DNA from: Candidatus Doudnabacteria bacterium
GTDB taxonomy: Bacteria; Patescibacteriota; Doudnabacteria; UBA920; O2-02-FULL-48-8
Direction: 5' to 3'
NCBI GenBank assembly: GCA_016182875.1
Contig: JACPFQ010000004.1
Location: forward strand, 183,556 to 247,555
Length of the DNA: 64,000 nt
In this document: positions 1 to 64,000 of the stretch, in pieces
Layout: every line of letters begins with the position of its first letter
How positions within the stretch are numbered: the first letter of the stretch is position 1
Program-made: the position numbers and the translations under genes
Notes under the pieces: generated by a model
Databases searched by the model: none
What the model was told of the DNA's origin: nothing
Seen by the model: the letters and a program-made list of their open reading frames with translations, nothing else

Positions 1-2
1 TG

Positions 3-1073
3 TATGAAAAAGTCGTCGCCACACTTGCGACGACTTTCGTTCGGAGCGAGTCGCTGGCGCGTATTCTAGCGCTGGCATTCGAGTCGGGCAAGAACGTGCT
101 CCTCTGGGGACCAGGAGGACACGGGAAGTCGGAGATGGTTCAGGCGGCGCTCGCATGCGTCGCCGAAGAAGCGAACATTTTCGTCCAGTCCTTTGGCGAG
201 GGCATGGACGAGGCGACGCTTTGGGGTGGGTTGGACTTTGCCGCGCTGGAACGTGATAAGCGCCTAGTCTATCACCCCGAGAACAGCTTCCTCAACCGGC
301 CGTACGCCGTGTTCGAGGAAATGTTCGACGCGCCGGCCTCCGTGCTCTTGGGGTTGAAAGACACCCTGACGGCGAGGAAGCTCCGGAAGGGTTCTCAGGT
401 TTTTGCAATGAAGACCAACGTGATCATCGCGATCACGAACAAGAACCCCGACGAGTTGTCGGACATTGGTCCGGCAGCGGCCGCGCTCGTCGAGCGGTTT
501 CCGCTTCAGCTCAAGGTGGATTGGCCGTCTTATAAGTCGGCCGACTACCTGGAGTTATTCCATAAGGTCGCGCCTCGGTTGACGGGCGCTGATCTCAACG
601 GAACAACCGGCGTTCTGGCCGAGGTTATGGCCAAGGCGTCGGAGGGCGGCGAGGTCGTCTCACCGCGTACCGCGGTGCACGCGCTGGGGATCGTCAAAAC
701 CGCGGCCGCGCTGCGCGGCTCGAGCAAGGTCGAGAAATCTGATTTGCTCGACTTGACGTTTCTGCCCGGGATGGAGGCTTTCGCGGCCAACCTCCGGGCG
801 GAATTGGACGCGGCCTACGAGCGATCGCAGGCCGAAGGACGGTTAGTGGAGGCGGAGCGCAAGTTCCAGTCCCTGCTGGCCACGTTCAATGAGGCCGGCG
901 GATCGCCGGTCAAGCTGCTGCAGGTCGCGAAACGTCTGCGCAGTTTTGAGGACGAGGTAGCCGGTCTGAAAGTGACCGACAATCTCGCTGACCGGCGGAA
1001 AAAGTTGCGCGAGGTTACAGCCGAGCGCGCTGGAGCCGCCCAGCAGGCGGCATTCGACAATACCCGCATCTAG
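3..1073 (+). CDS. MoxR-like AAA+ ATPase, 5' end truncated by window edge
   Basis: Frame open from nt 3 with no stop; Walker A-like GPGGHGKS; GC-rich; followed by a vWA-domain gene, the classic MoxR-vWA pairing. Confidence 0.7.
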   Translation, partial: YEKVVATLATTFVRSESLARILALAFESGKNVLLWGPGGHGKSEMVQAALACVAEEANIFVQSFGEGMDEATLWGGLDFAALERDKRLVYHPENSFLNRPYAVFEEMFDAPASVLLGLKDTLTARKLRKGSQVFAMKTNVIIAITNKNPDELSDIGPAAAALVERFPLQLKVDWPSYKSADYLELFHKVAPRLTGADLNGTTGVLAEVMAKASEGGEVVSPRTAVHALGIVKTAAALRGSSKVEKSDLLDLTFLPGMEAFAANLRAELDAAYERSQAEGRLVEAERKFQSLLATFNEAGGSPVKLLQVAKRLRSFEDEVAGLKVTDNLADRRKKLREVTAERAGAAQQAAFDNTRI

Positions 1074-1090
1074 GCGGGAGGAGGCGTACG

Positions 1091-1744
1091 ATGTCGTACT
1101 CGTTTCGGACGTCGCCGCCTCCCACCTATCTTCCGCCGCAAGCGGAGGAGATGCGGGAAGCGGCCAGTAAGGTCGGCCTCAAGTCTTTTAGTCGGGATTT
1201 AGTGGCTGACCTCTGTAACCTGGCGGCTGGTGGGCAAGTAACTCCACCGTCAGGCTACCGCGACACGGTGCGTAGCCGTGTCGAGGAAACGCTCCCACCT
1301 AGGGATGCGAGTGGTCTCTGGTCTATTCCCGCCCGAACGGGTGGGAAGAAGTTCGGAACCATTCGTAGCAAAGACCGCCGCGAGGTGGTCGAAGTCCTGA
1401 CCGAGGAACAGATGAGGTACCACCGCAATGTCTGCGATTTCTTGCAGACGGTGGACCTTCAAAAATTCCCCGGCAATAGTCCGCTGGAGCAGGCGATGAG
1501 TTTGCTCAAATTGTTGTCGAAACAGCAGGGCGGACAGGGCGGCGGTGAAGCTGGGGAACCCCTCCCCATCTTTGCCGAAAATGAAAGACCAGAGGGGACG
1601 GCTGAAGCCCTCCATGATGTCATGGATCAGGTGGATTCGCTCTCCGAGGAAGAGCAGGACATGCTTGATCCCTCCGGCGCGAACCACCCGGTGATCCAGG
1701 ACTCACCGGAGGGCGACGGTCAGCGGACCGGGCACCATCTCCCG
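1091..1744 (+). CDS. Hypothetical protein, probably the N-terminal segment of the downstream vWA protein split by a +1 frameshift
   Basis: GGAGG RBS 5-10 nt before ATG 1091; this frame stays open to 2071 but its translation after ~1745 looks like off-frame GC-rich noise; the vWA frame opens at 1695. Confidence 0.35.
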
Positions 1745-1748
1745 CAAA

Positions 1749-2438
1749 TTGGATCAATTCACCAAGATGCAGGTTCGTCGCCAGTGTCTGGTGGAACCGG
1801 ATCCCACTGGCGAAGAAGTTCGCCAGCGTCCGATCCGGCACTTGGGAGAACTGTCTCGGGTGGCCAAACAGGAATGGGCGACGCGCCAGCAAGCGCCGAC
1901 CTACTTTTTGTACAAAGCCATCTCGGGGCAGCTCCCTGTGCGCGAGCGCGTGACGAGGGTGGAGCGCAAGCAGGCAATCTTCATCCTCGTCGATGGATCC
2001 GGCTCGATGTCGGGCAAGAAGCACTGGAAGGCAACTGGGGTCGTGATGAACCGGTTGAAGTCCGTGCTTGATGGAGACTCGGAAGTTTGGTTGTCGGTTT
2101 TTGACACCAAACTAACCAAAGTCTTCCATGCCACCAACCCGGTGGAGGCCCGCGAACTGATCAAGAAGTTCGCCGCGGGCAACTTCACCGGGGGTGGCAC
2201 TGACATCGCGGCCGCGACTAAGGCCGCGCATGACTATGTTGAGGACCAGATCCAAAAGGGTGCGGCATTATGGCGCCCGGAGGTTGTGGTCCTCACGGAT
2301 GAAGATACTTCCGTGGCCAGTCTCCGCAAGGAGATGATCCCGGGCACGCGTGTGCACGGGTTTGCCATGGAAGTGAAGAACCCCTCGCTCGTCGCGTTCG
2401 CGAAGAGCACGGGCGGGGTCGGCATGGATCAGTTTTAG
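1749..2438 (+). CDS. von Willebrand factor A (vWA) domain protein
   Basis: MIDAS motif ILVDGSGSMSG...TDG-like; TTG or downstream ATG start; partner of the upstream AAA+ ATPase. Confidence 0.7.
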   Translation: MDQFTKMQVRRQCLVEPDPTGEEVRQRPIRHLGELSRVAKQEWATRQQAPTYFLYKAISGQLPVRERVTRVERKQAIFILVDGSGSMSGKKHWKATGVVMNRLKSVLDGDSEVWLSVFDTKLTKVFHATNPVEARELIKKFAAGNFTGGGTDIAAATKAAHDYVEDQIQKGAALWRPEVVVLTDEDTSVASLRKEMIPGTRVHGFAMEVKNPSLVAFAKSTGGVGMDQF

Positions 2439-2878
2439 GAAGGAGACTGAAATGATCCGTGGTCCGCCGAAAATAACAAAGCTTTACCGGTTTTTGCTCA
2501 AAGCTCCTGCGGGAGAAACCGGTCGTGGTTACTCACGTACAAGCCCAACTCTTCGTACCAGGTAAAAGGTAATAAGCGAAGAGAGCTGACATCTCCACTG
2601 TCCCGGAGTCGGCGTTGTCGATCAATAGAAATTCGATCGACGCGTGGTTACGGCTCAGGGAGTGGCGGCCCCAATCAACCGCCGAACTTTACGCGAGTTT
2701 CTGCTTGCAGCGTAAAGAACGAGGAGTAAAATTCTCCTCTAAAGCAGGCACTTGGATTAGGAGAGAATTGGACCGCACATCCAGTTTTCTCCCTTCCTCC
2801 TAAGGTCATGAATCACGTATCACGCAACACGTATCATGGCTTTGGATGGGAGAGAATTCCAAATTGGAGGAGTTAAAC

Positions 2879-3112
2879 ATGGCGAGAGAAGTGGATTTGG
2901 ATGAACTTTTGCTGTCGCCGCGGGCCGTATTCGGATGGCTAGCCAAGGTCCGGGAATCGGCAGTCGCGCTGGAAGGTGTGAATCCGCAGTTGATTCCGGA
3001 TGAACGCGCCCGGATCAATGACGACGGCACGCTCACTATCTTCGTGGAAATCCCGGGGATAATAACCATAAGCATGGAGGTGCCGCGCGGCGATTGGGCG
3101 TATCGCCAGTGA
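2879..3112 (+). CDS. hypothetical small protein
   Basis: ORF with AGGAG RBS before ATG 2879; no recognisable motifs. Confidence 0.4.
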   Translation: MAREVDLDELLLSPRAVFGWLAKVRESAVALEGVNPQLIPDERARINDDGTLTIFVEIPGIITISMEVPRGDWAYRQ

Positions 3113-3263
3113 TAGTTAATGGTTTAGGGTTATCCATTAGATAAAACCCTTACTCTTTCTTATTTTTCTTTCCGGATCTGCCGGGGATACTCTCTCCTTC
3201 AGCCCCAGTTTTTTATAAAACCGGAGCTGAATCCCCGTCAGTTTTGGGAAGGAAATTTGAATT

Positions 3264-3295
3264 TAAAAAAACCGCCTAAATCGAGGCGGTTTTTG
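3264..3295. terminator. bidirectional rho-independent terminator hairpin (ccgcc-N-ggcgg, flanked by A-run and T-run)
   Basis: aaaaaaaccgcctaaatcgaggcggtttttgg. Confidence 0.6.
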
Positions 3296-3518
3296 GTTCG
3301 CTGACGGGCTTGAGCCCTAATTTGTTTTCTATGCGCTTCACCCGGACTTCAAGACTTACATATTCCACGTGCAAGGCTTTGTCTACTTCGGATTCAATAC
3401 GGCTAATGTCAGTTTTGAGTTCATCTTTTAAATCAACCAGATCTTGCCTAGAAGCAGCATTATCAAAGCCGTTTTTGATCATAACAGCCAAATCTTCATT
3501 TGTGACTTGTTTTGTCAT
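3276..3518 (-). CDS. hypothetical 80-aa protein
   Basis: ORF only; charged helical composition. Confidence 0.4.
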   Translation of the reverse strand: MTKQVTNEDLAVMIKNGFDNAASRQDLVDLKDELKTDISRIESEVDKALHVEYVSLEVRVKRIENKLGLKPVSEPKTASI

Positions 3519-3627
3519 ATTTTTCCTTTCTGCCGCGGGTTAAATTCGGTAACTTTTATTTTAATCCCGGAAAATAATCCTGTCAAAAGTTGATAGTTGT
3601 TAGTTAATAGTTTATAATTTTTAAGCT

Positions 3628-3789
3628 ATGCCAGGTACTGAGAATTTGACCCGCGATTATGTTTTTATGAAAAAATCCTCAATCAAAACATATCGCGATA
3701 TAATTTTCGACCAGTCCATCACCGCCGCCGGCATGGGCTGCATGGCGGCCATGGACGCCGAAAAGTATCTGGAAATGGACCACGGCTAG
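3628..3789 (+). pseudogene. thioredoxin reductase C-terminal fragment (53 codons) carried on a repeated sequence
   Basis: Translates to ...YRDIIFDQSITAAGMGCMAAMDAEKYLEMDHG*, matching the conserved TrxB C-terminus (YRQAITAAGxGCxAAxDAEKYL); no upstream TrxB body; first ~87 bp repeated at 32429..32519. Confidence 0.5.
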
Positions 3790-3848
3790 TCGTTGCAAGA
3801 AAAAATAGCTTGTGTTAAATTATGAATAATTAAAATAAACTATGTCTT

Positions 3849-4241
3849 ATGTATACGGAGCGCGAAGGTCCAACACCCGAAGAGCTTGGTCAGACTCCCG
3901 AGGTTAGAAATCCAGTATTGGAACGATACGGACGTGAAATCAGCGGTTTGTTAATTAGGGCCAGAGAAAGATTAGATTATCTTAACAATTTTAATCTAAG
4001 CGACAAGGCAGCTAGAATTCAGGCCGCAGGCAGACTTGCTGATGAGTCGGAAGTTGCAAGCTATCAGAATATTAAACGAGGATCGGCTGTACTCACTAGG
4101 ATGATCGAAGACTTAGAATTGGCTCAGTCAGCGGTGTCTGAGGGAAGAAGTAACGTGAATCCACTAAAACATGTCGAAGATGTTATTAGAAGTGCCAGAG
4201 AAACCTGGAAACGGGAATTTGAACCACCGGATTCAAGGTAG
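3849..4241 (+). CDS. hypothetical protein
   Basis: ORF only. Confidence 0.45.
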   Translation: MYTEREGPTPEELGQTPEVRNPVLERYGREISGLLIRARERLDYLNNFNLSDKAARIQAAGRLADESEVASYQNIKRGSAVLTRMIEDLELAQSAVSEGRSNVNPLKHVEDVIRSARETWKREFEPPDSR

Positions 4242-4311
4242 CTGAAGAAAAAATTGACCGGCGCAAGCCGGTTTTGATTATGCCCCCTTCTTTGCTATAA
4301 TTTTTAAGCTT

Positions 4312-4818
4312 ATGAAAACCGTTATTGTCATCGTCATTGTCATGGTTGCTTTTTTGGGCTTAGGCTTTTTATTGTTTAAGCAATCAAACAAGCCTGAATC
4401 GCCCAAGGATTTGCCAGGCCAAGCCATTGAACTGCAGGGAGCACAACATATCCCAGAAGGTTCCACTGACCATCCACCATATAATTCCAATCCGCCGACT
4501 TCGGGCTGGCACTGGCCGCAGCCAGCAAGCTGGGGCGCTTATAATGAATCCCAGCCGGACGAGCGTCTGATTCATAATTTGGAACATGGCGGCATTTGGA
4601 TTTCATATAAGTCCAGTTTGGATTCCACAACCGTTGAGCTGCTTAAGGACTTTGCCCGCCGATATCGCAAAGTTATTGTCGCTCCCCGGGATGCCAATGA
4701 TAGCCTGATTGCTGTTGTCGCGTGGGGGAGATTGATGAAGTTGGATGGTTTTGACGAAAACCAAATCCTGAAGTTTATCGAAGCGTATTATGACGAGGGC
4801 CCAGAGAAAGCTCCATAG
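4312..4818 (+). CDS. membrane-anchored DUF3105-like protein
   Basis: N-terminal TM; conserved HNLEHGGIWISY block. Confidence 0.55.
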   Translation: MKTVIVIVIVMVAFLGLGFLLFKQSNKPESPKDLPGQAIELQGAQHIPEGSTDHPPYNSNPPTSGWHWPQPASWGAYNESQPDERLIHNLEHGGIWISYKSSLDSTTVELLKDFARRYRKVIVAPRDANDSLIAVVAWGRLMKLDGFDENQILKFIEAYYDEGPEKAP

Positions 4819-4822
4819 CAAT

Positions 4823-6067
4823 ATGCCAAGCAAAATGAATCCATTTAAATCCGCCATGCAGCAGCTGACTGAAGCGGCGGCGGTCATGAAGCTGGATAAG
4901 GAAATCCTATCAGCACTTCGCGAACCAGACCGCACCATAAACGTCAGCCTGCCCGTTCGCATGGATGATGGCCGAATAAAAGTTTTTCAAGGCTACAGAA
5001 TCCAGTACAATGACGCCCGCGGGCCTTATAAAGGCGGAATGCGCTACCATCCGCAGGTAAATATGGATGAAATAAAAGCCTTGGGTTTTTTGCAGACCAT
5101 CAAAAACGCCGTGGTCAATTTGTTTTATGGCGGCGCCAAAGGCGGGATTAGCGTTGACCCCAAAAAATTGTCCAAAGCCGAGCTTGAGCGGCTGTCTCGA
5201 ATGTTCATCCAAAGAATCGCTAAGGACATTGGTCCAGAAACTGACGTTCCGGCCCCGGACGTCAATACCGACTCGGAAATTATGGGCTGGATGGTTGACG
5301 AGTATTCAAAAATCGTGGGTAAATTTACGCCGGCCGCGATAACCGGAAAACCCTTGAGCCTCGGCGGCTCGCAAGGCCGGGAAGAGGCGACTGGCTACGG
5401 CGGCATGGTCGTTTTGAAGCAAATTCTAAAAGAGCAAAAAATCAAAAAGCTGCCGACAGTCGCCGTTCAGGGATTTGGCAATGTTGGCTACTTTTTTGCC
5501 TTATTCGCCCAGTCTTCCAACTTCAAAGTCGTCGCGGTTTCCGACTCGAAGGGCGGAATTTACTCGGCTAAAGGACTGGATGTCAGGAAGGTTCACGAGT
5601 GGAAGAAGCAAATGGGGCAGCTGAAGGGCTACCCGGGAAGCACCACCCTTTCGAACGAGCAGCTGCTTGAGCTGCCGGTTGACGTTTTGGTTCCAGCGGC
5701 CTTGGAAAATCAAATTCACAAAGACAACGCGAAAAAAATTCAGGCCAGGATTATCGTGGAAATGGGCAACGGTCCGGTAACCGCGGAAGCCGACCCGATC
5801 TTGATAAAAAGAAAAATTTTGGTCGTCCCGGACGTTTTGGCCAACTCCGGAGGCGTGGCCACTTCTTATCTTGAATGGTCCCAAAATCGAAGCGGCGTTT
5901 ACTGGTCGGAGCAGGAGGTATTGCAGAAGCTAGAAGCATACATGATTGCCGCAACCCGCAACGTTTTGTCGACTGTTCGCGAATACAAGGTCGCCGATTT
6001 GCGCACTGCGGCCTTTATTTTGGCGCTTAGGCGCATTGCTGATGCAATGCAGGCCAGAGGGCTGTAG
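4823..6067 (+). CDS. gdhA: glutamate dehydrogenase (Glu/Leu/Phe/Val dehydrogenase family)
   Basis: GGxxxGGAKGG-type motifs (FYGGAKGGISVDP), QGFGNVG NAD(P)-binding Rossmann motif. Confidence 0.9.
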   Translation: MPSKMNPFKSAMQQLTEAAAVMKLDKEILSALREPDRTINVSLPVRMDDGRIKVFQGYRIQYNDARGPYKGGMRYHPQVNMDEIKALGFLQTIKNAVVNLFYGGAKGGISVDPKKLSKAELERLSRMFIQRIAKDIGPETDVPAPDVNTDSEIMGWMVDEYSKIVGKFTPAAITGKPLSLGGSQGREEATGYGGMVVLKQILKEQKIKKLPTVAVQGFGNVGYFFALFAQSSNFKVVAVSDSKGGIYSAKGLDVRKVHEWKKQMGQLKGYPGSTTLSNEQLLELPVDVLVPAALENQIHKDNAKKIQARIIVEMGNGPVTAEADPILIKRKILVVPDVLANSGGVATSYLEWSQNRSGVYWSEQEVLQKLEAYMIAATRNVLSTVREYKVADLRTAAFILALRRIADAMQARGL

Positions 6068-6093
6068 TATAATTATTACCAGAAAGGAAAAAC

Positions 6094-6489
6094 ATGAAAT
6101 TTAAATTATTGTTAGTCTTGGCAGTTTTGGTCTTCGGAGCTGCCGCGTGCAATAAAAAAACGGAAAATCCCGCTGCCTCACTGCCTCCCATTAAAGCAAC
6201 CCCAACAGAAGTTGCTCAACAGGAAGTTATCGTTTCGGAAAATGGTTTTTCGCCTTCAGAGATCACAATCAAGAAAGGCAGTGTGGTCACTTTTATAAAT
6301 AAAAGCAGCAAAGCGGTCTGGCCAGCCTCGGATCCCCACCCCACGCACACTGATTATTCCGGTTTTGATCCAAAAAAAGCTGTTGAATCCGGAGCCAGCT
6401 GGAGCTTTACCTTCGATCAGATTGGCGAATGGGGGTATCATGACCACTTATCGCCATTTCGGAAAGGAACGATCAAAGTTACGGATTAA
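6094..6489 (+). CDS. cupredoxin-like lipoprotein
   Basis: Signal peptide plus lipobox AAC; plastocyanin-like segment GSVVTFINKSS...H..H. Confidence 0.5.
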   Translation: MKFKLLLVLAVLVFGAAACNKKTENPAASLPPIKATPTEVAQQEVIVSENGFSPSEITIKKGSVVTFINKSSKAVWPASDPHPTHTDYSGFDPKKAVESGASWSFTFDQIGEWGYHDHLSPFRKGTIKVTD

Positions 6490-7058
6490 GAATTGGCTCT
6501 CTCCACGTATTCACCGCTTCTCGTATCCACCCGGACAATATCGCCTTCTTTGATAAAGAGCGGGACATTTACCGTAATCCCGGTTTCCAGTTTGGCCGGC
6601 TTAGAGCCGCCGGTTGCAGTATCACCTTTGATGCCTGGGGCGGCTTCTACCACCTTCAATTCGATTTTTATGGGCAGTTCCAGCCCGATGGGGCGATCTT
6701 CAAAAAAAATAACAGTTGTCTCACTGCCTTCCTTAAGAAAGCCTTTTTGCTCGGCAATGACGTCCTCCGGCAGCAAAATGGTTTCAAAAGTTTGAGGATC
6801 CATGAAGTTGGCGCCCGACTGGTCGTTATACAAAAACTGCGCTTTTTTTTTGACGATATCCGCGCCCTCCACCTTTTCGCCGAATTTGAACGAATATTCC
6901 ATGACTTTGCCGGTAATCAGATTGCGCATCTTGGTTTGAATAACCGGCTTGCGCTGAGCGGTGCGCATAAAATTAGACCAGATGATTTGATAGGGCTGGT
7001 CTTGGTATTTGATGATTGTCCCGACAGATTTGAGGTCTGAGAAATCGAGAACTGACAT
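6486..7058 (-). CDS. efp: elongation factor P
   Basis: Full-length EF-P similarity (KPGKGxA-like region, three-domain length). Confidence 0.9.
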   Translation of the reverse strand: MSVLDFSDLKSVGTIIKYQDQPYQIIWSNFMRTAQRKPVIQTKMRNLITGKVMEYSFKFGEKVEGADIVKKKAQFLYNDQSGANFMDPQTFETILLPEDVIAEQKGFLKEGSETTVIFFEDRPIGLELPIKIELKVVEAAPGIKGDTATGGSKPAKLETGITVNVPLFIKEGDIVRVDTRSGEYVERANS

Positions 7059-7150
7059 GGAGAATTATAAATTTTAAGTTTTAAATTTGAAATAAAATAT
7101 TTAAATAATAAAATTATATTTAAAATTGCTAATTTATAATTTAAAATTAT

Positions 7151-7372
7151 TTAAGTGCTTACGAAGGGCAGCAGTGCCATATGCCGGGCGCGTTTTAAGG
7201 CTCGCACCACCATCCGCTGGTGGGAAGCGCAGTTGCCGGTGCGCGCGCGGGACAAGATTTTGGCATGCGGCGACATGAACCGCCTGAGAAACTGGGTGTC
7301 TTTATAGTCAGCGTATGAAATTTTTTCCTGGCAGAAGACGCAGGATTTTTTGATTTGCTGTGGTATACCCAT
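7151..7372 (-). CDS. rpsR: 30S ribosomal protein S18
   Basis: CxFCxxK...YKD...L..F motif; rpsF-ssb-rpsR operon context. Confidence 0.85.
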   Translation of the reverse strand: MGIPQQIKKSCVFCQEKISYADYKDTQFLRRFMSPHAKILSRARTGNCASHQRMVVRALKRARHMALLPFVST

Positions 7373-7375
7373 AGT

Positions 7376-7801
7376 TTAGAAAGGGATATCGCTATCCTCG
7401 ATTTGAATGACCGACTCCTCGGGCTGGGACGCTGGCTGTTGGGCCGGCTGTTCGGCTGCTGGGCTTCCGGGAGTAGTCCTGGGCCCAAGCTGAATTTTTT
7501 CAGCAATAATTTCGGTCCGGTTCTTTTTCTGGCCGTCATTGCCGTCCCAGGACCTCGTCTGGAGCCGGCCTTCGACGTAAACTATCGAGCCTTTTTTCAG
7601 GTATTGTTCTGCGATGTCGGCGAGTCTGCGCCAAACCACGACGTTATGGAATTCGACCTGCTCGTGCTTCTGTCCTTGCTGGTCGGTCCAGCGATAATTG
7701 GTGGCCACGCCGAAGGAAGCAACCTTAGCGCCGCTGGGAGTAGAGCGGACTTCCGGGTCGCGGGTCAAGCGCCCAATAATCATTGCTTTGTTTAAGTCCA
7801 T
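7376..7801 (-). CDS. ssb: single-stranded DNA-binding protein
   Basis: OB-fold SSB N-terminus; acidic C-terminal tail ending DIPF. Confidence 0.9.
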   Translation of the reverse strand: MDLNKAMIIGRLTRDPEVRSTPSGAKVASFGVATNYRWTDQQGQKHEQVEFHNVVVWRRLADIAEQYLKKGSIVYVEGRLQTRSWDGNDGQKKNRTEIIAEKIQLGPRTTPGSPAAEQPAQQPASQPEESVIQIEDSDIPF

Positions 7802-7821
7802 AGAATTATTTTTTAATGATT

Positions 7822-7879
7822 AATTTTGAATTTTGATTCAAATTCGAATTTAAGAAATTAGAATATTCATTCGAAATTC
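7822..7879. repeat. 58-bp intergenic repeat, copy 1 (second copy 59266..59323)
   Basis: Identical aattttgaattttgattcaaattcgaatttaagaaattagaatattcattcgaaattc in both rpsF-ssb and der-LCP intergenic regions; contains two short palindromes. Confidence 0.6.
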
Positions 7880-7920
7880 CCGCCGGAGGCGAGGCTCGCC
7901 CAAGGCGGCAAAACTCGAAA

Positions 7921-8370
7921 TTATTTAGTAAGATCCTCTGAGCCTAGTGCCTTGGCAATCTTCTGCTCCAGCTCGGTCTCGGTCAGCTTAATTTCAGGCC
8001 CCGCCGGTTTAACTTCAGGCTTTGGCCTTCTCAGCGGCTTCATTTTTTCTTTATAGGCGGCATCCTTGGCTTTTCTGCGTTCGAGTTCTTCGACATTAAC
8101 GACCAGGTAGCGGATAATCGAGTCCAGGCTTCGCAGCTTATTGTCCAGGGCCGCAAGCTTGGGAGAATCAAAGTTGAAGGTTTGTAAAATATAAAAACCG
8201 TTCCTGGTTTTCTTGATTGGGTAGGCTAGTTTTTTCTTTCCCAGCAACTCGGAAGTCAAGATTGTTCCGCCCTCGTCCTTGATAAATTTGTCTACTTCAG
8301 AATTGATTTGGGGGGCGTCGTTGTCGGAAACGGCTGAAGATAAAATATACATCAACTCATATTTTGGCAT
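7921..8370 (-). CDS. rpsF: 30S ribosomal protein S6 with C-terminal extension
   Basis: MxxYExxxIL S6 N-terminus; operon context. Confidence 0.85.
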   Translation of the reverse strand: MPKYELMYILSSAVSDNDAPQINSEVDKFIKDEGGTILTSELLGKKKLAYPIKKTRNGFYILQTFNFDSPKLAALDNKLRSLDSIIRYLVVNVEELERRKAKDAAYKEKMKPLRRPKPEVKPAGPEIKLTETELEQKIAKALGSEDLTK

Positions 8371-8484
8371 CTTGGGATTGCTCCTTGGGATCAGCCGCCG
8401 TATTTCAGGGGCCGAATATAAAGCTTAAATTGTAGCCCTGCTATTTTAGCAAAAACCACGAGCCTTGGTCAAGGATAGAATGTG

Positions 8485-9549
8485 CTACGGGTTGAACCGG
8501 AAATGGACCACGTCGCCGTCCTCAACTACGTAATCTTTTCCTTCGAGGCGGAGCCAGCCCTTATCGCGCGCGCCTGCATAGCCGCCAGCTTCGAGTAGTT
8601 TATCCCAGGCTATCACCTCGGCCTTGATAAATCCCTTTTCGAAGTCAGTATGGATGACTCCGGCAGCTTGCGGAGCTTTTGTACCCTTCACGATAGTCCA
8701 TGCCTTAGTTTCTTTTGGTCCAGCCGTGAAAAAAGTTATTAGATTTAAAAGTTTATAAGCTGCTCGAGCCAAACGGTCCAAGCCGGATTCGGTTATTCCT
8801 AGTTCTTTCATGTATTCCGCGCGCTCTTCGTCTTTGAGCTCTGCCAGTTCTGATTCGAGCTTGACGTCGATTGGAATAACCGGGCTTGACATAAAAATAT
8901 CGACCGATATTTTTATGTCATTGCTAGCATTAGCTATATAAAGTGTAGGCTTCATGGTCAGAAGCTGCAATTGCTTCACAAGACGCAGTTCTTCCTCGGC
9001 TAAAACCACTGTACGGGCAAGTTTTCCGGCTTCCAAAGAACTCTTGATTTTCTCCAAAGCATTTTTGAGTGCTATAGCCTCTTTGTCGCCGGATTTAACC
9101 TCGCGCACCAAACCTTCAAGCCGCTTGTTGATAGTAGATAAGTCCGCCAGCATCAGCTCCAGGTTGACGACCTCGATATCCCTTTCCGGATTAACCGAGC
9201 CGTCGACATGAATAATGTCCTTGTTTTCAAAAAACCGCACGACCTGAACTATCGCGTCGACTTCGCGGATATGGGATAAAAATTTGTTACCCAAACCATT
9301 ACCTTCCGCCGCCCCTTTGACCAAGCCCGCGATGTCGACAAATTCAATCGAGGTAGGAACCAGCTTTTCGGACTTCTCGAGTTTCGCAAGCTTCTCTATC
9401 CTTTCGTCAGGCACGGCAATCACCCCCACGTTCGGCTCGATGGTGGTAAAGGGAAAATTCGAGGCCGCCGCGGCCTGTTTGGTTAGAGCGTTAAATAAAG
9501 TCGACTTCCCAACGTTGGGAAGTCCAACGATGCCGACAGAGAATGACAT
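8485..9549 (-). CDS. ychF: ribosome-binding ATPase YchF (Obg family)
   Basis: GLPNVGKST P-loop, TGS-like C-terminus. Confidence 0.9.
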   Translation of the reverse strand: MSFSVGIVGLPNVGKSTLFNALTKQAAAASNFPFTTIEPNVGVIAVPDERIEKLAKLEKSEKLVPTSIEFVDIAGLVKGAAEGNGLGNKFLSHIREVDAIVQVVRFFENKDIIHVDGSVNPERDIEVVNLELMLADLSTINKRLEGLVREVKSGDKEAIALKNALEKIKSSLEAGKLARTVVLAEEELRLVKQLQLLTMKPTLYIANASNDIKISVDIFMSSPVIPIDVKLESELAELKDEERAEYMKELGITESGLDRLARAAYKLLNLITFFTAGPKETKAWTIVKGTKAPQAAGVIHTDFEKGFIKAEVIAWDKLLEAGGYAGARDKGWLRLEGKDYVVEDGDVVHFRFNP

Positions 9550-9817
9550 AATTGCTGGATTATTGTATCATTTTAACGAAAGGAAATAAATCAATGGCAG
9601 AAACAGAGTCAAGGCCGCCGATGGAAGCAAAACCGCAGCAGTCGCCTCCCCCTCCTACGCGGGAGCAGAGGAGGGAGTGGGACCGTCCAAAGCCAGGCGA
9701 GCTTGCAGATAACCCCGAACATTGGCGGGAAAAAGACTAAAATTTTGAATCAGTGCTGCGAAAGTCAAAAAGGAGCATCAGGCTCCTCCAGTTTCAGATA
9801 CTTTACAAAAAAAGGAT

Positions 9818-11314
9818 ATGACCAAACTTTATCCCTACATGTTCCGCGATTACGACGTCCGCGGAGTCGCCGGCAAAGATGCCCAGAGTTTTGACCAGAA
9901 AATAGTCGATGAGTATGAACGATGGTATGGCCCCTTTCCGGGCGTGACCCTGACCCTGGATGCCGCAGGGCTCATAGGGCAAGCGTTCGGAACCATCATC
10001 AGGAGAGAGGGTGGAAAGGAAGTGGTGGTCGGGCACGAGCTTCGGCCTTTTGCCGAAGAGCTGACCAATGCCTTCATTGCCGGTGTCCGGAAGTCAGGAG
10101 TTGCCGTGACTGACCTTGGCGTTTCGCTTACTCCGGTTGTTTATTTTGCCACGGCTTATCTCAAATTTGACGGCGGAGTGAACGTCACCGGCAGCCACAA
10201 CGTTTATTTTTTCAACGGCTTCAAGCTTATGAAAAAAGACGTTTATCCGCTGTTTGGCGAAGAACTGCAGAAGTTAAGAAAAATGATTGAAGATAAAGAC
10301 TTGATTACTGACGAGCAGGGCGATTACAAAAAGACCGACGGTTATAAAATATACAGAGAATATTTTTTGAGCCACATTAAACTCAAGAGAAAACTGAAAG
10401 TTGTTTTGGATACTGGCAACGGCAGCGCCGGCATGTTTGCCCCTGAGCTTTTAAAAGAATTGGGATGCGAGGTTATCGGATTATATACCGATGTCGACAC
10501 GAGCTTTCCCAATCACATTCCGGACCCGGAAGTCCGGCAGAGTTATGGTGAGCTTCAGAAAAAAATTGTTGAACACAAAGCCGATCTTGGGATAGCCATC
10601 GATGCAGACGGCGACCGCGTCGGATTTTTCACGGAAAAAGGAGAGTACGTCGACACCGATATGCCGCTCCTGCTTCTGGCCAAGGACGTTTTGACCCGTT
10701 ATCCGGGAAAAAAGATATTGTTTGACGTCAAATGCAGCCAACTTCTTTCCGAGTTAGTGCCTCAATATGGCGGCGTGCCTTTGATGCACCGAACCGGGCA
10801 CGCGCCAATAAAAGCCACCATGCGCAACGACCGCGAGGTGATTTTTGCCGGCGAAGTCTCGGGCCATTTATTTTTCGTGGAAGACTACTTTAAAATCGAC
10901 GACGCCTTGTTTGGCGCGGGCAAAATGCTGGAGCTGCTTTCTAAGTCCAACCAGCCATTTTCCAAACTGTTTGCGGAGTTCCCTCAAAGAGTCCGAACGC
11001 CGGAAATCAAATTGCCGTGCAGTGACGAATCGAAATTCAAGGTTGTCGAGCAAATCCAAAAAACTTTCCAAATTCGCTACCAAATTGTTACTTTGGACGG
11101 AGCCCGGATTCAATTCAGCGAGAAAGGCTGGGGACTGGTGCGGGCCTCAAACACTTCGCCTTATTTGACTATCAGGGTTGAAGCCGAAAAGGAACAGGAA
11201 GTTTTGAAAATAAAAAATATTTTGGCCGATGAACTGGAAAAATTTCCGGAAGTTGCCGATAAGCTGGATCGCTTTAACGTTGCCAGCTTAACGGGCAAGC
11301 TCGGCTGGCTTTAA
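9818..11314 (+). CDS. phosphoglucomutase/phosphomannomutase (alpha-D-phosphohexomutase family)
   Basis: Active-site TGSHN motif, GDGDR Mg-binding loop (DADGDR). Confidence 0.85.
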   Translation: MTKLYPYMFRDYDVRGVAGKDAQSFDQKIVDEYERWYGPFPGVTLTLDAAGLIGQAFGTIIRREGGKEVVVGHELRPFAEELTNAFIAGVRKSGVAVTDLGVSLTPVVYFATAYLKFDGGVNVTGSHNVYFFNGFKLMKKDVYPLFGEELQKLRKMIEDKDLITDEQGDYKKTDGYKIYREYFLSHIKLKRKLKVVLDTGNGSAGMFAPELLKELGCEVIGLYTDVDTSFPNHIPDPEVRQSYGELQKKIVEHKADLGIAIDADGDRVGFFTEKGEYVDTDMPLLLLAKDVLTRYPGKKILFDVKCSQLLSELVPQYGGVPLMHRTGHAPIKATMRNDREVIFAGEVSGHLFFVEDYFKIDDALFGAGKMLELLSKSNQPFSKLFAEFPQRVRTPEIKLPCSDESKFKVVEQIQKTFQIRYQIVTLDGARIQFSEKGWGLVRASNTSPYLTIRVEAEKEQEVLKIKNILADELEKFPEVADKLDRFNVASLTGKLGWL

Positions 11315-11345
11315 AAAAACAGACCCGGGGCAGGAGAACCGGGCC
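11313..11345 (-). terminator. rho-independent terminator for GC-rich ORF 11371..11691
   Basis: cccgg...ccggg hairpin followed by T7 on minus strand. Confidence 0.5.
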
Positions 11346-11370
11346 AGGAAGAAGCCGTGAAGCCGCACGC

Positions 11371-11691
11371 TTAGGCGGCGGCTGCGCGCTCTGCGGCGTA
11401 GTAGGCGCGACGGGCCTCGCGCGGATCAGGAAGCTGAATGCCTGCCTCAAACGTCCCGGCTTCCAGGACACCAGGAAGGGCACGAAGCAGGACCAAATCT
11501 TCTTCTCCACGGAAGTCCGGGAACTCGATGTTCAGCGAAAGCGGATTCTGGTCGCTGGCCTCAGCGGGAAGAATGTCCATACGGCCTGCTCGATCGCGGG
11601 CATCTCCACGGACTCCGATGTAGCACTGACGATAGTACTCCACAGTTTTCCTATCAGTGCAGCGCATGTAAACGAGCTGGCGCCAAGCCAT
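11371..11691 (-). CDS. GC-rich orphan hypothetical protein (106 aa)
   Basis: AGGAGG RBS 5 nt before ATG 11691; own terminator; ~62% GC versus ~43% flanks. Confidence 0.45.
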   Translation of the reverse strand: MAWRQLVYMRCTDRKTVEYYRQCYIGVRGDARDRAGRMDILPAEASDQNPLSLNIEFPDFRGEEDLVLLRALPGVLEAGTFEAGIQLPDPREARRAYYAAERAAAA

Positions 11692-11836
11692 GGGATCCTC
11701 CTTCTCATGCAAAACGAGCCACTCTAAAAGAGTGACTCAGATGTTCGGAAACGGGTCGATATATAATTGCTGTTTGTTTTTGCTGAAGTAAGAAGCATTA
11801 AACGCTCCTTACTTTAAGTATATACCCCTTATATTA

Positions 11837-11972
11837 GCGGTCAAGACCTATCACTGCTTCGCCAAGGCTTCGCAGTGCTAGCACTGCTTAGTTTCAACGG
11901 CGTAGTGCAAGCAGTGTCCTGCGTAGCTTTCTTGTTCTTCGTAGCTTCAGCGAAGAAGAAAGCGAAGCAGGG
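11837..11972. repeat. MITE-like palindromic element flanked by 9-bp direct repeat cttatatta (11828..11836 and 11973..11981)
   Basis: Shares cactgcttcgccaaggcttcgcagtgctagca...gcagtgtcctgcgtagcttt...gcgaagcagg with 60920..60980; internal inverted repeats. Confidence 0.55.
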
Positions 11973-11973
11973 C

Positions 11974-12990
11974 TTATATTAGGCCAATTTTTTCTTTGAC
12001 CTCTGCCAGAGTTTTGCCGGCGATTTTTTGAGCTTTTGAGGCACCTTCCGCCAGAATTTGTGTCAGTTGTTTTTTGTTAGCCATTATTTTTGTTTTTTTG
12101 TTTCGAAATTCCGCGAAGTGTTCGGCGATTTTTTTTGCGAGAGATTCCTTAAGTTCGTTGTATTTAGTAAAATCTTTTACTCGACTGGTGCCCCCGAATT
12201 GTTCGAGCAAGAATTTCAGGTTCTCGACTCCGGGCGAACCTTTTTTGGTATCAGTGGCAGTCACCGCTTTCTTGAGCTTGCGTAAAATTTCTTGGGGGGA
12301 GTCGTCCAGCATCAGCGCTTCATCGCCAGTCTTGCTCATTTTCTTGGTCGGGTCTGACAAGCTCATGATACGCAGCGGCTTTTGTAAGTAGGTCTTGGGT
12401 ATTGGAAATGTTTCGCCGAATCTGTTGTTAAATAATTTAGCTGTGTGTTTTGTTAAATCAATATGAGCTACTTGATCCTCTCCCACGGGTACCAGCGTTG
12501 GTTTGTAAAGTAATATATCGGCCGCCATTAAAGAGGGATAATTCAACAGTCCAGCATTAACATGAAATTTCATGTCGTTCATTGCATTAACTATAAATTG
12601 TCTTCTCGCCGTGACGTTATTTTCTATTTTATATTCTGACAATTTAGCTTTTTCAGTAAATTGAGGCATCCTTAATAATTCACCTAAGGATGTTAAGCAA
12701 TTAAAAATCCAGGCGAGTTCCGTGTGTTCCAAAACTTGGCTCTGCAAGAAGAAAACTGATTTATCTGGGTCAATGCCAGCAGCCAAATATTCCGCAGCGA
12801 CTTCCAAAGTATTTTGAGAAAGCTCTTTGGGTTCAAATGGCGTGGTTAAGGCATGGAGGTCGGCAATAAAAAAGAAGCACTCGTGGCCGCCTGAATTCTG
12901 CAGTTCCACAAATTGCTTCAACGCGCCCAGATAGTTGCCGACGTGAAGTTTGCCCGACGCTCGGATGCCTGAGAGAATTCGTTCTTTCAT
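11974..12990 (-). CDS. trpS: tryptophanyl-tRNA synthetase
   Basis: HVGNYLG (HIGH) and KMSKT (KMSKS) class I motifs. Confidence 0.9.
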   Translation of the reverse strand: MKERILSGIRASGKLHVGNYLGALKQFVELQNSGGHECFFFIADLHALTTPFEPKELSQNTLEVAAEYLAAGIDPDKSVFFLQSQVLEHTELAWIFNCLTSLGELLRMPQFTEKAKLSEYKIENNVTARRQFIVNAMNDMKFHVNAGLLNYPSLMAADILLYKPTLVPVGEDQVAHIDLTKHTAKLFNNRFGETFPIPKTYLQKPLRIMSLSDPTKKMSKTGDEALMLDDSPQEILRKLKKAVTATDTKKGSPGVENLKFLLEQFGGTSRVKDFTKYNELKESLAKKIAEHFAEFRNKKTKIMANKKQLTQILAEGASKAQKIAGKTLAEVKEKIGLI

Positions 12991-13020
12991 GAGAGTATTA
13001 TAGCTTAATTTTATAACCCC

Positions 13021-13099
13021 TCCCAGCCTCCCCTTATATTAAGGGGAGGAGTAATAAATTCCCCCTCTTAAAATAAGAGGGGGCTAGGGGGAGTTATTA
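13021..13099. repeat. C-rich/G-rich twin-hairpin element (cccagccYcccc...ccccctcttaaaataagaggggg...gggggagttat)
   Basis: Related copy 18972..19039 inside uvrC; similar short cccctc/gagggg hairpins at 53798..53822 and 54046..54070. Confidence 0.5.
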
Positions 13100-14845
13100 T
13101 ACCTCAATCACTACCGGTAATATCATGGGCCGGCGTTCGGTGCGCTGATAGAGGAATTCCCCGATTTGGTCGCGGACTTCGGAGCGGATGTAGGCCCAGC
13201 TGGGTTCAGCCTGCTTCATTTTGCTTTTAGTCTCCACGATTTTACGCACTTCGTGCTTGACTTCCTTGAGCAAATCCTCCGAGCCCTTCATATAAATGAA
13301 TCCGCGGGAGATAATGTCTGGCGGTTGGGCCAGCTTTCCGGTGGCGCGCTCCAAGGACATGATAATGACGAACATACCGTCCGTGCTCATAACCTGGCGG
13401 TCACGTAGCACGACCTCGCCGACGTCGCCCACACCCAAGCCGTCCACGAATACATAACCGGTTGGGATTTTGGCTTCTGACACTCGGACTTTGCCGGAAG
13501 GATCGAGTTCCAGCATCTGCCCGTTATCCAGGGTAAAGATGTTTTCTTCCGGCACTCCGACATTGCGGGCTAGATTGGCGTGGGCCACCAACATGTGGTA
13601 TTCGCCGTGAATGGGCATGAAATATTTCGGCCTGGTCAAGCCGATCATGAGTTTCAAGTCTTCCTGGTAAGCGTGGCCAGAAGTGTGGATGTCAAGAATC
13701 TTCATGTAAAGAACCTTGGCCCCTTGTCGGGCTAGGTTGGACAGGGTCGATGAAATCGACCGCTCGTTGCCGGGGATCGGAGAAGCGGAAACAATGACCG
13801 TATCGCCCTTTTTGATTTCAATGGTTTTATGCTCCCCGCGGGCAATGCGGGCCAAGGCCGAAAATTCTTCGCCTTGAGAGCCCGTAGTCAGAATAACGAC
13901 CTGGTTGTCCGGCAGTTTGCGGGCCTGCTCCATTTTGATAATCATGTTTTTGGCCGGCAGTTTGAGGTATCCCGTAGCCAGACAAATTTCAACGCTGTTG
14001 ACTAACGACCGGCCGGTGACGACCACTTTCCGGTTGCTTTTGTCGGCGGCGTCGAATAATTGCTGGACGCGGCCGATAAGCGTTGAGAAGGTTGTGAAGA
14101 TCACGCGGCCCTTGGCATCCATAAGCAGGCGGTCAATGGTTTCGCCCAGCGTTTTTTCGGACATCGAGTAGCCCGGCTTTTCGGCGTTAGTCGAATCAGA
14201 CATGAGCAAGGCCACGCCCTCGCCCCCGAATTTGGCCAATTTATCAAACTCCGTCGGCTTGCCGTCCACCGGCGTGTGGTCGAATTTCCAGTCCGTGGCA
14301 TATACAATCAGTCCGGCCGGGGAATTGATGGCCAGGCCGATGCTGTCCGGAATATTGTGGTTGAGCCGGAAGAATCTGATTCGGAAGTTGCCCAAGGTTA
14401 AAATATCGTCCTTATTGAGTTCGAAAATTTTAGAGCGACCGAGCAGATGAAATTCATCCAGGCGCTTCTTAATGAATTCACCGGTCAGCTTCATGGTATA
14501 GATGGGCGGGTCGCCGATTTTGGGCAGGATATAGGGAATGGCTCCGATATGGTCCAAGTGGCCGTGAGTGACAATCACTCCTTTAATGCGTTTTTTATTT
14601 TCTTCCAGATACTTGGTGTTGGGAATGATGTAGTCGATGCCAGGCATGGTTTCATCCGGGAAACCAAGTCCCATATCGATGACCAAAATATCGTCGCCGT
14701 ATTCCATGATGGTCATGTTTTCGCCGACTTCTTCGATTCCGCCCAAAGGAATGACCTTTAGTGTTTGTTTGGCGTCGAGTTTGACTGCTTGAGCCTGTTG
14801 AGCAGGACGGTTGAGGACCGCAGTTTGCGTTCTACGCATAATCAT
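13097..14845 (-). CDS. rnj: ribonuclease J (metallo-beta-lactamase/beta-CASP)
   Basis: HGHLDHIG motif, beta-CASP and C-terminal domain length. Confidence 0.9.
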   Translation of the reverse strand: MIMRRTQTAVLNRPAQQAQAVKLDAKQTLKVIPLGGIEEVGENMTIMEYGDDILVIDMGLGFPDETMPGIDYIIPNTKYLEENKKRIKGVIVTHGHLDHIGAIPYILPKIGDPPIYTMKLTGEFIKKRLDEFHLLGRSKIFELNKDDILTLGNFRIRFFRLNHNIPDSIGLAINSPAGLIVYATDWKFDHTPVDGKPTEFDKLAKFGGEGVALLMSDSTNAEKPGYSMSEKTLGETIDRLLMDAKGRVIFTTFSTLIGRVQQLFDAADKSNRKVVVTGRSLVNSVEICLATGYLKLPAKNMIIKMEQARKLPDNQVVILTTGSQGEEFSALARIARGEHKTIEIKKGDTVIVSASPIPGNERSISSTLSNLARQGAKVLYMKILDIHTSGHAYQEDLKLMIGLTRPKYFMPIHGEYHMLVAHANLARNVGVPEENIFTLDNGQMLELDPSGKVRVSEAKIPTGYVFVDGLGVGDVGEVVLRDRQVMSTDGMFVIIMSLERATGKLAQPPDIISRGFIYMKGSEDLLKEVKHEVRKIVETKSKMKQAEPSWAYIRSEVRDQIGEFLYQRTERRPMILPVVIEV

Positions 14846-15076
14846 AAGCGCACAAAAACCTTTCTCCCGCTGTGTTAACGGGGATTTAATTTAAAGAAAT
14901 TGGAGCTGTCAGCCAGGGCTGAACCGCTGGGCTTATTGCTCAATTTAACACAACACAAGCTAAAATCTCTCGATTTTGGACTGTATGGTATCAACTTTGG
15001 ATTCATTCCCGCCTAAAGCGGCACGAAAAAAGCTTATATATAGTATAGCTGAGAATTTCAGCGCTGTCAATCGTTT

Positions 15077-15163
15077 TGGTGGGCACGGTGGGAGTTGAAC
15101 CCACACGGACGTAAGTCCACACGCTCCTGAAGCGTGCGCGTATGCCAGTTCCGCCACGTGCCC
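15077..15163 (-). tRNA. tRNA-Leu (anticodon CAG), CCA encoded
   Basis: Cloverleaf with long variable arm; anticodon loop TTCAGGA. Confidence 0.85.
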
Positions 15164-15198
15164 TCGTCGCAGTATTTTATCAATTTTACTGCCTTATT

Positions 15199-16971
15199 TC
15201 AACGGGTTTCGATATACCACTTATTGACGTCAGAAAATCTTTCGGAAGGATGAATAATGGTTGTCTGCTCAAAACCTTTGATTTTTTTCGGAAGGTTGTA
15301 GACAAACACCGCGCTGTCCACGAAAACCGCCGGTATCGCGTCGAGAACGATCGTTTGGAACTGCTGATAGTTGGCGGCCCTGACATTGACGTCATTGGTT
15401 TGGCGCGCGGCCAGAAGCAGTTTGTCCACGTCCGCATTGGCAAAGCCGGAAAGATTCAAGCCTGGATCCCTCGCCTGGGAGGAATGCCAGAACGGAAACG
15501 GGTCAGGGTCAGCGCCGGTGTTTTCGGCAAACAGCAGGGCATCGAAATTTCTTGTTCGGATGTAGTTGGTTTGGAGCTCCGCGGCCGAGACAATCACCAG
15601 ATGGACATTGGCGCCCAAAGCCGACCACTGGCTCTGGAGCATCTGCGCCGTTTTCACGTTGAGCACAAAGTCATTCGTGACCAAGTTGAACTCGAACGGC
15701 CGCTTGTTTTTTATGCGGAGGCCGGCGGCCGGGTCCATGACCCACCCTCCTTTATCAAGAATCGCCGCCGCTTCGCTTAAGTTGTTATGCGTTGCTTCTT
15801 TGACCTTCGGGCTGTAGCCGAGGTTGCCTTCCAGTATCGGGCCGTAGGCTTCTTTGGCGTATCCGGAATAGACTTGTTCAATTATGCTCTTGCGGTCTGA
15901 CGCAAGCCAAAGCGCTTGCCGGACAGCCTTATCGGCGAGCACTGGGTTTTTCGGCAAGTTAAAGAATACCGCCTGGTACTGCGGCAGGCCCAATTGATAT
16001 TGGTTATGCTTTTCGGAGTCTTCGAGAAACAGTTTTTTATCAAACGGCAGATATCCAATGCCTTGAATTTCCTTTGATTGGTAAGCGTTAAGCAAGCCGT
16101 CGTAATCCGGATAGAATTTAAATGTTATGCGTTCGATCCACGCCCGGCCGAAATGATAGTTGCCGCTGGCTTTAAAGACTATTGATTTAATCGTGCCGTC
16201 GGCGGTTTTTTTTATCTCGCGCACGCTGAAGGGCCCGGAGCCGACTGCCTTGAGGTTTTGGTCCGCGAGGCGGAAGTTGGTGGGCGGCAAACCCTCCCAA
16301 ATGTGTTTGGGCAGAATCCCTAAAGTAAAGTTGGTGATGAACGAAGCTGAAACTTCTCTGAGAGTGAAAGTTACGGTCAAATCATCGACTTTTTCCGCTT
16401 TCACGCGGCTGAAATTCCCCCGCAAAGGCGATTCATATTCGGAATTTTGGATTGTTTCAATCGTGAAAATTATGTCGTCGGCCAAAAGCGGCTTTTTGTC
16501 CTGCCATTTTAGGTTCGGCTTGAGCTTGATGGTATAAACTTTTTGGTCCGGCGAGACGGTGGGCAGACTTTCTGCCAGGTCAGGAACCAGCTTTAAGTCT
16601 TTATCGAATTTCAGCAGCTGCGCGTAGGCAATCCTGCTCAAATCCGAATCGACGCTGGACGCGGGAGCGAGAATCGGGTTAATAAATCGCGGCTGGCCGA
16701 CGATGCCCTCTACATATTCGCCGCCGTAATCAGGGGCGTTGTCACCTGGGCTATTCATGCTGTCCGATGCGAGAAGCAGCCCGCTGCTTAGCGTCAAGAC
16801 GAGCAAGATGATTATGGCCATCAAATCTCGTTTTTTGAAGGTTTCCAAATATTTTGGCAGGATTCGCGAATTAAATCTCGGCAGAAACCTAAGCCCGCCG
16901 CCCGCCCTGCGCAGAATTGAAAAAAGACCTTGCAGGGTCTTAGGCAGATTTATTTTGAATTTTAAATTCAT
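15199..16971 (-). CDS. ABC transporter substrate-binding protein, family 5 (Opp/Dpp-like)
   Basis: SBP_bac_5-like length and motifs; N-terminal TM/signal (true start may be the internal Met ~16819). Confidence 0.8.
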   Translation of the reverse strand: MNLKFKINLPKTLQGLFSILRRAGGGLRFLPRFNSRILPKYLETFKKRDLMAIIILLVLTLSSGLLLASDSMNSPGDNAPDYGGEYVEGIVGQPRFINPILAPASSVDSDLSRIAYAQLLKFDKDLKLVPDLAESLPTVSPDQKVYTIKLKPNLKWQDKKPLLADDIIFTIETIQNSEYESPLRGNFSRVKAEKVDDLTVTFTLREVSASFITNFTLGILPKHIWEGLPPTNFRLADQNLKAVGSGPFSVREIKKTADGTIKSIVFKASGNYHFGRAWIERITFKFYPDYDGLLNAYQSKEIQGIGYLPFDKKLFLEDSEKHNQYQLGLPQYQAVFFNLPKNPVLADKAVRQALWLASDRKSIIEQVYSGYAKEAYGPILEGNLGYSPKVKEATHNNLSEAAAILDKGGWVMDPAAGLRIKNKRPFEFNLVTNDFVLNVKTAQMLQSQWSALGANVHLVIVSAAELQTNYIRTRNFDALLFAENTGADPDPFPFWHSSQARDPGLNLSGFANADVDKLLLAARQTNDVNVRAANYQQFQTIVLDAIPAVFVDSAVFVYNLPKKIKGFEQTTIIHPSERFSDVNKWYIETR

Positions 16972-16977
16972 AAGGCT

Positions 16978-17202
16978 TCATTGGATAAACAAAACCACCA
17001 CGCTTAGCGCTACAAAAACAACGGCTAAGATAATCGTGAAGTAATGCAACCCCCAAGCCAACCCCCGCTTCGAGCGGTAAACAGTACCCTCTCCGCCGAA
17101 AACCGTAGAAAGGCCCCCTTCTTTCTGCTGAAGGAGAATGGAGATGGTGAGCATGACGTTGATCCCAATAAGGGCAAAGACTAAAATATCTTTTATTTGC
17201 AT
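16978..17202 (-). CDS. secG: preprotein translocase subunit SecG
   Basis: Two TM helices with LLQQ.KGGGL...FGG motif. Confidence 0.7.
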   Translation of the reverse strand: MQIKDILVFALIGINVMLTISILLQQKEGGLSTVFGGEGTVYRSKRGLAWGLHYFTIILAVVFVALSVVVLFIQ

Positions 17203-17254
17203 GGTAATTTTATGGCCTAGGTAGTTTGCCAGAAAGCTGCCAATTGGTCAAGAT

Positions 17255-19174
17255 TTAAAGACTGGCCTTTATTTTTTCAGCCGCGGAGTTCCCGACAACG
17301 CGCGCCAGCTCTCCCAATGTCGCTTTGCGAATTTGAGCGACAGACCCAAAGGTTGTCAGCAGCATTTTTTTCTTGGCCGGTCCAATGCCTGCGATTTCAT
17401 CCAAAGTCGAGAGGCGCGAGGCTTTGGATCTGAGCTTTCGGTGATAGGTGATGGCAAAACGATGAGCCTCGTCGCGAATGCGTTGCAGCAAAAAAAGCGC
17501 TATGGAGTTAGGTTGTAAGATTAAGGATTTAGGTTGACCAGGCACAAAGATTTCTTCGAGCTTTTTGGCCAGTCCGATGGTTGCTATATTCAGGTTATAC
17601 ATATGTATAACCTTTTTAGCGACAGAGAGCTGACCCTTACCGCCATCGATGAGGATCAAATCGGGAAGGGGCCAGGTCTTGTCATTGCGAGGAGCCGCAG
17701 GCGACGCGGCAATCTCTTTCTGAGATTGCTTCGCTTCGCTCGCAATGACAGAGCGCATAAATCTACGAGTAAGCATTTCCCTCATCATGGCATAATCATC
17801 CGGCGTGTCTTGGAACTTAATCTTAAACCGCCGATAGTCTTCCTTTTTCGGCCGCCCGAAATCAAACACAATCATTGACCCAACCGCGTTTTTCCCCTGG
17901 ATATTGGAAATATCATACGCTTCGATTCTTCCGGGCAGGGTTTTCAAATTGAGGACGCGCTGAAGTTCTTTGAGCGCGCTCATGAGTCTTGCCTCCTCCA
18001 AAAGCTTCTTGTCTGACTGAGATTCCAGATATTGCTTGGCGTTTTCCTGGCCAAGTTTAATAAGCTTAAGCTTTTGGCCTTTTTTAGGCACTGAGATAAA
18101 GGGCACCTTTTTGGTAGAGAACCCTGACAGTAAAGGTGCCCTTTGTTTTACCGGCGCCAAAATTTCTTTCGGCCAGCTCGAAGCCTCCAAATAATACCTC
18201 GGCAGAAATTCGCTAAGGATTTCGGCAATGCTTGCTCCTTTAGTATTTTCAAGAATAAAATTTTCCTGGCGGATGAGCTTGCCTTCGCGGACTACAAAAA
18301 GGTTCACAGCAGCCGCTGTGGCTTCTATGTAAACGCTGAACACGTCCTGGTCAATTTTTTTTGGATAGACAAGTTTCTGCCTTTCGAGCACGCGGTTAAG
18401 CGCATAAATTTGGTCGCGGACTCTTGCCGCTTTTTCAAACAATTTGGCTCGGGCGTAGCCCTGCATCCGCAATTTTAGGTGTTTAAGAATTTCTGACTGC
18501 CGGCCCTGCAGAAATTCCATGATTTTATTTATGTAGTTTTTTCGGTACTCTTCCAAGGAGATTTTGCCTATACATACTCCCGGGCATTTGCCGATATGGT
18601 AGTAAAAACACGGATGGTTGCTGATTTTTTTGTTGCCGCAGTAAGGGAAAATTTTTCTTAGTAGCCGTAGCGTGTCTTTGATGGAAGCGCTGGAAGTATA
18701 GGGTCCGAAGTAGCGCGCCGATTTATCGGCAGATTTTCTCTCATAGCTAATCGTGGGAATTTCGTCGGCCAAATTGATTTTGACGAATAGGTAATTTTTG
18801 TCATCCCGCAGTAAAATGTTGTACTTGGGTTTGAGCTGTTTGATGAAATTGTTTTCCAGAAGCAGGCTCTCCAGCTCATTGTCGGTAACGGTGTAATCGA
18901 AATCTTTGATCTGCGTGATCATGAGCTGGATTCTCGGCGATAACTCCCCCGCTTTGCCAAGGGCTTTGTCACCCAGCCCCCGGCGGGTAGTGAGGGAGGG
19001 AGTTTCTCTTAATTTAAGAGGGGGTTGGGGGGAGTTATAAAAATGCGAACGCACGCGATTCTTAAGATTAATCGCTTTGCCGACATAAAGAACCAGCCCC
19101 TTGGCGTCTTTGAATGTATAGACACCCGGCTTGCTGGGAAGTTCTTTGATTTTGTCAGCTAGAGCTTTTTGCAT
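17255..19174 (-). CDS. uvrC: excinuclease ABC subunit C
   Basis: GIY-YIG (PGVYxFKD...LYVGKA), UvrC homology, RNase H-like/HhH C-terminus; start set at Met 19174 (the upstream 15 codons lie in a repeat). Confidence 0.9.
   Translation of the reverse strand: MQKALADKIKELPSKPGVYTFKDAKGLVLYVGKAINLKNRVRSHFYNSPQPPLKLRETPSLTTRRGLGDKALGKAGELSPRIQLMITQIKDFDYTVTDNELESLLLENNFIKQLKPKYNILLRDDKNYLFVKINLADEIPTISYERKSADKSARYFGPYTSSASIKDTLRLLRKIFPYCGNKKISNHPCFYYHIGKCPGVCIGKISLEEYRKNYINKIMEFLQGRQSEILKHLKLRMQGYARAKLFEKAARVRDQIYALNRVLERQKLVYPKKIDQDVFSVYIEATAAAVNLFVVREGKLIRQENFILENTKGASIAEILSEFLPRYYLEASSWPKEILAPVKQRAPLLSGFSTKKVPFISVPKKGQKLKLIKLGQENAKQYLESQSDKKLLEEARLMSALKELQRVLNLKTLPGRIEAYDISNIQGKNAVGSMIVFDFGRPKKEDYRRFKIKFQDTPDDYAMMREMLTRRFMRSVIASEAKQSQKEIAASPAAPRNDKTWPLPDLILIDGGKGQLSVAKKVIHMYNLNIATIGLAKKLEEIFVPGQPKSLILQPNSIALFLLQRIRDEAHRFAITYHRKLRSKASRLSTLDEIAGIGPAKKKMLLTTFGSVAQIRKATLGELARVVGNSAAEKIKASL
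17682..17750. repeat. ~69-bp palindromic element (GCGAGCGAAGCGAAGCAATCTC core) lying in frame inside uvrC
   Basis: tcattgcgag...gcaatctctttctgagattgc...ctcgcaatga; encodes ...SVIASEAKQSQKEIAAS...; same core at 30043, 57501, 28989, 32062. Confidence 0.55.
18972..19039. repeat. C-rich hairpin element (family of 13021..13099) lying in frame in the uvrC GIY-YIG region
   Basis: cccagcccccgg...ctcttaatttaagaggggg ttggggggagttat; adds ~25-30 residues (SPQPPLKLRETPSLTTRRGLGDKALGKAGE) between RVRSHF and IQLMITQI. Confidence 0.5.
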
Positions 19175-19179
19175 GGAGA

Positions 19180-19240
19180 TAGATTGCTTCGTCGGCTTCG
19201 CCTCCTCGCAAATGCGCATTCGCGAGCGGACGAAGTCCGC
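19180..19240. repeat. ~60-bp repeat, copy A (inverted copy at 23337..23400)
   Basis: tagattgcttcgtcggcttcgcctcctcgcaaatg(g)cgcat... present in opposite orientation 4.1 kb away. Confidence 0.55.
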
Positions 19241-19359
19241 GTGGCGATCTAATCATTGACGCAACTGATTATATCATAGTAAACTTAGCTGTTCTGCGGA
19301 ATGGTTCCGCGGCACCTTACCAGGGCCTGTATTGGCTCAAAGAACCGGAGGGTTCAGGT

Positions 19360-19854
19360 ATGACATTTCAACATTTGTTCGCGATCTTGGGCGGCGAAGA
19401 AGGGTTTGGATGGTTGACGGCCATCCAGAGACCGGACATGGAAGACGGAACGGTTCATTTTGAGTGGTCGACAGATTGGCCGGTCAAGATTGTTCGCGTC
19501 CGTTCCCTCACAAACGATTCGCTCAACCTTCCGAAAGGAAAGAAGTTCAACCTTTTCATCTACGGCTCAACCGTGGCGAAGCGAAGGCCGTGGGGAGTCG
19601 TGCTCGTCAAAGAATTGCCCGTCAATGACGACGGCACGAACGTGTTAAAGGTATTGCAGGCGGAAGTGAAACGACAGCGTTCGCTTTGTGCACTTTGTGC
19701 TGGCGACCAGGAGTTCCGGCTGCATCAAATCGCTGTGGGGGTTTGCCCCGAGAGGTTCGTGCCGGAGCATCTACTTTATCAGCACACCATTGTCTACTTA
19801 CCCCGTAACAAGCGAGTGCGGCTCGACACTCTGCTCGACGAAGCTGCAACTTAG
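19360..19854 (+). CDS. GC-rich orphan hypothetical protein (164 aa)
   Basis: GGAGGG RBS, own terminator; ~60% GC island between uvrC and uvrA. Confidence 0.5.
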   Translation: MTFQHLFAILGGEEGFGWLTAIQRPDMEDGTVHFEWSTDWPVKIVRVRSLTNDSLNLPKGKKFNLFIYGSTVAKRRPWGVVLVKELPVNDDGTNVLKVLQAEVKRQRSLCALCAGDQEFRLHQIAVGVCPERFVPEHLLYQHTIVYLPRNKRVRLDTLLDEAAT

Positions 19855-19867
19855 CTTCGACAAACGC

Positions 19868-19916
19868 CCTCCCTGGCAATTGATCTTTGTCGGTCTTGCC
19901 AGGGCGGTTTTTTTTC
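19868..19916 (+). terminator. rho-independent terminator
   Basis: ccctggcaa...ttgccaggg hairpin followed by T9. Confidence 0.7.
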
Positions 19917-20096
19917 CCGACGCGCAAGCGGTCGGGATCCCGACCTCGATGCAATCGAGCGTCGGGATTTTTTCTGTCTGCCTAAGGCTCTTGCATAGGG
20001 GATAATTTCCGTATATACTGTCCAGGCAATTTTGAACCCTCGAAAACGAGGGTTATCTGACCATCTTTGATTTTCAGACTTAAGAGTGGATACTAT

Positions 20097-22958
20097 ATGA
20101 CAGAAAAGATCACCGTCCGCGGCGCCCGGGTCCATAATCTCAAGAACATCAACGTCGATATCCCCAGGAACAAACTCGTGGTCATCACGGGTCTTTCGGG
20201 CAGCGGCAAATCCTCGCTGGCATTCGATACTATATATGCCGAAGGCCAGAGACGCTACGTGGAGTCCCTCTCTGCGTATGCCAGGCAGTTTTTGGGCTTG
20301 ATGGATAAGCCGGACGTGGACAAAATCGAAGGTTTGTCGCCAGCCATCTCCATTGACCAAAAATCCGCTTCGCATAACCCCCGCTCCACGGTCGGCACGG
20401 TTACGGAAATTTATGATTATTTAAGATTGCTGTTTGCCCGGGCAGGCACTCCTCACTGCGCTGTTTGCGGCAAGCAGATCATCGGCCAGTCCGTAACGCA
20501 AATGGTCGACCAGATTGTATCCTGGCCGCAATCAACAAAAATCGTCATTTTGGCGCCAATGGTTAAGGATCAGAAAGGCGAGCACAAGCATTTGTTGGAG
20601 GAGCTTAAGAAGACCGGCTACCAGAGGGTCCGAGTGGACAGTACGATTATGGATATTTCCGAGGCTCTGAATTTGAACATCGATAAGAAAAAGAAGCACA
20701 CCATCGATGTCGTCGTGGACAGGCTCGCTTTGGATTCCGAAGACCGCGCCCGCATTGCCGATTCGCTCGAAACCGCGCTTGATTTGGGCAATGATGCGGT
20801 CATCGTGCAGAAAGGGGGTAATGGGGATAATGGGAGTAAAGGGCAAGAAATATTGTTTTCTGCCAACTTCACTTGCCCCGATGGCCACATGAGTTTACCT
20901 GAGCTTAATCCCAGGAATTTTTCGTTTAATTCTCCGCACGGCGCCTGCCCTGACTGTACGGGACTTGGCACTAGGCTGGAAATCGATCCCGAATTGGTCA
21001 TCCCAAATCAGAAGCTGACTCTGGCTGAAGGAGCGGTCCGGCCGTGGAGCAAGACGACTTCGCGTTTGAGCTGGTATTCGGAAATCTTGGAGGAACTGGC
21101 TGAGCGGTTTGGCAGTTCGGTGCATACGCCGGTGAAGGATTTGCCCAAAAAATTCGTGGACGCGGTGCTGTACGGCTCAGGTTCATTCGAAGGCGTGATC
21201 AACAACCTCATGCGCCGGTACAAGGAAACCGACTCCGATTACATGCGGTCGGAAATTGAGCAGTATATGAGAATTAAAACCTGTCCGACCTGCAAAGGCA
21301 AAAGACTCAAACCCGAATTTTTGGCCGTAACCGTGTTTAATCGCTCCATTGTCGATTTGGCGAATTTGCACATCGACGACGCGCTGGAGTTCTTCGAAAC
21401 GCTCCCCAAAAAACTTTCGGAAAAGGAACAAAAAATCGCCCATCAGATTCTCAAGGAGATTTCCCTTCGGCTTAAATTTTTGCAGGACGTCGGCTTAAAT
21501 TACCTGACCCTCGACCGCTCAGCCGACACGCTTTCCGGGGGCGAAGCGCAAAGAATCCGGCTGGCGACCCAGATTGGTTCCGGCCTGACCGGGGTTTTAT
21601 ACATTCTAGACGAGCCGTCAATCGGGCTTCACCAGCGGGACAACGCCCGGCTGCTCAGAACGCTTAAAAGTTTGCGTGATTTGGGCAATACCGTAATCGT
21701 GGTTGAGCACGACGAGGAAACGATTAATGCTTCGGATTGGGTGGTGGATATCGGTCCCGGAGCCGGCAAGCACGGCGGGCATGTGGTGGCCGAAGGAACC
21801 CCGAAAGAGATTAGCCGGAACAAATCCTCCTTGACCGGCAAGTACTTGGCCGGAATAGAATCAATTCCACTGCCAGAAGCAAGGCGGCCGGGCAGCAGCC
21901 GGACCCTGAAAATTGTCGGCGCGTCCGAGTTTAATTTGAAAGATATAGACGTCGAAGTGCCCCTGGGCAAGTTTGTTTGCTTAACCGGAGTTTCCGGCAG
22001 CGGTAAATCAACTCTGCTCAACGAAATTTTGGCCAAAGCCTTGTCAGCTTATTTTTACAACGCCAAAGAGTCGCCCGGGGCGCATAAGAAAATTCTGGGA
22101 ATCGAAAACATTGATAAAATCATAAATATCGACCAGTCTCCGATTGGACGCACGCCGCGCTCCAACCCCGCCACCTATACCGGCGTCTTTACCTATATCC
22201 GGGATTTGTTTGCCGCCACGCCGGAAGCCAGAATGCGCGGGTACAAAGCAGGGAGGTTCAGCTTCAACGTCAAAGGCGGGCGGTGCGAAGTCTGCGGCGG
22301 TGACGGCGTAATCAAGATTGAAATGCATTTTTTGCCGGATGTCTATGTGGCCTGCGAGGAGTGCAAAGGCAAGCGCTACAACAAAGAGGCGCTGGACATC
22401 CACTATAAAGGCAAAAATATCTCCGATGTTTTGGAGATGACCGTGGATGAAGCGCATGTGTTCTTCCGCAACGTGCCGCTGATTGCCCGCAAGCTGGAAA
22501 CCTTGTCTCTGGTGGGGCTGGGTTATATGCACCTCGGTCAGCAGGCGACCACGCTTTCCGGCGGTGAGGCGCAAAGAATCAAGCTCGCTACCGAACTTTC
22601 CCGCGCCTCGACCGGCAAGACTTTGTATATTTTGGATGAGCCGACCACTGGCTTGCATTTTGAGGATGTAAAAAGGCTTTTGGGGGTACTTAATCGTTTA
22701 GTCGAAAAAGGCAATACAGTTCTTGTGATTGAACACAACCTCGACGTAATCAAGAATGCGGACTGGGTAATTGATTTGGGACCTGAAGGCGGCGACAAGG
22801 GCGGGGAAGTGGTGGCTATCGGCACTCCCGAGGATGTGGCCAAGGTCAAGCGGAGCTACACCGGCCAATACTTAGTAAGGGTTTTGTCCGCCAAAGGCGG
22901 ATCCGCCTCCGGCGGAAAAGAAAAAGAGAAGGTAAAGGAAAAAGTGAGAGTGAAATAG
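20097..22958 (+). CDS. uvrA: excinuclease ABC subunit A
   Basis: Two ABC ATPase modules ([20 protein letters not shown]), zinc-finger CxxC pairs. Confidence 0.95.
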
Positions 22959-23027
22959 TAAAACCCCCGCCGTCGGCGGGGGTTTTTGTTCTTGACAATC
23001 CTTGTCTTATTGATATATCATACTAGC

Positions 23028-23333
23028 ATGTTAGCATACAGCAGTAAAGACAATAGTTGGAAGAATAAGGATACTGATAAGCTATTTGAGGCTATTTTGA
23101 AGCTCAAGACAGTGGCTGAATGCGAAGATTTTTTTCGCGACTTGCTGACTTTGGCCGAACTCAAAGAGTTTGCCAACCGGTTCAAGATGGCTCGCATGCT
23201 TGCTTATACAAGGAAGCCTTATTGGCGTATTGCTAAGGATGCTCATACTACTACGGCAACCGTAACTCGGGTGGCGCATTGGTTAAAACATGGTATGGGA
23301 GGTTACCGTTTGATCTTAAATAGACTTAGGTAA
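23028..23333 (+). CDS. YerC/YecD-like TrpR-family DNA-binding protein
   Basis: ~100 aa; TrpR-like helix-turn-helix (RIAKDAHTTTATVTRVAHWL). Confidence 0.55.
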   Translation: MLAYSSKDNSWKNKDTDKLFEAILKLKTVAECEDFFRDLLTLAELKEFANRFKMARMLAYTRKPYWRIAKDAHTTTATVTRVAHWLKHGMGGYRLILNRLR

Positions 23334-23336
23334 TAG

Positions 23337-23400
23337 ACTGCTTCGCTAATCGCTCGCAGATGCGCCATTTGCGAGGAGGCGAAGCCGACGAAGCAATCTA
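23337..23400. repeat. ~60-bp repeat, inverted copy of 19180..19240
   Basis: Reverse complement of gtgtttagattgcttcgtcggcttcgcctcctcgcaaatggcgcat... Confidence 0.55.
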
Positions 23401-23544
23401 AACACATGCAAAACATTTTTTCTAAACTTAGCCATCATACCAACCCTTTCCCGCTTGGAGAGGTTGGTTAGGTATGCTTTAAGAAAAATTTTTCTTCCCA
23501 ACCCCTGCAAGCCTGCCGGGGTTTTTAATTAAGCTTGATATTTT

Positions 23545-24807
23545 ATGAGAAAAATTCAAATAGGTGTTATGGGATCAATGGCTGATCTAAACTATTCCAA
23601 AGCTACTGAAAAGCTAGCAGAAGAAGTCGGGTTTTGGATTGCTAAAAATGGAGCGGCACTGATTTTTGGGGCGGAAAAAGATGGCGATAGTCTTTCAACA
23701 GCCGCTTGTCGCGGTGCTAAAAAAACTAAAGGCATAACGATCGGTGTAACCTACGCTAAAGGATTGGATGTTTTTGAAAAAAATAATATTGATGTGGTAA
23801 TTGCAACGGGCTTAGAAAGAGGTGGTGGCCGAGAATTGCCACTTGTCTTAAGTTGCGATGCAGTTATTACTTTAAATGGCGGATCAGGAACTCTTACAGA
23901 AGTTGCAATTGCATATCAAGCTAATATTCCCATAGTTGTCCTAAAAGCAACCGGTGGGTGGAGCGGCAGGTTAGCCGGGCAGTATTTAGATGATAGAAAA
24001 CGTATCAAAGCGGAAATTGCTAACAGTCCCAAAGAGGCTGTTCTAAAAGCGTTAGATTTAATTGCACTAAAGCAAGCAAAACAAAAAGATATTTTGGTAC
24101 TGACTGCTGTCCACGGGGACGAATCGATTGGCGTCAGAGCTATGAGAATAATTGATAAGCGAATTCCTGATAACCGTTTTGCTTGGACAATCGCTAACGA
24201 AAAAGCTTTATCTAAAAATCAAAGATTTGTAGATGCCGACCTGAATCGAGCTGCACCAGGCAATAAAAATTCCAAGCAGTATGAAGTTCGCAGAGCATCG
24301 GAACTGTTGAAGTTAGCAAATAATTATCGCTATGTGTTTGATATCCACGGAACAAGTGCCAACTCGGGGATCTTTACGATTGTCACAAATCCGACCCTGG
24401 AAAATTTAGCGTTGGCTTCAATTCTCCCCATAGATAATATTGTTATTTGGATTTCCCAACCCCGAAAAAAATCAGGGCCAATTACCCAGTTTGTTAAGTG
24501 CGGATTGGAAATTGAATGCGGCTTAAAAAATTCACCAAAAACCTTGAAGCAACTAGCTAAAATTTTGGAGGAGATAAACGGTAAGAGTATCGATTATTCG
24601 AATCTTAACCTGAAAGGAAAAAACTTATTCCAAGTTTATGGGAAGCTGATGAAGTCTGAAATTAATAACAAAAATTATAAAAAACTTAAGGACTTCAAAA
24701 AGACTAAAATCAATACAGAGATTTTCTTCCCTCTTTTAGTAGGTCGGTACCTAGGATTAGCCTGTTATAAAATGCGGAAATTGAACCATCGCGACCACCC
24801 TTTATAA
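23545..24807 (+). CDS. fusion protein: N-terminal LOG/SLOG-like Rossmann domain (TIGR00725-like) + C-terminal AstE/AspA (succinylglutamate desuccinylase/aspartoacylase) zinc deacylase domain
   Basis: N-terminus GVMGS...IATGLERGGGRE...NGGSGTLTE; C-terminus HGDESIG, DADLNRAAPG, DIHGT motifs; low GC like backbone. Confidence 0.55.
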   Translation: MRKIQIGVMGSMADLNYSKATEKLAEEVGFWIAKNGAALIFGAEKDGDSLSTAACRGAKKTKGITIGVTYAKGLDVFEKNNIDVVIATGLERGGGRELPLVLSCDAVITLNGGSGTLTEVAIAYQANIPIVVLKATGGWSGRLAGQYLDDRKRIKAEIANSPKEAVLKALDLIALKQAKQKDILVLTAVHGDESIGVRAMRIIDKRIPDNRFAWTIANEKALSKNQRFVDADLNRAAPGNKNSKQYEVRRASELLKLANNYRYVFDIHGTSANSGIFTIVTNPTLENLALASILPIDNIVIWISQPRKKSGPITQFVKCGLEIECGLKNSPKTLKQLAKILEEINGKSIDYSNLNLKGKNLFQVYGKLMKSEINNKNYKKLKDFKKTKINTEIFFPLLVGRYLGLACYKMRKLNHRDHPL

Positions 24808-24847
24808 GAAGAGATTGGTTGTGTTTGGCTTGGTTACTTAACACCTT

Positions 24848-24873
24848 CAATCCCTTCTTAGAAGGGATTTTTT
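24848..24873 (+). terminator. rho-independent terminator
   Basis: aatcccttc tta gaagggatt + T-run. Confidence 0.6.
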
Positions 24874-24907
24874 ATTCTAAGAAATTTATCAAGATTGAGG
24901 AGGAATT

Positions 24908-25618
24908 ATGAAGCGACTCACAGCAGTGTCGACGTTCGTGGATGATGTCCTGCTTAATGAACAGGAACAAGTGCTCGAAGTTCGCGTAGGCGGCCCGGCA
25001 GAATTCTTCCGGCGGGTGTTTGAAAAAACATCACAACCAGTTCAACTGATTACAGGCCGCCGAATGCAAGTCAGGATCAAGGTAGTTCTAGGCATGCCGC
25101 AAGTTGGGAGGGTTGTTGATGCTGGAGACATGCAATCACTACCCCAAATCAACTCACCGAACTTGCTGCTTTCCAGCTTGGCTCGGGAATGGAATGTTCT
25201 GCCCCTGAAGGATTATCTCGGCAGAGTGTTTCTGGATGTCCAAGGTTTCGTTAGGAATCCCAGCGCTGGATTTGGTCGGAAGCAAGTGTGGAGTGAAATC
25301 GAACTAATCGCTTCGAACTTGTTTTGCATCAAGGCCACCGAACTAGAACTTAGATTTCTGCCGCCGTCGTTCGTGCAAGATCAGATCGAGAACCGTTGTC
25401 TTCTGTTGACCAAGGGTCCGCAAGGGTCAGAGATCTTTTTCCGCGGACAGGCCCAGGTCTACGAACCCGAAGAATCACTTAATCCTCCAGATACCTTGGG
25501 GGCCGGTGATACATACCTGGCGACGTTCACCAAGGAATTCATCCAGCACGAAGACTGGCGAGCCGCAGGTTTGGCCGCCAGTCAAGCAGCGTTCCGTTTC
25601 CTCAAAGCGAAAGGATGA
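24908..25618 (+). CDS. PfkB/ribokinase-family carbohydrate or nucleoside kinase (short form)
   Basis: DTLGAGDTYLATF PfkB signature-2-like motif; GGAGG RBS; GC-rich. Confidence 0.55.
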   Translation: MKRLTAVSTFVDDVLLNEQEQVLEVRVGGPAEFFRRVFEKTSQPVQLITGRRMQVRIKVVLGMPQVGRVVDAGDMQSLPQINSPNLLLSSLAREWNVLPLKDYLGRVFLDVQGFVRNPSAGFGRKQVWSEIELIASNLFCIKATELELRFLPPSFVQDQIENRCLLLTKGPQGSEIFFRGQAQVYEPEESLNPPDTLGAGDTYLATFTKEFIQHEDWRAAGLAASQAAFRFLKAKG

Positions 25619-26151
25619 CAGACATGAAAATCAGAGATCTGACAGCAGCCGATCTTATCGGCGTCCGACAGATTTACCGAGAAGCGTTTGCCGGATTTCC
25701 TTGGTTCGAAACGGTGACAGACGCTGAAATCGATTCGAGGTTTAACAGTGTGATGTCAGGGTTGGTCGCGGTCCAGGACAATTCGGTCGTTGGGGCGACC
25801 TGGTGGGAGGTTATAACGATCGAAAAACTCAGACAAGAACGCGGCGAGGAACTGGTCCGATTCGCCAACACGTTTCGAGAAGAACATCTCAAATATGTCT
25901 GGGTAAGGGAAACCATAGTCTTACCGTCGCATCAAGGTCAAGGAATCGGCTTGATGCTCAAACAGGACTCCATCAAGCGCCTTCACGAGGTCTACAAGCC
26001 AGTAATGATTCTGACACGGATGAGAGATGACAACCTGCCTATCATTCGGATTGCAGAACGATGTGGATTCGCTAGGACCGGAATCAAGGTCCCCGATAGC
26101 CAAGTGCTTGTCAATCATGAGTACTGGTATTACAAGGAGGTAAGTCGATGA
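25615..26151 (+). CDS. GNAT-family N-acetyltransferase
   Basis: HQGQGIG acetyl-CoA binding motif; ATGA overlap with upstream gene. Confidence 0.6.
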   Translation: MTDMKIRDLTAADLIGVRQIYREAFAGFPWFETVTDAEIDSRFNSVMSGLVAVQDNSVVGATWWEVITIEKLRQERGEELVRFANTFREEHLKYVWVRETIVLPSHQGQGIGLMLKQDSIKRLHEVYKPVMILTRMRDDNLPIIRIAERCGFARTGIKVPDSQVLVNHEYWYYKEVSR

Positions 26152-27005
26152 AGCCTTTCGTCATTTCTGAAGACGCTGAAACCCTTCTGCATAAGTGGGC
26201 GGAAGTCCGGGGATTCCAGTTACCGAGTCGAGCATTCTTCGCAGGGCTGCTGGATGAGATGGTGGGAATGCTTGAGAAAATCTTTAGCGAGGTGATTCTT
26301 GCTGAAGAGGCAGCCATCAGCAGCCAGCTTGTCCAATGGGTACATGCAAGCGGATTACCAGCGGTTTCGATGGACGGCGTCTATTTTCAATCCGAACACA
26401 CGATTCAAGTCAACCGCGCTGTAGACCAGTTCGGCAACGATATTGGTTTGTTCCCCAGGCCTGGCGCACCATCGCTTTGTGAGCAGTGTCAAGTCATCAA
26501 GGACCGAGAACTGACTGAGATAGTACTCGTCGACGACGTAGTTTTCAGTGGCCACCAAATCGTCTTGGTAATTGAGGGACTTGCCGATCTGAACGTGCGC
26601 GTAGTCAAAGTGCTTGCCGGGATTTCAATTGGGATGGGAGAAACTCTCCTCGCCGAAAAAGGCGTGGACTACGTATCCGTCTACCCTATCCCTGAAGTTG
26701 TAGACGAAATCTGTCAGCGAGACTTTCTGCCTGGAACACCTCGTTGCGGTCGCTACTTGGCAGGCAGTAAGAATACTGGGCTACCGTATTTACTGCCGTT
26801 CGGCAATCCAGGCAAGTGGGCATCTATTCCAGAGAATTGGCAGTTGCCATTTTCTCAATTCTGTATTGATCGCGCGATTCGGGTTTTCGAAGCGATCGAA
26901 AAAGAGTCTGGGAGGGTGGTTCATTGTTTGGATCTGGATAGAAAAGTATTTTCGTTGCCCAAGGACGGTACACGCTTCGTGGATGCACTGCGGCGTTTGC
27001 TCTGA
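26148..27005 (+). CDS. phosphoribosyltransferase (PRTase type I)-like domain protein
   Basis: PRPP-binding-like motif EIVLVDDVVFSGHQI; ATGA overlap with GNAT gene. Confidence 0.45.
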   Translation: MKPFVISEDAETLLHKWAEVRGFQLPSRAFFAGLLDEMVGMLEKIFSEVILAEEAAISSQLVQWVHASGLPAVSMDGVYFQSEHTIQVNRAVDQFGNDIGLFPRPGAPSLCEQCQVIKDRELTEIVLVDDVVFSGHQIVLVIEGLADLNVRVVKVLAGISIGMGETLLAEKGVDYVSVYPIPEVVDEICQRDFLPGTPRCGRYLAGSKNTGLPYLLPFGNPGKWASIPENWQLPFSQFCIDRAIRVFEAIEKESGRVVHCLDLDRKVFSLPKDGTRFVDALRRLL

Positions 27006-27221
27006 TGGGTGAGGCCATGATTCGGCAACGAGTCCTCTGGCCCTTTTTATTTGCTTAGGCCTTGACCCCGTTAGAAATAAGACGCCAACGGTGTCTGCCG
27101 ATACGCAAGTATTGGATTTCTAACGGGGTTGACATTTTAGTTTTTCTGGTATCTCAAATGAGCGTACCATAAAAGTATACAGAAATTCGTGGTTTAGGTT
27201 CCCAAAAAGGAGGGTAAAGCC

Positions 27222-27923
27222 GTGCCACGAGAGGATCGCATGTTCGGTGATTTCTACGTTGCGCCAGCCAGGAGCGTTCGGCGCGTGACCATTCGAGTGC
27301 TTGTCGGCAGTTTCTGGCTTCTGCTGTTCGTTGCATTTGGTTATAGTCGGGCAGTGGCGATTGACAGTCTGCCAAGGGTGGACACGATGATGAAGATCGT
27401 GCTGCCATCCGCGCCCCCGCCCCCGCCACCAGCTCCGGTCCCGCCCAAGAATCAGCCGGAGCGGCCAGTGGTCAGCAAGCCGGACTTTCCGGTAGAGCCG
27501 CCGACCGGCATTCCGCCCGAGCCGCCGTTCGATGTTCCAAGCGTTCGGAACATTCCCGGTGTCATCGACGGAGTTCCTCCCGGCGAGATTCCGGACTTCG
27601 TTCCTCCGCCACCGCCTCCGCCGCCCAAGCCGGTAGAACCCGTACCGGTCGGAGGCAACATCAGGCCGCCACAGCGGCTTGAGCACGTTCCTCCTGAGTA
27701 CCCGGCTATCGCTCGGACGGCACGGGTGCAGGGAATCGTGATCATCCAAGCCACGATCAACGAGACGGGTCGGGTAGTAGAGGTCGAGGTCCTTCGGTCG
27801 ATCCCGCTTCTTGATCAGGCAGCACTTGACGCGGTACGGCAATGGCGCTATACACCAACGCTACTCAACGGTAAACCGGTGCCCGTCATCACGACGGTCA
27901 CGGTGCAGTTCACCCTGCAGTAG
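27222..27923 (+). CDS. TonB C-terminal domain protein (proline-rich periplasmic spanner + TonB_C)
   Basis: N-terminal TM, PPPPPP linker, C-terminus ...VQGIVIIQATINETGRV...RYTPTLLNGKPV; GTG start after AAGGAGGG RBS; ~62% GC. Confidence 0.7.
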   Translation: MPREDRMFGDFYVAPARSVRRVTIRVLVGSFWLLLFVAFGYSRAVAIDSLPRVDTMMKIVLPSAPPPPPPAPVPPKNQPERPVVSKPDFPVEPPTGIPPEPPFDVPSVRNIPGVIDGVPPGEIPDFVPPPPPPPPKPVEPVPVGGNIRPPQRLEHVPPEYPAIARTARVQGIVIIQATINETGRVVEVEVLRSIPLLDQAALDAVRQWRYTPTLLNGKPVPVITTVTVQFTLQ

Positions 27924-28032
27924 TTTGGTGGACAGTCGTTAAAATTAAATAGGGGTGTTTCCGGCCGGCAGTGCCGACAAACAAAAAACAAACGGCACGC
28001 AAGTAGCCTGGGTAGGAAAACCCCACGACGCC

Positions 28033-28068
28033 CAGCCAGGACTTTCACAAGCCCTGGCCGGTTTTTTT
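28033..28068 (+). terminator. rho-independent terminator after TonB-like gene
   Basis: gccagg...cctggc hairpin + T7. Confidence 0.55.
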
Positions 28069-28146
28069 ATTTCTCAAGCCACCTCTCTGTCCGGTCGACG
28101 ACCGGACATCTCTCCTGGGAGGAGAGAAATAATTTGAAAGTTACAC

Positions 28147-28191
28147 TGGCACTTGACAGGGTTGAGTGCTAGGGTTAAAATATTGGCACTC
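28147..28191. promoter_or_regulatory. CIRCE-like HrcA operator (TGGCACTT-N9-GAGTGCTAG followed by a third half-site TGGCACTC)
   Basis: Resembles the TTAGCACTC-N9-GAGTGCTAA consensus; directly upstream of hrcA. Confidence 0.45.
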
Positions 28192-28211
28192 CTAATGTTT
28201 AAGTGCTAACT

Positions 28212-28943
28212 ATGGATACTCGCAAACAGAGGATTTTAGCAGCAATCGTCAAAGAATACTCCGAAACGGCAAATCCTGTGGGCTCCAAGGAACTGGTAGA
28301 CAGGTATAATTTCACGGAAAGCCCTGCCACCATCCGCAACGAAATGGCTGATTTGGAGAAAGATGGCTATATCTTTCAGCCGCATAAATCCGCCGGCCGC
28401 GTCCCCACAGACAAAGGCTATCGGTTTTTCGTCAACGAATTAATGCGCCGGTTTGAATTATCAGAAAAAGAACGCCGGATGCTTAAACACGAACTCCTGA
28501 AATTGCAGGTTCAACAGGAACAGCTGGGACGTTCCATCTCGAATTTACTGTCCCAGGTTTCAGGCCAAGCCGCGTTCGCGCTTCTGCCCAATCAATCCTC
28601 GGCCACCGGGCTTTCGCAAATTATAGGCGAGCCGGAGTTTGCGGATTCCAAGCAAATGAAGCAAGTAGCCCAGTTGCTTGAGCATATTGATGAGCACGCC
28701 AGCAAATTAATTAAAAAATCAGAGATAACAGCAGAAGCGTTTATCGGGAGCGAAGCCAAGTTCCCGGTGCCCAAGAATTTAAGTCTGGTGGTTTCCAATG
28801 TCAAAATGAAAGACGGCAAGAAAGGCGTCATCGGCATCATCGGCCCCAAGCGCATGGCCTATGCCAAGAATTTGTCCATCATTAATTATTTAGCGAAATT
28901 AATAAGCGGCGCTGCAGTGATAATTTTGATAATTAAAATATAA
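28212..28943 (+). CDS. hrcA: heat-inducible transcriptional repressor HrcA (short form)
   Basis: N-terminal winged-HTH region (RQRxIL..IV..Y..T..PVGSK.L) and operon with grpE-dnaK. Confidence 0.8.
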   Translation: MDTRKQRILAAIVKEYSETANPVGSKELVDRYNFTESPATIRNEMADLEKDGYIFQPHKSAGRVPTDKGYRFFVNELMRRFELSEKERRMLKHELLKLQVQQEQLGRSISNLLSQVSGQAAFALLPNQSSATGLSQIIGEPEFADSKQMKQVAQLLEHIDEHASKLIKKSEITAEAFIGSEAKFPVPKNLSLVVSNVKMKDGKKGVIGIIGPKRMAYAKNLSIINYLAKLISGAAVIILIIKI

Positions 28944-28988
28944 AAATTATGAGCAGACTGCCAATTAATATTGTTGGATTACAGTAAT

Positions 28989-29046
28989 TGTCATCCTGAG
29001 CGAAGCGAAGGATCTCATGAGATTCTTCACTGCGTTCAGAATGACA
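28989..29046. repeat. palindromic element (tgtcatcctgagcgaagcgaaggatctc / gagattc...gcgttcagaatgaca)
   Basis: Variant of the GCGAAGCGAAG palindromic family; supplies the spurious N-terminal codons of the grpE ORF. Confidence 0.55.
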
Positions 29047-29550
29047 AACACGAATATGTCAGACGAGAATAATCAAACCCAGGAAGCTACAGTTGAGGAA
29101 CTGCAGGCTAAGAACGAAGAATTTTTGAATAACTGGAAGCGCGTAGCGGCGGACTTGGAAAACTTCCGCAAACGCCGCGAAGCGGAGAATAAGGAATTGC
29201 TGGAATTCGCCAAGGAAATGGCGGCAATCAAGCTTCTGCCTTCCCTGCAAAGTCTGGAACAGGTCTTGAAGTTCGCGCCGAATGATGAGAAGTACAAAGG
29301 CTGGCTCGACGGCCTCAAAGCTACGATCTTGCAGCTCGAGAAGGCCATGGAAGAGCTGGGCTTGAAAAAAATCAACACGGTCGGCGAGAATTTCGACCAC
29401 GAACTGCACGAAGCCGTGGAAGAAGCGGAAGGAGAAGACGGTAAAGTTTTAAAAGAATTGCAACCGGGTTTTATGCTGCATAACAAAGTAATCATCCCGG
29501 CCAAGGTCGTGGTCGGAAAAAAGTTAAGCGATTCGAATATAGCGAATTGA
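29041..29550 (+). CDS. grpE: nucleotide exchange factor GrpE
   Basis: GrpE coiled-coil plus C-terminal beta domain similarity; start uncertain (29041 or 29056). Confidence 0.85.
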   Translation: MTNTNMSDENNQTQEATVEELQAKNEEFLNNWKRVAADLENFRKRREAENKELLEFAKEMAAIKLLPSLQSLEQVLKFAPNDEKYKGWLDGLKATILQLEKAMEELGLKKINTVGENFDHELHEAVEEAEGEDGKVLKELQPGFMLHNKVIIPAKVVVGKKLSDSNIAN

Positions 29551-29624
29551 CATGCGAAAGATGCGAATCGATTCGTGTCATTCGAATGTCCAATTCGTGG
29601 CTTCGTATCGCTGAAGGAGTAATT

Positions 29625-30035
29625 ATGACACATTTAGTAAGATGGACACCTTTTCGAGAGCTTGAGAAAGCCTTTGAAGATGACTTCTTCTCAATTGCTA
29701 CTCGAATTCATTCGCCTGCGGTTAATCTCTACGAAACGGAGAACGAAGTCGTGGCTGAGGTTTCCATTCCCGGGATCGATCCAAAAAAGGTAAGTGTGGA
29801 AATCGAGAATAACGTGCTTCATATCCGCGGCGAGGAGTCGTCGGAGCAAGAGGATAAAGGCAGAGACTATTACCGGAAAGAAATAAGGTCTGGAATGTTC
29901 GGCCGCTCGATCGGACTGCCGACTGAAGTCGACGCCGATAAGGTTAAGGCGACCTCGCAAAACGGGATCCTAAAGATCGTCATGCCCAAGAGCGAAAAGT
30001 CAAAGCCCAAGCGGGTGGATGTCGAGGTAAAGTAA
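29625..30035 (+). CDS. Hsp20/alpha-crystallin family small heat-shock protein
   Basis: Alpha-crystallin domain (...AEVSIPGIDPKKVSVE...GILKIVMPK); AAGGAG RBS. Confidence 0.8.
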   Translation: MTHLVRWTPFRELEKAFEDDFFSIATRIHSPAVNLYETENEVVAEVSIPGIDPKKVSVEIENNVLHIRGEESSEQEDKGRDYYRKEIRSGMFGRSIGLPTEVDADKVKATSQNGILKIVMPKSEKSKPKRVDVEVK

Positions 30036-30042
30036 GAATTAT

Positions 30043-30131
30043 TGTCTTTGCGAGCGAAGCGAAGCAATCTCATCCCGAGAAAAGAGATTGCTTCGTCGAC
30101 CGGCAATTCGCCGGTCTCCTCGCAAAGACAG
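30043..30131. repeat. 89-bp nested palindromic element in the dnaK 5' region
   Basis: tgtctttgcgag|cgaagcgaagcaatctc...gagattgcttcg|tcgaccggcaattcgccggtc|tcctcgcaaagacag, three nested stems. Confidence 0.6.
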
Positions 30132-30199
30132 CTTGATGAGTCTACGAAAAAGGTTCGCAGATTCGTTTAGCTAAATAATCACGAAAGGACAAAACAAGC

Positions 30200-32053
30200 A
30201 TGGCAAATAAAATAATCGGCATTGATTTGGGAACATCAAACAGTGCAGCGTCGGTAATGGAAGCAGGCAGCGCGGTGATCATCCCTTCTGCCGAAGGGCA
30301 AACCGCATCGGGCAAGGCGTTCCCGTCTTACGTGGCCTTCTCCAAAGACGGCCAGCTTCTGGTTGGCGAACCGGCGAGGAGACAGGCAGTGACCAACCCC
30401 GAAGGCACGGCGTTTGAATTCAAGCGCAAGATGGGCACCACTCAAAAGTTCACTTTGCAGGGGAAAGAATACACACCGGAACAGCTTTCGGCTTTCTTGC
30501 TTCAAAAAATCAAGAAGGACGCCGAGGCTTATTTGGGGCAGCCAGTGGCCAAAGCCGTGATTACGGTGCCGGCTTACTTTGATGATAGCCAGAGGCTGGC
30601 CACCAAGAACGCCGGGGAAATCGCGGGACTGGAAGTGGTGCGCGTGATAAACGAGCCGACAGCCGCGGCGTTTGCCTATGGCATCGACAAAAGCCACCAG
30701 GAGCAGAAAATTCTGGTGTTTGATTTGGGCGGCGGCACGCTTGATGTGACGATCATGGACTTTGGCGAGGAAAAAGGCCAGGCGACATTTGAGGTGCTTT
30801 CGACCTCAGGCGATACGCAGCTTGGCGGCAAAGACATGGATGCGGCTCTAATCAACTTCGTAGCGGAAGAGTTTAAACGGGAAACTGGAATTGATTTGAA
30901 TTCCGACAAAATGGCCATGAATCGCGTGCGCGAAGCCGTGGAAAAAGCCAAAATCGAGCTTTCGACTGTTTTGGAAACTGATCTTAACTTGCCGTTTATT
31001 TCGGCTGACGCGGCTGGTCCCAAGCATCTGAACATGAAAATCACCCGCGCCAAGCTTGAGGAGCTGGTCAAACCCATCATCGAGCGCATGAAGCAGCCGG
31101 TATCGACAGCACTTTCTGACGCCAAGCTGACTCCTCCGCAGATTGGCAAGATTATTTTGGTCGGCGGTCCCACCAGGATGCCGATTGTCCAGAAATTCGT
31201 GGAAGAGTTCATTGGCAAGCAGGTGGAGCGCGGGGTCGACCCCATGGAAGCCGTGGCCAAAGGAGCGGCTATTCAGGCGGGGGTTTTGTCAGGCGATGTT
31301 TCTGGAAAAGAAATTTTATTGCTTGACGTCACTCCATTGACCTTGGGCCTGGAAACTCTGGGCAGTGTGGCTACGCCGTTGATTGACCGCAACACCACCA
31401 TTCCCACTTCCAAATCGCAAGTTTTTTCCACTGCGGCGGACAACCAGACCTCGGTTGAGATTCATGTGGTCCAGGGCGAGCGGCCTATGGCGGCGGACAA
31501 CAAATCTCTGGGCAGATTTCATCTTGACGGCATTCCGCCGGCGCCAAGGGGGGTGCCGCAGGTCGAAGTCACGTTCGATATTGACGCCAACGGCATTCTG
31601 CATGTGACGGCAAAAGACAAGGCGACGAGCAAGTCGCAGAAGATCAGCATCACCGGCTCAAGCAATCTTTCCAAAGATGAAATCGAAAAGATGAAGAAGG
31701 AAGCCGAGATGCACGCCGAAGAGGATCGCAAGCGCAAAGAGACTATAGATATGAGAAATCAGGCTGACACGTTGATTGCGGTTTCCGAACGGACGCTCAA
31801 AGACGCCGGTGATAAGGTAATAGAAGCTGACCGCAAGGCCGTGAATGAAAAAATCGACGCGCTTAAAGCCGCAAAGGGTGAAGACGATGTCGCGGCCATA
31901 AGGAAAGGGATGGACGAACTTTCGGCTGCCATTCAAAAAGTAGGGGCGGCTATGTACCAGAGTCAGAAAACAGATAACAGCAAGCAGGAAACAGGTAAGA
32001 GCCAACAAGGGCCGGTGGATGCTGAATTCAAAGACGTGAGTGATAAAAAGTGA
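30200..32053 (+). CDS. dnaK: molecular chaperone DnaK (Hsp70)
   Basis: [18 protein letters not shown], full Hsp70 length. Confidence 0.95.
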
Positions 32054-32061
32054 CACGAAAG

Positions 32062-32119
32062 TGTCATCCTGAACGCAGTGAAGGATCCCATGAGATTCAC
32101 AGCGAAGCTCAGAATGACA
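32062..32119. repeat. palindromic element (tgtcatcctgaacgcagtgaaggatccc / gagattcacagcgaagctcagaatgaca)
   Basis: Same family as 28989..29046; just 3' of dnaK. Confidence 0.55.
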
Positions 32120-32130
32120 GAAAGGCTTAA

Positions 32131-32427
32131 ATGCAAAATAACCAACCGCAAAACGTCAATATCAAAATCTCAGACGAGATTCTTAAGGGCCAGTATGCGA
32201 ACATGATGATGATTACGCATACCAAAGAGGAATTTGTGCTCGACTTCATGAACGTCCTCCCGCCGCAGGGGATGGTCGTCAGCCGGGTTATCACGAGCCC
32301 CGGGCATATAAAAAGAATTGTCGCCGCACTTTCGGAAAATCTTAAAAAATACGAGGACCAGTTCGGCCAAATCGTGGAAGCGCCAACACCGTCAAATGCG
32401 GAAATAGGGTTCAAGACCCAGGGCTAA
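32131..32427 (+). CDS. DUF3467 family protein
   Basis: ~100 aa; conserved YANMMMITHTKEEFVLDF...PEHAKRLxxAL-like core. Confidence 0.55.
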   Translation: MQNNQPQNVNIKISDEILKGQYANMMMITHTKEEFVLDFMNVLPPQGMVVSRVITSPGHIKRIVAALSENLKKYEDQFGQIVEAPTPSNAEIGFKTQG

Positions 32428-32579
32428 TATGCCAGGTACTGAAATTTTGACCCGCGATTATGTTTTTCAGGTAAAGAACCCTCAATCAAAAACATATCGC
32501 GATATTAATTTTCGACCAGGCATAAGAACAGGCCTTAAGTGGTCGAATAATTAAGTCAAATTTCTAGTACCTGGTATGC
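32427..32579. mobile_element. MITE-like element with ~25-bp terminal inverted repeats; internal copy of the trxB-3'-like repeat
   Basis: Left arm atatgccaggtactgaaattttgacc (32427..32452), right arm gtcaaatttctagtacctggtatgc (32555..32579); interior 32429..32519 ~90% identical to 3628..3714. Confidence 0.5.
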
Positions 32580-33469
32580 AAAAAATTAAGATTTACTCTC
32601 TCGGCGCTGTCTGCCTGCTCTCGCTCTTGTTCGACTGGTGGCTCATCAACCTGGCTTTGTACAGCGGCAGGCCGTTGACTTTTTGGCTCTGGCCAATTCT
32701 ACTAAGCTTGGTTTGGGCCGCGGTTTTGAGTTTATTTTCCCTGGCCAACTACCAGAAGTGGCTGTTCCAAGCCTTGATTGCCGGAGGATTAATCGCCTAT
32801 CTGGCAGTCTTTCCTTCGGATAAATTTGTCTGGTTGGGCGGAATGCTGTTTTTTATCCTAGTTTACCTTTTTGAACATCGAATCAAATCGTTGGGAAAAA
32901 ACCAATCGCATTTTTCCATCAGGCACTTGGTTGGAAGCAGCATCATAATTTTGAGTTACGCGTTTTTGCTTTTATTGGGCTTCAATATTTACCATAATAC
33001 TTCGGAAGACTTCAAGCGGAATCCGGAACAGTTTTATAATCGTCTCGGAGAATCCACCGCCAAAAGCTTCCGGGCATCAGGGCGATTGGGCGAGCAGTTT
33101 AATTTCAACCAGTCACTTGACGAGTTTTTGGTCAAACAGGCAGCAGAGGAAGATCGAGGCAATTTTGATTTAACGGCTACTCGTGAGGAATTATTAAGGC
33201 GATTTGGGATTAATGCTTCCGGTTCAGAAACCCTGGCGGAAATTTTTGCTCGCGCCGCCACTGACCAAGTCAAGGATATTGCCTCCAAATACGAACGCGT
33301 CTTTCCGTTAATCTTTACGGTCGTGGTCATGGCCTTATTGCGAACGTTTGCATTTTTATTTAATTGGCTGGCGATTTTTGTAAGCTGGCTTTTGTTTAAA
33401 ATTTTGCTGGCAGTTAAGTTTTTTAGAATCAGTAAGGTGACGGTCGAAGTCGACAAGCTTGAGATTTAA
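32576..33469 (+). CDS. polytopic membrane protein, unknown function
   Basis: 6+ predicted TM helices; start codon supplied by the right TIR of the upstream element. Confidence 0.5.
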   Translation: MQKIKIYSLGAVCLLSLLFDWWLINLALYSGRPLTFWLWPILLSLVWAAVLSLFSLANYQKWLFQALIAGGLIAYLAVFPSDKFVWLGGMLFFILVYLFEHRIKSLGKNQSHFSIRHLVGSSIIILSYAFLLLLGFNIYHNTSEDFKRNPEQFYNRLGESTAKSFRASGRLGEQFNFNQSLDEFLVKQAAEEDRGNFDLTATREELLRRFGINASGSETLAEIFARAATDQVKDIASKYERVFPLIFTVVVMALLRTFAFLFNWLAIFVSWLLFKILLAVKFFRISKVTVEVDKLEI

Positions 33470-33508
33470 GATTTAAGATTAAGGATTTAGGATTAAGGTT
33501 AACTTACT

Positions 33509-34639
33509 ATGGCCAAGGACTATTATTCAACTTTAGGGGTTTCGAAGACCGCGAGTCCGGAAGAAATCAAACGGGCGTATCGCCGTTTGGCGCATGAGCA
33601 TCATCCGGACAAAGGCAACGGCAATGAGGAGAAGTTTAAAGAAATAAATGAGGCGTACCAGGTGCTTTCGAATCCGGAAAAGAGACAGCAGTACGACCAG
33701 TTCGGGACTGCCTTTGACAGCCGGGCTGGGGCGCAGGGATTTAGCGGTTTCGACCCCAATGACTTCATGCGAGGGTTTGGTTTTTCGGGCTCTGCGGATT
33801 TTGAGGACGCATTCGATATTTTTTCGGACATGTTTGGAAGGCCTGCCAGAACCAGGGTCCGGCGCGAACGAGGCGTCGATTTGGAGATGGAAATCAATTT
33901 GTCTTTCGAGGAAGCCGTTTTTGGAACCGAAAAGGATATTTCCCTGGAAAAGCGGGATGTTTGCCAAAGATGCAAAGGAAGCGGGGCCGAAGTTGGAAGC
34001 AAAGTCAGCACCTGCCCCAAGTGCCACGGAACCGGGCAAATCAGGACTTCCCGAAGAACGATTTTTGGGCAGATTGCGCAGGTTGCCGCCTGCGACGAAT
34101 GTGAAGGAAGCGGCAAAGTCGCGGAAATCGTCTGTTCAGAATGTCAGGGCAGCGGGATAGCAAGGCGAACCAAGCGTTTGAAGGTAAAAATTCCAGCCGG
34201 GGTGGATGACGACTCGAGGCTTCGAATTCCTGGTGAGGGCGAAGCTGGGTACAAAGGTTCAAACTTTGGCGACCTTTACCTGCGAATTAATGTCGCGCCC
34301 CATTCTACCCTGCAGAGAGAAGGGTTCAACATTTTATCCGAGCTGCCTTTGAGTTTTTATCAGGCCGCACTCGGGACTCAAGTGGAAGTGGAAACAGTCG
34401 ACGGCAGAGTCAATCTGAAAATCCCAGCAGGCACTCAGTCGGAGAAGACCTTTAGGTTAAAAGGCAAGGGTGTGCCGATCATGGGCCGGTCCGGCCGAGG
34501 CGACCATTTGGTTACAGTGCACGTAATAACGCCCACGAAACTCACGAAAAAAGAAAAAGAATTGTTCAAAAAGCTGGCGGGAGAAAACGGCGAGTCCGTG
34601 GACGTGGACGAAAGCTTTTGGGGTAAGTTTAAGTCTTAA
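33509..34639 (+). CDS. dnaJ: molecular chaperone DnaJ
   Basis: J domain HPD motif, G/F region, four CxxCxGxG zinc-finger repeats. Confidence 0.9.
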   Translation: MAKDYYSTLGVSKTASPEEIKRAYRRLAHEHHPDKGNGNEEKFKEINEAYQVLSNPEKRQQYDQFGTAFDSRAGAQGFSGFDPNDFMRGFGFSGSADFEDAFDIFSDMFGRPARTRVRRERGVDLEMEINLSFEEAVFGTEKDISLEKRDVCQRCKGSGAEVGSKVSTCPKCHGTGQIRTSRRTIFGQIAQVAACDECEGSGKVAEIVCSECQGSGIARRTKRLKVKIPAGVDDDSRLRIPGEGEAGYKGSNFGDLYLRINVAPHSTLQREGFNILSELPLSFYQAALGTQVEVETVDGRVNLKIPAGTQSEKTFRLKGKGVPIMGRSGRGDHLVTVHVITPTKLTKKEKELFKKLAGENGESVDVDESFWGKFKS

Positions 34640-34692
34640 ATCAATTCACTCTAGAAAAAAACCCGCAAAACGCAGGGTCATGCGGGGTAACT

Positions 34693-35355
34693 TTATTGTT
34701 TCAGAACATCGCGCATTGAATACCATCCGGTCTTGCCGGCTACCCAATTTGCTGCCAACAGCGCTCCTTGTGCGAAGGCTTTACGATCCTTGGCGGTGTG
34801 GGTCAGCTCGATGGTGTCCGACGGACTGTCGAACCCCACCGTGTGGATGCCGGAGATTGAGCCAGCTCGCGTGAATGAGACGTCGATGGCGCGATTGAAG
34901 CCAGCCTGTGTCATGGTGTTGCGAAGCATCAAGGCGGTGCCTGAGGGCGCGTCTCGCTTGGCCGCGTGGTGCGCTTCATATATCCATGCGCCGTATTGCG
35001 GCTGAGCCTGGAGCAGCCTCGCGGCCTCTGCCACGACCATCTGAAAGAGGTTGACGCCAATGGAGAAGTTCGGGGCAGCCACTACGCCCAGCCCGGCATG
35101 TTCTGCCTCGGTGCGCAGTCGGCTTTCATGCTCGGACCATCCCGTCGTCCCGATGACGACGTGCAGTTTCCGTTCCGCGTACTGTCCAAAATTGGCAATC
35201 AGCGCTTCAGCAGTGGAGAAGTCGATTGCCACGTCCGCCCGGTTCCACTCATTCCGTTCTCGGTTGACGCGGCCTACTACTTCGAAACCCTGTTCCGTAG
35301 CCAGCTGATCTATTAGCCGGCCCATCTTGCCGTATCCGACAATCAGGATTTTCAT
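34693..35355 (-). CDS. dapB: 4-hydroxy-tetrahydrodipicolinate reductase
   Basis: MKILIVGYGKMG N-terminal Rossmann, DapB C-terminal domain; GC-rich. Confidence 0.85.
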   Translation of the reverse strand: MKILIVGYGKMGRLIDQLATEQGFEVVGRVNRERNEWNRADVAIDFSTAEALIANFGQYAERKLHVVIGTTGWSEHESRLRTEAEHAGLGVVAAPNFSIGVNLFQMVVAEAARLLQAQPQYGAWIYEAHHAAKRDAPSGTALMLRNTMTQAGFNRAIDVSFTRAGSISGIHTVGFDSPSDTIELTHTAKDRKAFAQGALLAANWVAGKTGWYSMRDVLKQ

Positions 35356-36197
35356 CTTTTGCTCCAGAAAAACGGGGCGCACAGAGGCGGCCGATACACG
35401 GGCTCCATCAGACCCCGCATGCTCATTACCACTTTCACCGGGATGGGGTTGGTCTCCACGAACAGCGCCTGAACGAGCGGGAACAGTTGGTAGTTGATTC
35501 GCCGCGCCGTCGCCCAGTTGCCGTCGAGCGCCGCATACACCATGTCCACGGTTTCGCGAGGCATGGGGTTTGAGATCACGGAGATCACCCCGTGTCCGCC
35601 GATGCTGATGAGCGGCAGCGTGAGCGCGTCGTCGCCGGACAGATACGTCAGGCGGTCGCCGCAGAGCTGGATGTCAGTCATCATCTGATCGAGCTTGCCG
35701 GTCGCTTCCTTGACGCCCACGATGTACGGATGTTCCGACAGCTCGGCCAGGGTCGGCGGCAGCAGGTCCACGCCCGTACGCGACGGGATATTGTACACGA
35801 TCACGGGCAGGCCGACATCGGCAATTGCGCGGAAATGGGCCAGGAGGCCAGCCTGGGTAGGCCGATTGTAGTACGGTGTCACCACCAGGCAGCCGTCAGC
35901 ACCCGCCTCCTTCGCGTGCTGGGTCAGGCTGACTGCCTCGGCCGTGGCGTTTGAGCCAGTGCCGGCGATGACCGGCACGCGACCCGCGGCTTCTTCGATT
36001 ACGATTTCGGTAACCCGCCGCTGCTCGTCGTGAGAAAGCGTCGGGCTTTCGCCGGTCGTCCCGCAAGGGACGAGGAAATCGATACCCTGCGCGATCTGCC
36101 AGTTCACCATGCGCCGCAGGACTGTCTCATCCACCGAAAGATCCGGGTCGAACGGCGTGACCATGGCGGTCCCGCAACCCTTAAATGTGCGCTTCAT
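35352..36197 (-). CDS. dapA: 4-hydroxy-tetrahydrodipicolinate synthase
   Basis: DapA family (GTTGES, active-site Lys region); GC-rich; start set at MKRTFKG. Confidence 0.85.
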   Translation of the reverse strand: MKRTFKGCGTAMVTPFDPDLSVDETVLRRMVNWQIAQGIDFLVPCGTTGESPTLSHDEQRRVTEIVIEEAAGRVPVIAGTGSNATAEAVSLTQHAKEAGADGCLVVTPYYNRPTQAGLLAHFRAIADVGLPVIVYNIPSRTGVDLLPPTLAELSEHPYIVGVKEATGKLDQMMTDIQLCGDRLTYLSGDDALTLPLISIGGHGVISVISNPMPRETVDMVYAALDGNWATARRINYQLFPLVQALFVETNPIPVKVVMSMRGLMEPVYRPPLCAPFFWSKR

Positions 36198-36604
36198 GTT
36201 CTTCCTCCGATTATGGCTCTGCTCTTCGGCAGCGGAGCTGGTGTCCAGAACTCTCAAGCACAAGCTTTATTACTACTTGCGCCGAAGAGACTTTACACCA
36301 AGAAAGCCGCCTTCTTTCGAAGGCGGCTTTAGGTGATTTGATTAGGCTAGAACTGATTAATCAAGACTCACCAAAAAGCTACCTTCAGAGGAAGGCTTCT
36401 TACCGTACTTTTTGCTTGAGAAAGTCTGATTAGTCATCGTTAGCTAATACTAAATTAAAATTCCGTTGTTGTCAATTTGGTGTGGCTTTACAATCACGCT
36501 CGAACGTATTTTAGCAAAAATTTGTAAAAAATGACAGAGAGCCGCGCTATGCGCGGCACAATAGCTGTAATGCGCTCGGGCGCGGCGGAATCCCCCTAAA
36601 TTCC

Positions 36605-36648
36605 AAAAATAAAAACCAGCAACATTTTCTCCTTTCGAGTGTTGCTGG
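36605..36648 (-). terminator. rho-independent terminator for the minus-strand operon 37902->36684
   Basis: ccagcaaca-N15-tgttgctgg hairpin followed on the minus strand by T-run. Confidence 0.6.
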
Positions 36649-36683
36649 CCTTGTGGGAGTTGATTAGGAACGAAACCTCTTCG

Positions 36684-37226
36684 CTATTTACTCGCCTCGG
36701 GCATCCCGAAACGAAGCGCCGGACGGACATAGTTTAGGTTGTCGTCGAGACAGTGCCAGTGCTCACCTAGGGAGCCCCGGTACACACCGAGGTATGGAAC
36801 GAACAGGCGACCGTTGTAGTGCTCGACGACCCAGCGCCATCCGAAGACAGCCTTTCCCAGGAAGTATCTCTCGTAAAATTCTTTTCCCCGAGGCCGAATG
36901 ATTTGGAGTTCGAAGAGACCGGCACAGCCGGCGAGGAGGTCGCCTGCCTTGAGCGCTTCGTACACGGCATGGCCGGTAACCCCAGCGTCAGTGTCTTGGC
37001 CTGGCGCAAGCCAAAGTTCGAACCGGGCTGTATAGAACTTTTTCGGACTGGTTTCTTCCAACTCTCGATGCACCCTCTTTCGTACCCAGCTTGGATAGGC
37101 TGGTCGGAGTACTGGCCTGCGGGATTCAATCACAAGCTCGGCACGATCCTCGCAACTCACCTTGATTTCGACTTCTCGTCGGTGAGGATAGTCGTAATCT
37201 GGAGAAAACGTTGGGTCGATATTCAT
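36684..37226 (-). CDS. GC-rich hypothetical protein (180 aa)
   Basis: ORF, coding-like composition, no recognisable motifs. Confidence 0.45.
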   Translation of the reverse strand: MNIDPTFSPDYDYPHRREVEIKVSCEDRAELVIESRRPVLRPAYPSWVRKRVHRELEETSPKKFYTARFELWLAPGQDTDAGVTGHAVYEALKAGDLLAGCAGLFELQIIRPRGKEFYERYFLGKAVFGWRWVVEHYNGRLFVPYLGVYRGSLGEHWHCLDDNLNYVRPALRFGMPEASK

Positions 37227-37248
37227 GATAATCCTCCTGTCGAAGAGC

Positions 37249-37902
37249 TTACTCGTCCCGCGAGTCCTTGTTGCGTCCGGCTTCCTCTCCGGGCGCGAAG
37301 AGATCGAGAAGCCCGCGCCCGCGAGCGCTTGCTTCCATCACTCTACGCTCCAGCCTTGCGTCCATTTTGTCCAGAGAAGTGGACGAGTTTGCAACTGGTG
37401 CAAGATCATGCGTTTCGAGCACCTCGCATCTTTCAAGCCAGACTAGCGCCGCATTTCGAGGGTCACTCACCCTCGTTAAATCATGTCGCGCTATAATCTT
37501 GGCTGCGTTCCGTTCCTCTCGTGGGAGCGGATAGGCTGTAGAGAGTTCCAGTGGTCGACCACCCGACTCGCAGCGAACGAACCATCCTCCTTCGTGTTTT
37601 CTCAACTCCGTTTTTTTCGTTAACGAGCGATCCTGCCGCTTGCCAACGGACCTGATTGTGTACATCCGTTTAGGCCAGTCTTCCAGACTTTTTCGGAGAT
37701 CCTGCACCTCCTGTTCTGTTGCGCTGAAGCGAAGAGTACTGTCCTCAATGGGTGGCTTTTCCGTCCCCATTTGATCGAGTATGTTCTGAGCCAGAACGAG
37801 GACTTCGTAGAAGGCAAATGGCTCTAGCCGGAGTATGTATTTTCTCCTCGTTGGCTTAAAAACGCCGACCGCGTGGTCGGTGTTTCGTTTGCGATTTGGC
37901 AA
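37249..37902 (-). CDS. GC-rich hypothetical protein (217 aa)
   Basis: ORF; first gene of two-gene operon with consensus promoter upstream. Confidence 0.45.
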   Translation of the reverse strand: MPNRKRNTDHAVGVFKPTRRKYILRLEPFAFYEVLVLAQNILDQMGTEKPPIEDSTLRFSATEQEVQDLRKSLEDWPKRMYTIRSVGKRQDRSLTKKTELRKHEGGWFVRCESGGRPLELSTAYPLPREERNAAKIIARHDLTRVSDPRNAALVWLERCEVLETHDLAPVANSSTSLDKMDARLERRVMEASARGRGLLDLFAPGEEAGRNKDSRDE

Positions 37903-37974
37903 TACGAATTTAGCCGACCACTGGCCGGCTCTTCTTGGTAGAAGATTGCATTTGCAATAAATTCATATGTTGAA

Positions 37975-38003
37975 AGTATAATCAAATGACTTTACACTGT
38001 CAA
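37975..38003 (-). promoter_or_regulatory. consensus sigma70-like promoter (TTGACA-N17-TATACT) reading into 37902
   Basis: Minus-strand ccTTGACAgtgtaaagtcatttgatTATACTttc. Confidence 0.5.
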
Positions 38004-38006
38004 GGC

Positions 38007-38034
38007 TTGAATATTATTGTTAAATCAGTATAAT
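38007..38034 (+). promoter_or_regulatory. putative promoter of tRNA-Lys (TTGAAT-N16-TATAAT)
   Basis: -10 ends 11 nt before tRNA 5' end. Confidence 0.45.
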
Positions 38035-38045
38035 ATCTAAGCACT

Positions 38046-38122
38046 GGGTGCATAGCTCAGCCTGGTAGAGCACCTGCCTTTTAAGCAGAGGGTCGCAGGT
38101 TCGAATCCTGCTGCACCCACCA
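38046..38122 (+). tRNA. tRNA-Lys (anticodon UUU), CCA encoded
   Basis: Cloverleaf; anticodon loop CTTTTAA; T-arm GGTTCGAATCC. Confidence 0.9.
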
Positions 38123-38342
38123 AGTATCTCTTATTCGAATGACAGGGTTATTTGCGATCTTGTTTCGACAAATATAATCAAGCGGTTCGTTTAATTCCGC
38201 TTGTGTAATTCTGCCATCTCGCATGTAAAGTTTTTTGAATATAGTTTTAGCCAAGAGAGCCTTCAATTCTGGTTCTTTTCTGGTGGGGCTGCTGCCGATA
38301 TGTCCACGGCTGCACCTACATGGAAAAGGTGTAAAATCAAAG

Positions 38343-38370
38343 AGCGGATTAAATTCCGCTCTTTTTTTCT
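38343..38370 (+). terminator. rho-independent terminator
   Basis: agagcgga ttaaa ttccgctct + T7; a related hairpin caagcgg..ttaattccgcttg at ~38180..38205. Confidence 0.55.
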
Positions 38371-38610
38371 AATCTGACGGGAATAGCAAGCGAGAGGAAA
38401 ACCCTCTTCGCCTTTCAGCCCTCAATTTTGCTCCAGTTATACTCGGCTGAACTCTTGGTGGATCCGTAAGCCTGGAATTGCTTTTTACCGCACAAGGCGG
38501 ATTTATTGCACAATACTATTTCCAGCCAATAGGCCGAAAAACACCAACTCTCGCCATTCCAAGGGGATTATAACAGGTTTTATAAGCTAGAATATGTGGG
38601 CCAATTTAAT

Positions 38611-39987
38611 CTAGCTAATTGTGAGACATGTCGCAACAGCCTCGTCGCTTCCTTGCCTTAATAATCGCAATCTGGAACCTTGAATTTCTTTTTGCTGTTC
38701 CAAGCTGGTTATTTGCACATTAATCTTAGTTATCATAGTATCCTTCTTATTTCCAAAATTTCTATCCAAATGCTCCAATTCAGACTTATGGGTCGCAAGT
38801 TTTGTATTCAGTTCAGTTGTGTTCTTAGCCAATGTCAGTTCCTGCAAAGTATCAGCCCGTCTTGGCTTTTGACTACGAAAAAGTCCTATTACAAAATGTA
38901 AGATTAACTCTGCAACCATGAGTATGCCGAACACTATCATGGCCAAGGGTAGAAGGACTATCTTAAATGGCGTGAATATGAAATTGAAGCGATGCTCCGT
39001 ACGTATTTTATGTAAGATCAAGCCCACAGCGAATACCAAAGGCACGAACAGAATACGCAACAAGGCATCAATAACAACGCTTTCGTGCCCTTTCATTACA
39101 GGTACCAGAATCACAAGCACATAAGCTAACAACAACAGAAAACCTATACCCAAAATCGCATATAAGGTAAGTTGGTTAATCACATGCACAGAATTCCTGT
39201 AGCGCTTCTCAACGTAATTAATGAGAAAATCAACTAAGGTTACAAACACCAAAGCAATGATGGCGCTAAAAATATAGGCGGACTTTACTGCTATAAAACC
39301 AATCGTAATAGTGCTGCCCACCTGAACTTTCAATACGTCACTGAATATCGCATAGGTTATGAAAAAGTCTCCAATGAATAACAGGACAGCCAGGCCTAGA
39401 TAGAAGTAGTATAGGATGTCCATTTCAACATTCGCTAGTGCAGAGCTTAACTGATTTTTCGCCGCAGTTATAAGCGTGCCCCAACGATTCAAAGTCTTCG
39501 GCTGTTTATCAGGTTGTGCAATTGGGGCCTTATTATCTTGCTCCTGCTGTAATTTACGATATTCTTCCTGCCTTCGTGCCAGTTCCTTTTCGAGATCACT
39601 AATCTCACTAAGCAAATTCCTTTTATCTTCCTGGTGCTGATTCTCTAAGTTTGTCGTTAAAGCACTAATGTCCTGTTTGAGTTCCTTAATTTTTTGGTCA
39701 ATCGTCTCAATTTTAATTTCGCAGTCCTTAGTTTCATTGGAAAAACCTAAATCAAAGATTTTAGCCTGGACTTTTTTTATAACATCTTCCAAAGGTTCGG
39801 TTTCCGTTGCCTTCGCCATCTGTTTTTTCCAGTGATTCTGATTCTTTTTTACTATCTTCTTACCGACTCTGTAGCCAGTCTTGTAAGGATCAGTAGACCT
39901 GCCTGAAAGCCTGTAAAGTAAATACACGGTCACAGGGGCAACTGCTCCAACTAGAATAAGAATTAGGTTATTGCTCCAAGTTCCCAT
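38611..39987 (-). CDS. membrane protein with N-terminal TM, central coiled coil, polytopic core and C-terminal coiled coil; unknown function
   Basis: Hydrophobicity and heptad patterns only; AT-rich. Confidence 0.5.
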   Translation of the reverse strand: MGTWSNNLILILVGAVAPVTVYLLYRLSGRSTDPYKTGYRVGKKIVKKNQNHWKKQMAKATETEPLEDVIKKVQAKIFDLGFSNETKDCEIKIETIDQKIKELKQDISALTTNLENQHQEDKRNLLSEISDLEKELARRQEEYRKLQQEQDNKAPIAQPDKQPKTLNRWGTLITAAKNQLSSALANVEMDILYYFYLGLAVLLFIGDFFITYAIFSDVLKVQVGSTITIGFIAVKSAYIFSAIIALVFVTLVDFLINYVEKRYRNSVHVINQLTLYAILGIGFLLLLAYVLVILVPVMKGHESVVIDALLRILFVPLVFAVGLILHKIRTEHRFNFIFTPFKIVLLPLAMIVFGILMVAELILHFVIGLFRSQKPRRADTLQELTLAKNTTELNTKLATHKSELEHLDRNFGNKKDTMITKINVQITSLEQQKEIQGSRLRLLRQGSDEAVATCLTIS

Positions 39988-40005
39988 AAATTTTAAAGGG
40001 ATTAA

Positions 40006-41238
40006 TTATAAGTTCTTGAACACCACCGTACACGGATTCAGGATTTTTTTATAAAATTTTTCTAAAGCATTTCTGTAGCTAAGATCACCCTTAAAATCTA
40101 CGCCGATAACAGCGAAAGTGTCCTTCTCACTTTTACAAAGGGCATTTTCCGTGATGAATGAACGGGAGCCGTTATTGTAATTTTCTAAAGCCCTATAGTC
40201 GGAGGGCCAAACAAAGGAACTGCCAAACGAAAACGCCCCGTCGTTAACCAACACATAATGATTATTATTATATTTATCCAAGCTGTTATCAAGCACCCTG
40301 GTTAAAAGTTGGTCCAAGAAAGTATCAGTATGGCAGTATCGGCTTGGATTCCCCAAACCTTTGCTATAAAATTCTTGTATTGCCTTGAAGACAACATCGG
40401 CATCGTTCGTAGTTACAACCGAACCATTTTGTGAAATGGCTGGCGGCATTCTTTCGCCTATTTGCACCAGTGCAGTTTTGTCCCTATTGGAATAGACAAA
40501 CTTCGCCTTGTATTCAGGATCGGTGTAATTAACGGTGAGCGTTTCTTTGCACGGATTATCTTGCTGCGCGGGGCCATATAGCCTCACAGTGATTACATCG
40601 CCAGGGGAGAGTGGCTCGTCCTCGGTCAAATATTCCTGCATTTTATTAAAAACAACATCGCTATATTTGATCTGAGCGCCGCGTTCCAGGTCTTGTCGGT
40701 CGAGTGAAGTTACCGAACCTGAAATATCCAAGGATAAGTCAAAATGCCTATTACGTTTATTTTCATTGAAGAGTGTTAGTGGAGTATCGTCCTTGCCATC
40801 GAACCTTTTTGCAAGGTCAACTATATGTTTCCTCAGACTGTTAGGCTCCTCTGTAAGTTTGGCCAGTGGATAAGTTTCATTACCGATCTTTATATACTTA
40901 CAATTCTCATCGCGACAATTTTCTACATTACTTTGATCATCTAGCGCTTCAATCTGAATCGCAACCTCTGCACGCACCCCCTTACCAATTCCTTGAATAA
41001 TTAAAATCAGAATCGGGGATACCATGATCAAAAGCAGAATGATAAAACCTCCTAATAATTTAGGGTTGAATTTGGCTTGAGCAGTATCTCGCTTGTTGGA
41101 TTTTTTCCTCGAACTACTTTCTGATAGCGGATCGAATAAGGATTGGCTAACATGGCTGTTCTTGAAACCGCAAGAATAGCAAAAAGTGTCAGATTTTTTT
41201 ATTTCCACCCCACAATTGAAGCAAAACATAAAGGTCAA
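40006..41238 (-). CDS. Zn-ribbon / TM / extracellular vWA-like domain protein
   Basis: CFNCG...CYSCG zinc ribbon, one TM, MIDAS-like FDLSLDISGSVTS...VLVNDGAFS. Confidence 0.5.
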   Translation of the reverse strand: MTFMFCFNCGVEIKKSDTFCYSCGFKNSHVSQSLFDPLSESSSRKKSNKRDTAQAKFNPKLLGGFIILLLIMVSPILILIIQGIGKGVRAEVAIQIEALDDQSNVENCRDENCKYIKIGNETYPLAKLTEEPNSLRKHIVDLAKRFDGKDDTPLTLFNENKRNRHFDLSLDISGSVTSLDRQDLERGAQIKYSDVVFNKMQEYLTEDEPLSPGDVITVRLYGPAQQDNPCKETLTVNYTDPEYKAKFVYSNRDKTALVQIGERMPPAISQNGSVVTTNDADVVFKAIQEFYSKGLGNPSRYCHTDTFLDQLLTRVLDNSLDKYNNNHYVLVNDGAFSFGSSFVWPSDYRALENYNNGSRSFITENALCKSEKDTFAVIGVDFKGDLSYRNALEKFYKKILNPCTVVFKNL

Positions 41239-41481
41239 TATTATTTTAAACTAAGCTTACCAGTGACAACGTAATAGAACGCCCTTCTAACGCCTTCAAA
41301 AATTACGAATATGATCATGCCACCGACAACGAAACTAAAAACCCTTTGGTTTGAGTCTATAGTCGCAATTAGTAAATTGAATGTCCAGGCAATTATAAGA
41401 CATAAAATATATAGAACTTTCGCAAACTATACCAGGGCTTTTGTTCTAAATCTTCCTTAGTTAAATTCATAACTTGATTTT

Positions 41482-42357
41482 TTAAGGCAAGCTTTCGCAA
41501 GCGACACCGTCATGATCGCCATCTAATCTGTCAAAATTATAACTTGGACTACCTCCACCCGCTTTAAAGTATGCCTGGGCTTCTGCCTGAGTCTTGAAAT
41601 CTCCGCAATCTCTGTCTTGACCAGTAATCGGAGGGGTTAAAACAGGCGCAGAACTGCCAGTTTGTGTACCTGAATCGCAAGCCTCATCTGCCCACATGCC
41701 GCGTTCTGCCGCTATAGCTTCCGCCTCCGCTTGCTTAAACTCACCTTGGTATTTGTAAGGCTTGTTGTAAGTGTATTCTTCGGCATAGCCAAGCCTGATC
41801 ATTTCCTTGCTAACATTCAGGTCGCCTACAAATACATATCGAAGCAAACGATTATATTTGTCCAGGTTGTCCTGGGATGAATCAGCTTCCAACTTAACCT
41901 TTTTGCCACTCATCAACTCCTTGGCTTTATTTGAAGCTTCGGGGCCAAAGCACTCTACAAGGGAATCGGAGTCAACTATTTCTGGCGTATCAAGACCAAT
42001 GAGCCTAACCCTCTGGATTTTATTGTCCAAGCTAATGTCAATGGTGTCGCCATCAACGACTTTGACTACTGAGTATAACTGACTTTCAGAGGTTTGAATT
42101 TTGTCTGGCATTGTCGACTCAGCTTGGGATTGTGAATCTTTTTGCTGTGAGTCGGATACAACTCCCTGAACCGATCCTTTTGGAGAAGCATTGGCGATTA
42201 AGATTACAAAAAATATAGAAGCAATGCCGAATGCTGCAGCTAACCTTTTACGCGACCATTCGAGCTTCAAAAGTCTATGAAGCAACTGCGGCCTAATCAG
42301 GCTCAACCCTAACCCAGCCAAAGAAGCTAACAGGAGTAAAACAAATAATACTTGCAT
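41482..42357 (-). CDS. secreted/membrane-anchored thermonuclease (SNase-like) with C-terminal Excalibur calcium-binding domain
   Basis: SNase core VVKVVDGDTIDIS...RVRLIGLDTPE...YNRLLRYVFV; Excalibur DRLDGDHDGVACE. Confidence 0.75.
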   Translation of the reverse strand: MQVLFVLLLLASLAGLGLSLIRPQLLHRLLKLEWSRKRLAAAFGIASIFFVILIANASPKGSVQGVVSDSQQKDSQSQAESTMPDKIQTSESQLYSVVKVVDGDTIDISLDNKIQRVRLIGLDTPEIVDSDSLVECFGPEASNKAKELMSGKKVKLEADSSQDNLDKYNRLLRYVFVGDLNVSKEMIRLGYAEEYTYNKPYKYQGEFKQAEAEAIAAERGMWADEACDSGTQTGSSAPVLTPPITGQDRDCGDFKTQAEAQAYFKAGGGSPSYNFDRLDGDHDGVACESLP

Positions 42358-42640
42358 ATAGTGAGTAAATTATATTCTCTTTTGCTTGGGCTGTAAATGT
42401 TATCGGCACATGAAAAATGCGTCATAAGTCAACACAAACCCCTTGCCCTGAAGAGAAATAAAAAGGCCCTACCTTCGAAAATCGGCGCAAAACAAGGGTC
42501 AGCGAAAAACCAATCATCCTGCTTGGATTTATGGATACCAATTGCTTATAGCAATTCTCGAAATTTAACACTTAGACAGGTTTAAGTCATTGTGCTAAAT
42601 TGTGGAATGTTCAAATACTGGGCTGTTTAGTCCACCAAGT

Positions 42641-42663
42641 AAAAATCCCTGAAAGGGATTTTT
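42641..42663. terminator. perfect hairpin terminator (aaaaatccct gaa agggattttt)
   Basis: Overlaps stop of 42662..43144. Confidence 0.5.
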
Positions 42664-43144
42664 ACTTATGTAATTGAGTTCTTATCTCAGTAGCTAATCG
42701 TTTCGAAGTATCCCAAATCACGGGCAGTTCCAGGTAGTCAATCAATATCGCCACCCAAGCCGCGATTAGGGGCCAGTGGAACAATTCAATGTGTGTCGCA
42801 AAGCGCTCAATCACCACCTCGTCTGTTATCCAAAGAATGTGAATCCACTGAACATTGAGGAACAAAAGGTAGAGGAAGTTTTTTGCGGTCCATCTTTCCC
42901 GGAGCAGGTGAATGTATAGGATCGAGGTAGAAATGATCGCCGGTATTTCTGAATAATCGATGAAAGTTGAGATTATCCCCCAAATATCAGACAGGCCAAA
43001 ATAGCTCTGCCCTGTGAGTTTTAATAGGACGACGTCGGTCAACATCCAATATAAGTGGAAAATTTGCAACAGGAATAACCCGGTTGCAACCGAGAGGTTG
43101 AGCAAGTAGTGGCGTTGATACCAAACCCAAAACTTGTTAAACAT
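42662..43144 (-). CDS. polytopic membrane protein, unknown
   Basis: 4-5 TM helices. Confidence 0.45.
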   Translation of the reverse strand: MFNKFWVWYQRHYLLNLSVATGLFLLQIFHLYWMLTDVVLLKLTGQSYFGLSDIWGIISTFIDYSEIPAIISTSILYIHLLRERWTAKNFLYLLFLNVQWIHILWITDEVVIERFATHIELFHWPLIAAWVAILIDYLELPVIWDTSKRLATEIRTQLHK

Positions 43145-43158
43145 AGTATAATCATAGC

Positions 43159-43845
43159 ATGCAAGAACGGCTTCAAAAATTTTTATCCTCGGCTGGCGTT
43201 GCCTCGCGGCGCGCGGCCGAAAAGTTGATAACTTCCGGCAAAGTTAAAGTTAACGGCGCAGTAATTACAAAGCTTGGAACAAAAGTTGATCCCGAAATCG
43301 ACCAAGTCTCGGTTAACGGCAAAAAAATCCAAAGTACGCAAAAATTGATTTACCTTGCCCTCAACAAACCCAAGCGGTACATGACCACGCGGTCTGACCC
43401 AGAACGCCGCCGCACCATTTATGATCTTCTGCCGCCTGATTTGAAAAATAAAGTCTGGCCGGTCGGTCGCCTGGACTTCAATACCGAAGGCTTGCTTTTG
43501 TTTACCAATGATGGCGAGCTGACCCAAAAGTTGACCCATCCTTCCAGTGAACATGAGAAGGAATACGAAGTAACCTTGGATAAAGAATTATCCGAGGGCA
43601 AAATGGAAAAAATCAGAAACGGAATGATTTTAGACGGCAAAAAGACCGCCCCTAGTCTAATTCGTACGAATGGTACCACAGTTTATCTCACCATTCATGA
43701 AGGCTGGAAGCGGCAAATCAGAAGAATGTTTTCATTACTTGGATTTACCGTGCGCAATCTCAAGCGGATTAGAGTCGGCAAACTGCGCCTGGGGGATTTA
43801 GAACTAGGAAAATACCGTTTGGTTAATTTGAAAGATATAATCTAA
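43159..43845 (+). CDS. rRNA pseudouridine synthase (RsuA/RluB family)
   Basis: S4 domain plus catalytic VGRLDxxxEGLLL motif. Confidence 0.8.
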   Translation: MQERLQKFLSSAGVASRRAAEKLITSGKVKVNGAVITKLGTKVDPEIDQVSVNGKKIQSTQKLIYLALNKPKRYMTTRSDPERRRTIYDLLPPDLKNKVWPVGRLDFNTEGLLLFTNDGELTQKLTHPSSEHEKEYEVTLDKELSEGKMEKIRNGMILDGKKTAPSLIRTNGTTVYLTIHEGWKRQIRRMFSLLGFTVRNLKRIRVGKLRLGDLELGKYRLVNLKDII

Positions 43846-43896
43846 TGTGCTATAATATATGAGTAAAAATCGCTATTTTAAGAAACAGAGGCCAAA

Positions 43897-44418
43897 ATGG
43901 ATTATCAGGCTTTAAGCGAAAGTCAGAAGAGGTTCCGAATATTCTTGGGAGCCTCTGCTTTTATTTTATTCCTCTCTAGCCAAGGCGCTTTCGCTCACGG
44001 TTTAGTTTATACTTTGGAGAAAGTGGAAGACGATTATCTTATTGATGTTGGCTTGAGCGGGGAAAATATTACAGCGGGCGACGCCGTCCGAATTAGTTTT
44101 GAGCTTTTTGATAATAAAACTAAAAATCCGGCTGAATTTGACGCGGTGTGGGTCAAGCTGGCGCAGGCGGACAAAGTGATGTTTATTGGCACTTTGCAAA
44201 ACGACTCTTCCGGCTTGCTGCGACCCATGACGTATCATTTTCCTTACGGCGGGGATTATGATTTGACTGTCCGCTATGAAAAAGACAACAAAAAATTGGC
44301 CGAAACAGTATTTAACCTCAAGGCGTCGGACGCAAACCAAAGCTCCAGGTTTGCACTTATGTCCGGCGTAGTTGGGCTCATTTTAGGATTTTTGTCAGCG
44401 TGGTTTGTAAAAAAATAA
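43897..44418 (+). CDS. secreted protein with C-terminal TM anchor, unknown
   Basis: Signal peptide, C-terminal hydrophobic helix. Confidence 0.45.
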   Translation: MDYQALSESQKRFRIFLGASAFILFLSSQGAFAHGLVYTLEKVEDDYLIDVGLSGENITAGDAVRISFELFDNKTKNPAEFDAVWVKLAQADKVMFIGTLQNDSSGLLRPMTYHFPYGGDYDLTVRYEKDNKKLAETVFNLKASDANQSSRFALMSGVVGLILGFLSAWFVKK

Positions 44419-44451
44419 AAGTAACGTAAAATTAATCGTATTGAACTAGTT

Positions 44452-45492
44452 ATGGAGAATCTTGACCAAAACCTGCCTTCGGCGGCCCCAGAAGCTTCAT
44501 TGCCCGAAAGCCAGATTCCTTCACCGCAGCCCAGTTCCAAGAAGAACTTGATTATCGGTTCTATTGCTTTGGCCCTGATTTTGTTGGCCGGCGGAGCGCT
44601 GGCTTATTTTTATTATCCGCCTTCTCCCGAGAAAGTCGCGGCTCGAATGGCGAAGATGGTGGCTGATGCCAAGTCCACGGACTTCAGCGTCAAAATGGAC
44701 ATGGAACTGAATGCCGCCCTGGCCCCTGAGTTGGGAGGCGAGAGCAGACAAGTCAAAATATCCGTGGAATTGGATGGAGCTTCGGATTCGTCTGACGCCA
44801 ATAATCCGAAGTTTTATGCGTTAACAAAAGTGTCTGGCGAAGCGCTAGTTATATCTGCAGATGTCAGGGTCATCGGAAAAGTTTTTTATATAAAGTTAAA
44901 TGAAGCTCCCTTCTTGGGCTTCATCGATCCGGGTCAGGTAAAAAACCAGTGGATAAAAGTTGATATTGAACAGCTGAATAAGGATTTGGGGTTGCCTGAG
45001 CAAAGCTACAAAAGCTTAACCGAAGAGCAAAAAAAACTGATTACCGCTCTATACGAGAATTCAAAAATCATCAAGCTAGCGCAGCGTCTAGGTTCGGAAA
45101 AGGTCAACGGGGCGGCTGCCAGCCACTATCGGTTCACTATCGATAAGCAGGAGCTTACGGCATTTATGCGCCGCACGATCGAGATAACCAACGAGGAGCT
45201 GACTGAAGAGATGAAAGCCGAATTCGAGAAAGCAATAGGCCAGCTTGAGTTTGAACCAGGCGAGATATGGATAGGCCGCAAAGATAATCTGCCGTATAAA
45301 ATCGTGATGGCAATGAACATGAACAGTTCTGACGAGAATCCCACGAGCGGCAAATGGACATTTATAATCAACTTCAAAAGCTTTAATCAACCCGTGGGCG
45401 TGGAAGCTCCTTCCAACAGCAAAAGTTTCAATGAGGTATTTGGTGACCTAATGGGGTCAATGAATGCGCAGCCGCCGATTCCGGTAAACTAA
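44452..45492 (+). CDS. membrane-anchored hypothetical protein
   Basis: N-terminal proline-rich region then a single TM. Confidence 0.5.
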   Translation: MENLDQNLPSAAPEASLPESQIPSPQPSSKKNLIIGSIALALILLAGGALAYFYYPPSPEKVAARMAKMVADAKSTDFSVKMDMELNAALAPELGGESRQVKISVELDGASDSSDANNPKFYALTKVSGEALVISADVRVIGKVFYIKLNEAPFLGFIDPGQVKNQWIKVDIEQLNKDLGLPEQSYKSLTEEQKKLITALYENSKIIKLAQRLGSEKVNGAAASHYRFTIDKQELTAFMRRTIEITNEELTEEMKAEFEKAIGQLEFEPGEIWIGRKDNLPYKIVMAMNMNSSDENPTSGKWTFIINFKSFNQPVGVEAPSNSKSFNEVFGDLMGSMNAQPPIPVN

Positions 45493-45515
45493 CGCGCGGC
45501 GGCATCAAGGGGAAA

Positions 45516-46727
45516 ATGAAACAAAATTCACAAGAAAAAAAACACATAGTCATTCTCGGCGGCGGCTTTGCCGGAGTTGCAGCTGCCTTGAATTTGTCAC
45601 AGTATTTGGAGATTGACGATGAGTATGAGATTATACTTGTCGATCGCAGAGATTATCAGCTTTATCACGCCGCGCTTTATGAAGCGGCGACGACCGAGCA
45701 CGGCTACGTCGAAGGAAAGAAGCTCAAGCGAACTTTAACTATCCCGCTTGCCGAGATTTTCGGCAAGACGAAAGTCAAGGTTTTCAAAGGCTACGTGGAA
45801 CGGATTGAGCTTAATGACGGCAAGGTCGTTACCGATTCCCGGATTATTTATTTTGATTATCTTTTGATTGCTTTGGGAAGTGTGGCGGATTTTTACGGCA
45901 TCGAGAGCATCGCACGTTTCGGATTCACTTTGAAAAGTTTGGAAGACGCGATAATGGTCCGCAATAGAATCGAGGATATAATCACCAAAAAAGATTCAGC
46001 ACTGATTGTCATCGGCGGCGGCGGGTTCGCGGGAGTGGAGTTCGCAGCCGAACTTCGCAATCTAATAAAAAAAGAATGCCGGCATCACGGGAAGCGCCTG
46101 GATAGCTTTAAAATTTTGATTATTGAGGGCGCGACGACATATTTGCCGGGTCTTCCCGAAAAAGTTTCTGCTCTAGTGGCCCGCCGCCTAGGCCAAATGG
46201 GGGTGGAAGCCCGATTTTCCACGTTGCTTACTGAAGCCGGCAAGGACTTTGTGCTGCTTAACAATAAGGAGAAACTGGAGTGCGATCTGCTAATCTGGAC
46301 CGGAGGCGTGCGGTCCTGCCGCCTGCCCGTGGACACGGATTTGGAGCGCGACAAAAAAGACCGAACCAACGTCACGGAATTTTTGAATCTCAAAAGTTTT
46401 CCGAATATTTTTTTGGCCGGAGATAATGGCTGCTTCATGGACCCAAAAACCAAAAAACCATTGCCCCAGACCGCGCAAGAGGCCGTTAATCAAGGAAAAC
46501 ACGCGGCCAAAAATATTTTCCGAACCATCAAAGGCAAACCTTTGTGGCCTTACCATTCCGCGTCTTCCCGATTTGTTATTCCGGTTACGGGCAAATGGGC
46601 GATTTTTTATACTCCGAATTTGGTCATTCCGGGCTTCCTGGGCTGGTTGATCAGACGACTGGCCGACTTGCGCTACTTTTTGTCTATTCTGCCCTGGCCG
46701 ACTGCCCTGAATTTTTGTCTTTTTTAA
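45516..46727 (+). CDS. type II NADH dehydrogenase-like FAD-dependent pyridine nucleotide-disulfide oxidoreductase
   Basis: Two GxGxxG dinucleotide folds (ILGGGFAG, VIGGGGFAG). Confidence 0.7.
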   Translation: MKQNSQEKKHIVILGGGFAGVAAALNLSQYLEIDDEYEIILVDRRDYQLYHAALYEAATTEHGYVEGKKLKRTLTIPLAEIFGKTKVKVFKGYVERIELNDGKVVTDSRIIYFDYLLIALGSVADFYGIESIARFGFTLKSLEDAIMVRNRIEDIITKKDSALIVIGGGGFAGVEFAAELRNLIKKECRHHGKRLDSFKILIIEGATTYLPGLPEKVSALVARRLGQMGVEARFSTLLTEAGKDFVLLNNKEKLECDLLIWTGGVRSCRLPVDTDLERDKKDRTNVTEFLNLKSFPNIFLAGDNGCFMDPKTKKPLPQTAQEAVNQGKHAAKNIFRTIKGKPLWPYHSASSRFVIPVTGKWAIFYTPNLVIPGFLGWLIRRLADLRYFLSILPWPTALNFCLF

Positions 46728-46765
46728 AACAACATCTTTACAAAAAATGATTAATAAACAAATGT

Positions 46766-47842
46766 ATGCCTAACACACCCTTGCCAACATTTGGCAACTT
46801 TGAGTTAGCGGGTATTGCAGTATTGGTTGCGGCCCTAGGTCTTTGGATTATTTATCGTTTTCTAGATAAGTTGCCGCGACCTAAGAGCAAACGGTTAACA
46901 GTGGGCCATGAACTTCGGCTGATTAAGCTCAATACGCTAATAATTTTTGCCGCACTTTTTTCGGCATCCTGGGACATTTGGTGGCATCGGGCGGTCGGGC
47001 GAGACTCACTATGGGAGCTTCCGCATATTTTTATGTATTCTCTGGCGACGATTGGAATTGCCCTAGGAATATACATTTGGCGTCATACTCGCGAAAAACT
47101 TTGGAAGAAAATGGTATTGGCATTGATGATAGTGCCACTGTCCGCTCCTTTTGATAACTTCTGGCATATCGTTTTTGGGGTAGAAGACTTATCGCGGCCG
47201 ATTAGTCTTTCGTGGAGCCCGCCTCATATGGCACTGGATATTGCGGTTATTCTGGTGTTAGCTTGTTTGCTGAAAGCCCTCTATCGCCACCACAAAGTTA
47301 AAGACCAAACTTTTTTTGGGACTTTGATTTTTGGAGCGCTTTACGTTCAAGCAACTTTCTTAGTTATGCCATTCCATCCGACCGAGGGATGGGGACAGGT
47401 TTGGGGATTTTGGGGAGCGGGACTGTTGGCATCTGTGTATATTTTTGTCCTTTTAATGGCTCAAAGATGGAGCAAAAGTGGAGTCGCGGCCATTATGACT
47501 TCGATTTTTGGGCTTCTGCTTATGATGACAGCGTATGGCAAAGAAACCGCGCCCCAGATTCTACTTATGCCGCATGACCGGGGCCCCAATTGGATTTATT
47601 TGTTTGCTTACATTGGAACCGCCGCGTTTTTGGATTATACGAGGTTTACGCACAACCTTTGGGCAAGGGGAGCTTTAGCCGGCGGCATTTGGTCGTTGAT
47701 TCTTTTCGGTTCATCATCAAGATTTTTTGCTCCCGAATTTCAATACGGCTGGCCAGAAATAATAATCGCAACTGTTTCGGGTTTAATCGGCGGTTGGCTG
47801 GCAGTAGTTTTGTACGATTATATAGAGAAAAGAAGAAGATAG
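46766..47842 (+). CDS. polytopic membrane protein, unknown
   Basis: ~10 TM helices. Confidence 0.5.
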   Translation: MPNTPLPTFGNFELAGIAVLVAALGLWIIYRFLDKLPRPKSKRLTVGHELRLIKLNTLIIFAALFSASWDIWWHRAVGRDSLWELPHIFMYSLATIGIALGIYIWRHTREKLWKKMVLALMIVPLSAPFDNFWHIVFGVEDLSRPISLSWSPPHMALDIAVILVLACLLKALYRHHKVKDQTFFGTLIFGALYVQATFLVMPFHPTEGWGQVWGFWGAGLLASVYIFVLLMAQRWSKSGVAAIMTSIFGLLLMMTAYGKETAPQILLMPHDRGPNWIYLFAYIGTAAFLDYTRFTHNLWARGALAGGIWSLILFGSSSRFFAPEFQYGWPEIIIATVSGLIGGWLAVVLYDYIEKRRR

Positions 47843-48204
47843 AAATAAAATGCAAAAAATCGTAAGAAATTATTACCTGATGATGTCACCGTTTGTCGTC
47901 GGATATTTAATTTATGCTTTTAAAATTCATTCGACCCAACCCTTAATCATATTCCTTGTTTTTGGGATAGATGGTGATTTAAAAAAACCGGCGGTTAGCC
48001 GATTTTTTTTATGCTGCTATATCCAAGTCTTCGTACTGCTTGTATTGCTCGAGTAATCTGTCACGTTCCGCAGTATTACCTGAAGCTTCAGCCGCCGCAA
48101 TCTTCTGTAGAAGCGCCTGAGCAGCGGATTGCTTTTCTACTCGATCGCTTGCATCACCAATTTGACGTTCAGTTGCCATAGATTAAAGATTAATTAACTG
48201 TATT

Positions 48205-50451
48205 CTATACCTTTTCAATTTCTTTTTCAAAATCGCATTCTTTGTTGGAGCATTTGATAACGCCGTCCTTGGCGTAAACTAAGAGGTCTCCTGACTTCGG
48301 GCATTTTTCGCCCGTGGGTTTTTGGTTGAGCAAAAATTTGCATTGGGGGTACTTGGAACAGGAGTAAAAAATCCCGCGCTTGCTTCGTCTCTCAACCAGC
48401 TCACCTTCGCCGCATTTGGGACACTCCACCCCTGTGCCTTTTTGGATTTTTTTGATGTTTTTGCATTCCGGGTAGCCGGTGCAGCCCAAGAAAGAGCCGA
48501 ATCGGCCGAACTTTACCGCCATGGGCCGGCCGCATTTTTCGCAAATCACGTCCTTGTGTTCGTCCATTAGTTTTTGCTCTTCCGGCATGGGACGGGTAAA
48601 TTTGCACTCCGGATAATTGGAGCAGGCAATGAACTTTCCGAACCTTCCGAATTTTATGACCAAAGGATGCCCCGATTCCGGACATTTTTCATCGAGCTCG
48701 ATTACATGCTTCTCGACTTCTTTTTCTTTGGTCTTAAGATTGCTGTGGAACGGCTCGTAGAATTCGCGTATCACAGGCACCCATGCTTTTTCCCCATTGG
48801 CAATTTCATCCAGTTCGTCTTCCATCTTGGCCGTGAACTGCAAATCAACCACTGCTGGAAAATGTTCAACTAAAATGTCGTTGACAATGAAGCCAATTTC
48901 GGTCGGGTGGAATTTTTTGTCTATCTTGTTGACGTAATCGCGCTCCTGAATCGTGGAAATAGTCGGGGCATAAGTTGAAGGCCGGCCAATGCCTTGTTCT
49001 TCCAAGGCTTTGATTAAGGTGGCGTCGGTGTAGCGCGCGGGTGGCTGGGTGAAATGCTGGTTGGGTATGATTTTTACCACCCTTGGTTCATCGCCTTTTT
49101 TCAACTCCGGCAGCAGCCCCTCACCTTCCCCATTTGCCTCTTCCTCGTCAGTGCCTTCCAGATAGACTTTCATGAAGCCGTCGAACTTGATGACTTGTCC
49201 GGTTGAGCGGAAAGTATATTTCTTTTTAACGCCGGCGATTTCGGTATCGATACTAGTGGCGTCAAACACGGCTTCCGGCATTTGGGTGGCTAGGGTCCGC
49301 TTCCATATTAAATCGTAAAGCCGGTATTGATTTCGATCCAGATGATCCTTGATGCTTTCCGGGTCGCGCATTAGGTCCGTTGGCCGGATGGCCTCGTGCG
49401 CTTCCTGGGCGTTTTTGGATTTAGAAGTATAGCGCCTTGGCTGGTCCAAAACATATTCTTTGCCATAGCGGTCCAGAATAGTTTGTTTGGCAGAATCCAA
49501 GGCAAAATCCGAAAGGTTGACTGAGTCAGTACGCATGTAAGTGATCAAACCAGTTGCTTCGTTTTCGCCAATTTCGACGCCTTCATACAGTTGCTGCGCA
49601 TACATCATGGTTTGTTTGGCGCTAAATCCTAACTTTCGGGCAGCTTCTTGTTGGAGCGTTGAGGTGATAAATGGAGCAGCCGGATTTCTTCTGACTTCCT
49701 TTTTCGTTACCTCAGCTACGACTGCCTGCCGGTTGCGCAAATCGGAAATTATCTTTTGAGCCTGCGTTTCGTTTTTGACTTCGAGTTTATCCAGACTCTT
49801 GCCATCTATTTTGGCGAGCTTGCCGGTGAAATTGGCGTCCTTATTGAAGGTCGCGATAATGCTCCAGTATTCCTGCGGCGCAAATTTCAGAATCTCGCGT
49901 TCGCGGTCGACTATGAGCCTTACTGCCACAGACTGCACCCGGCCGGCAGAAAGCCCGCGTTTGACTTTTTTCCAAAGAAAAGGAGAGAGTTCATAGCCCA
50001 CCAGCCGGTCAAGCACTCTTCGGGCCTGTTGCGCGTCCACGAGGTGCAGGTCAAGCTCTCTTGGATTTTTGAGCGCTTCATCTATGGCAGTTTTTGTTAT
50101 TTCATGAAAAGCTATTCTTTTGACTTTTGACTCTTGACTTTTGACTTTCCCCAGGCCTAAAGCATGCAACAGGTGCCACGCTATGGCTTCGCCTTCCCGG
50201 TCTTCGTCAGTAGCGAGGATTATTTCTTCCGCGTCTTTGGCCAGCTTTTTAAGTTCAGCCACGCGCTTCTTGGCTTTCGGCGGAATGACGTATGTTGGTT
50301 CAAAATTGTGCTCGATATCGACTCCCATTTTGCTTGTCGGCAAGTCGCGGATATGGCCAAAAGAGGCCTGAACTTCGTATTGGTTGTTCAGGAATCTAGA
50401 GATGGTCTTCGCTTTTGTGGGAGACTCTACTATTACTAGGGATTTGGGCAT
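48205..50451 (-). CDS. topA: DNA topoisomerase I with C-terminal zinc-ribbon repeats
   Basis: TOPRIM (VIVESPTKAK, ATDxDREGE), active-site Tyr region, multiple C4 zinc ribbons; start set at MPKSL. Confidence 0.9.
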   Translation of the reverse strand: MPKSLVIVESPTKAKTISRFLNNQYEVQASFGHIRDLPTSKMGVDIEHNFEPTYVIPPKAKKRVAELKKLAKDAEEIILATDEDREGEAIAWHLLHALGLGKVKSQESKVKRIAFHEITKTAIDEALKNPRELDLHLVDAQQARRVLDRLVGYELSPFLWKKVKRGLSAGRVQSVAVRLIVDREREILKFAPQEYWSIIATFNKDANFTGKLAKIDGKSLDKLEVKNETQAQKIISDLRNRQAVVAEVTKKEVRRNPAAPFITSTLQQEAARKLGFSAKQTMMYAQQLYEGVEIGENEATGLITYMRTDSVNLSDFALDSAKQTILDRYGKEYVLDQPRRYTSKSKNAQEAHEAIRPTDLMRDPESIKDHLDRNQYRLYDLIWKRTLATQMPEAVFDATSIDTEIAGVKKKYTFRSTGQVIKFDGFMKVYLEGTDEEEANGEGEGLLPELKKGDEPRVVKIIPNQHFTQPPARYTDATLIKALEEQGIGRPSTYAPTISTIQERDYVNKIDKKFHPTEIGFIVNDILVEHFPAVVDLQFTAKMEDELDEIANGEKAWVPVIREFYEPFHSNLKTKEKEVEKHVIELDEKCPESGHPLVIKFGRFGKFIACSNYPECKFTRPMPEEQKLMDEHKDVICEKCGRPMAVKFGRFGSFLGCTGYPECKNIKKIQKGTGVECPKCGEGELVERRSKRGIFYSCSKYPQCKFLLNQKPTGEKCPKSGDLLVYAKDGVIKCSNKECDFEKEIEKV

Positions 50452-50564
50452 AAGAAATTCAAAAGTCAAAATGCAAAATGCAAAATGACAAAGCAAAATT
50501 AAAAATTATTCTCTTTGCATTTTTAATTACATTTTGATTTTTGAGCTTTGATTTTTGCATTAAC

Positions 50565-51653
50565 CTAATCATTTTTATCTACCAGAATTGCATTTGTCAA
50601 GCCGATCTTCTTGAGGATCGCCAAACTTTCTTCCTCATTTGCCCATCGCGGACAGCAATAATCTTCAATGATTACCGGCTTAAGTTCGATTTTTTTAATT
50701 TTTTCTTTTTCAAAAGTTATTGTTACAGTCAAACCTTCTCTAGTTTCCTGGCTCCACATCTGATCGAACACAAAATTGCCCAAGGAATAAAATATCCATT
50801 TACCCTTATATTGTTCGATGGTTTGAATCCAATGCGGATGGTGGCCGACAAATAAGTCCGCACCCGCCTCAATCGCCTGGTGTACGCGTTCAACATTTAC
50901 GGCGTCGGGCTTTCTTTGGTATTCCGTACCCATATGCGCCGACACAATCACGAAATTAGCTTTTAGTTTAAGGCTTTGAATATCTTGCGCCACCGAGGCT
51001 GTGTCATTCCAATTACACACTAATGGGTTTGATTTTTCGCCCAGCCTCGACTCGCCGTCGAGGCGAGGCGGGCCGCCGTCGTTGAAAGCGGCGTAAGAAT
51101 AAGCCAGGAAACCAAATTTTGTCTCATCCTGAGTAATCAGCACGCCTTCATGACAATTTGCTCCTGTACCAACAGGCAGAATATCATGAGCCTTGAGTAA
51201 TGCATAAGTAAAGTTAAGCCCTTCCTGCCCCTGATCCAAACTATGATTATTGGCCGCGGCCAGAACATCAAAGCCGGCCGCAGTTAGCCCCGCAACGCTT
51301 TTGGGGTCAGCATTGAAAGCCAAGCTGTTCGGGACAAAATGCCGGCCTTCATCATTGAAAGGAGATTCCAAATTCGCAAAGCTTATGTCGGATTGCGAAA
51401 TCTGTTCCAGCACGTTTTTAAACGGCAAGGAAAAATCCCCAGCTTTATAAATTTTATCAGCGACGTTACGCGAAAGCATAATGTCGCCGGCAAAGAACAG
51501 GGTGATAGTTGATGGTTGATAGTTGATAGAGTCCGTAGCGTGCCCATTCATCGGCTCAGGAGAAACCGTGCTCTTAGGTTTGACCAAAATCGCCGCGACC
51601 AGAAGCGCTGCAGTGATGATCGCCGTATAAATTATTTTATCTCGTTTTAACAT
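50565..51653 (-). CDS. CapA/PGA_cap family metallophosphoesterase (poly-gamma-glutamate capsule biosynthesis-like)
   Basis: N-terminal TM; metallophosphatase motifs (GDIM, NLE, GHHPH). Confidence 0.7.
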   Translation of the reverse strand: MLKRDKIIYTAIITAALLVAAILVKPKSTVSPEPMNGHATDSINYQPSTITLFFAGDIMLSRNVADKIYKAGDFSLPFKNVLEQISQSDISFANLESPFNDEGRHFVPNSLAFNADPKSVAGLTAAGFDVLAAANNHSLDQGQEGLNFTYALLKAHDILPVGTGANCHEGVLITQDETKFGFLAYSYAAFNDGGPPRLDGESRLGEKSNPLVCNWNDTASVAQDIQSLKLKANFVIVSAHMGTEYQRKPDAVNVERVHQAIEAGADLFVGHHPHWIQTIEQYKGKWIFYSLGNFVFDQMWSQETREGLTVTITFEKEKIKKIELKPVIIEDYCCPRWANEEESLAILKKIGLTNAILVDKND

Positions 51654-52791
51654 AGTGTGAGCCGCCCAAATTCTTAACCCGGCCCTTCAATTCGAGCATG
51701 GTCAAAAGAGTGTTGACTTCGGCGGCCGGTTTTTTTATGCTGCGGACAAGCTCATCAATATGCGTGGGTTCCTTAGACAGAAGCTCAAGCAACACTTTTT
51801 CTTCGGGCGCAGTTGGTTCAAGGGGCACCGCTTGATTTAAATTCAAGTCGATATTTAGCTCTTGGATTATATCTCGGGCGGAAGTGACCAGCTTGGCGCC
51901 CCGCTTGATAAGCTCGTTGGTCCCCTGGCTGACTTCGGAAAAAATAGAGCCGGGGACCGCAAATACCTCCCGATTTTGCTCCAAGGCGTAGTTGGCGGTA
52001 ATCAAAGCGCCGCTCTCCAGGTCGGCTTCAATGACCAAGGTTCCCAGGCTTAAGCCGGAAATAATCCGGTTCCGAATGGGGAAATTTTGTTTCTGCACGA
52101 CCATCCCCAATGGATATTCGGAAACCAGGCACCCCTGTTGAATAATTTTTTGAGCCAGCAGAAAGTTGGCTCTTGGGGAGATGCTGCTGTTATCAAGGGA
52201 AGACGCGAGCACTGCTATCGGACTTCCGCCGGAGTTGAGAGTCGTGTTATGCGCTTCGGCATCCACGCCAAAAGCCAGGCCCGAAACGATGACCAGATTG
52301 CTTGCCGCCAGAGTTGCCACCAGTTCTTGGGTGATATGTTTTCCATATTGGGTCATTTTTCTCGTGCCCACTACTGCCAGTCCGGGCTGGCGCAGCAGTT
52401 GAACATTTCCCCGTATATAAAGGATGGGCGGCGGCTGGCTGATTTCGGACAGCAGCGGCGGATAATCTTCATCTCCGGTAAGGACGACCTCGATTCCCAA
52501 ACTTTGAAGTTTTTCCCACGATTGTTCTGGCTTGATTTCGTTTCTTTTTGATATAATGGCATCCACGCTCTTTTGGTTAAGCCCGGCCTGCCGCAAATCC
52601 GACCCCGAAGCCTGCCAGGCTGAAGCGTAATCTCCGAAGAAGGCCTGCAGTTTCATGAGGCTTATCGGGCCCAAATCCGGAATCAGGTTAAAAGCGTTGC
52701 CGTAAATTTTTTCCGCCTTCGCTAAAGCTTCGGCGGACAGGGTTTCTTCTTTGGTTTCTTGGTTGACTTTTTCTGGAATTTTTGCTACCAT
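51637..52791 (-). CDS. dprA: DNA processing protein DprA/Smf
   Basis: Rossmann-like DprA core (GxAxGVD..AH), C-terminal winged helix. Confidence 0.85.
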   Translation of the reverse strand: MVAKIPEKVNQETKEETLSAEALAKAEKIYGNAFNLIPDLGPISLMKLQAFFGDYASAWQASGSDLRQAGLNQKSVDAIISKRNEIKPEQSWEKLQSLGIEVVLTGDEDYPPLLSEISQPPPILYIRGNVQLLRQPGLAVVGTRKMTQYGKHITQELVATLAASNLVIVSGLAFGVDAEAHNTTLNSGGSPIAVLASSLDNSSISPRANFLLAQKIIQQGCLVSEYPLGMVVQKQNFPIRNRIISGLSLGTLVIEADLESGALITANYALEQNREVFAVPGSIFSEVSQGTNELIKRGAKLVTSARDIIQELNIDLNLNQAVPLEPTAPEEKVLLELLSKEPTHIDELVRSIKKPAAEVNTLLTMLELKGRVKNLGGSHYVKTR

Positions 52792-53246
52792 ATATTGTTT
52801 TCTATAGAATATACTAGTACTTTGAAAATTAAAAATCGCCCAGTCATTCGACCGGGCATTCTGGTGTTCTTGACCCTACTTCACGAGCGGCGAAAGGAAG
52901 CAGCATCCCTCCTATTGTTTCTGAGTAACCACAAGTTCAGGCTCAAATGGTCTTCCATTTCCGCCTGGCGCTCGTAAGTAGGGTTAAGCACATCACAACA
53001 CGTCCACGGAGGACAGGGGGTTAACATGATTCAGATCGTGATTTTCGGGTCCGCAGCACTGGCTCTTGCGGGCCTCGGTTACTTCGTCGTTCGCGACCTG
53101 ATCGCTCCAAGGCTGGAGCGGTTCGGGGACACCATCCTCAACATGCTCAGGGCAATCGGAAGCCTGCACTGATAGAGGCAGGCGTCAGTCCACCCCGCGG
53201 AAATTTCGCGGACCACCATCACGTGTTCGGATCTTCGGAGGCAACC

Positions 53247-53615
53247 ATGCTAGGTCGTTCACCAAGCAATTCCACCGCCCTGACCAAAGCCAGCGACCTT
53301 CCCGGGCCGCGATTGGTCAAAAACGGTATTGTGTTGGCCAGCCAACCCAAGCCGTCCTACCTTGCGAGAGTCGTCAATGTTGACCATCCCCCGCCGGGAG
53401 CTGAAGCGGTTCCCATGCTGGCTGGCGACATCGATGACGTCCTCAGGCGTATTTTTGGGAGCGATACCAGGCTCTATCACCGCCTCAGTTGCAATGACGA
53501 GGATGGGTCTGAATGCGACTTTCAAAGCGTACTCGCTGAATCCGGCGTGCACTCGAACGAGCCCTTGGCCGAGCGCTTCAGCGACACGATGCGCCGCGTC
53601 CGCTTCGAAAGCTAG
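53247..53615 (+). CDS. GC-rich orphan hypothetical protein
   Basis: GGAGG RBS; ~60% GC island 52990..53700; a 48-codon TM ORF (53026..53172) with GGAGG RBS lies just upstream. Confidence 0.4.
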   Translation: MLGRSPSNSTALTKASDLPGPRLVKNGIVLASQPKPSYLARVVNVDHPPPGAEAVPMLAGDIDDVLRRIFGSDTRLYHRLSCNDEDGSECDFQSVLAESGVHSNEPLAERFSDTMRRVRFES

Positions 53616-53796
53616 CCCGCAAGTCTCATCCCGCCTCGAAATCGGTCTGTTCCCAGCAGACCAAACCTTGCCCAATCCCGCCTGGGCCAGTGGCTACCAA
53701 GTCCACCGCGGTGAACAGGGAGGCCACAAAATTTCAACACTCGCCGGCGTTGCGCTATGCTCGCCGGCGCATTTTTTTATTTGGTTTATCTACAAA

Positions 53797-54039
53797 TTAA
53801 ATCTCCCCTCTCCTCCCAGGAGAGGGGTCGGGGGAGAGGTGGTTAGAGATTACTTGCAAAACACCTTCCAGGTTTTCGTCTATTTCGCTGTTCCAGAATC
53901 TAAGAATCTTAAAACCAGAGTCAGCTAAATATTTTGATCTTTTATGGTCTTTGATTTTGTTTATTCGTTCATTATGCTGACCGCCATCAATTTCGATGAT
54001 GAGTTTTTTCTCAAAGCAACAAAAATCTACTATTGCCAC
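53797..54039 (-). pseudogene. DUF559 (Vsr-like endonuclease domain) C-terminal fragment
   Basis: ...KKLIIEIDGGQH...GFKILRFWNSEI matches the DUF559 core, but the N-terminal half is missing and replaced by a C-rich hairpin repeat at 54046..54070. Confidence 0.5.
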
Positions 54040-54090
54040 CCCACCCTTAATCCCTCCCCTGAAAGGGGAGGGAAATTCTAAGATGTATAT

Positions 54091-54633
54091 TCATCCATTG
54101 AATTTGCTTTGTGCCATATCCAGTCCTTCGGTCATCAAAGTTTCGACCGCATCTTTTGCCCGCAGCAGAACTTCGTTCACAATTTTTTCTTCTTGTACCG
54201 TAAATTTTTGTAAGACATAGTCATCTCCCTGGAGTTGTCCTCGAGTTTCCGAGTTATCAATGCCCAGCCTGATTCGAATGAAATCTTTTGTGCCAAGTTC
54301 GGTGATAATCGAATCCACGCCATTGTGTCCGGCCGCAGAAACGTTTTTTTGTATTCTTATAGTGCCCAGTGGAAAATCCAAGTCGTCGTGGACCACAACC
54401 AGCTGTGCGGCTGGGTAGAATTTCAAAATCTGGTTGATGGATTTTCCCGACAGATTCATAAACAGCTGCGGTTTGGCCAAAATCACCTCGTCCGTTTTCA
54501 AAAACAAGCTGTCATATTTGTTTTCCCAACCTTCAGGGCCTGCCAATAAATCAAGCACTCGAAATCCGAGGTTGTGCCTGGTTTGTTCGTATTGTTTGCC
54601 TGGATTGCCCAGGCCGACGATGAGAAAGTGCAT
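54091..54633 (-). CDS. pth: peptidyl-tRNA hydrolase
   Basis: GLGNPG...HN.GF N-terminal motif. Confidence 0.85.
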   Translation of the reverse strand: MHFLIVGLGNPGKQYEQTRHNLGFRVLDLLAGPEGWENKYDSLFLKTDEVILAKPQLFMNLSGKSINQILKFYPAAQLVVVHDDLDFPLGTIRIQKNVSAAGHNGVDSIITELGTKDFIRIRLGIDNSETRGQLQGDDYVLQKFTVQEEKIVNEVLLRAKDAVETLMTEGLDMAQSKFNG

Positions 54634-54634
54634 C

Positions 54635-55057
54635 TTATTTTTTTCTATTAAATATTTGCAAAAACAGTGCTGGCCGGACAATAGGGATATTTCTAAATTG
54701 TTTTAACTGAGTTAAGTGCCTATCGCCTGAAATAATATATTCAGCCTGAGCAGCATATGCCGTTTCCAGCAGACGATTATCGCTAGGATCATCTTTGATA
54801 ATGTTAACATTGGTATCCGGGTAATAGATCGCAGAAGCGGCAAGTAATTTATCAAGCAGAGCGTCCGTGTTAATTTTTAATTTTTGGGCCTGCTTCTTCA
54901 TGTTGGAATAGTTTACTACGCGAATCAACTCATCAATCGTCTCCGGCGAGAAGCATAGAATTATTTGACGGCGGTTGACCAAAGTAAAAAGCTGCTCGAG
55001 AGATTTGCCCCAAAGCAGCATAGAAATTAGCACATTGGTATCAGCAGCTATCTTCAT
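54635..55057 (-). CDS. PIN-domain toxin (VapC-like)
   Basis: N-terminal D (IAADTNVLI), conserved acidic residues, ~140 aa. Confidence 0.7.
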   Translation of the reverse strand: MKIAADTNVLISMLLWGKSLEQLFTLVNRRQIILCFSPETIDELIRVVNYSNMKKQAQKLKINTDALLDKLLAASAIYYPDTNVNIIKDDPSDNRLLETAYAAQAEYIISGDRHLTQLKQFRNIPIVRPALFLQIFNRKK

Positions 55058-55278
55058 TTGGCCTGGGCTAGGGCTTTTTTTAGGGCAGATTTGGTTATAA
55101 CTCTGCCTAAACGCCGCCAGGTTCGAATTTCGGAAGGAGAATAAATCTTATCTGTTTTTTTTATCTTAGTGATAGTCGCAGTATTTCCAGTAATACGCAA
55201 GAATACCTTACTGCCCCGCCAGGTTTTGGGTAAAGTAATTGAATTAGATTTAATCTTGGTTATTGTAGCCTGAGTCAT
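55054..55278 (-). CDS. AbrB/MazE-fold antitoxin (VapB-like)
   Basis: 74 aa; 4-nt overlap with PIN gene; swapped-hairpin-like ITLPK motif. Confidence 0.55.
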   Translation of the reverse strand: MTQATITKIKSNSITLPKTWRGSKVFLRITGNTATITKIKKTDKIYSPSEIRTWRRLGRVITKSALKKALAQAK

Positions 55279-55297
55279 ATTTCAATTATACTCAGCC

Positions 55298-55326
55298 TTG
55301 ACAGAATCGTCAAAAAGGAGTATAAT
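55298..55326 (+). promoter_or_regulatory. consensus sigma70 promoter TTGACA-N17-TATAAT driving the DGR target gene
   Basis: ccTTGACAgaatcgtcaaaaaggagTATAATat; hairpin cccgtc-atcac-gacggg in the 5' UTR and AAGGAGG RBS follow. Confidence 0.55.
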
Positions 55327-55453
55327 ATATTGTTTCAAGATACGGTTCCGGGTATTGTTAATAATATCTAGAATCGTGTCTTGAGGCATCCCGTCATCAC
55401 GACGGGACAAGCCGAGTTCGGGCGGTCTCCCGGACAACAAGGAGGAACCCACC

Positions 55454-56113
55454 ATGCCAAGTCATGGAACCCCCCTCTCCGCAACGCATTTGGCGCCGTT
55501 TGTTAGTACGGCGACCAAAGCCCTGATCCTGGTCGCGAATGATCTGGGACAGGGAGTCCAGGAAAGCTGGGCGAACCGGAGCGAAGAAATGCAGTCGCTC
55601 TTCCGCCAGGCGTTTCTGCCGCCGCAACAGACGGGCCAGCCGCTCATGGCGCGCTATATCGTGCCGATCCCGAACATCGCGGTGAACTACGACCGCAAGT
55701 TCGTGGACGCGGCAATGGCCGGTGGTCCGCAGACCCCGTCCAACTACGATGTCCTCAAAGTCGGCGACCTCTACGTCGCCCGGCACAAGGGCATCGTCCG
55801 GCGCAACATCACGATCGTGAACTTCGGGCTGGACGTCAGCTCGGAACAGGCGCAGGAGTTCGGGCAGGCGCACAAACTCGGTCGCACGCTCGATCCATGG
55901 GAGTGCTTCTCCATCGGCGAGCACCGGCCCATGCTCAATCGCGAGCTCGGCTTCGACTACATGGCCGTTGTCTCGTTGGAGAAGTGCGAGTTCGGCGGTG
56001 AGTCGCGAGTCTGCAGCTGCTGGTGGGACGAGCGGGAGCGCGAGGCCGCTCTCAACTGGTTCACCGACGGCTGGCACGTCCGCTGCTGGTTCGGTTTCGT
56101 CCGCGAGTCCTAG
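55454..56113 (+). CDS. DGR variable (target) protein; C-terminal ~38 residues encoded by VR
   Basis: C-terminus ...CEFGGESRVCSCWWDEREREAALNWFTDGWHVRCWFGFVRES lies in the VR; GC-rich (~60%). Confidence 0.8.
   Translation: MPSHGTPLSATHLAPFVSTATKALILVANDLGQGVQESWANRSEEMQSLFRQAFLPPQQTGQPLMARYIVPIPNIAVNYDRKFVDAAMAGGPQTPSNYDVLKVGDLYVARHKGIVRRNITIVNFGLDVSSEQAQEFGQAHKLGRTLDPWECFSIGEHRPMLNRELGFDYMAVVSLEKCEFGGESRVCSCWWDEREREAALNWFTDGWHVRCWFGFVRES
55989..56104 (+). repeat. DGR variable repeat (VR), 116 bp
   Basis: Gap-free alignment to TR 56439..56554 with 17 mismatches, every one at a TR adenine. Confidence 0.85.
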
Positions 56114-56130
56114 GGCTCTGGGGATCTTTG

Positions 56131-56163
56131 GGTTTGAAACTCTGACACTTTGAGTTTCAGACC
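56131..56163 (+). other. GC-clamped hairpin immediately 3' of VR (DGR homing-associated stem-loop candidate)
   Basis: ggtttgaaactc-tgacacttt-gagtttcagacc. Confidence 0.5.
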
Positions 56164-56438
56164 CTGGGTCCCTTTTTCTTTTTTTAAAATTTTGATATCA
56201 TTTTTTCAGATATTAGATCAGTCCGCGGCCATGGTTTCGGACAATCGAATTCCGGAGTTTGATCAGCCAGAATGAGATCGGGCACGCTTGATCTTAGTGT
56301 GTTTTTCAAACTTCCCAAAAGATGAAGAAACTCGGTATAAGGCATTGGCGGATTAGTGTCGCTTAGCGAGATGCTATCCCAAATAAAATTCAACCCCAAG
56401 AGCATTTGAGGGGCGGTGGCATAGATGATGCTTTCTAC

Positions 56439-56554
56439 AATTCGGCGGTAAGTCGCAAGTCTGCAACTGCTGGTGGAACGAGCAGAAGCGCAAGGCCAAT
56501 CTCAACTGGTTCACCAACGACTGGAACGACAACTACTGGTTCGGTTTCGTCCGC
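56439..56554 (+). repeat. DGR template repeat (TR), 116 bp
   Basis: See VR; contains 30 A of which 17 differ in VR (13 A>G, 3 A>C, 1 A>T). Confidence 0.85.
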
Positions 56555-56568
56555 TACTTTCTTCGGCT

Positions 56569-56889
56569 TTATCCCGCCTTTGCGGCGGGATTTTCTTTGC
56601 TGGCTTGTCTATACCAGCCGCCAAGCATTTTGCCGATTTCATTCAGCGGTTCAGAAAGAGCGATGTATTTTTTGGTATCCAAGGCTTTAATCTCCCAGAG
56701 AATCTGCAAGAATAGTTTGAGCAAATCGAGCTTGATTATGGTTTTTTGCAAATATGCAGGTTTCTGCGGCTTCGATGAGTATCCAGCGATAAAACTTAAT
56801 TCAATTGTGCTTAGAAACAATATGTCAATTTTTGCGCCAAGAGTATATTTCGAAGATTTTAAAATGTGCGGCATGAAGCCATACCACAT
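56569..56889 (-). CDS. avd: Avd-like four-helix-bundle protein (23S rRNA IVS-protein family), antisense to the rest of the DGR
   Basis: C-terminal ...LNEIGKMLGGW... and FIAGYSS match the IVS-protein/Avd consensus (..NIAEG..R / ..EEIxKMLNGL..). Confidence 0.55.
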   Translation of the reverse strand: MWYGFMPHILKSSKYTLGAKIDILFLSTIELSFIAGYSSKPQKPAYLQKTIIKLDLLKLFLQILWEIKALDTKKYIALSEPLNEIGKMLGGWYRQASKENPAAKAG

Positions 56890-56966
56890 TTTGTAAGCAG
56901 AAATAAGATGTTGCAGAATCGGAAGATTCCGTTGGGGGGGGGGGCGTTAACAGAGGCAAAATTCAG

Positions 56967-58043
56967 TTGGCTCATGGTTTTGACGAGATTATTTCTGTTG
57001 AGAATCTGCTCTTGGCTTGGCAAGAGTTTATCCGCGGCAAGAGGAATAAGCCGGATGTCCAACTCTTTGCTCACGCTTTGATTGATAATATTTTACAGCT
57101 TCACAATGATTTAGCCAACAAGACTTATCGGCACGGCGGATATTACCAGTTTAAGATTTCCGATCCCAAGCCGCGGGATATCAGCAAAGCCTCGGTTCGC
57201 GATAGGCTTTTGCATCATGCGATATATCGAATCCTGTATCCATTCTTTGACCGGACATTTATCGCTGATTCTTTTTCCTGCCGGGTTGATAAAGGCACGC
57301 ACAAGGCGGTCAACCGATTGCTGGCAATGTTCAGAAAAGCAAGCAAGAACAATACCCGCACATGCTGGGTTCTCAAATGCGACATCAGGAAGTTCTTTGC
57401 CAGCATAGATCATGATGTTTTGAAAAATATTTTAGCTAGACATGTTCCTGACATAGATATGCTTTGGCTTCTAGGGAATATTATTGATAGCTTTGGGTCA
57501 GATTGCTTCGTCGGCCGCCAGACTAAACCCCGGCCAGAAAACCGGCCTCCTCGCAATGACATTAAATCTGTCTTTGCGAGCGAAGCGAAGCAATCTCATA
57601 ACCAGGGTCTTCCCTTAGGCAACCTAACCTCCCAGCTCTTCGTCAACATATATATGAACGAGTTTGACCAGTTTGTGAAGCATAAACTCAAGGTTAAGCA
57701 TTATATACGCTATGCCGATGATTTTATAATTCTATCTCCAAGCGAAGAGGAACTCACTGCAATACTGTCACGTATTGCAGTACTCCTCAAGCAAGAGCTT
57801 AAACTGCGGCTTCATCCACATAAAGTCACTCTTAAAACCTTTGCTTCAGGCATTGATTTTTTAGGGTGGGTTAATTTTCCCCATCATAGAGTGCTACGCA
57901 CAGCCACGAAAAAACGGATGCTTAAGCGTATCCGTGTAAATTCAACCAATGAAACCTTGCAATCTTATTTAGGACTTTTAAAGCACGGGAATACTTTTCA
58001 AAAAATTTTCGCCAGCCCGCAGCAATGGCCGCGGGGAAGTTGA
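56967..58043 (+). CDS. DGR-type reverse transcriptase
   Basis: RT motifs: KCDIRKFFASIDH (2), GLPLGNLTSQLFVNIYMNEFD (4, DGR-specific LGNLTSQ), YIRYADDFIIL (5, YADD), GIDFLGW (7); TTG start after AGAGG RBS. Confidence 0.85.
   Translation: MAHGFDEIISVENLLLAWQEFIRGKRNKPDVQLFAHALIDNILQLHNDLANKTYRHGGYYQFKISDPKPRDISKASVRDRLLHHAIYRILYPFFDRTFIADSFSCRVDKGTHKAVNRLLAMFRKASKNNTRTCWVLKCDIRKFFASIDHDVLKNILARHVPDIDMLWLLGNIIDSFGSDCFVGRQTKPRPENRPPRNDIKSVFASEAKQSHNQGLPLGNLTSQLFVNIYMNEFDQFVKHKLKVKHYIRYADDFIILSPSEEELTAILSRIAVLLKQELKLRLHPHKVTLKTFASGIDFLGWVNFPHHRVLRTATKKRMLKRIRVNSTNETLQSYLGLLKHGNTFQKIFASPQQWPRGS
57501..57597. repeat. ~97-bp palindromic element (GCGAAGCGAAG family) lying in frame within the RT gene between motifs 3 and 4
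   Basis: gattgcttcgtcggccgcc...ccggcctcctcgcaatgaca...tgtctttgcgagcgaagcgaagcaatctc; encodes ...GSDCFVGRQTKPRPENRPPRNDIKSVFASEAKQSH... Confidence 0.5.
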
Positions 58044-59247
58044 CCGTAAGCTTGAAGGTTGGCGGTTTGGTTCCTGTCTGCTTTAAATTATAGACTTTTG
58101 GCTCCCGTTGGTCGTCCATTTTGCCCGGCGGATGTTCTGAAAGAATATCATCCAAAAATTTATCGAGGCTTTCAACTCCAATTTCACGTGAGGTGCTTTG
58201 GAAGCTTTTGGCAGCCAAATCCAAAATCAGCTCGAGATTGAGTTTGGTCTTGGCCGAAGCAAAGACCACAGGCAAAAACCATGCCTGAGGGAAGTAATCA
58301 GGCAAGATATTTAAAAGTTTGTCCCGCTCGCCCTCCCCCACCAGGTCAATTTTATTGAGAACGATCACAGCAGGCTTGTTGTGTTCGGCAATTTGCTGGG
58401 CCACGACTTGGTCAGCGACCGTAATTTCGCCGGCAGCGTCCAGGACGAACAGCGCGACGTCGGTCTGCGAAAGAACTCGCAGGGACTGGAAGGCGCTGGC
58501 CGTTTCCACGTCCGAGTCCTGCTTCCATTTTTTTTTGATTCCGGCCGTATCGATCAGCGTGAATTTATTTTGCTCATAGTCAAATGGAATGTCCACTGAA
58601 GATCGGGTCGTGCCGGCCTTGTCATGGACCAGCAGGCGCTCCTGTTTGAGCAGGGCGTTGATGAGGGAGGACTTGCCGACGTTGGGTTTTCCGACGAAAG
58701 CAATTTTAATCCGTTCTTCCTCTTCTAACTGGCGCACCGGAAATTTATCATTTAGTATTTTAACTATTTCATCCAATAAGTCGCCGATCCCGGCGCCATT
58801 GATGGAGGAGATTAAAAACGGCTTGTTGAGCCCCAGTTTTAAATATTCAAAAGCCAAGGTTTCGGTTTTGACGTTTCTCGTTTCAATTTTATTTACGGCC
58901 AAGACCACAGGTTTTTTTTGCTGCGAAAGCCTGCCGGCCACGGTAAAGTCTTTACTTCCGGGAGAAGTTCTGCCGTCAACCATAAGCAGAATCAGGTCAG
59001 CTTCTTCTTGAGCGATCTCGGTTTGTTTTTGGACATCCCGCTCCAGATCCGAGCCGGGTCTGGCGACGCCCGCAGTGTCGATAAGATAAAAACTCCGTCC
59101 GCTCCAGGAAGTTAGGCCGAAATGCCGGTCTCGGGTGGTGCCCGCTTCCGGATAGATTAGAGCCTTTCGGACTCCCAGGATTTTATTAAAAAATGTCGAC
59201 TTGCCGACGTTGGGAAGGCCAATTATGGCAACGAGCGGAGTATTCAT
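57922..59247 (-). CDS. der: ribosome-associated GTPase Der/EngA
   Basis: Two tandem GTPase domains (GLPNVGKST, GKPNVGKSS) plus KH-like C-terminus; 3' end overlaps RT 3' end by ~120 bp. Confidence 0.9.
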   Translation of the reverse strand: MNTPLVAIIGLPNVGKSTFFNKILGVRKALIYPEAGTTRDRHFGLTSWSGRSFYLIDTAGVARPGSDLERDVQKQTEIAQEEADLILLMVDGRTSPGSKDFTVAGRLSQQKKPVVLAVNKIETRNVKTETLAFEYLKLGLNKPFLISSINGAGIGDLLDEIVKILNDKFPVRQLEEEERIKIAFVGKPNVGKSSLINALLKQERLLVHDKAGTTRSSVDIPFDYEQNKFTLIDTAGIKKKWKQDSDVETASAFQSLRVLSQTDVALFVLDAAGEITVADQVVAQQIAEHNKPAVIVLNKIDLVGEGERDKLLNILPDYFPQAWFLPVVFASAKTKLNLELILDLAAKSFQSTSREIGVESLDKFLDDILSEHPPGKMDDQREPKVYNLKQTGTKPPTFKLTVNFPAAIAAGWRKFFEKYSRALKVLNKIARFHWLNLHGYA

Positions 59248-59265
59248 TAGAAATTTAGAATTAAG

Positions 59266-59323
59266 AATTTTGAATTTTGATTCAAATTCGAATTTAAGAA
59301 ATTAGAATATTCATTCGAAATTC
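59266..59323. repeat. 58-bp intergenic repeat, copy 2 (copy 1 at 7822..7879)
   Basis: Identical sequence. Confidence 0.6.
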
Positions 59324-59344
59324 AAAACTCAGAATTTAAAATTA

Positions 59345-60700
59345 CTACAATGCATCCTTCCCCAGAATAATCACAAAATCTGCGGTTGAATTGGTATAGG
59401 GAACGTCGGCGATGTTGAAATTAAAACTATTTTTAAGATAGTCGGCCATGTTGGGAAATTTTCCGCCTGAATTATCATATAATATGGTCCGCTCGTAAGG
59501 GACCCGGCTTTTGAATGTGGTAACTTTCGTGTTGGGGACTACTTTTAGAAGCTGGCCGAGGCCATCGAGGGCATAGGCGTTGCCCGTAGAATTTTGAATT
59601 TCTATGGTCGCGTTTTCTTTTTTCAGCTTGGCAGCCGTAAAAATATTTTCCAGATGTTCATGTACGTCCTGGTAGGTAATGCCTTCGCATGGCTGAATAA
59701 CGTAAGCCCTGGCGGTATAATCCTCTATGATTCCCTGGCAGATTAAGTTTCCATCAGGCTCGAGGGAAAAGGAATATATTTTTTCCGATTTTATGCCTTT
59801 TCCGATTTCGGCCAGCCGCTTCATTTCGTACGGCTCGAGGTTGGTCCGAAAGTGATCTGTAAAGTCGTTAAGAAGGTTGCTGATTTTTTTAAGGTCAATC
59901 AGATTTAGCTTGATGACTTTTTGAGCAAAGGCCGAAATGATTTTTTTCTGCCGTTCACTGCGGGCAAAATCCGAGCCTTCGCCGCTGCTCCCGTGCCGGG
60001 AGCGCGCAAATTGCAGCGCCCGCTTCCCATCCATGTGGTCAAAGCCTTCTTTGAAGCTTACTTCCGGCAGATATCCGTATGTTTCGTCAGGGTAGGTGGA
60101 ATCAGTAAAGCTCCGCTCGACGTAGACATCTAAGCCCCCGACATGATCAACCGCTTTGACAAAGCCTTTGAAGTCCACGACCGCAAAATATGGAATCTCC
60201 CAGCCGGTCAATTTTTCAACGGCTTTTATGGTTGCCTCTCCGCCCGTGCCGCTTCCAGCCTGTTCCGCAAAGGCGTAAGCAGAGTTAATTTTCCGAAAGC
60301 CCGCCGAAGGAAGGCCGACTATGAAGTCCCTCGGGATTGAGAGCAACACTGCTTCTTGGCTTTCAGGGTCAATTTGAGCCGCAATAATCGTGTCAGTCAG
60401 CAGCGGCCCGTCGTGCCCCTCTCCTCCCATCCCCAGGAGCAGAATGTTGACGCGGCCCTCATCTTCGCCGGCCAGTTGCTTATCGCCTCCTATCAGAAGT
60501 TTTCCAAACCGCACGAAAGGATTTTCTTGCCTGCTGAAGATCTGGTTCGTCTTTGACAGCAATTTGGTGGTACCCCAGGTCGCCGCGACAAACAAAATTA
60601 AAAGAAGCAGTAAAAAGAATCGCAGTTTCCTGCGCGGGTGTTTTATTTGAGGAGGCAAACGCCGCACTCCTGGGGTTGAAATTGCGTCAAAAGACCTCAT
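59345..60700 (-). CDS. LytR-CpsA-Psr (LCP) family cell-envelope phosphotransferase
   Basis: N-terminal TM, LCP core (NILLLGMGG...DTIIAAQIDP...LSIPRD). Confidence 0.8.
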   Translation of the reverse strand: MRSFDAISTPGVRRLPPQIKHPRRKLRFFLLLLLILFVAATWGTTKLLSKTNQIFSRQENPFVRFGKLLIGGDKQLAGEDEGRVNILLLGMGGEGHDGPLLTDTIIAAQIDPESQEAVLLSIPRDFIVGLPSAGFRKINSAYAFAEQAGSGTGGEATIKAVEKLTGWEIPYFAVVDFKGFVKAVDHVGGLDVYVERSFTDSTYPDETYGYLPEVSFKEGFDHMDGKRALQFARSRHGSSGEGSDFARSERQKKIISAFAQKVIKLNLIDLKKISNLLNDFTDHFRTNLEPYEMKRLAEIGKGIKSEKIYSFSLEPDGNLICQGIIEDYTARAYVIQPCEGITYQDVHEHLENIFTAAKLKKENATIEIQNSTGNAYALDGLGQLLKVVPNTKVTTFKSRVPYERTILYDNSGGKFPNMADYLKNSFNFNIADVPYTNSTADFVIILGKDAL

Positions 60701-60844
60701 TGTTTAATAATTATAGCCTAAATAGGCATTTTTTGCTACGCCGACGCTGCGGTCGGCGCCCCGACCTTCGACGTTTCTGTCGGAGCGTCGGGGTTGAAAT
60801 GGCGTCGGCACTCTGGTAAACTAATAGGGCATTTTTAAATTTGA

Positions 60845-60921
60845 GGTCACTTAGCTCAGCTGGTTAGAGCGCGTCGTTCACATCGACGAGGCCGCTGGTT
60901 CGAGTCCAGCAGTGACCACCA
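60845..60921 (+). tRNA. tRNA-Val (anticodon CAC), CCA encoded
   Basis: Cloverleaf; anticodon loop TTCACAT; T-arm GGTTCGAGTCC. Confidence 0.9.
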
Positions 60922-60980
60922 CTGCTTCGCCAAGGCTTCGCAGTGCTAGCAGTGTCCTGCGTAGCTTTACGCGAAGCAGG
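60920..60980. repeat. short copy of the MITE-like element of 11837..11972, abutting the tRNA-Val 3' end
   Basis: cactgcttcgccaaggcttcgcagtgctagcagtgtcctgcgtagctttacgcgaagcagg begins within the tRNA CCA. Confidence 0.5.
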
Positions 60981-60991
60981 ACAGCATATTT

Positions 60992-61618
60992 ATGGACGAG
61001 TCTGAATCATCAAATAGCAATACAAGGAACTCTTCCGGCTTGAGCGGTATCTTTGTTTTCGTCTGGGACTTTTTGAAGGTGATTATCATCGCGCTCGCAA
61101 TCATTTTGCCGGTGCGTTATTTTTTATTCCAGCCTTTTATAGTTTCAGGTTCATCCATGGAGCCAAATTTTTCCCACGGCGAGTATTTAATCATTGACGA
61201 AATATCTTATCGGTTCCAAGATCCCACTCGCGGTGATGTGGTCGTGTTGCGCTTTCCCAAGGATCGCAAGCAATTTTTTATCAAACGGATTGTGGGCTTG
61301 CCAGGCGAAACAGTAACCATAGACAACGGCCGGGTGACAATCAAGAATAAGCAGCATCCTCAGGGTGAGGTTTTGGAAGAAAAGTATCTGCCAAACCAGG
61401 GGCTAACCTTCCCTCACAATACCTCACTGGTGGGCGGGAAAAAAAGCCTGACGCTGGGCGCGGATGAATATTTGGTTTTGGGAGACAACCGCTTGGCTTC
61501 TTCCGATTCGCGTGATTGGGGAATCCTGGAAAGAAAAGATATGATAGGGAAAGTTTTTATTCGCGTATTGCCGTTGACCGAGTTTGAGCATTTTAAGACC
61601 CCCGCTTATAGCTTTTAG
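60992..61618 (+). CDS. lepB: signal peptidase I
   Basis: Catalytic SM (GSSMEP), K in RFQDPTRGD region, GDNR...SxDSR box E. Confidence 0.85.
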   Translation: MDESESSNSNTRNSSGLSGIFVFVWDFLKVIIIALAIILPVRYFLFQPFIVSGSSMEPNFSHGEYLIIDEISYRFQDPTRGDVVVLRFPKDRKQFFIKRIVGLPGETVTIDNGRVTIKNKQHPQGEVLEEKYLPNQGLTFPHNTSLVGGKKSLTLGADEYLVLGDNRLASSDSRDWGILERKDMIGKVFIRVLPLTEFEHFKTPAYSF

Positions 61619-61714
61619 ATTAAAAACAGAAAAAAATAGGTGCGCAGTCCGGTCGAATGACCGGACGAGTACGATTTTTTTCTGAGAGGAGTAATAAGTC
61701 GACCGAAGCACATT

Positions 61715-63043
61715 TTGCGAAGCAAAATTGCACAGGTTCGACCAATTACGACGATGGGACGACCCAAAAAAGCCACACCGATTATTGAAAAAGCTCCGCC
61801 AAAAGTGGCCGGAGCCTTTGATGTATTGCCAGAGCAGCATCTGCCCTATGGCTTCTTTTTTGATAAGCTTAATAATTTGGCCCATACTTTCAGCTATTCA
61901 AAAATTGATACCCCGCTGATTGAAGACGCCCGCCTGTTTCGATTTTGGAAAAGCGCGTATCCCAAAGAAAATTTAATAGAAATCATGAGTGATGACGGCA
62001 AATCTTACCTGGCGGTTAAGCCCAGCAACTTGTTCAGTCTGGCCCGCGTTTACCTCGAGCATCATTATTTTGAAAAAGAACGAACCTGCAAATGGTTTTA
62101 TGCTTCACCCACGGCGCACTTTGGGGCAAACAAAGAGCTGCATCAAATCAACGAATGGGGGTTTCAGATTTTTGGCGAGACCTCAGCGATCGCCGATGTT
62201 CAGTTAATGAACCTGCTGCTGAAATTTTTTTCCGACCTCGGCCTGCCGCAGGTAGGCTTGGAAATCAATAATATCGGCTGCCTGGAATGCCTGCCCCCAT
62301 ATGCCGAAGTTTTGAAGAACTTTTTTAAAGATAAAAAATACGACCTTTGTGAAAATTGTCTTGAGGACTTGGAGCACAACCCGTTAAACATTCTGGCCTG
62401 CGACAACCTCTCCTGCACCACCGCCGCCACCGATGCGCCGGTGCTGGTCGATTATTTGTGCGAGGCCTGCCGCAAGCACTTCATCGGAGTGCTCGAGGGT
62501 CTGGATGAATTAAACATCGGATATAATCTCAATCAAAAGGTAATCGGCAAGCCATGGTCGAGAAGGACTGTATTTGAAATTCGCCACAAAACCCCTGACA
62601 ACCAGGAAATGGTTTTGGGATACGGCGGTCATGCGGACGATTTGATTCAAAGCCTCGGCGGCCCCCAGGTTTCCTCTTTAGGATTCGTTGGCTCACAAGA
62701 GCAGGCAATTTTGGCCCTGGAGCATACCAATAACAAATTCGCCACCAAAAGCAAAGTTGAAGTTTTCCTCGTGCCCTTGGGAGAGCTGGCCGCCAAGAAA
62801 TCTCTCAGATTATTCACGGAACTTTGGAACCATAATATCATCGCCTCCGAATTTATCGGCCCTGGTTCGATTAAAACCCAGCTGCGCCTGGCTGAATCAA
62901 ACAAGGTCAGCATCGCGTTAATCATCGGCCAGAAAGAAGCGCGCGAAGGAACGGTAATTTTGCGCGATGTGCCTTCCGGCATGCAGGAGCTGTTTACGGT
63001 GGAGAGGATCATTGAAGAAGTTAAGAAAAGGCTTGGAAAATAG
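61715..63043 (+). CDS. hisS: histidyl-tRNA synthetase (divergent class II aaRS with anticodon-binding domain)
   Basis: FDVLPEQ (RD.LP.E-like motif), class II core, C-terminal anticodon-binding domain (VFLVPLG...); true start may be Met 61754. Confidence 0.65.
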   Translation: MRSKIAQVRPITTMGRPKKATPIIEKAPPKVAGAFDVLPEQHLPYGFFFDKLNNLAHTFSYSKIDTPLIEDARLFRFWKSAYPKENLIEIMSDDGKSYLAVKPSNLFSLARVYLEHHYFEKERTCKWFYASPTAHFGANKELHQINEWGFQIFGETSAIADVQLMNLLLKFFSDLGLPQVGLEINNIGCLECLPPYAEVLKNFFKDKKYDLCENCLEDLEHNPLNILACDNLSCTTAATDAPVLVDYLCEACRKHFIGVLEGLDELNIGYNLNQKVIGKPWSRRTVFEIRHKTPDNQEMVLGYGGHADDLIQSLGGPQVSSLGFVGSQEQAILALEHTNNKFATKSKVEVFLVPLGELAAKKSLRLFTELWNHNIIASEFIGPGSIKTQLRLAESNKVSIALIIGQKEAREGTVILRDVPSGMQELFTVERIIEEVKKRLGK

Positions 63044-63056
63044 GCACGGAAACCAA

Positions 63057-63084
63057 ACACCCCAACCATGCCGGGGTGTTTTTA
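63057..63084 (+). terminator. rho-independent terminator
   Basis: cacccc-N9-ggggtg + T5. Confidence 0.6.
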
Positions 63085-63161
63085 AAATATTGTCACTTAT
63101 AGTATGTAGATGGATTTCGTTCAAAGATATATCATGTAGTCAATAAGTTACCAGACTTTAT

Positions 63162-63368
63162 ATGACCGACATCAAGAAACAACTAGGTCAGAGAATCAAA
63201 GAGCTCCGCCTGAAAGCACAATATTCTCAAGAAGAACTAGCGGCTAAAGCGGGCTTACACCGCACGTACATGAGCGATATAGAAAGAGGCGAGCGCAATG
63301 TCTCTGTTGAAAATATCGAAAAGATAGCTAAAGCACTGGGTGTTAAGTCTTCGGATTTACTGCCGTAA
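63162..63368 (+). CDS. XRE-family HTH protein, likely R-M controller (C) protein
   Basis: 68 aa HTH_XRE (QEELAAKAGLHRTYMSDIERGERNVS) immediately upstream of a restriction endonuclease gene. Confidence 0.65.
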   Translation: MTDIKKQLGQRIKELRLKAQYSQEELAAKAGLHRTYMSDIERGERNVSVENIEKIAKALGVKSSDLLP

Positions 63369-63375
63369 CAATCGT

Positions 63376-64000
63376 ATGAAAAGATTTGATATAAAAACCG
63401 TTCTTGAAGAAGAGATCAATAAGATTGGCCTCGGCTGGGATATAAAAGGCGTTATTGATTCGCAAAAGCGAATTTACACCATCAATAATGACACCAAACT
63501 TATTTCCAAAGTTTTTGAATTAGTTACTACGCCAATAGTTTTAGACATTGCGGAAAAAAACAAACTTAAGCTTGTCGAATCGGACAGGCAAACAGTGTAT
63601 CCAGATTTTACTTTCATAATGTCGGACAAAACAAAAATTGCATTGGATATTAAAAGCACTTACCGGCGAAATGGTGACAGAGTAGCGGGCTTTACGCTTG
63701 GTTCCTATACGGCATATTTGAGGAATCCGACGAAAAATATAATGTTCCCATACCACGAATACAAGGAACACTGGATTTTAGGGTTTATTTATTCGCGAGC
63801 GGCAAACGTTAAAGCCGACATCGTTCCTATCACAAAATTGGACGATATTGTTCCGGTCATCAAGGACATAGAAATAATCGTACAGCCAAAGTATAAAATC
63901 GCTTCTGAAAGACCTGGAAGCGGCAACACCGCAAACATCGGTTCAATATCGGAAATTAAAAAACTTCAAGAGGGTGAAGGACCGTTTGCGAAATATGGCG
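63376..64000 (+). CDS. EcoRV-family type II restriction endonuclease, 3' end truncated by window edge
   Basis: Strong identity to EcoRV: KRIYTINNDTKLISKVFEL, YPDFTF, KIALDIKSTY (PD...D/ExK), GSGNTANIGSI. Confidence 0.85.
   Translation, partial: MKRFDIKTVLEEEINKIGLGWDIKGVIDSQKRIYTINNDTKLISKVFELVTTPIVLDIAEKNKLKLVESDRQTVYPDFTFIMSDKTKIALDIKSTYRRNGDRVAGFTLGSYTAYLRNPTKNIMFPYHEYKEHWILGFIYSRAANVKADIVPITKLDDIVPVIKDIEIIVQPKYKIASERPGSGNTANIGSISEIKKLQEGEGPFAKYG

Follow-up and report, generated by a model that had tools for sequence, protein, structure and literature searches.

Two palindromic repeats carried in frame inside uvrC of a Candidatus Doudnabacteria bacterium

In-frame growth of proteins by palindromic repeats is a textbook oddity of Rickettsia, whose palindromic elements (RPE) were reportedly described by Ogata et al. 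in 2000. The uvrC gene of a Candidatus Doudnabacteria genome, a metagenome assembly from the candidate phyla radiation, raises the question of how two different palindromes came to lie within one reading frame so far from that genus. The gene (17255..19174, minus strand) encodes 639 aa and hosts both insertions, which we call element a and element b; all positions are those of the window, i.e. the whole stretch of 64,000 nucleotides that was analysed. Apart from the inserts the enzyme is intact. Its sequence is 100% identical to a database protein of Candidatus Doudnabacteria, "excinuclease ABC subunit UvrC", that starts at 19174, and it matches the Pfam entries GIY-YIG, UvrC_RNaseH, UvrC_RNaseH_dom and HHH_5. 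An alignment of 112 UvrC sequences was used (the window protein and 111 relatives). All family-wide invariant columns are kept, catalytic residues included. The two flanks of each element carry on the same UvrC alignment, and a chimeric join is therefore not present.

Element a (17681..17749, minus strand; 69 bp, 23 codons) consists of two inverted, TGTC-tagged units that together form a palindrome. Its sequence is TGTCATTGCGAGCGAAGCGAAGCAATCTC-AGAAA-GAGATTGCC...CTCGCAATGACA at 17680..17750, and the 69-nt core within these limits lies in codon phase 0 and translates to VIASEAKQSQKEIAASPAAPRND (residues 476-498), in the loop that links the RRF helix to the WPLPDLILIDGG strand in the RNase H-like endonuclease domain. 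The predicted fold is strong, both as RNA (-36.4 kcal/mol, z = -5.1) and as DNA (z of about -6 for each strand), and this is a property of the pair: a single 29-nt unit forms a stem of only 5 bp, at -2.7 kcal/mol (z = 0.28 relative to shuffled sequence), and the 3' unit alone has a z of -1.05. A 24-nt core of the element is repeated exactly at 30048 and 57574 (chance expectation 0), and the arm start GTCWTYSYGARSR occurs 9 times in the window against 0.31 expected.

Element b is a degenerate copy of a C-rich twin-hairpin family. The initial annotation had given it too short a range (18972..19039, about 68 bp); bounded by the inverted ends ATAACTCCCCC and GGGGGAGTTAT it occupies 18940..19038 (minus strand; 99 bp, 33 codons), and its translation, (Y)NSPQPPLKLRETPSLTTRRGLGDKALGKAGEL, falls in a loop of the GIY-YIG domain after RVRSHF. 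The left 23 nt equal the family signature TAACYCCYCCCARCCYCCYCTTA exactly (chance expectation 0), the second hairpin is lost, and the folding is modestly above that of shuffled sequence (RNA z = -3.4; DNA z = -1.3 and -0.6 for the two strands). About seven native codons are missing at the site, so that element b is not a clean insertion; it replaces them with a net gain of 26 codons. An intact copy lies in intergenic DNA at 13014..13098 (plus strand), with the ends TAACCCCTCCCAGCC and GGCTAGGGGGAGTTA and the hairpins CCTCCCCTTATATTAAGGGGAGG and CCCCCTCTTAAAATAAGAGGGGG; it matches the signature exactly (0 expected), folds well as RNA (z = -4.75) and has a stop codon in six of six frames. In uvrC, the frame that is used is the only open frame of element b. 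The earlier claims of two palindromes that keep the reading frame open and of a further intergenic copy of family b were borne out, and both lengths are multiples of three (69 bp in phase 0, and 99 bp). Translational bypass or removal of the segments was considered and rejected, since each insert is divisible by three and has no open frame other than the one used.

Both repeats lie in loops. In the solved UvrC structures that were mapped the loops at the two sites are short: chain residues 81 and 82 of 2nrt are adjacent where the window protein has residues 475-500, and query residues 50-80 have no match in 1ycz and 1yd6. In the AlphaFold model of the window protein (mean pLDDT 88.5) the confidence drops only in the inserts and in a small number of linkers. 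At site a it has coil for residues 489-505 (pLDDT < 50 for 492-495), and the preceding helix runs on, at low confidence, into the first part of the element; at site b residues 47-79 are coil with a pLDDT of 44-58.

Family a recurs in several places within the window. An intergenic element of 88 bp separates an hsp20-like ORF from dnaK (30043..30130, plus strand; -52.4 kcal/mol, z = -8.7), and two elements of a subfamily, a2 (TGTCATCCTGAGCGAAGCGAAGGATCTC...), were found between hrcA and grpE (28987..29048, plus strand; z = -7.35) and downstream of dnaK (32062..32119, plus strand). A pair in the opposite arrangement (19181..19250, minus strand) lies upstream of uvrC and stops 6 nt short of its start codon; the outward arm ends of this pair are GCGATCT and AGCAATCT and the centre is CTCGCGAATG-CG-CATTTGCGAG. 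A second pair of that arrangement (23335..23399, plus strand), intergenic and located before the gene at 23545, is 92% complementary to it. The pair at 57500..57596 (plus strand, outward arrangement) is in frame in a reverse-transcriptase ORF, where it reads ...DCFVGRQTKPRPENRPPRNDIKSVFASEAKQS...; the RVT_1 match of this ORF covers residues 68-301 and so spans the pair (residues 178-210), in agreement with the reported hit in the reverse transcriptase. It was also correctly noted that family-a elements contain the starts of two long ORFs, those of grpE (start 29017) and uvrC (start 19219); the ATG at 19219 falls within the pair 19181..19250 and is a spurious start.

Both families extend far beyond this genome. 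The exact 22-nt core of family a was recovered from at least 120 stretches of species-representative genomes of many phyla and from 118 viral-contig stretches, and the signature of family b turned up in at least 120 stretches from metagenomes and in 15 from viral contigs. The tag of family a is TGTC in all window copies and mostly CGTC or TGTC in other phyla, where the unit ends in ...GCAATCCAG, the end being ...GCAATCTC in the window. Among the matches listed, about 10% of the family-b copies are spanned by long open frames. The eight that were checked against Pfam are all in frame inside housekeeping genes (UvrC, DnaG, EPSP synthase, two Mur ligases, a class I aminoacyl-tRNA synthetase, PheRS alpha and a GT2 glycosyltransferase), and the coding copies elsewhere always read PPLxLRGG, or SPYDKGRLGGV from the other strand. 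Single half-units of family b are as frequent as pairs. Outside the candidate phyla radiation family a is mostly extragenic: in other phyla 24 of 117 copies among the matches listed are spanned by long open frames, and a coding status for these was rejected, since six of the seven longest frames have no Pfam match and the only one with a match has the element upstream of its RNase PH domain, which points to artefacts of high GC content for most of them. Unrelated phyla and viral contigs share identical arms of family a. An Rfam scan of the whole window returned three tRNAs only, and neither element matches a curated RNA family.

The comparison of orthologues separates the two sites. The initial annotation had named same-length segments with conserved protein sequence in UvrC orthologues of related genomes as the observation that would refute insertion; the comparison did not refute it. 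At site b the segment is absent from all 111 aligned relatives, whose loop has 9-10 residues (9 in the nearest relatives) versus 35 in the window protein. At site a the closest relatives (68% and 64% identical) are without element a and have only decayed remnants, but in distant orthologues (45-50% identical) there are segments comparable in length that have the same VI..../...ND ends. At the DNA level these are independent palindromes, of the same superfamily but of different subfamilies, with different centres and offset by a few codons. Of the two closest relatives, P0002 has SMIRDND, encoded by ...ATGATCCGTGACAATGAT..., and P0003 has repeated AATGACA motifs that form a palindrome of their own; both resemble remnants. 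The loop at site a ranges from 3 to 43 residues among the orthologues and from 6 to more than 100 in an exhaustive search of UvrC representatives. In nine orthologues with available DNA, 11 of 16 lineage-specific UvrC segments rank 0-2 in hairpin stability among more than 100 windows of their own gene. Other lineages have received similar hits, some of them in the same UvrC loop. Element a has identical arms in UvrC genes whose proteins share only about 50% identity. Neutral passengers are expected to decay, as they did in the two closest relatives, and the arms are identical instead; some force would therefore renew or constrain them, be it re-insertion, gene conversion or selection.

We compared both families with known systems. 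Family b shares with MITEs its small size, terminal inverted repeats of about 15 nt (TAACYCCYCCCARCC and, at the opposite end, GGYTRGGGRGGRGTTA), a large number of dispersed copies and the lack of an encoded protein. Unlike MITEs, it has no target-site duplication at the three junction pairs inspected (those of the two copies of the window and of the one in L122, where the two sides share no direct repeat), an insertion sequence with the same ends that could be its parent was not seen, and with half-units as common as pairs it is closer to REPs. A target-site duplication was not found at the family-a copies either. Neither a common target motif nor a candidate for the mobilising enzyme came to light, and the GTAG tag of the system of GTAG REPs and RAYTs (REP-associated tyrosine transposases) is absent from both families. 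With RPE the elements share the position of a palindrome in frame within a housekeeping gene, where the ORF is kept open and a surface segment is added. They belong to other sequence families, RPE-1 has a greater length (roughly 100-150 bp), and the host here belongs to a free-living or episymbiotic groundwater lineage, whereas Rickettsia is an obligate intracellular alphaproteobacterium. The peptides of RPE-6, which is family CGTC-1 (VIPAKAGI and DSRFRGND; PMC3733652), share with VIASEAKQS...PRND only the VI.. and ..ND ends.

The closest likeness of element a is to the CGTC-tagged REPs of Di Nocera, De Gregorio and Rocco (2013, BMC Genomics 14:522, PMC3733652), whose units come mainly in head-to-head pairs. 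Each unit is defined as a hairpin (stem 8-9 bp, loop 4-5 nt) whose stem opens with complementary A-T residues, with a short unpaired tail, mostly CCA, and an unpaired CGTC tag at one end that is often TGTC or CCTC; RPE-4 is their family CGTC-4, and no transposase is known for them (PMC3733652). Element a has the TGTC variant of the tag followed by AT, a stem that opens with complementary A-T at positions 1 and 2 (TGTC|ATTGC...GCAAT|) and an inverted pair of units around a variable centre. The tags are outermost at 17680..17750, at 30043..30130 and in most matches in other genomes, the opposite arrangement being present at 19181..19250 and 57500..57596, and a minority of the copies is in frame in genes, reading VI... 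and ...ND at the ends. Unlike CGTC REPs, a single unit of element a has no hairpin with an 8-9-bp stem and a 4-5-nt loop, and as it folds no better than shuffled sequence it falls outside the strict REP definition. The stem (ATTGCGAG...) differs from the peptides and sequences listed in PMC3733652, the 22-nt core is identical across many phyla, and the host belongs to the candidate phyla radiation, which lies outside the coverage of that study. Of the designation as RPE-like, the in-frame palindrome stands; for element a, a TGTC/CGTC-tagged, REP-like inverted pair is a more fitting description than a strict RPE.

In-frame palindromic repeats are also less rare than the initial annotation supposed. 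Many are listed in PMC3733652, where intragenic REPs are concentrated in replication and repair genes and include in-frame REPs in the excinuclease A, B and C subunits (uvrA, uvrB, uvrC). The UvrC proteins of R. conorii and X. autotrophicus are on that list, the former (RC0864, 639 aa) with an insert at residues 438-446 (PMC3733652). The inserts of these two appear to occupy a different loop than element a, because they lie about 193 residues from the C-terminus compared with 139 here. In-frame repeats are therefore already described for Rickettsia and other bacteria. In the literature searched we found no match to the core sequence of family a and no paper on palindromic elements, REPs or MITEs, in frame or otherwise, in the candidate phyla radiation (Patescibacteria).

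Taken together, the two segments are most probably non-autonomous palindromic repeats, tolerated as passenger insertions in surface loops of UvrC. Two pairs of inverted units, REP- or MITE-style, would have landed in these loops and would be transcribed and translated with uvrC as extra, largely unstructured loops, kept by survivorship and not for a function. They would persist because each adds a net length divisible by three, the used frame is free of stops and the sites are tolerant of extra sequence. The open frame and the intact gene together suggest that the segments are translated; selectively they are probably near-neutral, and they may have been spread, in the form of hairpin DNA, by a factor whose gene lies elsewhere.

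It is possible, though rather unlikely, that the copy at site a descends from an old, ancestral insertion, with arms that were kept, or restored from time to time, by gene conversion from other copies or by re-insertion into a remnant, and that the lineages without element a lost it by hairpin deletion. The same loop is occupied by palindromes of the element-a type in the same VI.../...ND frame in the window and in L121, L123 and L124, the closest relatives P0002 and P0003 have apparent remnants, and L121 and L123 have no family-a arm in about 20 kb other than the uvrC copy. However, the flanking codons vary by lineage (3-5 residues before the element and 1-4 after it), the carrier P0098 reads the 5' arm in another frame, and the site is occupied by different subfamilies, a and a2. 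The carriers are moreover scattered over the tree among many lineages with a short loop, and this loop is hypervariable in all bacteria, so that tolerance alone predicts repeated hits.

That the inserts are functional we consider improbable. In that case hairpins in the mRNA or DNA would tune uvrC expression (for instance as an RNase processing site, by ribosome pausing or by protein binding), or the loops would offer UvrC a new interaction surface, and one may point to arms that are conserved to the nucleotide across very distant genomes, to the recurrence of REP-like inserts in uvr genes of several phyla, to the third family-a hairpin just upstream of the uvrC start codon and to the modelled extension of the helix into element a, which is of low confidence. 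Against this, most orthologues have no insert at either site, element b is decayed and restricted to the genome of the window, and the insert peptides are whatever the open frame of the repeat encodes; the same families also occur in unrelated genes and in intergenic DNA, and both inserts are predicted to be disordered. It is hardly credible that the segments are absent from the mature protein through skipping or removal at the level of RNA or translation, that uvrC is dead or that the metagenome assembly is at fault, for although strong hairpin repeats can confuse assemblers, removal of the segments would make the exact multiples of three and stop-free frames needless, and a dead gene would be unlikely to have them; no catalytic or invariant residue is lost, the flanks join without a chimera, and inserts of the same kind are found in assemblies made independently from other samples.

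With these elements, growth of proteins by palindromic repeats would extend from Rickettsia to the candidate phyla radiation. The genomes of this radiation are small and have unusually many lineage-specific insertions in conserved genes, and palindromic repeats would be a concrete source for some of these. A wider reading can be put forward only tentatively, and as a whole it is somewhat doubtful: the candidate phyla radiation would join Rickettsia as a second large lineage whose essential proteins routinely incorporate REP-like palindromes, family b would be an undescribed repeat family of this radiation, the UvrC loop before the LIDGG strand would be a landing pad that was hit repeatedly and independently, and the arms of element a would be identical by way of a shared trans factor or phage-borne spread and not by descent. 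For annotation it follows that VIASEAKQS..RND, PPLxLRGG and GGSASGG in such proteins are to be read as repeat-encoded and that ORF starts within such hairpins are spurious. A genome with few copies and a recurrent target in the UvrC loop would also be tractable for studying the movement and the uniformity of the repeats.

Two minor observations concern the insertion sites and the surroundings of the repeats. The short ancestral loop RND is encoded by CGC AAC GAT and CGA AAT GAT in two orthologues, only a partial match to CGCAATGAC, the form in which the RND codons might attract element a by microhomology. An IS1595-type gene was observed in L247.

The uvrC open reading frame (17255..19174, minus strand) encodes a product 100% identical to a database protein from a 327-kb contig that is annotated as excinuclease ABC subunit UvrC of Candidatus Doudnabacteria, and all the usual UvrC domains were recovered in it with Pfam. 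In an alignment of 112 full-length UvrC sequences (the window protein and 111 relatives) every family-wide invariant column is intact in the window protein, including the GIY-YIG Tyr, Arg, Glu and Asn and the endonuclease-domain Asp and His; judged by these columns, the gene does not look inactivated. The two palindromic elements that the initial annotation had placed in frame within uvrC are real: element a, a TGTC-tagged palindrome, lies in codon phase 0, and of the three sense frames of element b, a member of a C-rich twin-hairpin family, only the one used is open. A longer uvrC frame starting at 19219 was rejected as spurious; its start falls inside a family-a unit, and the proposed N-terminal extension of the frame from a repeat was thereby borne out.

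On the coding strand element a (17750..17680) reads TGTCATTGCGAGCGAAGCGAAGCAATCTC AGAAA GAGATTGCCGCGTCGCCTGCGGCTCCTCGCAATGACA, with a core of 69 nt (17749..17681) that codes for VIASEAKQSQKEIAASPAAPRND (UvrC residues 476-498). Its hairpin is strong (-36.4 kcal/mol, z = -5.1 as RNA; z of about -6 for either strand as DNA). Exact repeats of its 24-nt core lie at 30048 and 57574 (none expected by chance), and the arm start GTCWTYSYGARSR occurs 9 times in the window against 0.31 expected. The further family-a copies in the window are: an intergenic one (30043..30130), two of a variant, subfamily a2, that flank the grpE-dnaK region (28987..29048 and 32062..32119), two units of opposite arrangement (19181..19250 and 23335..23399) and a pair (57500..57596) in the reverse transcriptase (RT) frame 56967-58043. 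The latter pair, which had also been anticipated, is in frame within the RVT_1 domain (residues 178-210), directly ahead of the GLPLGNLTSQ motif. The hairpin at 19181-19250 ends 6 nt upstream of the uvrC start codon, and this unit with the subsequent ATGCAAAA is found a second time at 23366-23413, before another gene (92% complementary over 48 nt); the unit (19181-19250, 23335-23413) may influence translation initiation, or it may be the mark of a common 5' region.

Element b was correctly located in the GIY-YIG loop by the initial annotation, but the interval assigned to it was too short: it spans 99 bp, from 19038 to 18940, with the ends ATAACTCCCCC and GGGGGAGTTAT. The signature TAACYCCYCCCARCCYCCYCTTA is matched exactly by the first 23 nt of this element and by an intact intergenic copy (13014..13098); it has 3 matches in the window, against none expected. 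The intergenic copy forms two perfect hairpins (RNA z = -4.75) and has stops in all six frames. In the uvrC copy the second hairpin is lost, the ends and one half of the first remain, and the folding exceeds that of shuffled sequence only modestly (RNA z = -3.4, DNA z = -1.3). The uvrC of another Doudnabacteria-like genome (L122) carries a clearly related element, in frame but at a different position, that shares with element b both ends and the extra module ahead of the right end.

The alignment argues that both elements are insertions and not ancestral sequence. The element-b segment is absent from all 111 relatives, in which the loop between RV.SYF and RIQ has 9-10 residues, against 35 in the window protein. 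In the two nearest relatives (68% and 64% identical) the DNA at this site (site b) is a short, non-palindromic stretch; the net gain is therefore 26 codons, with about 7 native codons lost on insertion. Among orthologues the loop that holds element a (site a) can be as short as 3 residues (KND or RND) and as long as 43. The window protein was also compared with solved UvrC fragments: in the Thermotoga chain 2nrt, residues 81 and 82 are adjacent where the window protein has 475-500, and its residues 50-80 find no match in the GIY-YIG structures 1ycz and 1yd6. In an AlphaFold model built from the orthologue alignment, confident overall (mean pLDDT 88.5), residues 47-79 are coil (pLDDT 44-58), and element a begins as a low-confidence helix extension and continues as coil (pLDDT below 50 at 492-495). 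The original interpretation was essentially right.

Palindromes of the element-a type were also found in the site-a loop of other orthologues for which DNA was fetched. In L121 (protein P0101, 50% identical) the 5' arm is identical over 30 nt, with a different centre and 3' hairpin; L123 (P0008) carries subfamily a2, L124 (P0107) a third variant, and in P0098 the 5' arm is read in another frame. The flanking codons vary among the carriers (3-5 ahead of the element, 1-4 behind), which are scattered among many short-loop lineages in a neighbour-joining tree, and neither L121 nor L123 has a family-a arm within about 20 kb other than that in uvrC. The closest relatives have what resemble decayed remnants, namely SMIRDND in P0002 and, in P0003, repeats of an AATGACA motif that form a new palindrome. 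The occupants of site a reflect either repeated insertion or an old insertion with renewal of its arms, and an old remnant may attract such renewal. An exhaustive search of the 66-residue region against 1.84 billion representative proteins found the loop to be hypervariable across UvrC generally (6 to more than 100 residues), with VI...ND-type inserts in a handful more representatives (P0162, P0131, P0127, P0183). We read this loop as tolerating almost anything, so that hits accumulate there.

When lineage-specific UvrC segments of nine orthologues with DNA were ranked for hairpin stability among the windows of their own gene (more than 100), 11 of 16 came out at rank 0-2. These include a different palindrome, in another UvrC loop of the published Doudnabacteria genome RIFCSPLOWO2_02_FULL_42_9 (L247, 10766-10837; -39 kcal/mol), translated as LPAMPRVKQSDKAWQA. 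Family b is abundant in metagenomes (at least 120 stretches, many with single half-units alongside pairs). Among the matches listed, 104 copies lie clear of contig ends, and long open frames run across 13 of them; of 10 such frames checked, 8 fall within domains or proteins that Pfam confirmed: another UvrC, DnaG primase, EPSP synthase, two Mur ligases, a class I aminoacyl-tRNA synthetase, PheRS alpha and a GT2 glycosyltransferase. The coding copies all read PPLxLRGG or, from the opposite strand, SPYDKGRLGGV. A short double palindrome in the C-terminal tail of uvrA (22884-22919, TTGTCCGCCAAAGGCGGATCCGCCTCCGGCGGAAAA), read as 11 residues, probably represents one more family of small hairpins, the third, that enters coding sequence; its GGSASGG is also an insert in the UvrC orthologues P0011, P0083 and P0028.

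The exact family-a 22-mer TTGCGAGCGAAGCGAAGCAATC occurs in at least 120 stretches (L001-L120) of species-representative genomes, including Bradyrhizobium and other Alphaproteobacteria, Deltaproteobacteria, Legionellales, Coxiellaceae, Bacteroidota, Cyanobacteria, Chloroflexota, Planctomycetota, Zixibacteria, Omnitrophota and Ignavibacteria. Viral contigs supply another 118 stretches (L249 onward). Among the matches listed the arms are always constant and the centre between them, 10-40 nt long, is variable. The frames that span family a in these other phyla are mostly spurious, and there the family is therefore essentially extragenic. In one stretch (L092, 1826-2030) at least six 5' half-units follow one another in tandem, one every 34-37 nt, unlike the usual inverted pairs. 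In L005 and L071 (Xanthobacteraceae, Hyphomicrobiales) C-rich and G-rich hairpins resembling family-b modules sit within the variable centre of family-a elements, and in several metagenome contigs (L129, L165, L197, L228, L243) family-b units adjoin repeats of the classic type TGTCATTCCCG...CGGGAATCC. The families may thus use one another as targets or have sites in common.

In-frame insertion of palindromes in genes is already known. Di Nocera et al. (2013; PMC3733652) defined the GTAG- and CGTC-tagged superfamilies of repetitive extragenic palindromes (REPs), the latter often with the tag TGTC, with stems starting AT, mostly in head-to-head pairs and without a dedicated transposase, and listed UvrC inserts in R. 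conorii (residues 438-446) and X. autotrophicus (residues 550-585, VMPGLEPGIH...GHD). Peptide ends VI... and ...ND, from GTCAT... and ...ATGAC, are common to that list and element a, which resembles the CGTC REPs in tag, AT start and pair organisation. Its single units, however, lack the REP hairpin fold, and we therefore label it CGTC-REP-like, not a proven member. Family b behaves as a hybrid of REP and miniature inverted-repeat element (MITE), without target-site duplications. In the literature searched, no paper describes palindromes of this kind from the candidate phyla radiation. Three details appear to be new: the host lineage, family b and the UvrC loop that is hit recurrently. We infer that the inserts are translated and neutral.

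Several other repeats were seen in the window. Short C-rich hairpins lie at 53805-53827 (CCCCTCTCCTCCCAGGAGAGGGG), inside a frame without a Pfam match (53329-53928), and at 54051-54073 (TCCCTCCCCTGAAAGGGGAGGGA). Three pairs of direct repeats, dispersed or local and unrelated to families a and b, were found at 3627-3707 and 32428-32511 (40 nt at 95% and 23 nt at 91%), at 7810-7879 and 59254-59323 (70 nt at 93%, AT-rich) and, just upstream of the RT, at 55991-56104 and 56441-56554 (114 nt at 86%). The G+C content of 1-2000 and 34001-36000 (0.61 and 0.58) is clearly above the window average of about 0.48, and 1-2000 contains several very stable long inverted repeats, such as 1063-1157 (-55 kcal/mol).

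Follow-up and report, generated by a model that had tools for sequence, protein, structure and literature searches.

Several described systems share parts with the locus analysed here. HisG counts among the type IV phosphoribosyltransferases (PRTases), and the N-acetyl-aspartate cycle of animals pairs a GNAT acetyltransferase with an aspartoacylase-type hydrolase (NAT8L-ASPA). The usual view of Patescibacteria is that they are auxotrophic for amino acids. On the side of regulation, the Firmicutes protein YerC is HisR, a histidine-dependent repressor whose DNA binding requires histidine (PMC9413887). Positions 23028-27005 of the window, by which we mean the whole 64,000-nucleotide stretch of Candidatus Doudnabacteria DNA that was analysed, encode on the forward strand a regulator of the same family, a fusion of an SLOG cluster 4 (SLOG4) domain to an AstE-type deacylase, a mini-PfkB kinase, a GNAT acetyltransferase and a PRTase-like (PRT-like) protein, in that order. 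In a literature search, the SLOG4/PRT-like module was not found described. A sequence-only reading of the window had reported the last four genes; their ORFs lie where it placed them, every one of its domain calls is correct, and the HGDESIG and DIHGT motifs are present. It overlooked, however, the HisR-family regulator upstream, with which the operon begins, the two leader/attenuator elements and the link to histidine, the chief pointer to function. We give slightly less than an even chance to positions 23028-27005 being a single operon that answers histidine starvation.

The regulator (23028-23333, ATG at 23028, 101 aa) is a TrpR-like protein of the YerC/YecD family, scoring 82 bits against TIGR02531 (cut-off 42) and matching 3frw (1.4e-15) and 3g1c, the E. 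eligens HisR (2.1e-14), in a phmmer search of the PDB. A candidate sigma-70-like promoter, which is a consensus match only (TTGACA, 18 nt, TATCAT; 22992-23021; 11 of 12 positions), sits just past the uvrA terminator (22960-22986). In 17 of 49 loci SLOG4 has a gene of this family ahead of it. The HisR-type operator CTTTA-N6-TAAAG was found 19 times in 748 kb, where 1.84 would be expected, and 17 of these sites lie 13-51 nt ahead of the regulator gene or SLOG4; in the window no such operator was identified. Compared with the Firmicutes HisR regulon (PMC9413887), the regulator family is the same, most Patescibacteria loci share its operator consensus (cacTTTAnnnnnnTAAAgtg), and in both settings a terminator follows leader peptides with His-codon runs. 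The targets here, in contrast, are not his biosynthesis or transport genes, in one clade the His codons are part of the regulator ORF, which has them in an extension at its C-terminal end, and a variant of the recognition helix (SPRT) accompanies another palindrome.

Between regulator and fusion gene lies a leader mini-ORF, MQNIFSKLSHHTNPFPLGEVG followed by a stop codon (23406-23471), which is in frame with the regulator ORF, has two adjacent His codons (23433-23438) and is homologous to the His-rich C-terminal tails that end the regulator in relatives (HHSNPLLAEKVLG in L001, HHHNSISFGKGLR in L003, HHHNSLPVGKGLR in L012 and HHTNSIPIGKGLR in L014). We found no clear Shine-Dalgarno sequence for it and infer that it is translated. 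An intrinsic terminator follows at 23497-23526 (CCAACCCC...GGGGTT and a U-run), 19 nt upstream of the start codon of the fusion gene, and its 5' arm has an alternative partner in the leader region 23457-23468. The intergenic region folds far more strongly than shuffled controls (z = -4.05). Constrained folding predicts that a ribosome stalled at the His codons would favour the antiterminator and that a ribosome at the stop codon, or none, would favour the terminator; folding predicts this switch for L001, L012 and L014 as well, their sequences differing in a compensatory way, and did not show it for L003. The region matched no Rfam family. A second putative attenuator (24806-24875) overlaps the end of the fusion gene, where the sequence-only reading had rightly placed a terminator: a terminator-like hairpin (24849-24869) with a U-run behind it (24870-24875) has a 5' arm complementary to AAGAAGAGATTGG (24806-24818), an element close to the stop codon, and GAAGAGATTGGTTGTG is kept with the hairpin in the corresponding intergenic region of L001 and L004. 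The fusion protein ends in N-H-R-D-H-P-L (His codons 24787-24789 and 24796-24798) and its nearest relatives end in HHNHPL or continue from HHHNHPL; a stall at CAC 24796 would, by constrained folding, select the antiterminator and a ribosome at the stop codon the terminator, such that this element too may act as a His-codon attenuator. Both models are folding predictions, and the His signals of the window are weak, amounting to two adjacent codons in the leader and H-x-x-H in the fusion tail.

Further histidine signals come from relatives. His-codon tails or a leader ORF, together with switchable terminators, precede SLOG4 in L001, L012 and L014 as in the window, and in Bacilli a His-rich leader peptide and a terminator stand ahead of PRT-like-SLOG4(-hisS) at 15 of 15 loci. 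In 14 of these 15 the PRT-like gene can be read through only by a +1 shift at U-AUC-CCC-CAU, where a His codon occupies the A site. A top neighbour is hisS (17 of 49 loci, co-oriented within 300 nt in 12 of those), which in an archaeal locus follows HAD-SLOG4; Firmicutes keep the gene order apt-relA-dtd-hisS, and inherited gene order could account for some of the adjacency in Bacilli. Sister genomes carry HisG and/or HisI in the slot that follows the regulator, at times along with SLOG4: PfkB-SLOG4 with HisG (L012), a PRA-CH-SLOG4 fusion (L014), SLOG4, PRA-CH and HisG in succession (L070), or PRA-CH and HisG behind an HHH leader peptide (L059). HisG never shares this slot with the PRT-like gene. 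The HisG/HisI genes that were scanned contain no HisE domain, and the HisG-type cassettes are thus incomplete too. The histidine-degrading HutH, encoded directly upstream of SLOG4 in one operon (L036), is a further tie to histidine but a poor match to induction by starvation. On balance, control of operon expression by histidine starvation appears probable to us. Among the neighbours surveyed at PRT-like loci, no later his genes were met.

The fusion gene (23545-24807) encodes 420 residues. Its SLOG4 domain (residues 1-172, 23545-24060) matches PF18306 over residues 3-165 (E 1.6e-29) and is structurally nearest to TM1055 (1rcu) and the Moco carrier proteins (target-normalised TM 0.79-0.87), with LOG enzymes next. 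It shares with Moco carriers and LOG/PpnN phosphoribohydrolases the Rossmann-like SLOG fold, the GGxGTxxE motif and a conserved arginine, yet falls below the TIGR00725 (72.5 bits, cut-off 106.9), TIGR00730 and LOG equivalog cut-offs and has invariant motifs of its own, GAEKDxDSLS and RGGGRE; in 29 fusion proteins G112-G-S-G-T-L117, E119, R92-G-G-G-R-E97 and G42-A-E-K-D46 are invariant. Because the Moco carriers, its closest structural relatives, bind a ligand and have no known catalysis, a hydrolase activity of SLOG4 is something that we infer. The AstE/AspA-type zinc deacylase domain (residues 179-420, 24079-24807; PF24827, E 7e-15, residues 180-327) retrieves human aspartoacylase, aminoacylase 3 and AstE with Foldseek (E down to 3e-12). 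It is shorter than these (about 245 aa) and misses the equivalog cut-offs, but keeps the zinc ligands (H190, E193, H268), the catalytic glutamate and R227, N234 and R235, all invariant, together with E322 and E324, in the 29 fusion proteins. We take R227, N234 and R235 to be counterparts of the aspartoacylase residues that hold the substrate carbonyl and alpha-carboxylate, and the substrate is therefore probably an N-acyl alpha-amino acid; the arginine for the side-chain carboxylate, R168 of aspartoacylase, is apparently unconserved, as judged by rough placement rather than a computed alignment. As in the NAT8L-ASPA cycle, the deacylase is partnered with a GNAT acetyltransferase.

Three further genes follow with 4-nt start/stop overlaps (25615-25618 and 26148-26151), as tightly packed as had been claimed. 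The mini-PfkB gene (24908-25618, 236 aa), preceded by a strong Shine-Dalgarno sequence (GAGGAGG), matches PF00294 over its C-terminal 66 residues only (163-228; 28.0 bits, cut-off 25.8), with the catalytic DTLGAGD motif present. It belongs to the family of SLOG4-fused PfkB domains (P0038, 36% identity, 1e-52; P0090, 43%, 1e-61), its best solved relative being 3w4s/4xf6, a 273-aa PfkB-family kinase (E 7e-6). The earlier label of sugar/nucleoside kinase is unspecific, the protein being a truncated PfkB nearest to a small archaeal PfkB-family kinase (3w4s). The GNAT protein (25615-26151, 178 aa) matches PF00583 (E 4.7e-7; 30.5 bits, cut-off 20.7) and has the acetyl-CoA motif QGQGIG. In the PRT-like protein (26148-27005, 285 aa), about 125 residues superpose on type I salvage PRTases, with which (APRT, XPRT, OPRT, UPRT) it shares the core fold and the acidic PRPP-binding loop VLVDDVVFSG, which is invariant. 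The other residues, about 160, are family-specific and include additional helices at the N-terminus and, at the C-terminus, a conserved extension of ~100 residues (DEVCERDF...PYxLPFG...WASIP), and all salvage-PRTase equivalog cut-offs are missed (about 19 bits against 146-200).

A SLOG4 gene is found in the locus of the PRT-like gene in 37 of 40 species-level loci, these 40 being the true PRT-like loci among GTDB species representatives, and in Patescibacteria and reduced gut Bacilli the two enzymes are the constant pair. Around this core, PfkB, GNAT and AstE are lineage-variable accessories, the latter two absent from most loci, and HAD phosphatases appear in some others. The order regulator, SLOG4(-AstE), [PfkB], GNAT, PRT-like recurs beside unrelated flanks. 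Fusions link the components as SLOG4-AstE (about 35 protein clusters), as SLOG4-PfkB and PfkB-SLOG4 in both orders, and as a GNAT of the window's family N-terminal to a PRT-like protein in one chain (P0170; 44% identity, 1e-44); SLOG4 is also fused to HAD enzymes. These Rosetta-stone fusions back the earlier suggestion that a single pathway joins chemistry at N-glycosidic bonds to the transfer and removal of acyl groups, and we hold it highly probable that the genes form a conserved functional unit in ultra-small bacteria.

The reading that we prefer is one in which the PRT-like enzyme would carry out a tightly gated, PRPP-consuming transfer of ribose-5-phosphate to a ring nitrogen, the part taken by HisG in ordinary histidine synthesis, and SLOG4, with its LOG-type fold and phosphate-binding GGxGTxxE motif, would cleave the N-ribosyl-5'-phosphate bond of the product or of a later intermediate, returning ribose-5-phosphate. 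The AstE domain would take off, and GNAT put on, the N-acyl group of an alpha-amino acid, most plausibly histidine, and mini-PfkB would phosphorylate a sugar or riboside. The net purpose would be more histidine when His-tRNA is short, either by a non-canonical start of histidine synthesis or by salvage via ribotide and N-acyl intermediates. A HisG-like role of the PRT-like enzyme can be put forward tentatively, and any specific substrate is doubtful at best. A purely HisG-like model, moreover, leaves the fusions of AstE to SLOG4 and of GNAT to the PRT-like protein unexplained; a metabolite with an amino-acid moiety as well as a ribose-phosphate moiety fits them better.

One such metabolite would arise in a histidine conjugate cycle, in which GNAT and the PRT-like enzyme make N-alpha-acetylated, ring-N-phosphoribosylated histidine for capture, retention or buffering of a scarce amino acid, mini-PfkB re-phosphorylates the riboside, and SLOG4-AstE undoes both modifications, freeing histidine, acetate and ribose-5-phosphate. 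The fusion of the two transferases to each other (P0170), and likewise of the two hydrolases, suggests one doubly modified metabolite; the AstE residues discussed above point to a substrate of this kind, neighbours with histidine or amino acids as substrates occur in other lineages (HutH, an M20 ArgE/DapE-type deacylase, peptidases, an Asp/Glu-racemase-family gene), and N-ribosylhistidine has been reported by untargeted metabolomics studies. However, a histidine-consuming enzyme made only under histidine scarcity, as attenuators and a His-hungry frameshift would have it, is hard to rationalise, HisG/HisI in the slot of the PRT-like gene and the PRA-CH-SLOG4 fusion are left unexplained, and most loci have neither accessory needed, so that we consider this cycle unlikely. 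Still less probable is a provisioning of ribose-5-phosphate and PRPP for cells with no other pentose-phosphate source, with SLOG4 as a LOG/PpnN-type nucleotide 5'-monophosphate nucleosidase, mini-PfkB as a ribo- or nucleoside kinase and the PRT-like enzyme re-salvaging the freed base. The LOG-type fold and motif, the fusions to PfkB and HAD enzymes and the presence of SLOG4 beside either PRPP user, HisG or the PRT-like enzyme, agree with it, and E. coli PpnN is a precedent for nucleotide breakdown on amino-acid starvation; yet histidine-specific control, AstE and GNAT are not accounted for, a base-salvage PRTase beside an NMP nucleosidase makes a futile cycle, and the PRT-like protein does not score as a salvage enzyme. 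Marginally less probable again is a starvation signal, a PRPP-derived nucleotide or base made by the PRT-like enzyme and degraded or matured by SLOG4 as a synthetase/hydrolase pair with the logic of RelA/SpoT or IPT/LOG. A transferase-hydrolase core predicted to be gated by ribosome stalling at His codons would suit this, as would the release of signalling bases (cytokinins) by LOG enzymes, but we know of no precedent for a signal dedicated to one amino acid, the genes are not accompanied by a receptor or effector, and the accessories (deacylases, phosphatases, kinases, HutH, HisG/HisI) look metabolic. In its favour, too, a role of SLOG domains in nucleotide-signal processing was predicted by Aravind and co-workers, as a passage of PMC7159879 cites them.

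The nucleotide-signal conflict systems invoked by the sequence-only reading fare worse. An anti-phage or inter-genomic conflict system, with SLOG as sensor and the PRTase as effector, could point to slot contents that differ among sister genomes and to the weak similarity that PADLOC reports for the PRT-like protein (PRTase_III-A, E 0.05); PADLOC gives no significant hit for the four proteins, however, 2.9 million viral contigs hold no relatives, the loci are single-copy amid housekeeping genes (uvrA, secA, hisS, dnaK), synteny is conserved and regulation is histidine-specific, all of which makes it very improbable. Hardly any weight falls to the thought that the association is fortuitous, with ordinary purine-salvage genes (adenosine kinase, APRT) beside an unrelated fusion gene. 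The GC contrast that prompted it (0.39 in the fusion gene against 0.49-0.52 in the three downstream genes) and the intervening terminator are real, but the GC offset is seen again in L003 and L001 and is thus a property of the gene rather than the mark of a chance junction, scores lie far under the salvage-enzyme cut-offs, no instance was met of the GC-rich trio serving ordinary purine salvage in the absence of SLOG4, and an adjacency conserved in many lineages with differing flanking genes, together with the GNAT-PRT-like fusion among those linking the components, refutes it.

HisG and HisIE catalyse the first steps of histidine biosynthesis (ATP phosphoribosyltransferase; PR-ATP pyrophosphatase and PR-AMP cyclohydrolase). 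Like HisG, the PRT-like protein is a predicted PRPP-dependent transferase under predicted strict histidine-dependent control, and its gene occupies the regulated slot held by genuine HisG/HisI in sister genomes; its fold, however, is that of type I PRTases, and the histidine-binding C-terminal domain of HisG is missing. The histidine biosynthesis pathway has nothing equivalent to the AstE, GNAT and PfkB partners. With a core enzyme pair that has no known role, the operon points to a part of histidine-linked metabolism that has yet to be described. The PRA-CH-SLOG4 fusion is laid out like the bifunctional HisIE, with SLOG4, unrelated to the MazG-like HisE, in the PRA-PH position.

The genes around the SLOG4-AstE fusion of the window very probably form a conserved functional unit. 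The four open reading frames called by the sequence-only reading lie exactly at the coordinates that it gave: the fusion of an SLOG cluster 4 (LOG-like) domain to an AstE domain (23545-24807, + strand, 420 aa), a truncated PfkB kinase (24908-25618, +), a GNAT acetyltransferase (25615-26151, +) and a 285-aa type I PRTase-like protein, here called PRT-like (26148-27005, +). The GC offset that it described, the 4-nt overlaps between genes and the terminator at 24849-24869 are likewise real; both GC and GC3 are clearly lower in the fusion gene than in those that follow (GC3 0.34 vs 0.53-0.56 for the three). A protein with 100% identity in a named MAG assigns the window to a Candidatus Doudnabacteria bacterium (Patescibacteria). 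Its suggestion that the association may be fortuitous was not borne out, and a chance junction of the fusion gene with the genes downstream was rejected, because the arrangement is conserved across lineages and because the fusion gene is GC-poor relative to its downstream neighbours in two homologous loci as well, L003 and L001, whose overall GC differs. The offset could reflect either expression level or a separate ancestry of two modules.

In homologue neighbourhoods the order regulator > SLOG4-AstE > [PfkB] > GNAT > PRT-like repeats beside quite different flanking genes; it becomes regulator > AstE > SLOG4 > PRT-like in Microgenomates and AstE > SLOG4 > PfkB > PRT-like in Paceibacteria. One genome per GTDB species was scanned with the PRT-like alignment, and the loci returned were then scanned with our own profile HMMs. 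SLOG4 was found in the same locus at 37 of the 40 true PRT-like loci, 16 low-GC gut Bacilli loci included; since loci were collected with PRT-like, fusion-protein or HisG queries, this and the other co-occurrence figures are unbiased in those directions only. Every component is tied to the core by fusions: about 35 protein clusters carry SLOG4-AstE, and we also found SLOG4-PfkB, PfkB-SLOG4, HAD-SLOG4, PRA-CH-SLOG4 (PRA-CH being the HisI domain) and GNAT-PRT-like. SLOG4 and PRT-like are the core, and AstE, PfkB and GNAT are accessories. One locus, L004, carries a second, stand-alone gene of the AstE/AspA family (L004:6369-7298), divergent and upstream of its HisR-like gene, besides its SLOG4-AstE fusion. 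Two unassigned families of ~320 aa, U1 and U2, occur inside larger operons beside HAD phosphatases (L036:5415-6386, L038:5178-6185, L035:4246-5211, L024:9608-10567; L022:6188-7150, L031:3671-4615); they mostly sit between SLOG4 and the PRT-like gene, with the exception of L024, where U1 lies downstream on the opposite strand, and neither has a match in PDB sequences, Pfam or NCBIfam.

Both halves of the fusion protein look catalytically intact, as judged from the conservation of the SLOG motif, the zinc ligands and further residues. Residues 3-165 match Pfam PF18306 (102.9 bits vs a gathering score of 26.3; E 1.6e-29), while the protein remains below the NCBIfam equivalog cut-offs for TIGR00725 (72.5 bits vs 106.9) and for LOG (NF058542, 21.8 vs 300). 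The GGxGTxxE phosphate-binding/catalytic motif is present as G112-G-S-G-T-L-T-E119 and, like R92-GGG-RE97 with its conserved Arg, R96, is invariant across 29 fusion homologues. The AstE domain matches PF24827 (55.5 bits, gathering score 25; E 7e-15) and misses the equivalog cut-offs for aspartoacylase (67 bits vs 180) and AstE (22 vs 306). Its zinc ligands H190, E193 and H268 (H-x-x-E ... H) are invariant in the same 29 proteins, as are R227, N234, R235, E322 and E324, the catalytic Glu being among the last two. In an AF2 model (pLDDT 89.6), structure comparison places the N-terminal half closest to TM1055 and Moco carrier proteins, with LOG enzymes following, so that the closest solved relatives of the SLOG4 half include non-enzymatic carriers; the C-terminal half resembles aspartoacylase, aminoacylase 3 and AstE (Foldseek, E down to 3e-12).

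The kinase is short (236 aa vs the usual ~300), and its match to PF00294 (28.0 bits, gathering score 25.8) is limited to residues 163-228, the C-terminal third, where the DTxGAGD catalytic/anion-hole motif reads DTLGAGDTY; the motif is kept in the SLOG4-PfkB fusion proteins P0038 and P0090 and in loci L003 and L006. Among solved structures it is closest to 3w4s, a PfkB-family kinase of 273 aa. NCBIfam equivalogs for ribokinase, adenosine kinase and nucleoside kinase gave at most 24 bits against cut-offs of 216-521, scores far too low for ordinary purine salvage, which we reject. The GNAT protein matches PF00583 (30.5 bits vs 20.7) and carries the acetyl-CoA motif (Q/RxxGxG/A) as QGQGIG. The PRT-like protein, whose family is without a Pfam model, stays under the gathering scores of PF00156 (17.0 bits vs 26.3) and of PRTase-CE, PF24390 (16.5 vs 27). 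It has the type I phosphoribosyltransferase core fold and a PRPP-binding loop, V-L-V-D129-D130-V-V-F-S-G135, of which D129, D130 and G135 are invariant among 42 homologues.

Several lines of evidence connect this unit with histidine, and its regulation is probably built around histidine or His-tRNA availability, in the form of histidine-starvation control. The gene ahead of the fusion (23028-23333, +) encodes a YerC/YecD regulator of the HisR family (TIGR02531, 82.2 bits vs 42.2) that matches the solved E. eligens HisR 3g1c at E 2.1e-14. YerC is identical with HisR, a repressor of the TrpR family whose binding to the 20-bp palindrome cacTTTAnnnnnnTAAAgtg requires histidine; the co-repressor role of histidine has been shown for R. 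gnavus HisR only (PMC9413887). All loci analysed contain, taken together, 19 copies of CTTTA-N6-TAAAG where 1.84 are expected, and 17 of the 19 lie 13-51 nt upstream of a gene, 13 at the regulator gene and four directly before SLOG4; this extends the HisR regulon far beyond Firmicutes. A clade with the recognition helix SPRT in place of SSTT has a different palindrome. The regulator of the window has a third, divergent helix variant, HTTTATVTRVA, and the HisR-type operator cacTTTAnnnnnnTAAAgtg was not found in the window either by pattern or by eye.

A further connection lies downstream of the regulator. In L001, L003, L012, L014, L004 and L008 the regulator frame has a C-terminal extension with HH or HHH, beginning 9-15 codons ahead of the stop. 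Hairpins follow, and a terminator lies close to the next gene in the five loci of Doudnabacteria type (L001, L003, L004, L012, L014). In its own His-rich tail the repressor frame appears to supply a leader peptide for attenuation of the downstream gene, which would be a new kind of regulatory element. These tail/leader regions occupy L001:7806-8003, L003:7836-8003, L012:6909-7003, L014:6811-7003 and, in the window, 23334-23544. In the window the homologue of the tails is a separate mini-ORF (23406-23471, +; MQNIFSKLSHHTNPFPLGEVG, then a stop) with two adjacent His codons, still in frame with the regulator and followed by a terminator (23497-23526, +) 19 nt before the fusion gene; the short ORF with consecutive His codons, the alternative hairpins and the intrinsic terminator of a His leader are all there, with His signals weaker than those of the relatives. 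The tail has been severed from the regulator by TAA TAG and an insert of ~70 nt with a strong hairpin at 23340-23385. Constrained folding predicts a switch in four of five loci (L001, L012, L014 and the window itself): stalling of a ribosome at the His codons would free a segment to pair with the 5' arm of the terminator, and a ribosome that reached the stop codon would let the terminator form. The pairing partners vary among loci in compensatory fashion.

A second predicted attenuator follows the fusion gene, whose frame ends NHRDHPL-stop, the relatives ending IHHNHPL-stop, IHHHNHPL... or FHHHRF-stop. The sequence just past this stop is complementary to the 5' arm of the terminator at 24849-24869; the element is kept in L001 and L004 and is predicted to switch with ribosome position in the same manner. 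An Rfam search of 22900-27300 at E up to 5 returned just chance-level leader matches.

Histidine codons also precede the core genes in gut Bacilli. All 15 Bacilli loci with upstream sequence have a His-rich leader peptide (e.g., MLKNLFTVNHHHNNLHLLIRH, then a stop) before PRT-like > SLOG4, often > hisS, accompanied by a conserved hairpin/terminator array; no T-box was found before the PRT-like gene in the eight Bacilli loci searched with Rfam. The array lies ~200 nt upstream of the PRT-like gene in L039-L054 (e.g., L040:7568-7790) and comprises a ribosome-binding site, a leader peptide ending ...HHHN(N/S)LHLLIRH-stop, a hairpin that is invariant (GCACTTGT...ACAAGTGC) and a terminator in which a few changes are compensatory; it is strongly conserved and has no counterpart in Rfam. 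A break at U-AUC-CCC-CAU (Tyr-Pro-His; e.g., L040:7985-8075 and L044:7830-7870) interrupts the PRT-like gene itself in 14 of the 15 loci, and one species (L041) has the gene contiguous. Beyond this site the 0 frame ends after 5-7 codons in most loci (in L039 no end was met in the stretch read), and the +1 frame, PIV(S/T)LDKIY..., is the conserved protein body of the remaining ~220 aa. A +1 frameshift caused by scarce His-tRNA would be expected to have a slippery CCC-C in the P site and a His codon in the A site, as seen here, and this suggests a candidate programmed frameshift induced by histidine starvation. Like the attenuators, this frameshift is a prediction from sequence; the Bacilli attenuator and the amino-acid-sensing frameshift would be further new regulatory elements.

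Gene content points in the same direction. Tied with the regulator, hisS is the most frequent neighbour (17 of 49 loci), and in 12 of its 17 loci it is co-oriented and less than 300 nt away, in several gene orders. In a thermosome-encoding archaeon (L057:5376-8450) a gene of the Asp/Glu-racemase family, HAD-SLOG4 and hisS overlap in this order in a locus with no PRT-like gene, and the SLOG4-hisS link thus crosses domains of life. An Uhrbacteria operon has a bona fide hutH immediately before SLOG4, together with two HAD phosphatases, an unassigned 324-aa protein, PRT-like and GNAT. In L012 and L014, whose genomes are syntenic with L001 and L003, the slot after the regulator is taken by PfkB-SLOG4 plus HisG and by PRA-CH-SLOG4, respectively. 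A distinct HisG clade of Patescibacteria is arranged as regulator > PRA-CH > HisG, as a PRA-CH-HisG fusion after an HHH leader peptide, as regulator > HisA/F-like > PRA-CH > HisG > RibD or as regulator > SLOG4 > PRA-CH > HisG. HisG and the PRT-like gene never occur together in these loci, and SLOG4 accompanies either; neither Pfam scans of HisG/HisI genes nor the precomputed annotations for their loci showed a HisE domain. Apparently isolated HisG and PRA-CH pairs, sometimes fused, follow a HisR-like gene at L058:6586-7894, L059:4314-7762, L061:5687-9306, L062:7232-10420 and L070:202-2859, with RibD next in three loci, a HisA/F-like gene before the pair in one and SLOG4 before it in one. The 64-kb window itself contains no hisS, hisG, hisI or hutH.

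We tentatively favor the possibility that PRT-like and SLOG4 are a previously unknown histidine-supply pair of genome-reduced symbionts, gated by devices that sense His-tRNA charging, among them the His-rich tail of a regulator frame, used as its attenuator leader, and programmed +1 frameshifting at a hungry His codon. Such a pair would be spread over Patescibacteria and reduced gut Bacilli, with SLOG4 also in the thermosome-bearing archaeon, and could either replace the HisG/HisE steps with non-homologous enzymes or act in a new route through phosphoribosylated, N-acetylated intermediates of histidine type. The PRT-like enzyme would then be the gated, PRPP-consuming step in the place of HisG, SLOG4 would hydrolyse an N-ribosyl-5'-phosphate bond in its product or in a later intermediate, AstE would remove an N-acyl group from an amino acid and GNAT would add one, and the mini-PfkB would phosphorylate the sugar. 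Multi-layer gating fits a committed, costly step. Patescibacteria and such reduced gut Bacilli are commonly believed to rely on host-supplied amino acids.

The strongest rival, which we consider rather unlikely, has histidine conjugates (N-acetyl, N-phosphoribosyl) made and broken down in a cycle. It would better explain why hydrolases are fused to hydrolases and transferases to transferases, but it fits poorly with a transferase that is synthesized in starvation only. We also rejected a storage model with transferases acting in times of ample histidine, because the second attenuator and the frameshift indicate that the transferases, too, are induced by starvation. Provisioning of R5P/PRPP is distinctly improbable as the role of the operon, and production of a starvation signal seems very unlikely. 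A conflict system, to which the sequence-only reading had linked the genes on the grounds that SLOG/PRTase combinations recur there, is effectively excluded: PADLOC returned no family for three proteins (PRT-like gave PRTase_III-A at E 0.05, nothing being significant), the PRT-like and fusion alignments found no relatives among IMG/VR viral contigs, and the flanks of the operon are housekeeping genes. Chance adjacency can be set aside in the same way and is the least credible of all.

Searches of the accessible literature returned nothing on the SLOG4/PRT-like module, on PF18306/TIGR00725 function or on HisR beyond the phyla in PMC9413887, and nothing relevant on LDcluster4, PRTase-CE or LOG in connection with hisS or histidine starvation. 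The enzyme folds and regulatory principles are known, and what is new is their combination, the core enzyme pair and the histidine wiring. That a widely conserved operon is coupled to histidine shortage by several independent devices, although its enzymes have no assigned role, suggests that a part of histidine acquisition or management in these organisms has been missed. A function that can be tested is thereby offered for two large uncharacterised families, the SLOG cluster 4/TIGR00725-like proteins and the 285-aa PRTase-like family. If PRT-like truly replaces HisG, the committed step of a textbook pathway would supply a new example of non-orthologous displacement.

As for the surroundings of the operon, uvrA (20067-22958) lies immediately upstream of the regulator gene, and a heat-shock cluster on the same strand (28203-32053) comprises frames taken from their translations as hrcA, grpE, an Hsp20-family gene and dnaK; both look like ordinary housekeeping genes. 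The stretch immediately after the operon, 27222-27923, has an unusually high GC of 0.62 and encodes, in this Patescibacteria genome, a proline-rich protein that carries a TonB C-terminal domain (E 9e-22).

Follow-up and report, generated by a model that had tools for sequence, protein, structure and literature searches.

The heat-shock operon hrcA-grpE-hsp20-dnaK of this Doudnabacteria genome carries strong palindromes in its spacers, and related palindromes lie on either side of uvrA. Are these hairpins devices that control the operon, or are they copies of a repeat that spreads for its own sake? A preliminary description of the sequence had allowed for both, proposing REP-like selfish elements on the one hand and thermosensors, terminators or reused regulatory modules on the other. 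The analysis of the whole 64-kb stretch of DNA (the window) and of other genomes argues strongly for the former: the palindromes are very probably copies of a non-autonomous selfish repeat family within the CGTC/TGTC-tagged REP superfamily (Di Nocera, De Gregorio & Rocco, 2013, BMC Genomics 14:522; PMC3733652).

Palindromic dimers in the window

Seven palindromic dimers of 58-98 nt were found in the window (Table 1). Five had been listed before, and all of these are present, at the same positions or 1-3 nt away; the other two, both inside genes (17680-17750 and 57500-57597), had been overlooked. A strict scan for arms gave 7 hits against 4.2 in shuffled sequence, barely above background, because variant tags were missed, and the census therefore rests on pairwise repeats. 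The motif GCGAAGCGAAG, allowing at most one mismatch, was found 7 times in the window against 2.3 expected, and 0 of 100 shuffles reached 7. The occurrence of GCGAAGCGAAG at 19576 is a chance match; no palindrome surrounds that site.

Table 1. Palindromic dimers of the window, their arms and their predicted RNA folds (HH, tags outside; TT, tags inside)
Feature	Position	Strand	Location or sequence	RNA fold
Family-2 HH dimer	17680..17750	-	inside uvrC, in frame; insert-derived peptide VIASEAKQSQKEIAASPAAPRND	
Family-2 TT dimer	19180..19251	.	directly upstream of uvrC (minus-strand start codon at 19174)	z = -3.6
Family-2 TT dimer	23334..23400	.	downstream of Trp-repressor-like gene; inverted relative to 19180-19251	z = -3.7
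Family-1 HH dimer	28989..29046	.	hrcA-grpE spacer; 58 nt	-31.7 kcal/mol, z = -6.8
Left arm of 28989..29046	28990-29015		GTC-ATCCT-GA-GCGAAGC-GA-AGGAT-CT	
Right arm of 28989..29046	29020-29045	-	stem ATTCT/AGAAT, mini-hairpin ACGCAGT	
Family-2 HH dimer	30043..30130	.	hsp20-dnaK spacer	-53.4 kcal/mol, z = -9.3
Short arm of 30043..30130			TGTCTTTGCGAG-CGAAGCG-AAGCAATCTC	
Long arm of 30043..30130			bears side hairpin ACCGGC-aattc-GCCGGT	
Family-1 HH dimer	32062..32119	.	dnaK-DUF3467 spacer; ends 11 nt before DUF3467 ATG	z = -3.5
Family-2 TT dimer	57500..57597	+	inside DGR reverse-transcriptase gene, in frame; insert-derived peptide SVFASEAKQSHN	

Four dimers have their tags outside and three inside. 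All of the tags-outside dimers read TGTC; among the tags-inside dimers only 57500-57597 does so, and 19180-19251 and 23334-23400 are without a tag. The palindromes at 28989-29046 and 32062-32119, both of 58 nt, are 79-81% alike in pairwise comparison. The two dimers flanking uvrA had been described as a long-range inverted pair, and they do have in common 48 nt that are 92% complementary at a distance of 4.1 kb, but the idea of a composite unit did not hold: they are two independent dimers in opposite orientations, both with tags facing inward.

Anatomy of the arm

The repeat unit is the single arm, which occurs as singlets, as dimers formed by the inverted pairing of arms, and in same-orientation tandem arrays. 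Each arm consists of an unpaired (C/T)GTC tag, a stem that opens with AT followed by three variable bases, a tandem G·A, a core that is either a GCGNAGC-type mini-hairpin or a longer GC hairpin, the stem complement, and a tail of CTC or CTN. The stem of the mini-hairpin form has 9 positions (5 Watson-Crick, 2 G·A, 2 G-C) and its loop 3 nt, GNA. All stem families read GTC-AT...AT-C, which is partly by construction as the scans were anchored on GTCAT; sub-variant arms in Doudnabacteria carry GTCTT.

The ends of the element are sharp. In a set of 97 distinct dimers drawn from many phyla, sequence conservation reaches as far as Y|GTCAT...ATGAC|R and no further. The base preceding GTC is T in 55 dimers, C in 32, G in 6 and A in 4. 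GTCAT-type palindromes number 98 against 0-2 for control 5-mers. No direct repeat flanks 87 of the 97 dimers, and the remainder have repeats of 1-3 nt, as by chance. The scan of viral sequences, anchored only on GTCAT-NNN-GAGCGAAGCGA-(A)-NNN-ATCT, returned 130 distinct arms with nine stem types, and the NNN triplets are complementary in 119 of them (chance 1/64). This covariation is seen within an arm and not between the two arms of a dimer; indeed, the arms of one dimer may come from different stem families, as in viral arms and at 28989-29046 in the window. Furthermore, a hairpin is present in 134 of 138 distinct variable arm segments, with a C-G closing pair in 80 of the 134, and 52 of 75 triloops are GNA (N being A in 28, C in 12, G in 8 and T in 4). 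Across genomes, dimers with tags outside are about four times as common as those with tags inside, and L020 and a few phage contigs were the only places where tandem arrays were observed.

Such dimers look like a variable core of 4-60 nt enclosed by terminal inverted repeats of 28 nt, and repeats of Coxiella and alphaproteobacteria with conserved stems and variable tips have been called MITEs (PMC5896051). It is nevertheless highly improbable that these are classical MITEs, that is, deletion derivatives of DDE-type insertion sequences moved via their terminal inverted repeats. The missing target-site duplications, the mixing of stem families within a dimer and covariation inside the arm instead of between arms all speak against it, as do the arms that stand alone, in tandem or with their 'ends' inward and the lack of a transposase between or beside arm pairs.

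The d(GCGNAGC) DNA mini-hairpin of Hirao and co-workers is found in single-strand initiation sites and in the hairpin promoters of phage N4. Its rule asks for closing pairs G-C and C-G around a GNA loop in which N may be any base (PMC13037366), and the arm core, judged by its sequence, matches this rule for closing pairs and loop. The difference is one of setting, since each of the known mini-hairpins is a functional site on its own, in a replication origin or a promoter, whereas here the motif belongs to an interspersed repeat family.

Probable passengers in the heat-shock operon

Hairpins in these positions could be functional RNA modules of the heat-shock operon and be retained for that reason, whether as thermosensor of the dnaK leader, as attenuators, or as intercistronic elements for processing or stability. 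The three operon copies belong to a single transcription unit, and their predicted RNA folds are strong. Moreover, a strong hairpin lies in the dnaK-DUF3467 spacer of 7/7 genomes compared (dG -19 to -64 kcal/mol), which leaves room for structural selection, and REPs are known to stabilise upstream mRNA (PMC3733652). The three-stem structure suggested between hsp20 and dnaK was also recovered, the RNA fold of 30043-30130 yielding P1, P2 and a side hairpin. A short-read contig begins at window position 30044, 1 base inside this element.

We consider a retained RNA function unlikely all the same. The hairpin of 30043-30130 ends about 55 nt upstream of the dnaK AAAGGA (at about 30186), which is unpaired in the spacer fold; with the ribosome-binding site not sequestered as it is in RNA thermometers of the ROSE or fourU type, and no conservation in the dnaK leaders of relatives, the thermosensor proposal was not upheld. 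The same applies to the terminator proposal, as an intrinsic-terminator scan called no element and no T-tract follows any copy. Apart from tRNAs, Rfam searches at gathering and at permissive thresholds returned just noise far below threshold, no family coming near it, and identical elements sit in frame in uvrC, the reverse-transcriptase gene and phage genes. In addition, a near-consensus sigma70-like promoter and a CIRCE operator are located upstream of hrcA, and promoter and CIRCE/HrcA already account for heat-shock control.

Six Doudnabacteria relatives keep the order hrcA-grpE-hsp20-dnaK-DUF3467, and their operon spacers hold other, unrelated palindrome families or none. Two of them have no hairpin between hrcA and grpE (spacers of 32 and 16 nt), five have different hairpins or element families upstream of dnaK, and in one (L180) a family-2 dimer occupies the right-hand junction ATGACA|GAAAGGC equivalent to that of 32062-32119. 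Similarly, the uvrA-uvrC spacers of L338 and L339 contain no family-2 dimer, nor does the spacer that follows the Trp-repressor gene in L339. The elements are interspersed, and their presence varies from one related genome to another. Since the relatives' spacers hold other families or none, and given the promoter and CIRCE, the palindromes are not a conserved heat-shock module or thermosensor, and the suggestion that they are reused regulatory modules finds no support in the same comparison. They are most probably passengers in the operon and not a device for heat-shock control, which removes a tempting regulatory story in favour of the standard promoter and CIRCE/HrcA. What holds among the readings offered at the outset is that of REP-like selfish elements, with tagged hairpin arms, sharp ends, no target-site duplication, housekeeping neighbours and turnover between relatives.

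After insertion into hrcA-grpE-hsp20-dnaK, the copies would be co-transcribed with the operon and may incidentally act as RNA hairpins affecting mRNA stability; a secondary effect on stability or processing is conceivable. Insertion can also confuse annotation. The ATG at 29017 falls within 28989-29046, so the true start of grpE is probably at 29056; the grpE Pfam match begins at residue 15.

In-frame copies inside proteins

The insert in uvrC (GTC...GAC) is 69 nt, or 23 codons, and encodes VIASEAKQSQKEIAASPAAPRND. UvrC residues 475-500 have no counterpart in the T. maritima structure 2nrt, in which chain residues 81 and 82 are contiguous at this point, and 10 of 32 Doudnabacteria UvrC proteins lack an insert at the site. 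Confidence of the UvrC model drops over the insert, with means of 71, 53 and 49 for successive 10-residue blocks and values below 50 for residues 489-497. Across the 32 proteins, palindrome-encoded inserts are present or absent at at least six loops, and the codon position that holds a family-2 element in the window holds one of family 1 in L338. The insert in the DGR reverse transcriptase encodes SDCFVGRQTKPRPENRPPRNDIKSVFASEAKQSHN; in the alignment, residues 157-211 of the query face only 20 residues of the Bordetella-phage enzyme bRT (8ub7), so that about 35 aa are in excess. Further in-frame copies were found within real domains of GCV_T, a UvrD-type helicase, a phage portal protein and a phage terminase. 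Copies persist only where they are harmless, in short operon spacers, at gene 3' ends and in tolerant surface loops of proteins, with the reading frame running through them.

The Rickettsia palindromic elements (RPE-1 and relatives) are likewise selfish palindromes lying in frame at tolerated sites of essential proteins, and a mobilising enzyme is not known for either. RPE-1 is AT-rich, measures 100-150 bp and is restricted to Rickettsia. The two groups are not similar in sequence, and the NCBIfam models give no match to the window peptides; more generally, Pfam and NCBIfam searches with element-encoded peptides returned no match. The window elements reshape essential proteins (UvrC twice, the DGR reverse transcriptase) of a genome that measures about 1 Mb, and their turnover from one species to the next is fast.

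Distribution and relationship to known REPs

An absence of copies elsewhere had been named as the outcome that would speak against a repeat family, and copies proved abundant in other genomes. An exact 23-mer from the arm was matched at over 120 loci in genomes of many bacterial phyla, and 57 viral contigs contain it too. The hosts include Patescibacteria, Omnitrophota, Chloroflexota, Planctomycetota and others as well as phage contigs, and the 23-mer is identical from Patescibacteria to Alphaproteobacteria. The 150 neighbouring ORFs belong to ordinary housekeeping families and are not enriched in transposases. Neither PLSDB plasmids (8 records, unannotated) nor GenBank phages (2 partial matches) gave an annotation lead, and a full-text literature search for the arm sequence returned unrelated PCR primers only. 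Integron attC, CRISPR, k-turn and hammerhead readings were dropped, as their core motifs do not fit the sequence.

The closest likeness is to the CGTC-tagged REPs, which as described (PMC3733652) include Neisseria dRS3 and Rickettsia RPE-4/RPE-6, carry an unpaired terminal tag CGTC with variants TGTC and CCTC, and are known from 5 phyla, mostly alphaproteobacteria. Both groups have the unpaired CGTC/TGTC tag, a stem opening with A-T and T-A pairs and a short unpaired tail. In both, tags-outside dimers predominate and heterodimers occur, sites lie between unidirectional or convergent genes, and no transposase gene is flanked by repeats. The in-frame copies also agree: those published are of 20-30 aa, notably in uvrA/B/C, uvrD, polA and recBCD (PMC3733652), and those found here affect repair and replication genes such as UvrC and the UvrD-type helicase.

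There are differences as well. The same source gives the four published families stems of 8-9 bp, loops of 4-5 nt and a 3-nt unpaired tail with the consensus CCA, whereas the core here combines tandem G·A with the GCGNAGC mini-hairpin and a 3-nt loop, and the tail is CTC. Tags-inside dimers, reported there as rare with tandem arrangement negligible, make up 3/7 of those in the window, and hosts here reach more phyla and phage contigs. Compared by the described dimensions, the present element may be one of the four families or a fifth; peptides typical of the window element families were not found in the supplementary text files of PMC3733652. In this way the range of the CGTC/TGTC-tagged superfamily grows to take in candidate-phyla-radiation bacteria, phage genomes and several further phyla.

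Classical GTAG-type REPs, BIMEs and REPINs with their RAYT (TnpA-REP) share the imperfect hairpin of 20-40 nt whose unpaired 5' tag is conserved, the occurrence as singlets, inverted doublets and clusters, the location in operon spacers with transcription within operons, and the lack of target-site duplication. RAYT-like genes are also present in two loci that hold the element. Even so, it is most unlikely that these are canonical GTAG REPs or REPINs that owe their mobility to a RAYT gene in another part of the genome. The arms studied here carry the tag (C/T)GTC and not GT[AG]G, with which every REP in a published table begins (PMC2817692), and the RAYT-like genes found are not flanked by elements. 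Moreover, the arm sequence is common to many phyla, unlike the species-specific classical REPs, and in-frame protein copies are frequent. For CGTC REPs, too, the literature reports no RAYT gene flanked by the repeats (PMC3733652).

Search for a mobilising enzyme

No mobilising enzyme was found: the window has no RayT-like ORF, and a regular-expression search for HUH/Y motifs gave nothing. With E. coli RayT as tblastn query, two weak IS200-like ORFs were detected in 1.34 Mb, neither flanked by arms. A metagenome scan with these two proteins gave 80 Y1-like loci (one Y1 family), near which a single dimer was found in 240 kb, 1.3 kb distant, and hence no association. ORFs flanked by arms or arrays contain no transposase domain, and no parent IS lies between arm pairs spaced 250-3500 nt apart in 179 loci.

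The hairpin structure suggests that folded single-stranded DNA hairpins would be copied by a trans-acting enzyme, most plausibly of the HUH/tyrosine type. A bolder and rather doubtful proposal is that the mini-hairpin TGTC-tagged REPs are still active, multi-phylum and phage-carried, with single-stranded DNA copied by an enzyme class new to REPs or by the replication/repair machinery. If true, the d(GCGNAGC) hairpin with its GTC and CTC flanks would be the recognition signal, and the 23-mer identity across phyla, the missing adjacent transposase and the recurrent DNA-repair host genes would be explained. Doudnabacteria, with their dense and family-swapping insertions, would in that case be a natural system in which to look for the enzyme. 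The tie between the arm core and a well-characterised DNA mini-hairpin is itself a concrete lead on how transposase-less REPs move, a question not answered in 2013.

The repeats matter in practice as well. Short-read assemblies break at them, spurious start codons and ORFs arise from them, for example at grpE, and they make proteins of metagenome-assembled genomes look more divergent than they are.

Single arms in viral contigs often lie 5-60 nt upstream of start codons. A role as phage hairpin promoter or 5'-UTR element was considered and rejected, the bias being only about 2:1 among mutually related contigs, in which sense and antisense arms number 23 and 11 between genes and 23 and 13 within ORFs.

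Palindromes of the window

All five palindromes named in the preliminary description, three at the heat-shock operon and two around uvrA, are present, and two more lie within genes. RNA folds of all seven are far better than those of shuffled sequences (z-scores -3.5 to -9.3), and the fold of the hsp20-dnaK copy bears out the three stems described there. A pairwise repeat search of the window found the hrcA-grpE and dnaK-DUF3467 copies 79-81% alike over 58 nt, and 19167-19214 and 23366-23413, on either side of uvrA, 92% complementary over 48 nt. The uvrA label (ORF 20067-22958) comes from the preliminary description and from synteny, as the uvrC neighbour in relatives matches UvrA families. 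The sequence GCGAAGCGAAG with at most one mismatch has seven matches in the window against 2.3 expected; the one at 19576 was rejected as a further copy, being a chance match with no surrounding palindrome.

Repeats and associated features of the window
Feature	Position	Context	Family
Heat-shock palindrome	28989-29046	hrcA-grpE spacer	1
Heat-shock palindrome	30043-30130	hsp20-dnaK spacer	2
Heat-shock palindrome	32062-32119	dnaK-DUF3467 spacer	1
Palindrome near uvrA	19180-19251		2
Palindrome near uvrA	23334-23400		2
Intragenic palindrome	17680-17750	uvrC ORF (17255-19174, minus strand)	2
Intragenic palindrome	57500-57597	reverse-transcriptase ORF (56967-58043)	2
Sigma70-type promoter	28153-28181	upstream of hrcA	
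CIRCE-like operator	28183-28209	just 5' of hrcA	
hrcA	28203-28943		
Diversity-generating retroelement (DGR)	55454-58043		
DGR target ORF	55454-56113		
DGR variable repeat	55991-56104	in target ORF	
DGR template repeat	56441-56554		
CCCCCTCTTAnnnTAAGAGGGGG/CCTCCCCTTATATTAAGGGGAGG palindrome	13020-13100	intergenic	unrelated
CCCCCTCTTAnnnTAAGAGGGGG/CCTCCCCTTATATTAAGGGGAGG palindrome	19006-19038	uvrC, in frame	unrelated
CACTGCTTCGCCAAGGCTTCGCAGTGCTAGCAGTG palindrome	11852-11916		third
CACTGCTTCGCCAAGGCTTCGCAGTGCTAGCAGTG palindrome	60920-60954	adjoins tRNA-Val 3' end	third
CGAAT-rich palindrome	29524-29615	grpE-hsp20 spacer	
Hairpin pair	19895-19975	between orphan ORF 19360-19854 and uvrA	
~90-nt repeat	3627-3715	fused to ORF 3628-3789	
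~90-nt repeat	32428-32516	after DUF3467 gene	
AT-rich 70-nt direct repeat	7810-7879		
AT-rich 70-nt direct repeat	59254-59323		

The arm as repeat unit

The repeat unit is the arm, a single tagged hairpin, rather than the palindrome, because mixed-family dimers (including the hrcA-grpE copy), single arms, same-orientation tandem arrays (seven units in locus L020; others in phage contig L139) and both dimer orientations exist, tags outside being about four times commoner than tags inside. Each half-palindrome comprises (C/T)GTC, AT plus NNN, GA, GCGAAGC, GA(A), N'N'N' plus AT, and CTC. The stem is ATTGC/GCAAT in family 2 and ATCCT/AGGAT in family 1, where right arms have ATTCT/AGAAT instead, and one window arm carries ACGCAGT in place of GCGAAGC. 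Covariation across copies, proposed earlier as a check, was found in a stem-unbiased scan of a viral collection (pattern GTCAT-NNN-GAGCGAAGCGA-(A)-NNN-ATCT): the triplets pair within the arm in 119 of 130 distinct arms (92%; chance 1/64), with nine stem types (TGC 49, TCT 28, CCT 14, TCC 10, GTT 9, CCC 5, GCT 2, TTC 1, ACT 1).

Longer arms carry another GC-rich hairpin at the GCGAAGC position (134 of 138 distinct variants), closed by a C-G pair in 80 of the 134; GNA triloops occur in 52 of 75, with all four N seen. The sequence d(GCGNAGC) is a very stable DNA mini-hairpin that forms only with GNA loops (PMC13037366). As the arm cores obey this rule, single-stranded DNA is hinted at, although not proven, as the selected form of the arm. 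The hsp20-dnaK dimer has a long arm (30085-30129), with side hairpin GACCGGCAAttcGCCGGTC, to which an arm in a Zixibacteria genome (L003, ~5000-5060) is nearly identical, so even sub-variants are common to different phyla.

Ends and distribution

Across 97 distinct, complete dimers drawn from many organisms (60-184 nt), conservation begins exactly between Y and GTCAT and ends exactly between ATGAC and R. No flanking direct repeat was found at 87 of them, and their lengths show no bias to multiples of three. GTCAT palindromes number 98, against 0-2 for control 5-mers. The 150 element-adjoining ORFs are ordinary housekeeping genes with no enrichment of transposases. Relative to the genes on either side, dimers in bacterial loci are oriented approximately at random (convergent contexts 10, divergent 4).

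In a species-representative genome collection, the exact 23-mer TTGCGAGCGAAGCGAAGCAATCT occurs, among the matches listed, at more than 120 loci, with hosts in Chloroflexota, Planctomycetota, Alpha-, Delta- and Gammaproteobacteria, Bacteroidota, Nitrospirota, Omnitrophota, Zixibacteria, Ignavibacteria, Fibrobacter, Caldisericum and the Patescibacteria lineages Curtissbacteria and Saccharibacteria. It is also present in 57 viral contigs, and is rare and without annotation in plasmids and GenBank phages. The sub-variant GTCTTTGC is frequent in Doudnabacteria copies, which points to amplification within this lineage.

In related phage contigs (L139 680-4450, L178 3490-5260, L143, L150, L133, L170), start codons are preceded at 5-60 nt by single or tandem arms, which are mostly in sense orientation and often behind a C/T-rich tract; the sense bias of all viral arms is only ~2:1. 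An independent dnaK-bearing Logan short-read contig (L001, SRR12113420) begins at window position 30044, one base inside the hsp20-dnaK palindrome, and palindromes appear to fragment such assemblies.

The heat-shock operon

Pfam assigns hrcA, grpE, hsp20, dnaK and the DUF3467 gene here and, elsewhere in the window, uvrC, a Trp-repressor-like gene and an RVT_1 protein. Proteins of a Candidatus Doudnabacteria MAG (Patescibacteria) match UvrC and DnaK of the window at 100% identity. Upstream of hrcA, a near-consensus promoter (TTGACA-17-TAAAAT) immediately precedes a CIRCE-like HrcA operator (TTGGCACTC-N9-AAGTGCTAA, 2 mismatches). The order hrcA-grpE-(hsp20)-dnaK-DUF3467-x-dnaJ is kept in six Doudnabacteria relatives (contigs L180-L185; DnaK 83-89% identical), with L180 and L181 covering it in part only.

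Spacer contents in the window and in Doudnabacteria relatives
Spacer	Window	Relatives
hrcA-grpE	family 1	L183, family 2; L180, L184, unrelated C5/G5 palindrome; L182 (32 nt), L185 (16 nt), nothing
hsp20-dnaK	family 2	L183, L185, GTCAT-type arms with other stems; L180, L182, L184, unrelated hairpins
dnaK-DUF3467	family 1	L180, family 2, tags outside, same right-hand junction; L183, family 2, tags inside; L181, L182, L184, L185, unrelated palindromes

The spacers differ among relatives, and so no element is positionally conserved. Similarly, the family-2 dimer is absent from the uvrA-uvrC spacers of two Doudnabacteria uvrC contigs (L338, L339) and from the L339 spacer after the Trp-repressor gene. 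The palindromes around uvrA, described initially as an inverted pair bracketing the gene, are thus inverted in likeness and arose as two independent insertions rather than as a paired unit.

A regulatory role, such as an RNA structure in the dnaK leader, is not supported: besides the lack of positional conservation, the leader hairpin leaves the ribosome-binding site free, T-tracts are absent at every palindrome of the window, and an Rfam search gave no match near threshold. The other initial suggestion, REP-like selfish elements, was right, given that the ends show no duplication, that related genomes differ in their copies and that copies exist beyond the operon. A strong hairpin of some kind follows dnaK in every genome compared (window and relatives), behind which there could be a secondary, structure-level benefit. 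The palindromes also create spurious N-terminal extensions, as in grpE, where the first ATG of the longest ORF (29017) belongs to the palindrome, giving MRFFTAFRMTNTN; the ATG at 29056 is more likely the real start.

In-frame copies in proteins

When UvrC is aligned to T. maritima UvrC (2nrt), residues 475-500 are left unmatched; the element core here (GTC...GAC), 69 nt long, supplies 23 codons for VIASEAKQSQKEIAASPAAPRND. Among 32 aligned Doudnabacteria UvrC (59-72% identical), the length without inserts is ~587-590 aa, and inserts are present or absent at at least six loops, their peptides being translated GC-rich palindromes of several families; the window's site is empty in 10 of the 32. 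The DNA of two homologues confirms that such inserts are palindrome-encoded: at the window's codon position L338 carries a family-1 dimer, with the same frame and junction (TCT, then GTC), and in L339 another loop holds a family-2 dimer. The AlphaFold model of UvrC is of moderate confidence (mean pLDDT 67.5), falling below 50 over residues 47-78, the first of the repeat-derived inserts, and declining over the second (block means 71, 53, 49), with 46-82 in the blocks immediately before and 82-88 in the following domain.

The window reverse transcriptase is of DGR type, its best solved relative being Bordetella-phage bRT (8ub7), compared to which it has ~35 extra residues exactly at the tags-inside dimer. 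The surrounding DGR is complete, and all 16 repeat-internal mismatches fall at template adenines. Inserted arms also lie within Pfam domains of an Omnitrophota aminomethyltransferase, a Curtissbacteria UvrD-type helicase, a phage portal protein and a phage terminase.

Relation to known REPs and possible mobilization

Published GTAG REPs all start with GT[AG]G (PMC2817692), and the (C/T)GTC tag therefore rules out canonical REPs. A second superfamily was defined by Di Nocera, De Gregorio and Rocco in 2013 (PMC3733652), the text of which describes a CGTC tag (frequently TGTC or CCTC), 8-9 bp stems nearly always beginning A-T, T-A, a 3-nt tail, and dimers with tags predominantly outside, rarely inside, with negligible tandems and known heterodimers. 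According to the same text, intragenic copies encode 20-30 aa, notably in uvrA/B/C, uvrD, polA, recBCD and dnaE, no transposase is associated, and members include Neisseria dRS3 and Rickettsia RPE-4/RPE-6. The window elements share every qualitative feature so described, but differ in their 3-nt loop, CTC tail and host range, the published families being compared by description. As such, we file them as further families of the CGTC/TGTC-tagged superfamily. A search of the supplementary text files of PMC3733652 for their characteristic peptides was negative, a 2025 REP survey makes no mention of the sequence, and the literature collection searched yielded no paper on Patescibacteria REPs or MITEs, which is absence of evidence only. 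Interest is modest and lies in three points: the extension to candidate-phyla-radiation bacteria and to phages, the in-frame remodelling of UvrC and the DGR reverse transcriptase, and the lead that the mini-hairpin offers on a question open since 2013.

The elements are interspersed, structured hairpin units without end duplication that turn over between relatives and survive in spacers and tolerant protein loops. The arm is identical across phyla, and identical junctions are held by different families in sister species, which could mean that one family replaces another via the shared termini, or that certain sites are preferred. A tentative proposal, somewhat short of an even chance, is that a trans-acting HUH-type enzyme copies the elements as single-stranded DNA hairpins; incidental RNA-level effects may follow insertion. 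A search with E. coli RayT gave no RayT-like ORF in the window; in element-bearing loci totalling 1.34 Mb it gave only two IS200-like ORFs, both weak matches and neither arm-flanked. The 80 loci (240 kb) from a metagenome scan with both proteins contain just one dimer, which lies 1.3 kb away from the gene, and ORFs bracketed by arms or arrays contained no transposase domains.

Other repeats of the window

The copy in the uvrC GIY-YIG domain (residues 47-78) belongs to a second palindrome family, unrelated to the first (CCCCCTCTTAnnnTAAGAGGGGG plus CCTCCCCTTATATTAAGGGGAGG), which also occupies the hrcA-grpE spacer in two relatives (L180 208-309, L184 2561-2660). The two CACTGCTTCGCCAAGGCTTCGCAGTGCTAGCAGTG copies are 97% identical. 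Hairpins similar to the CGAAT-rich palindrome follow dnaK in L182 (5870-5966) and L184 (5825-5939). The hairpin pair near uvrA, with GCGCAAGC (GCGNNAGC-type) cores and flanking T runs, looks like a bidirectional terminator or another mini-hairpin element. The ~90-nt repeat (95% identical) has an internal inverted repeat, CGCGATTATGTTTTT...AAAACATATCGCG, and a 30-aa C-terminal fragment that resembles thioredoxin reductase is fused to the first of its copies. Lastly, the AT-rich repeats are 93% identical, 51 kb apart and of palindromic TTGAATTTTGATTCAAATTCGAA content.
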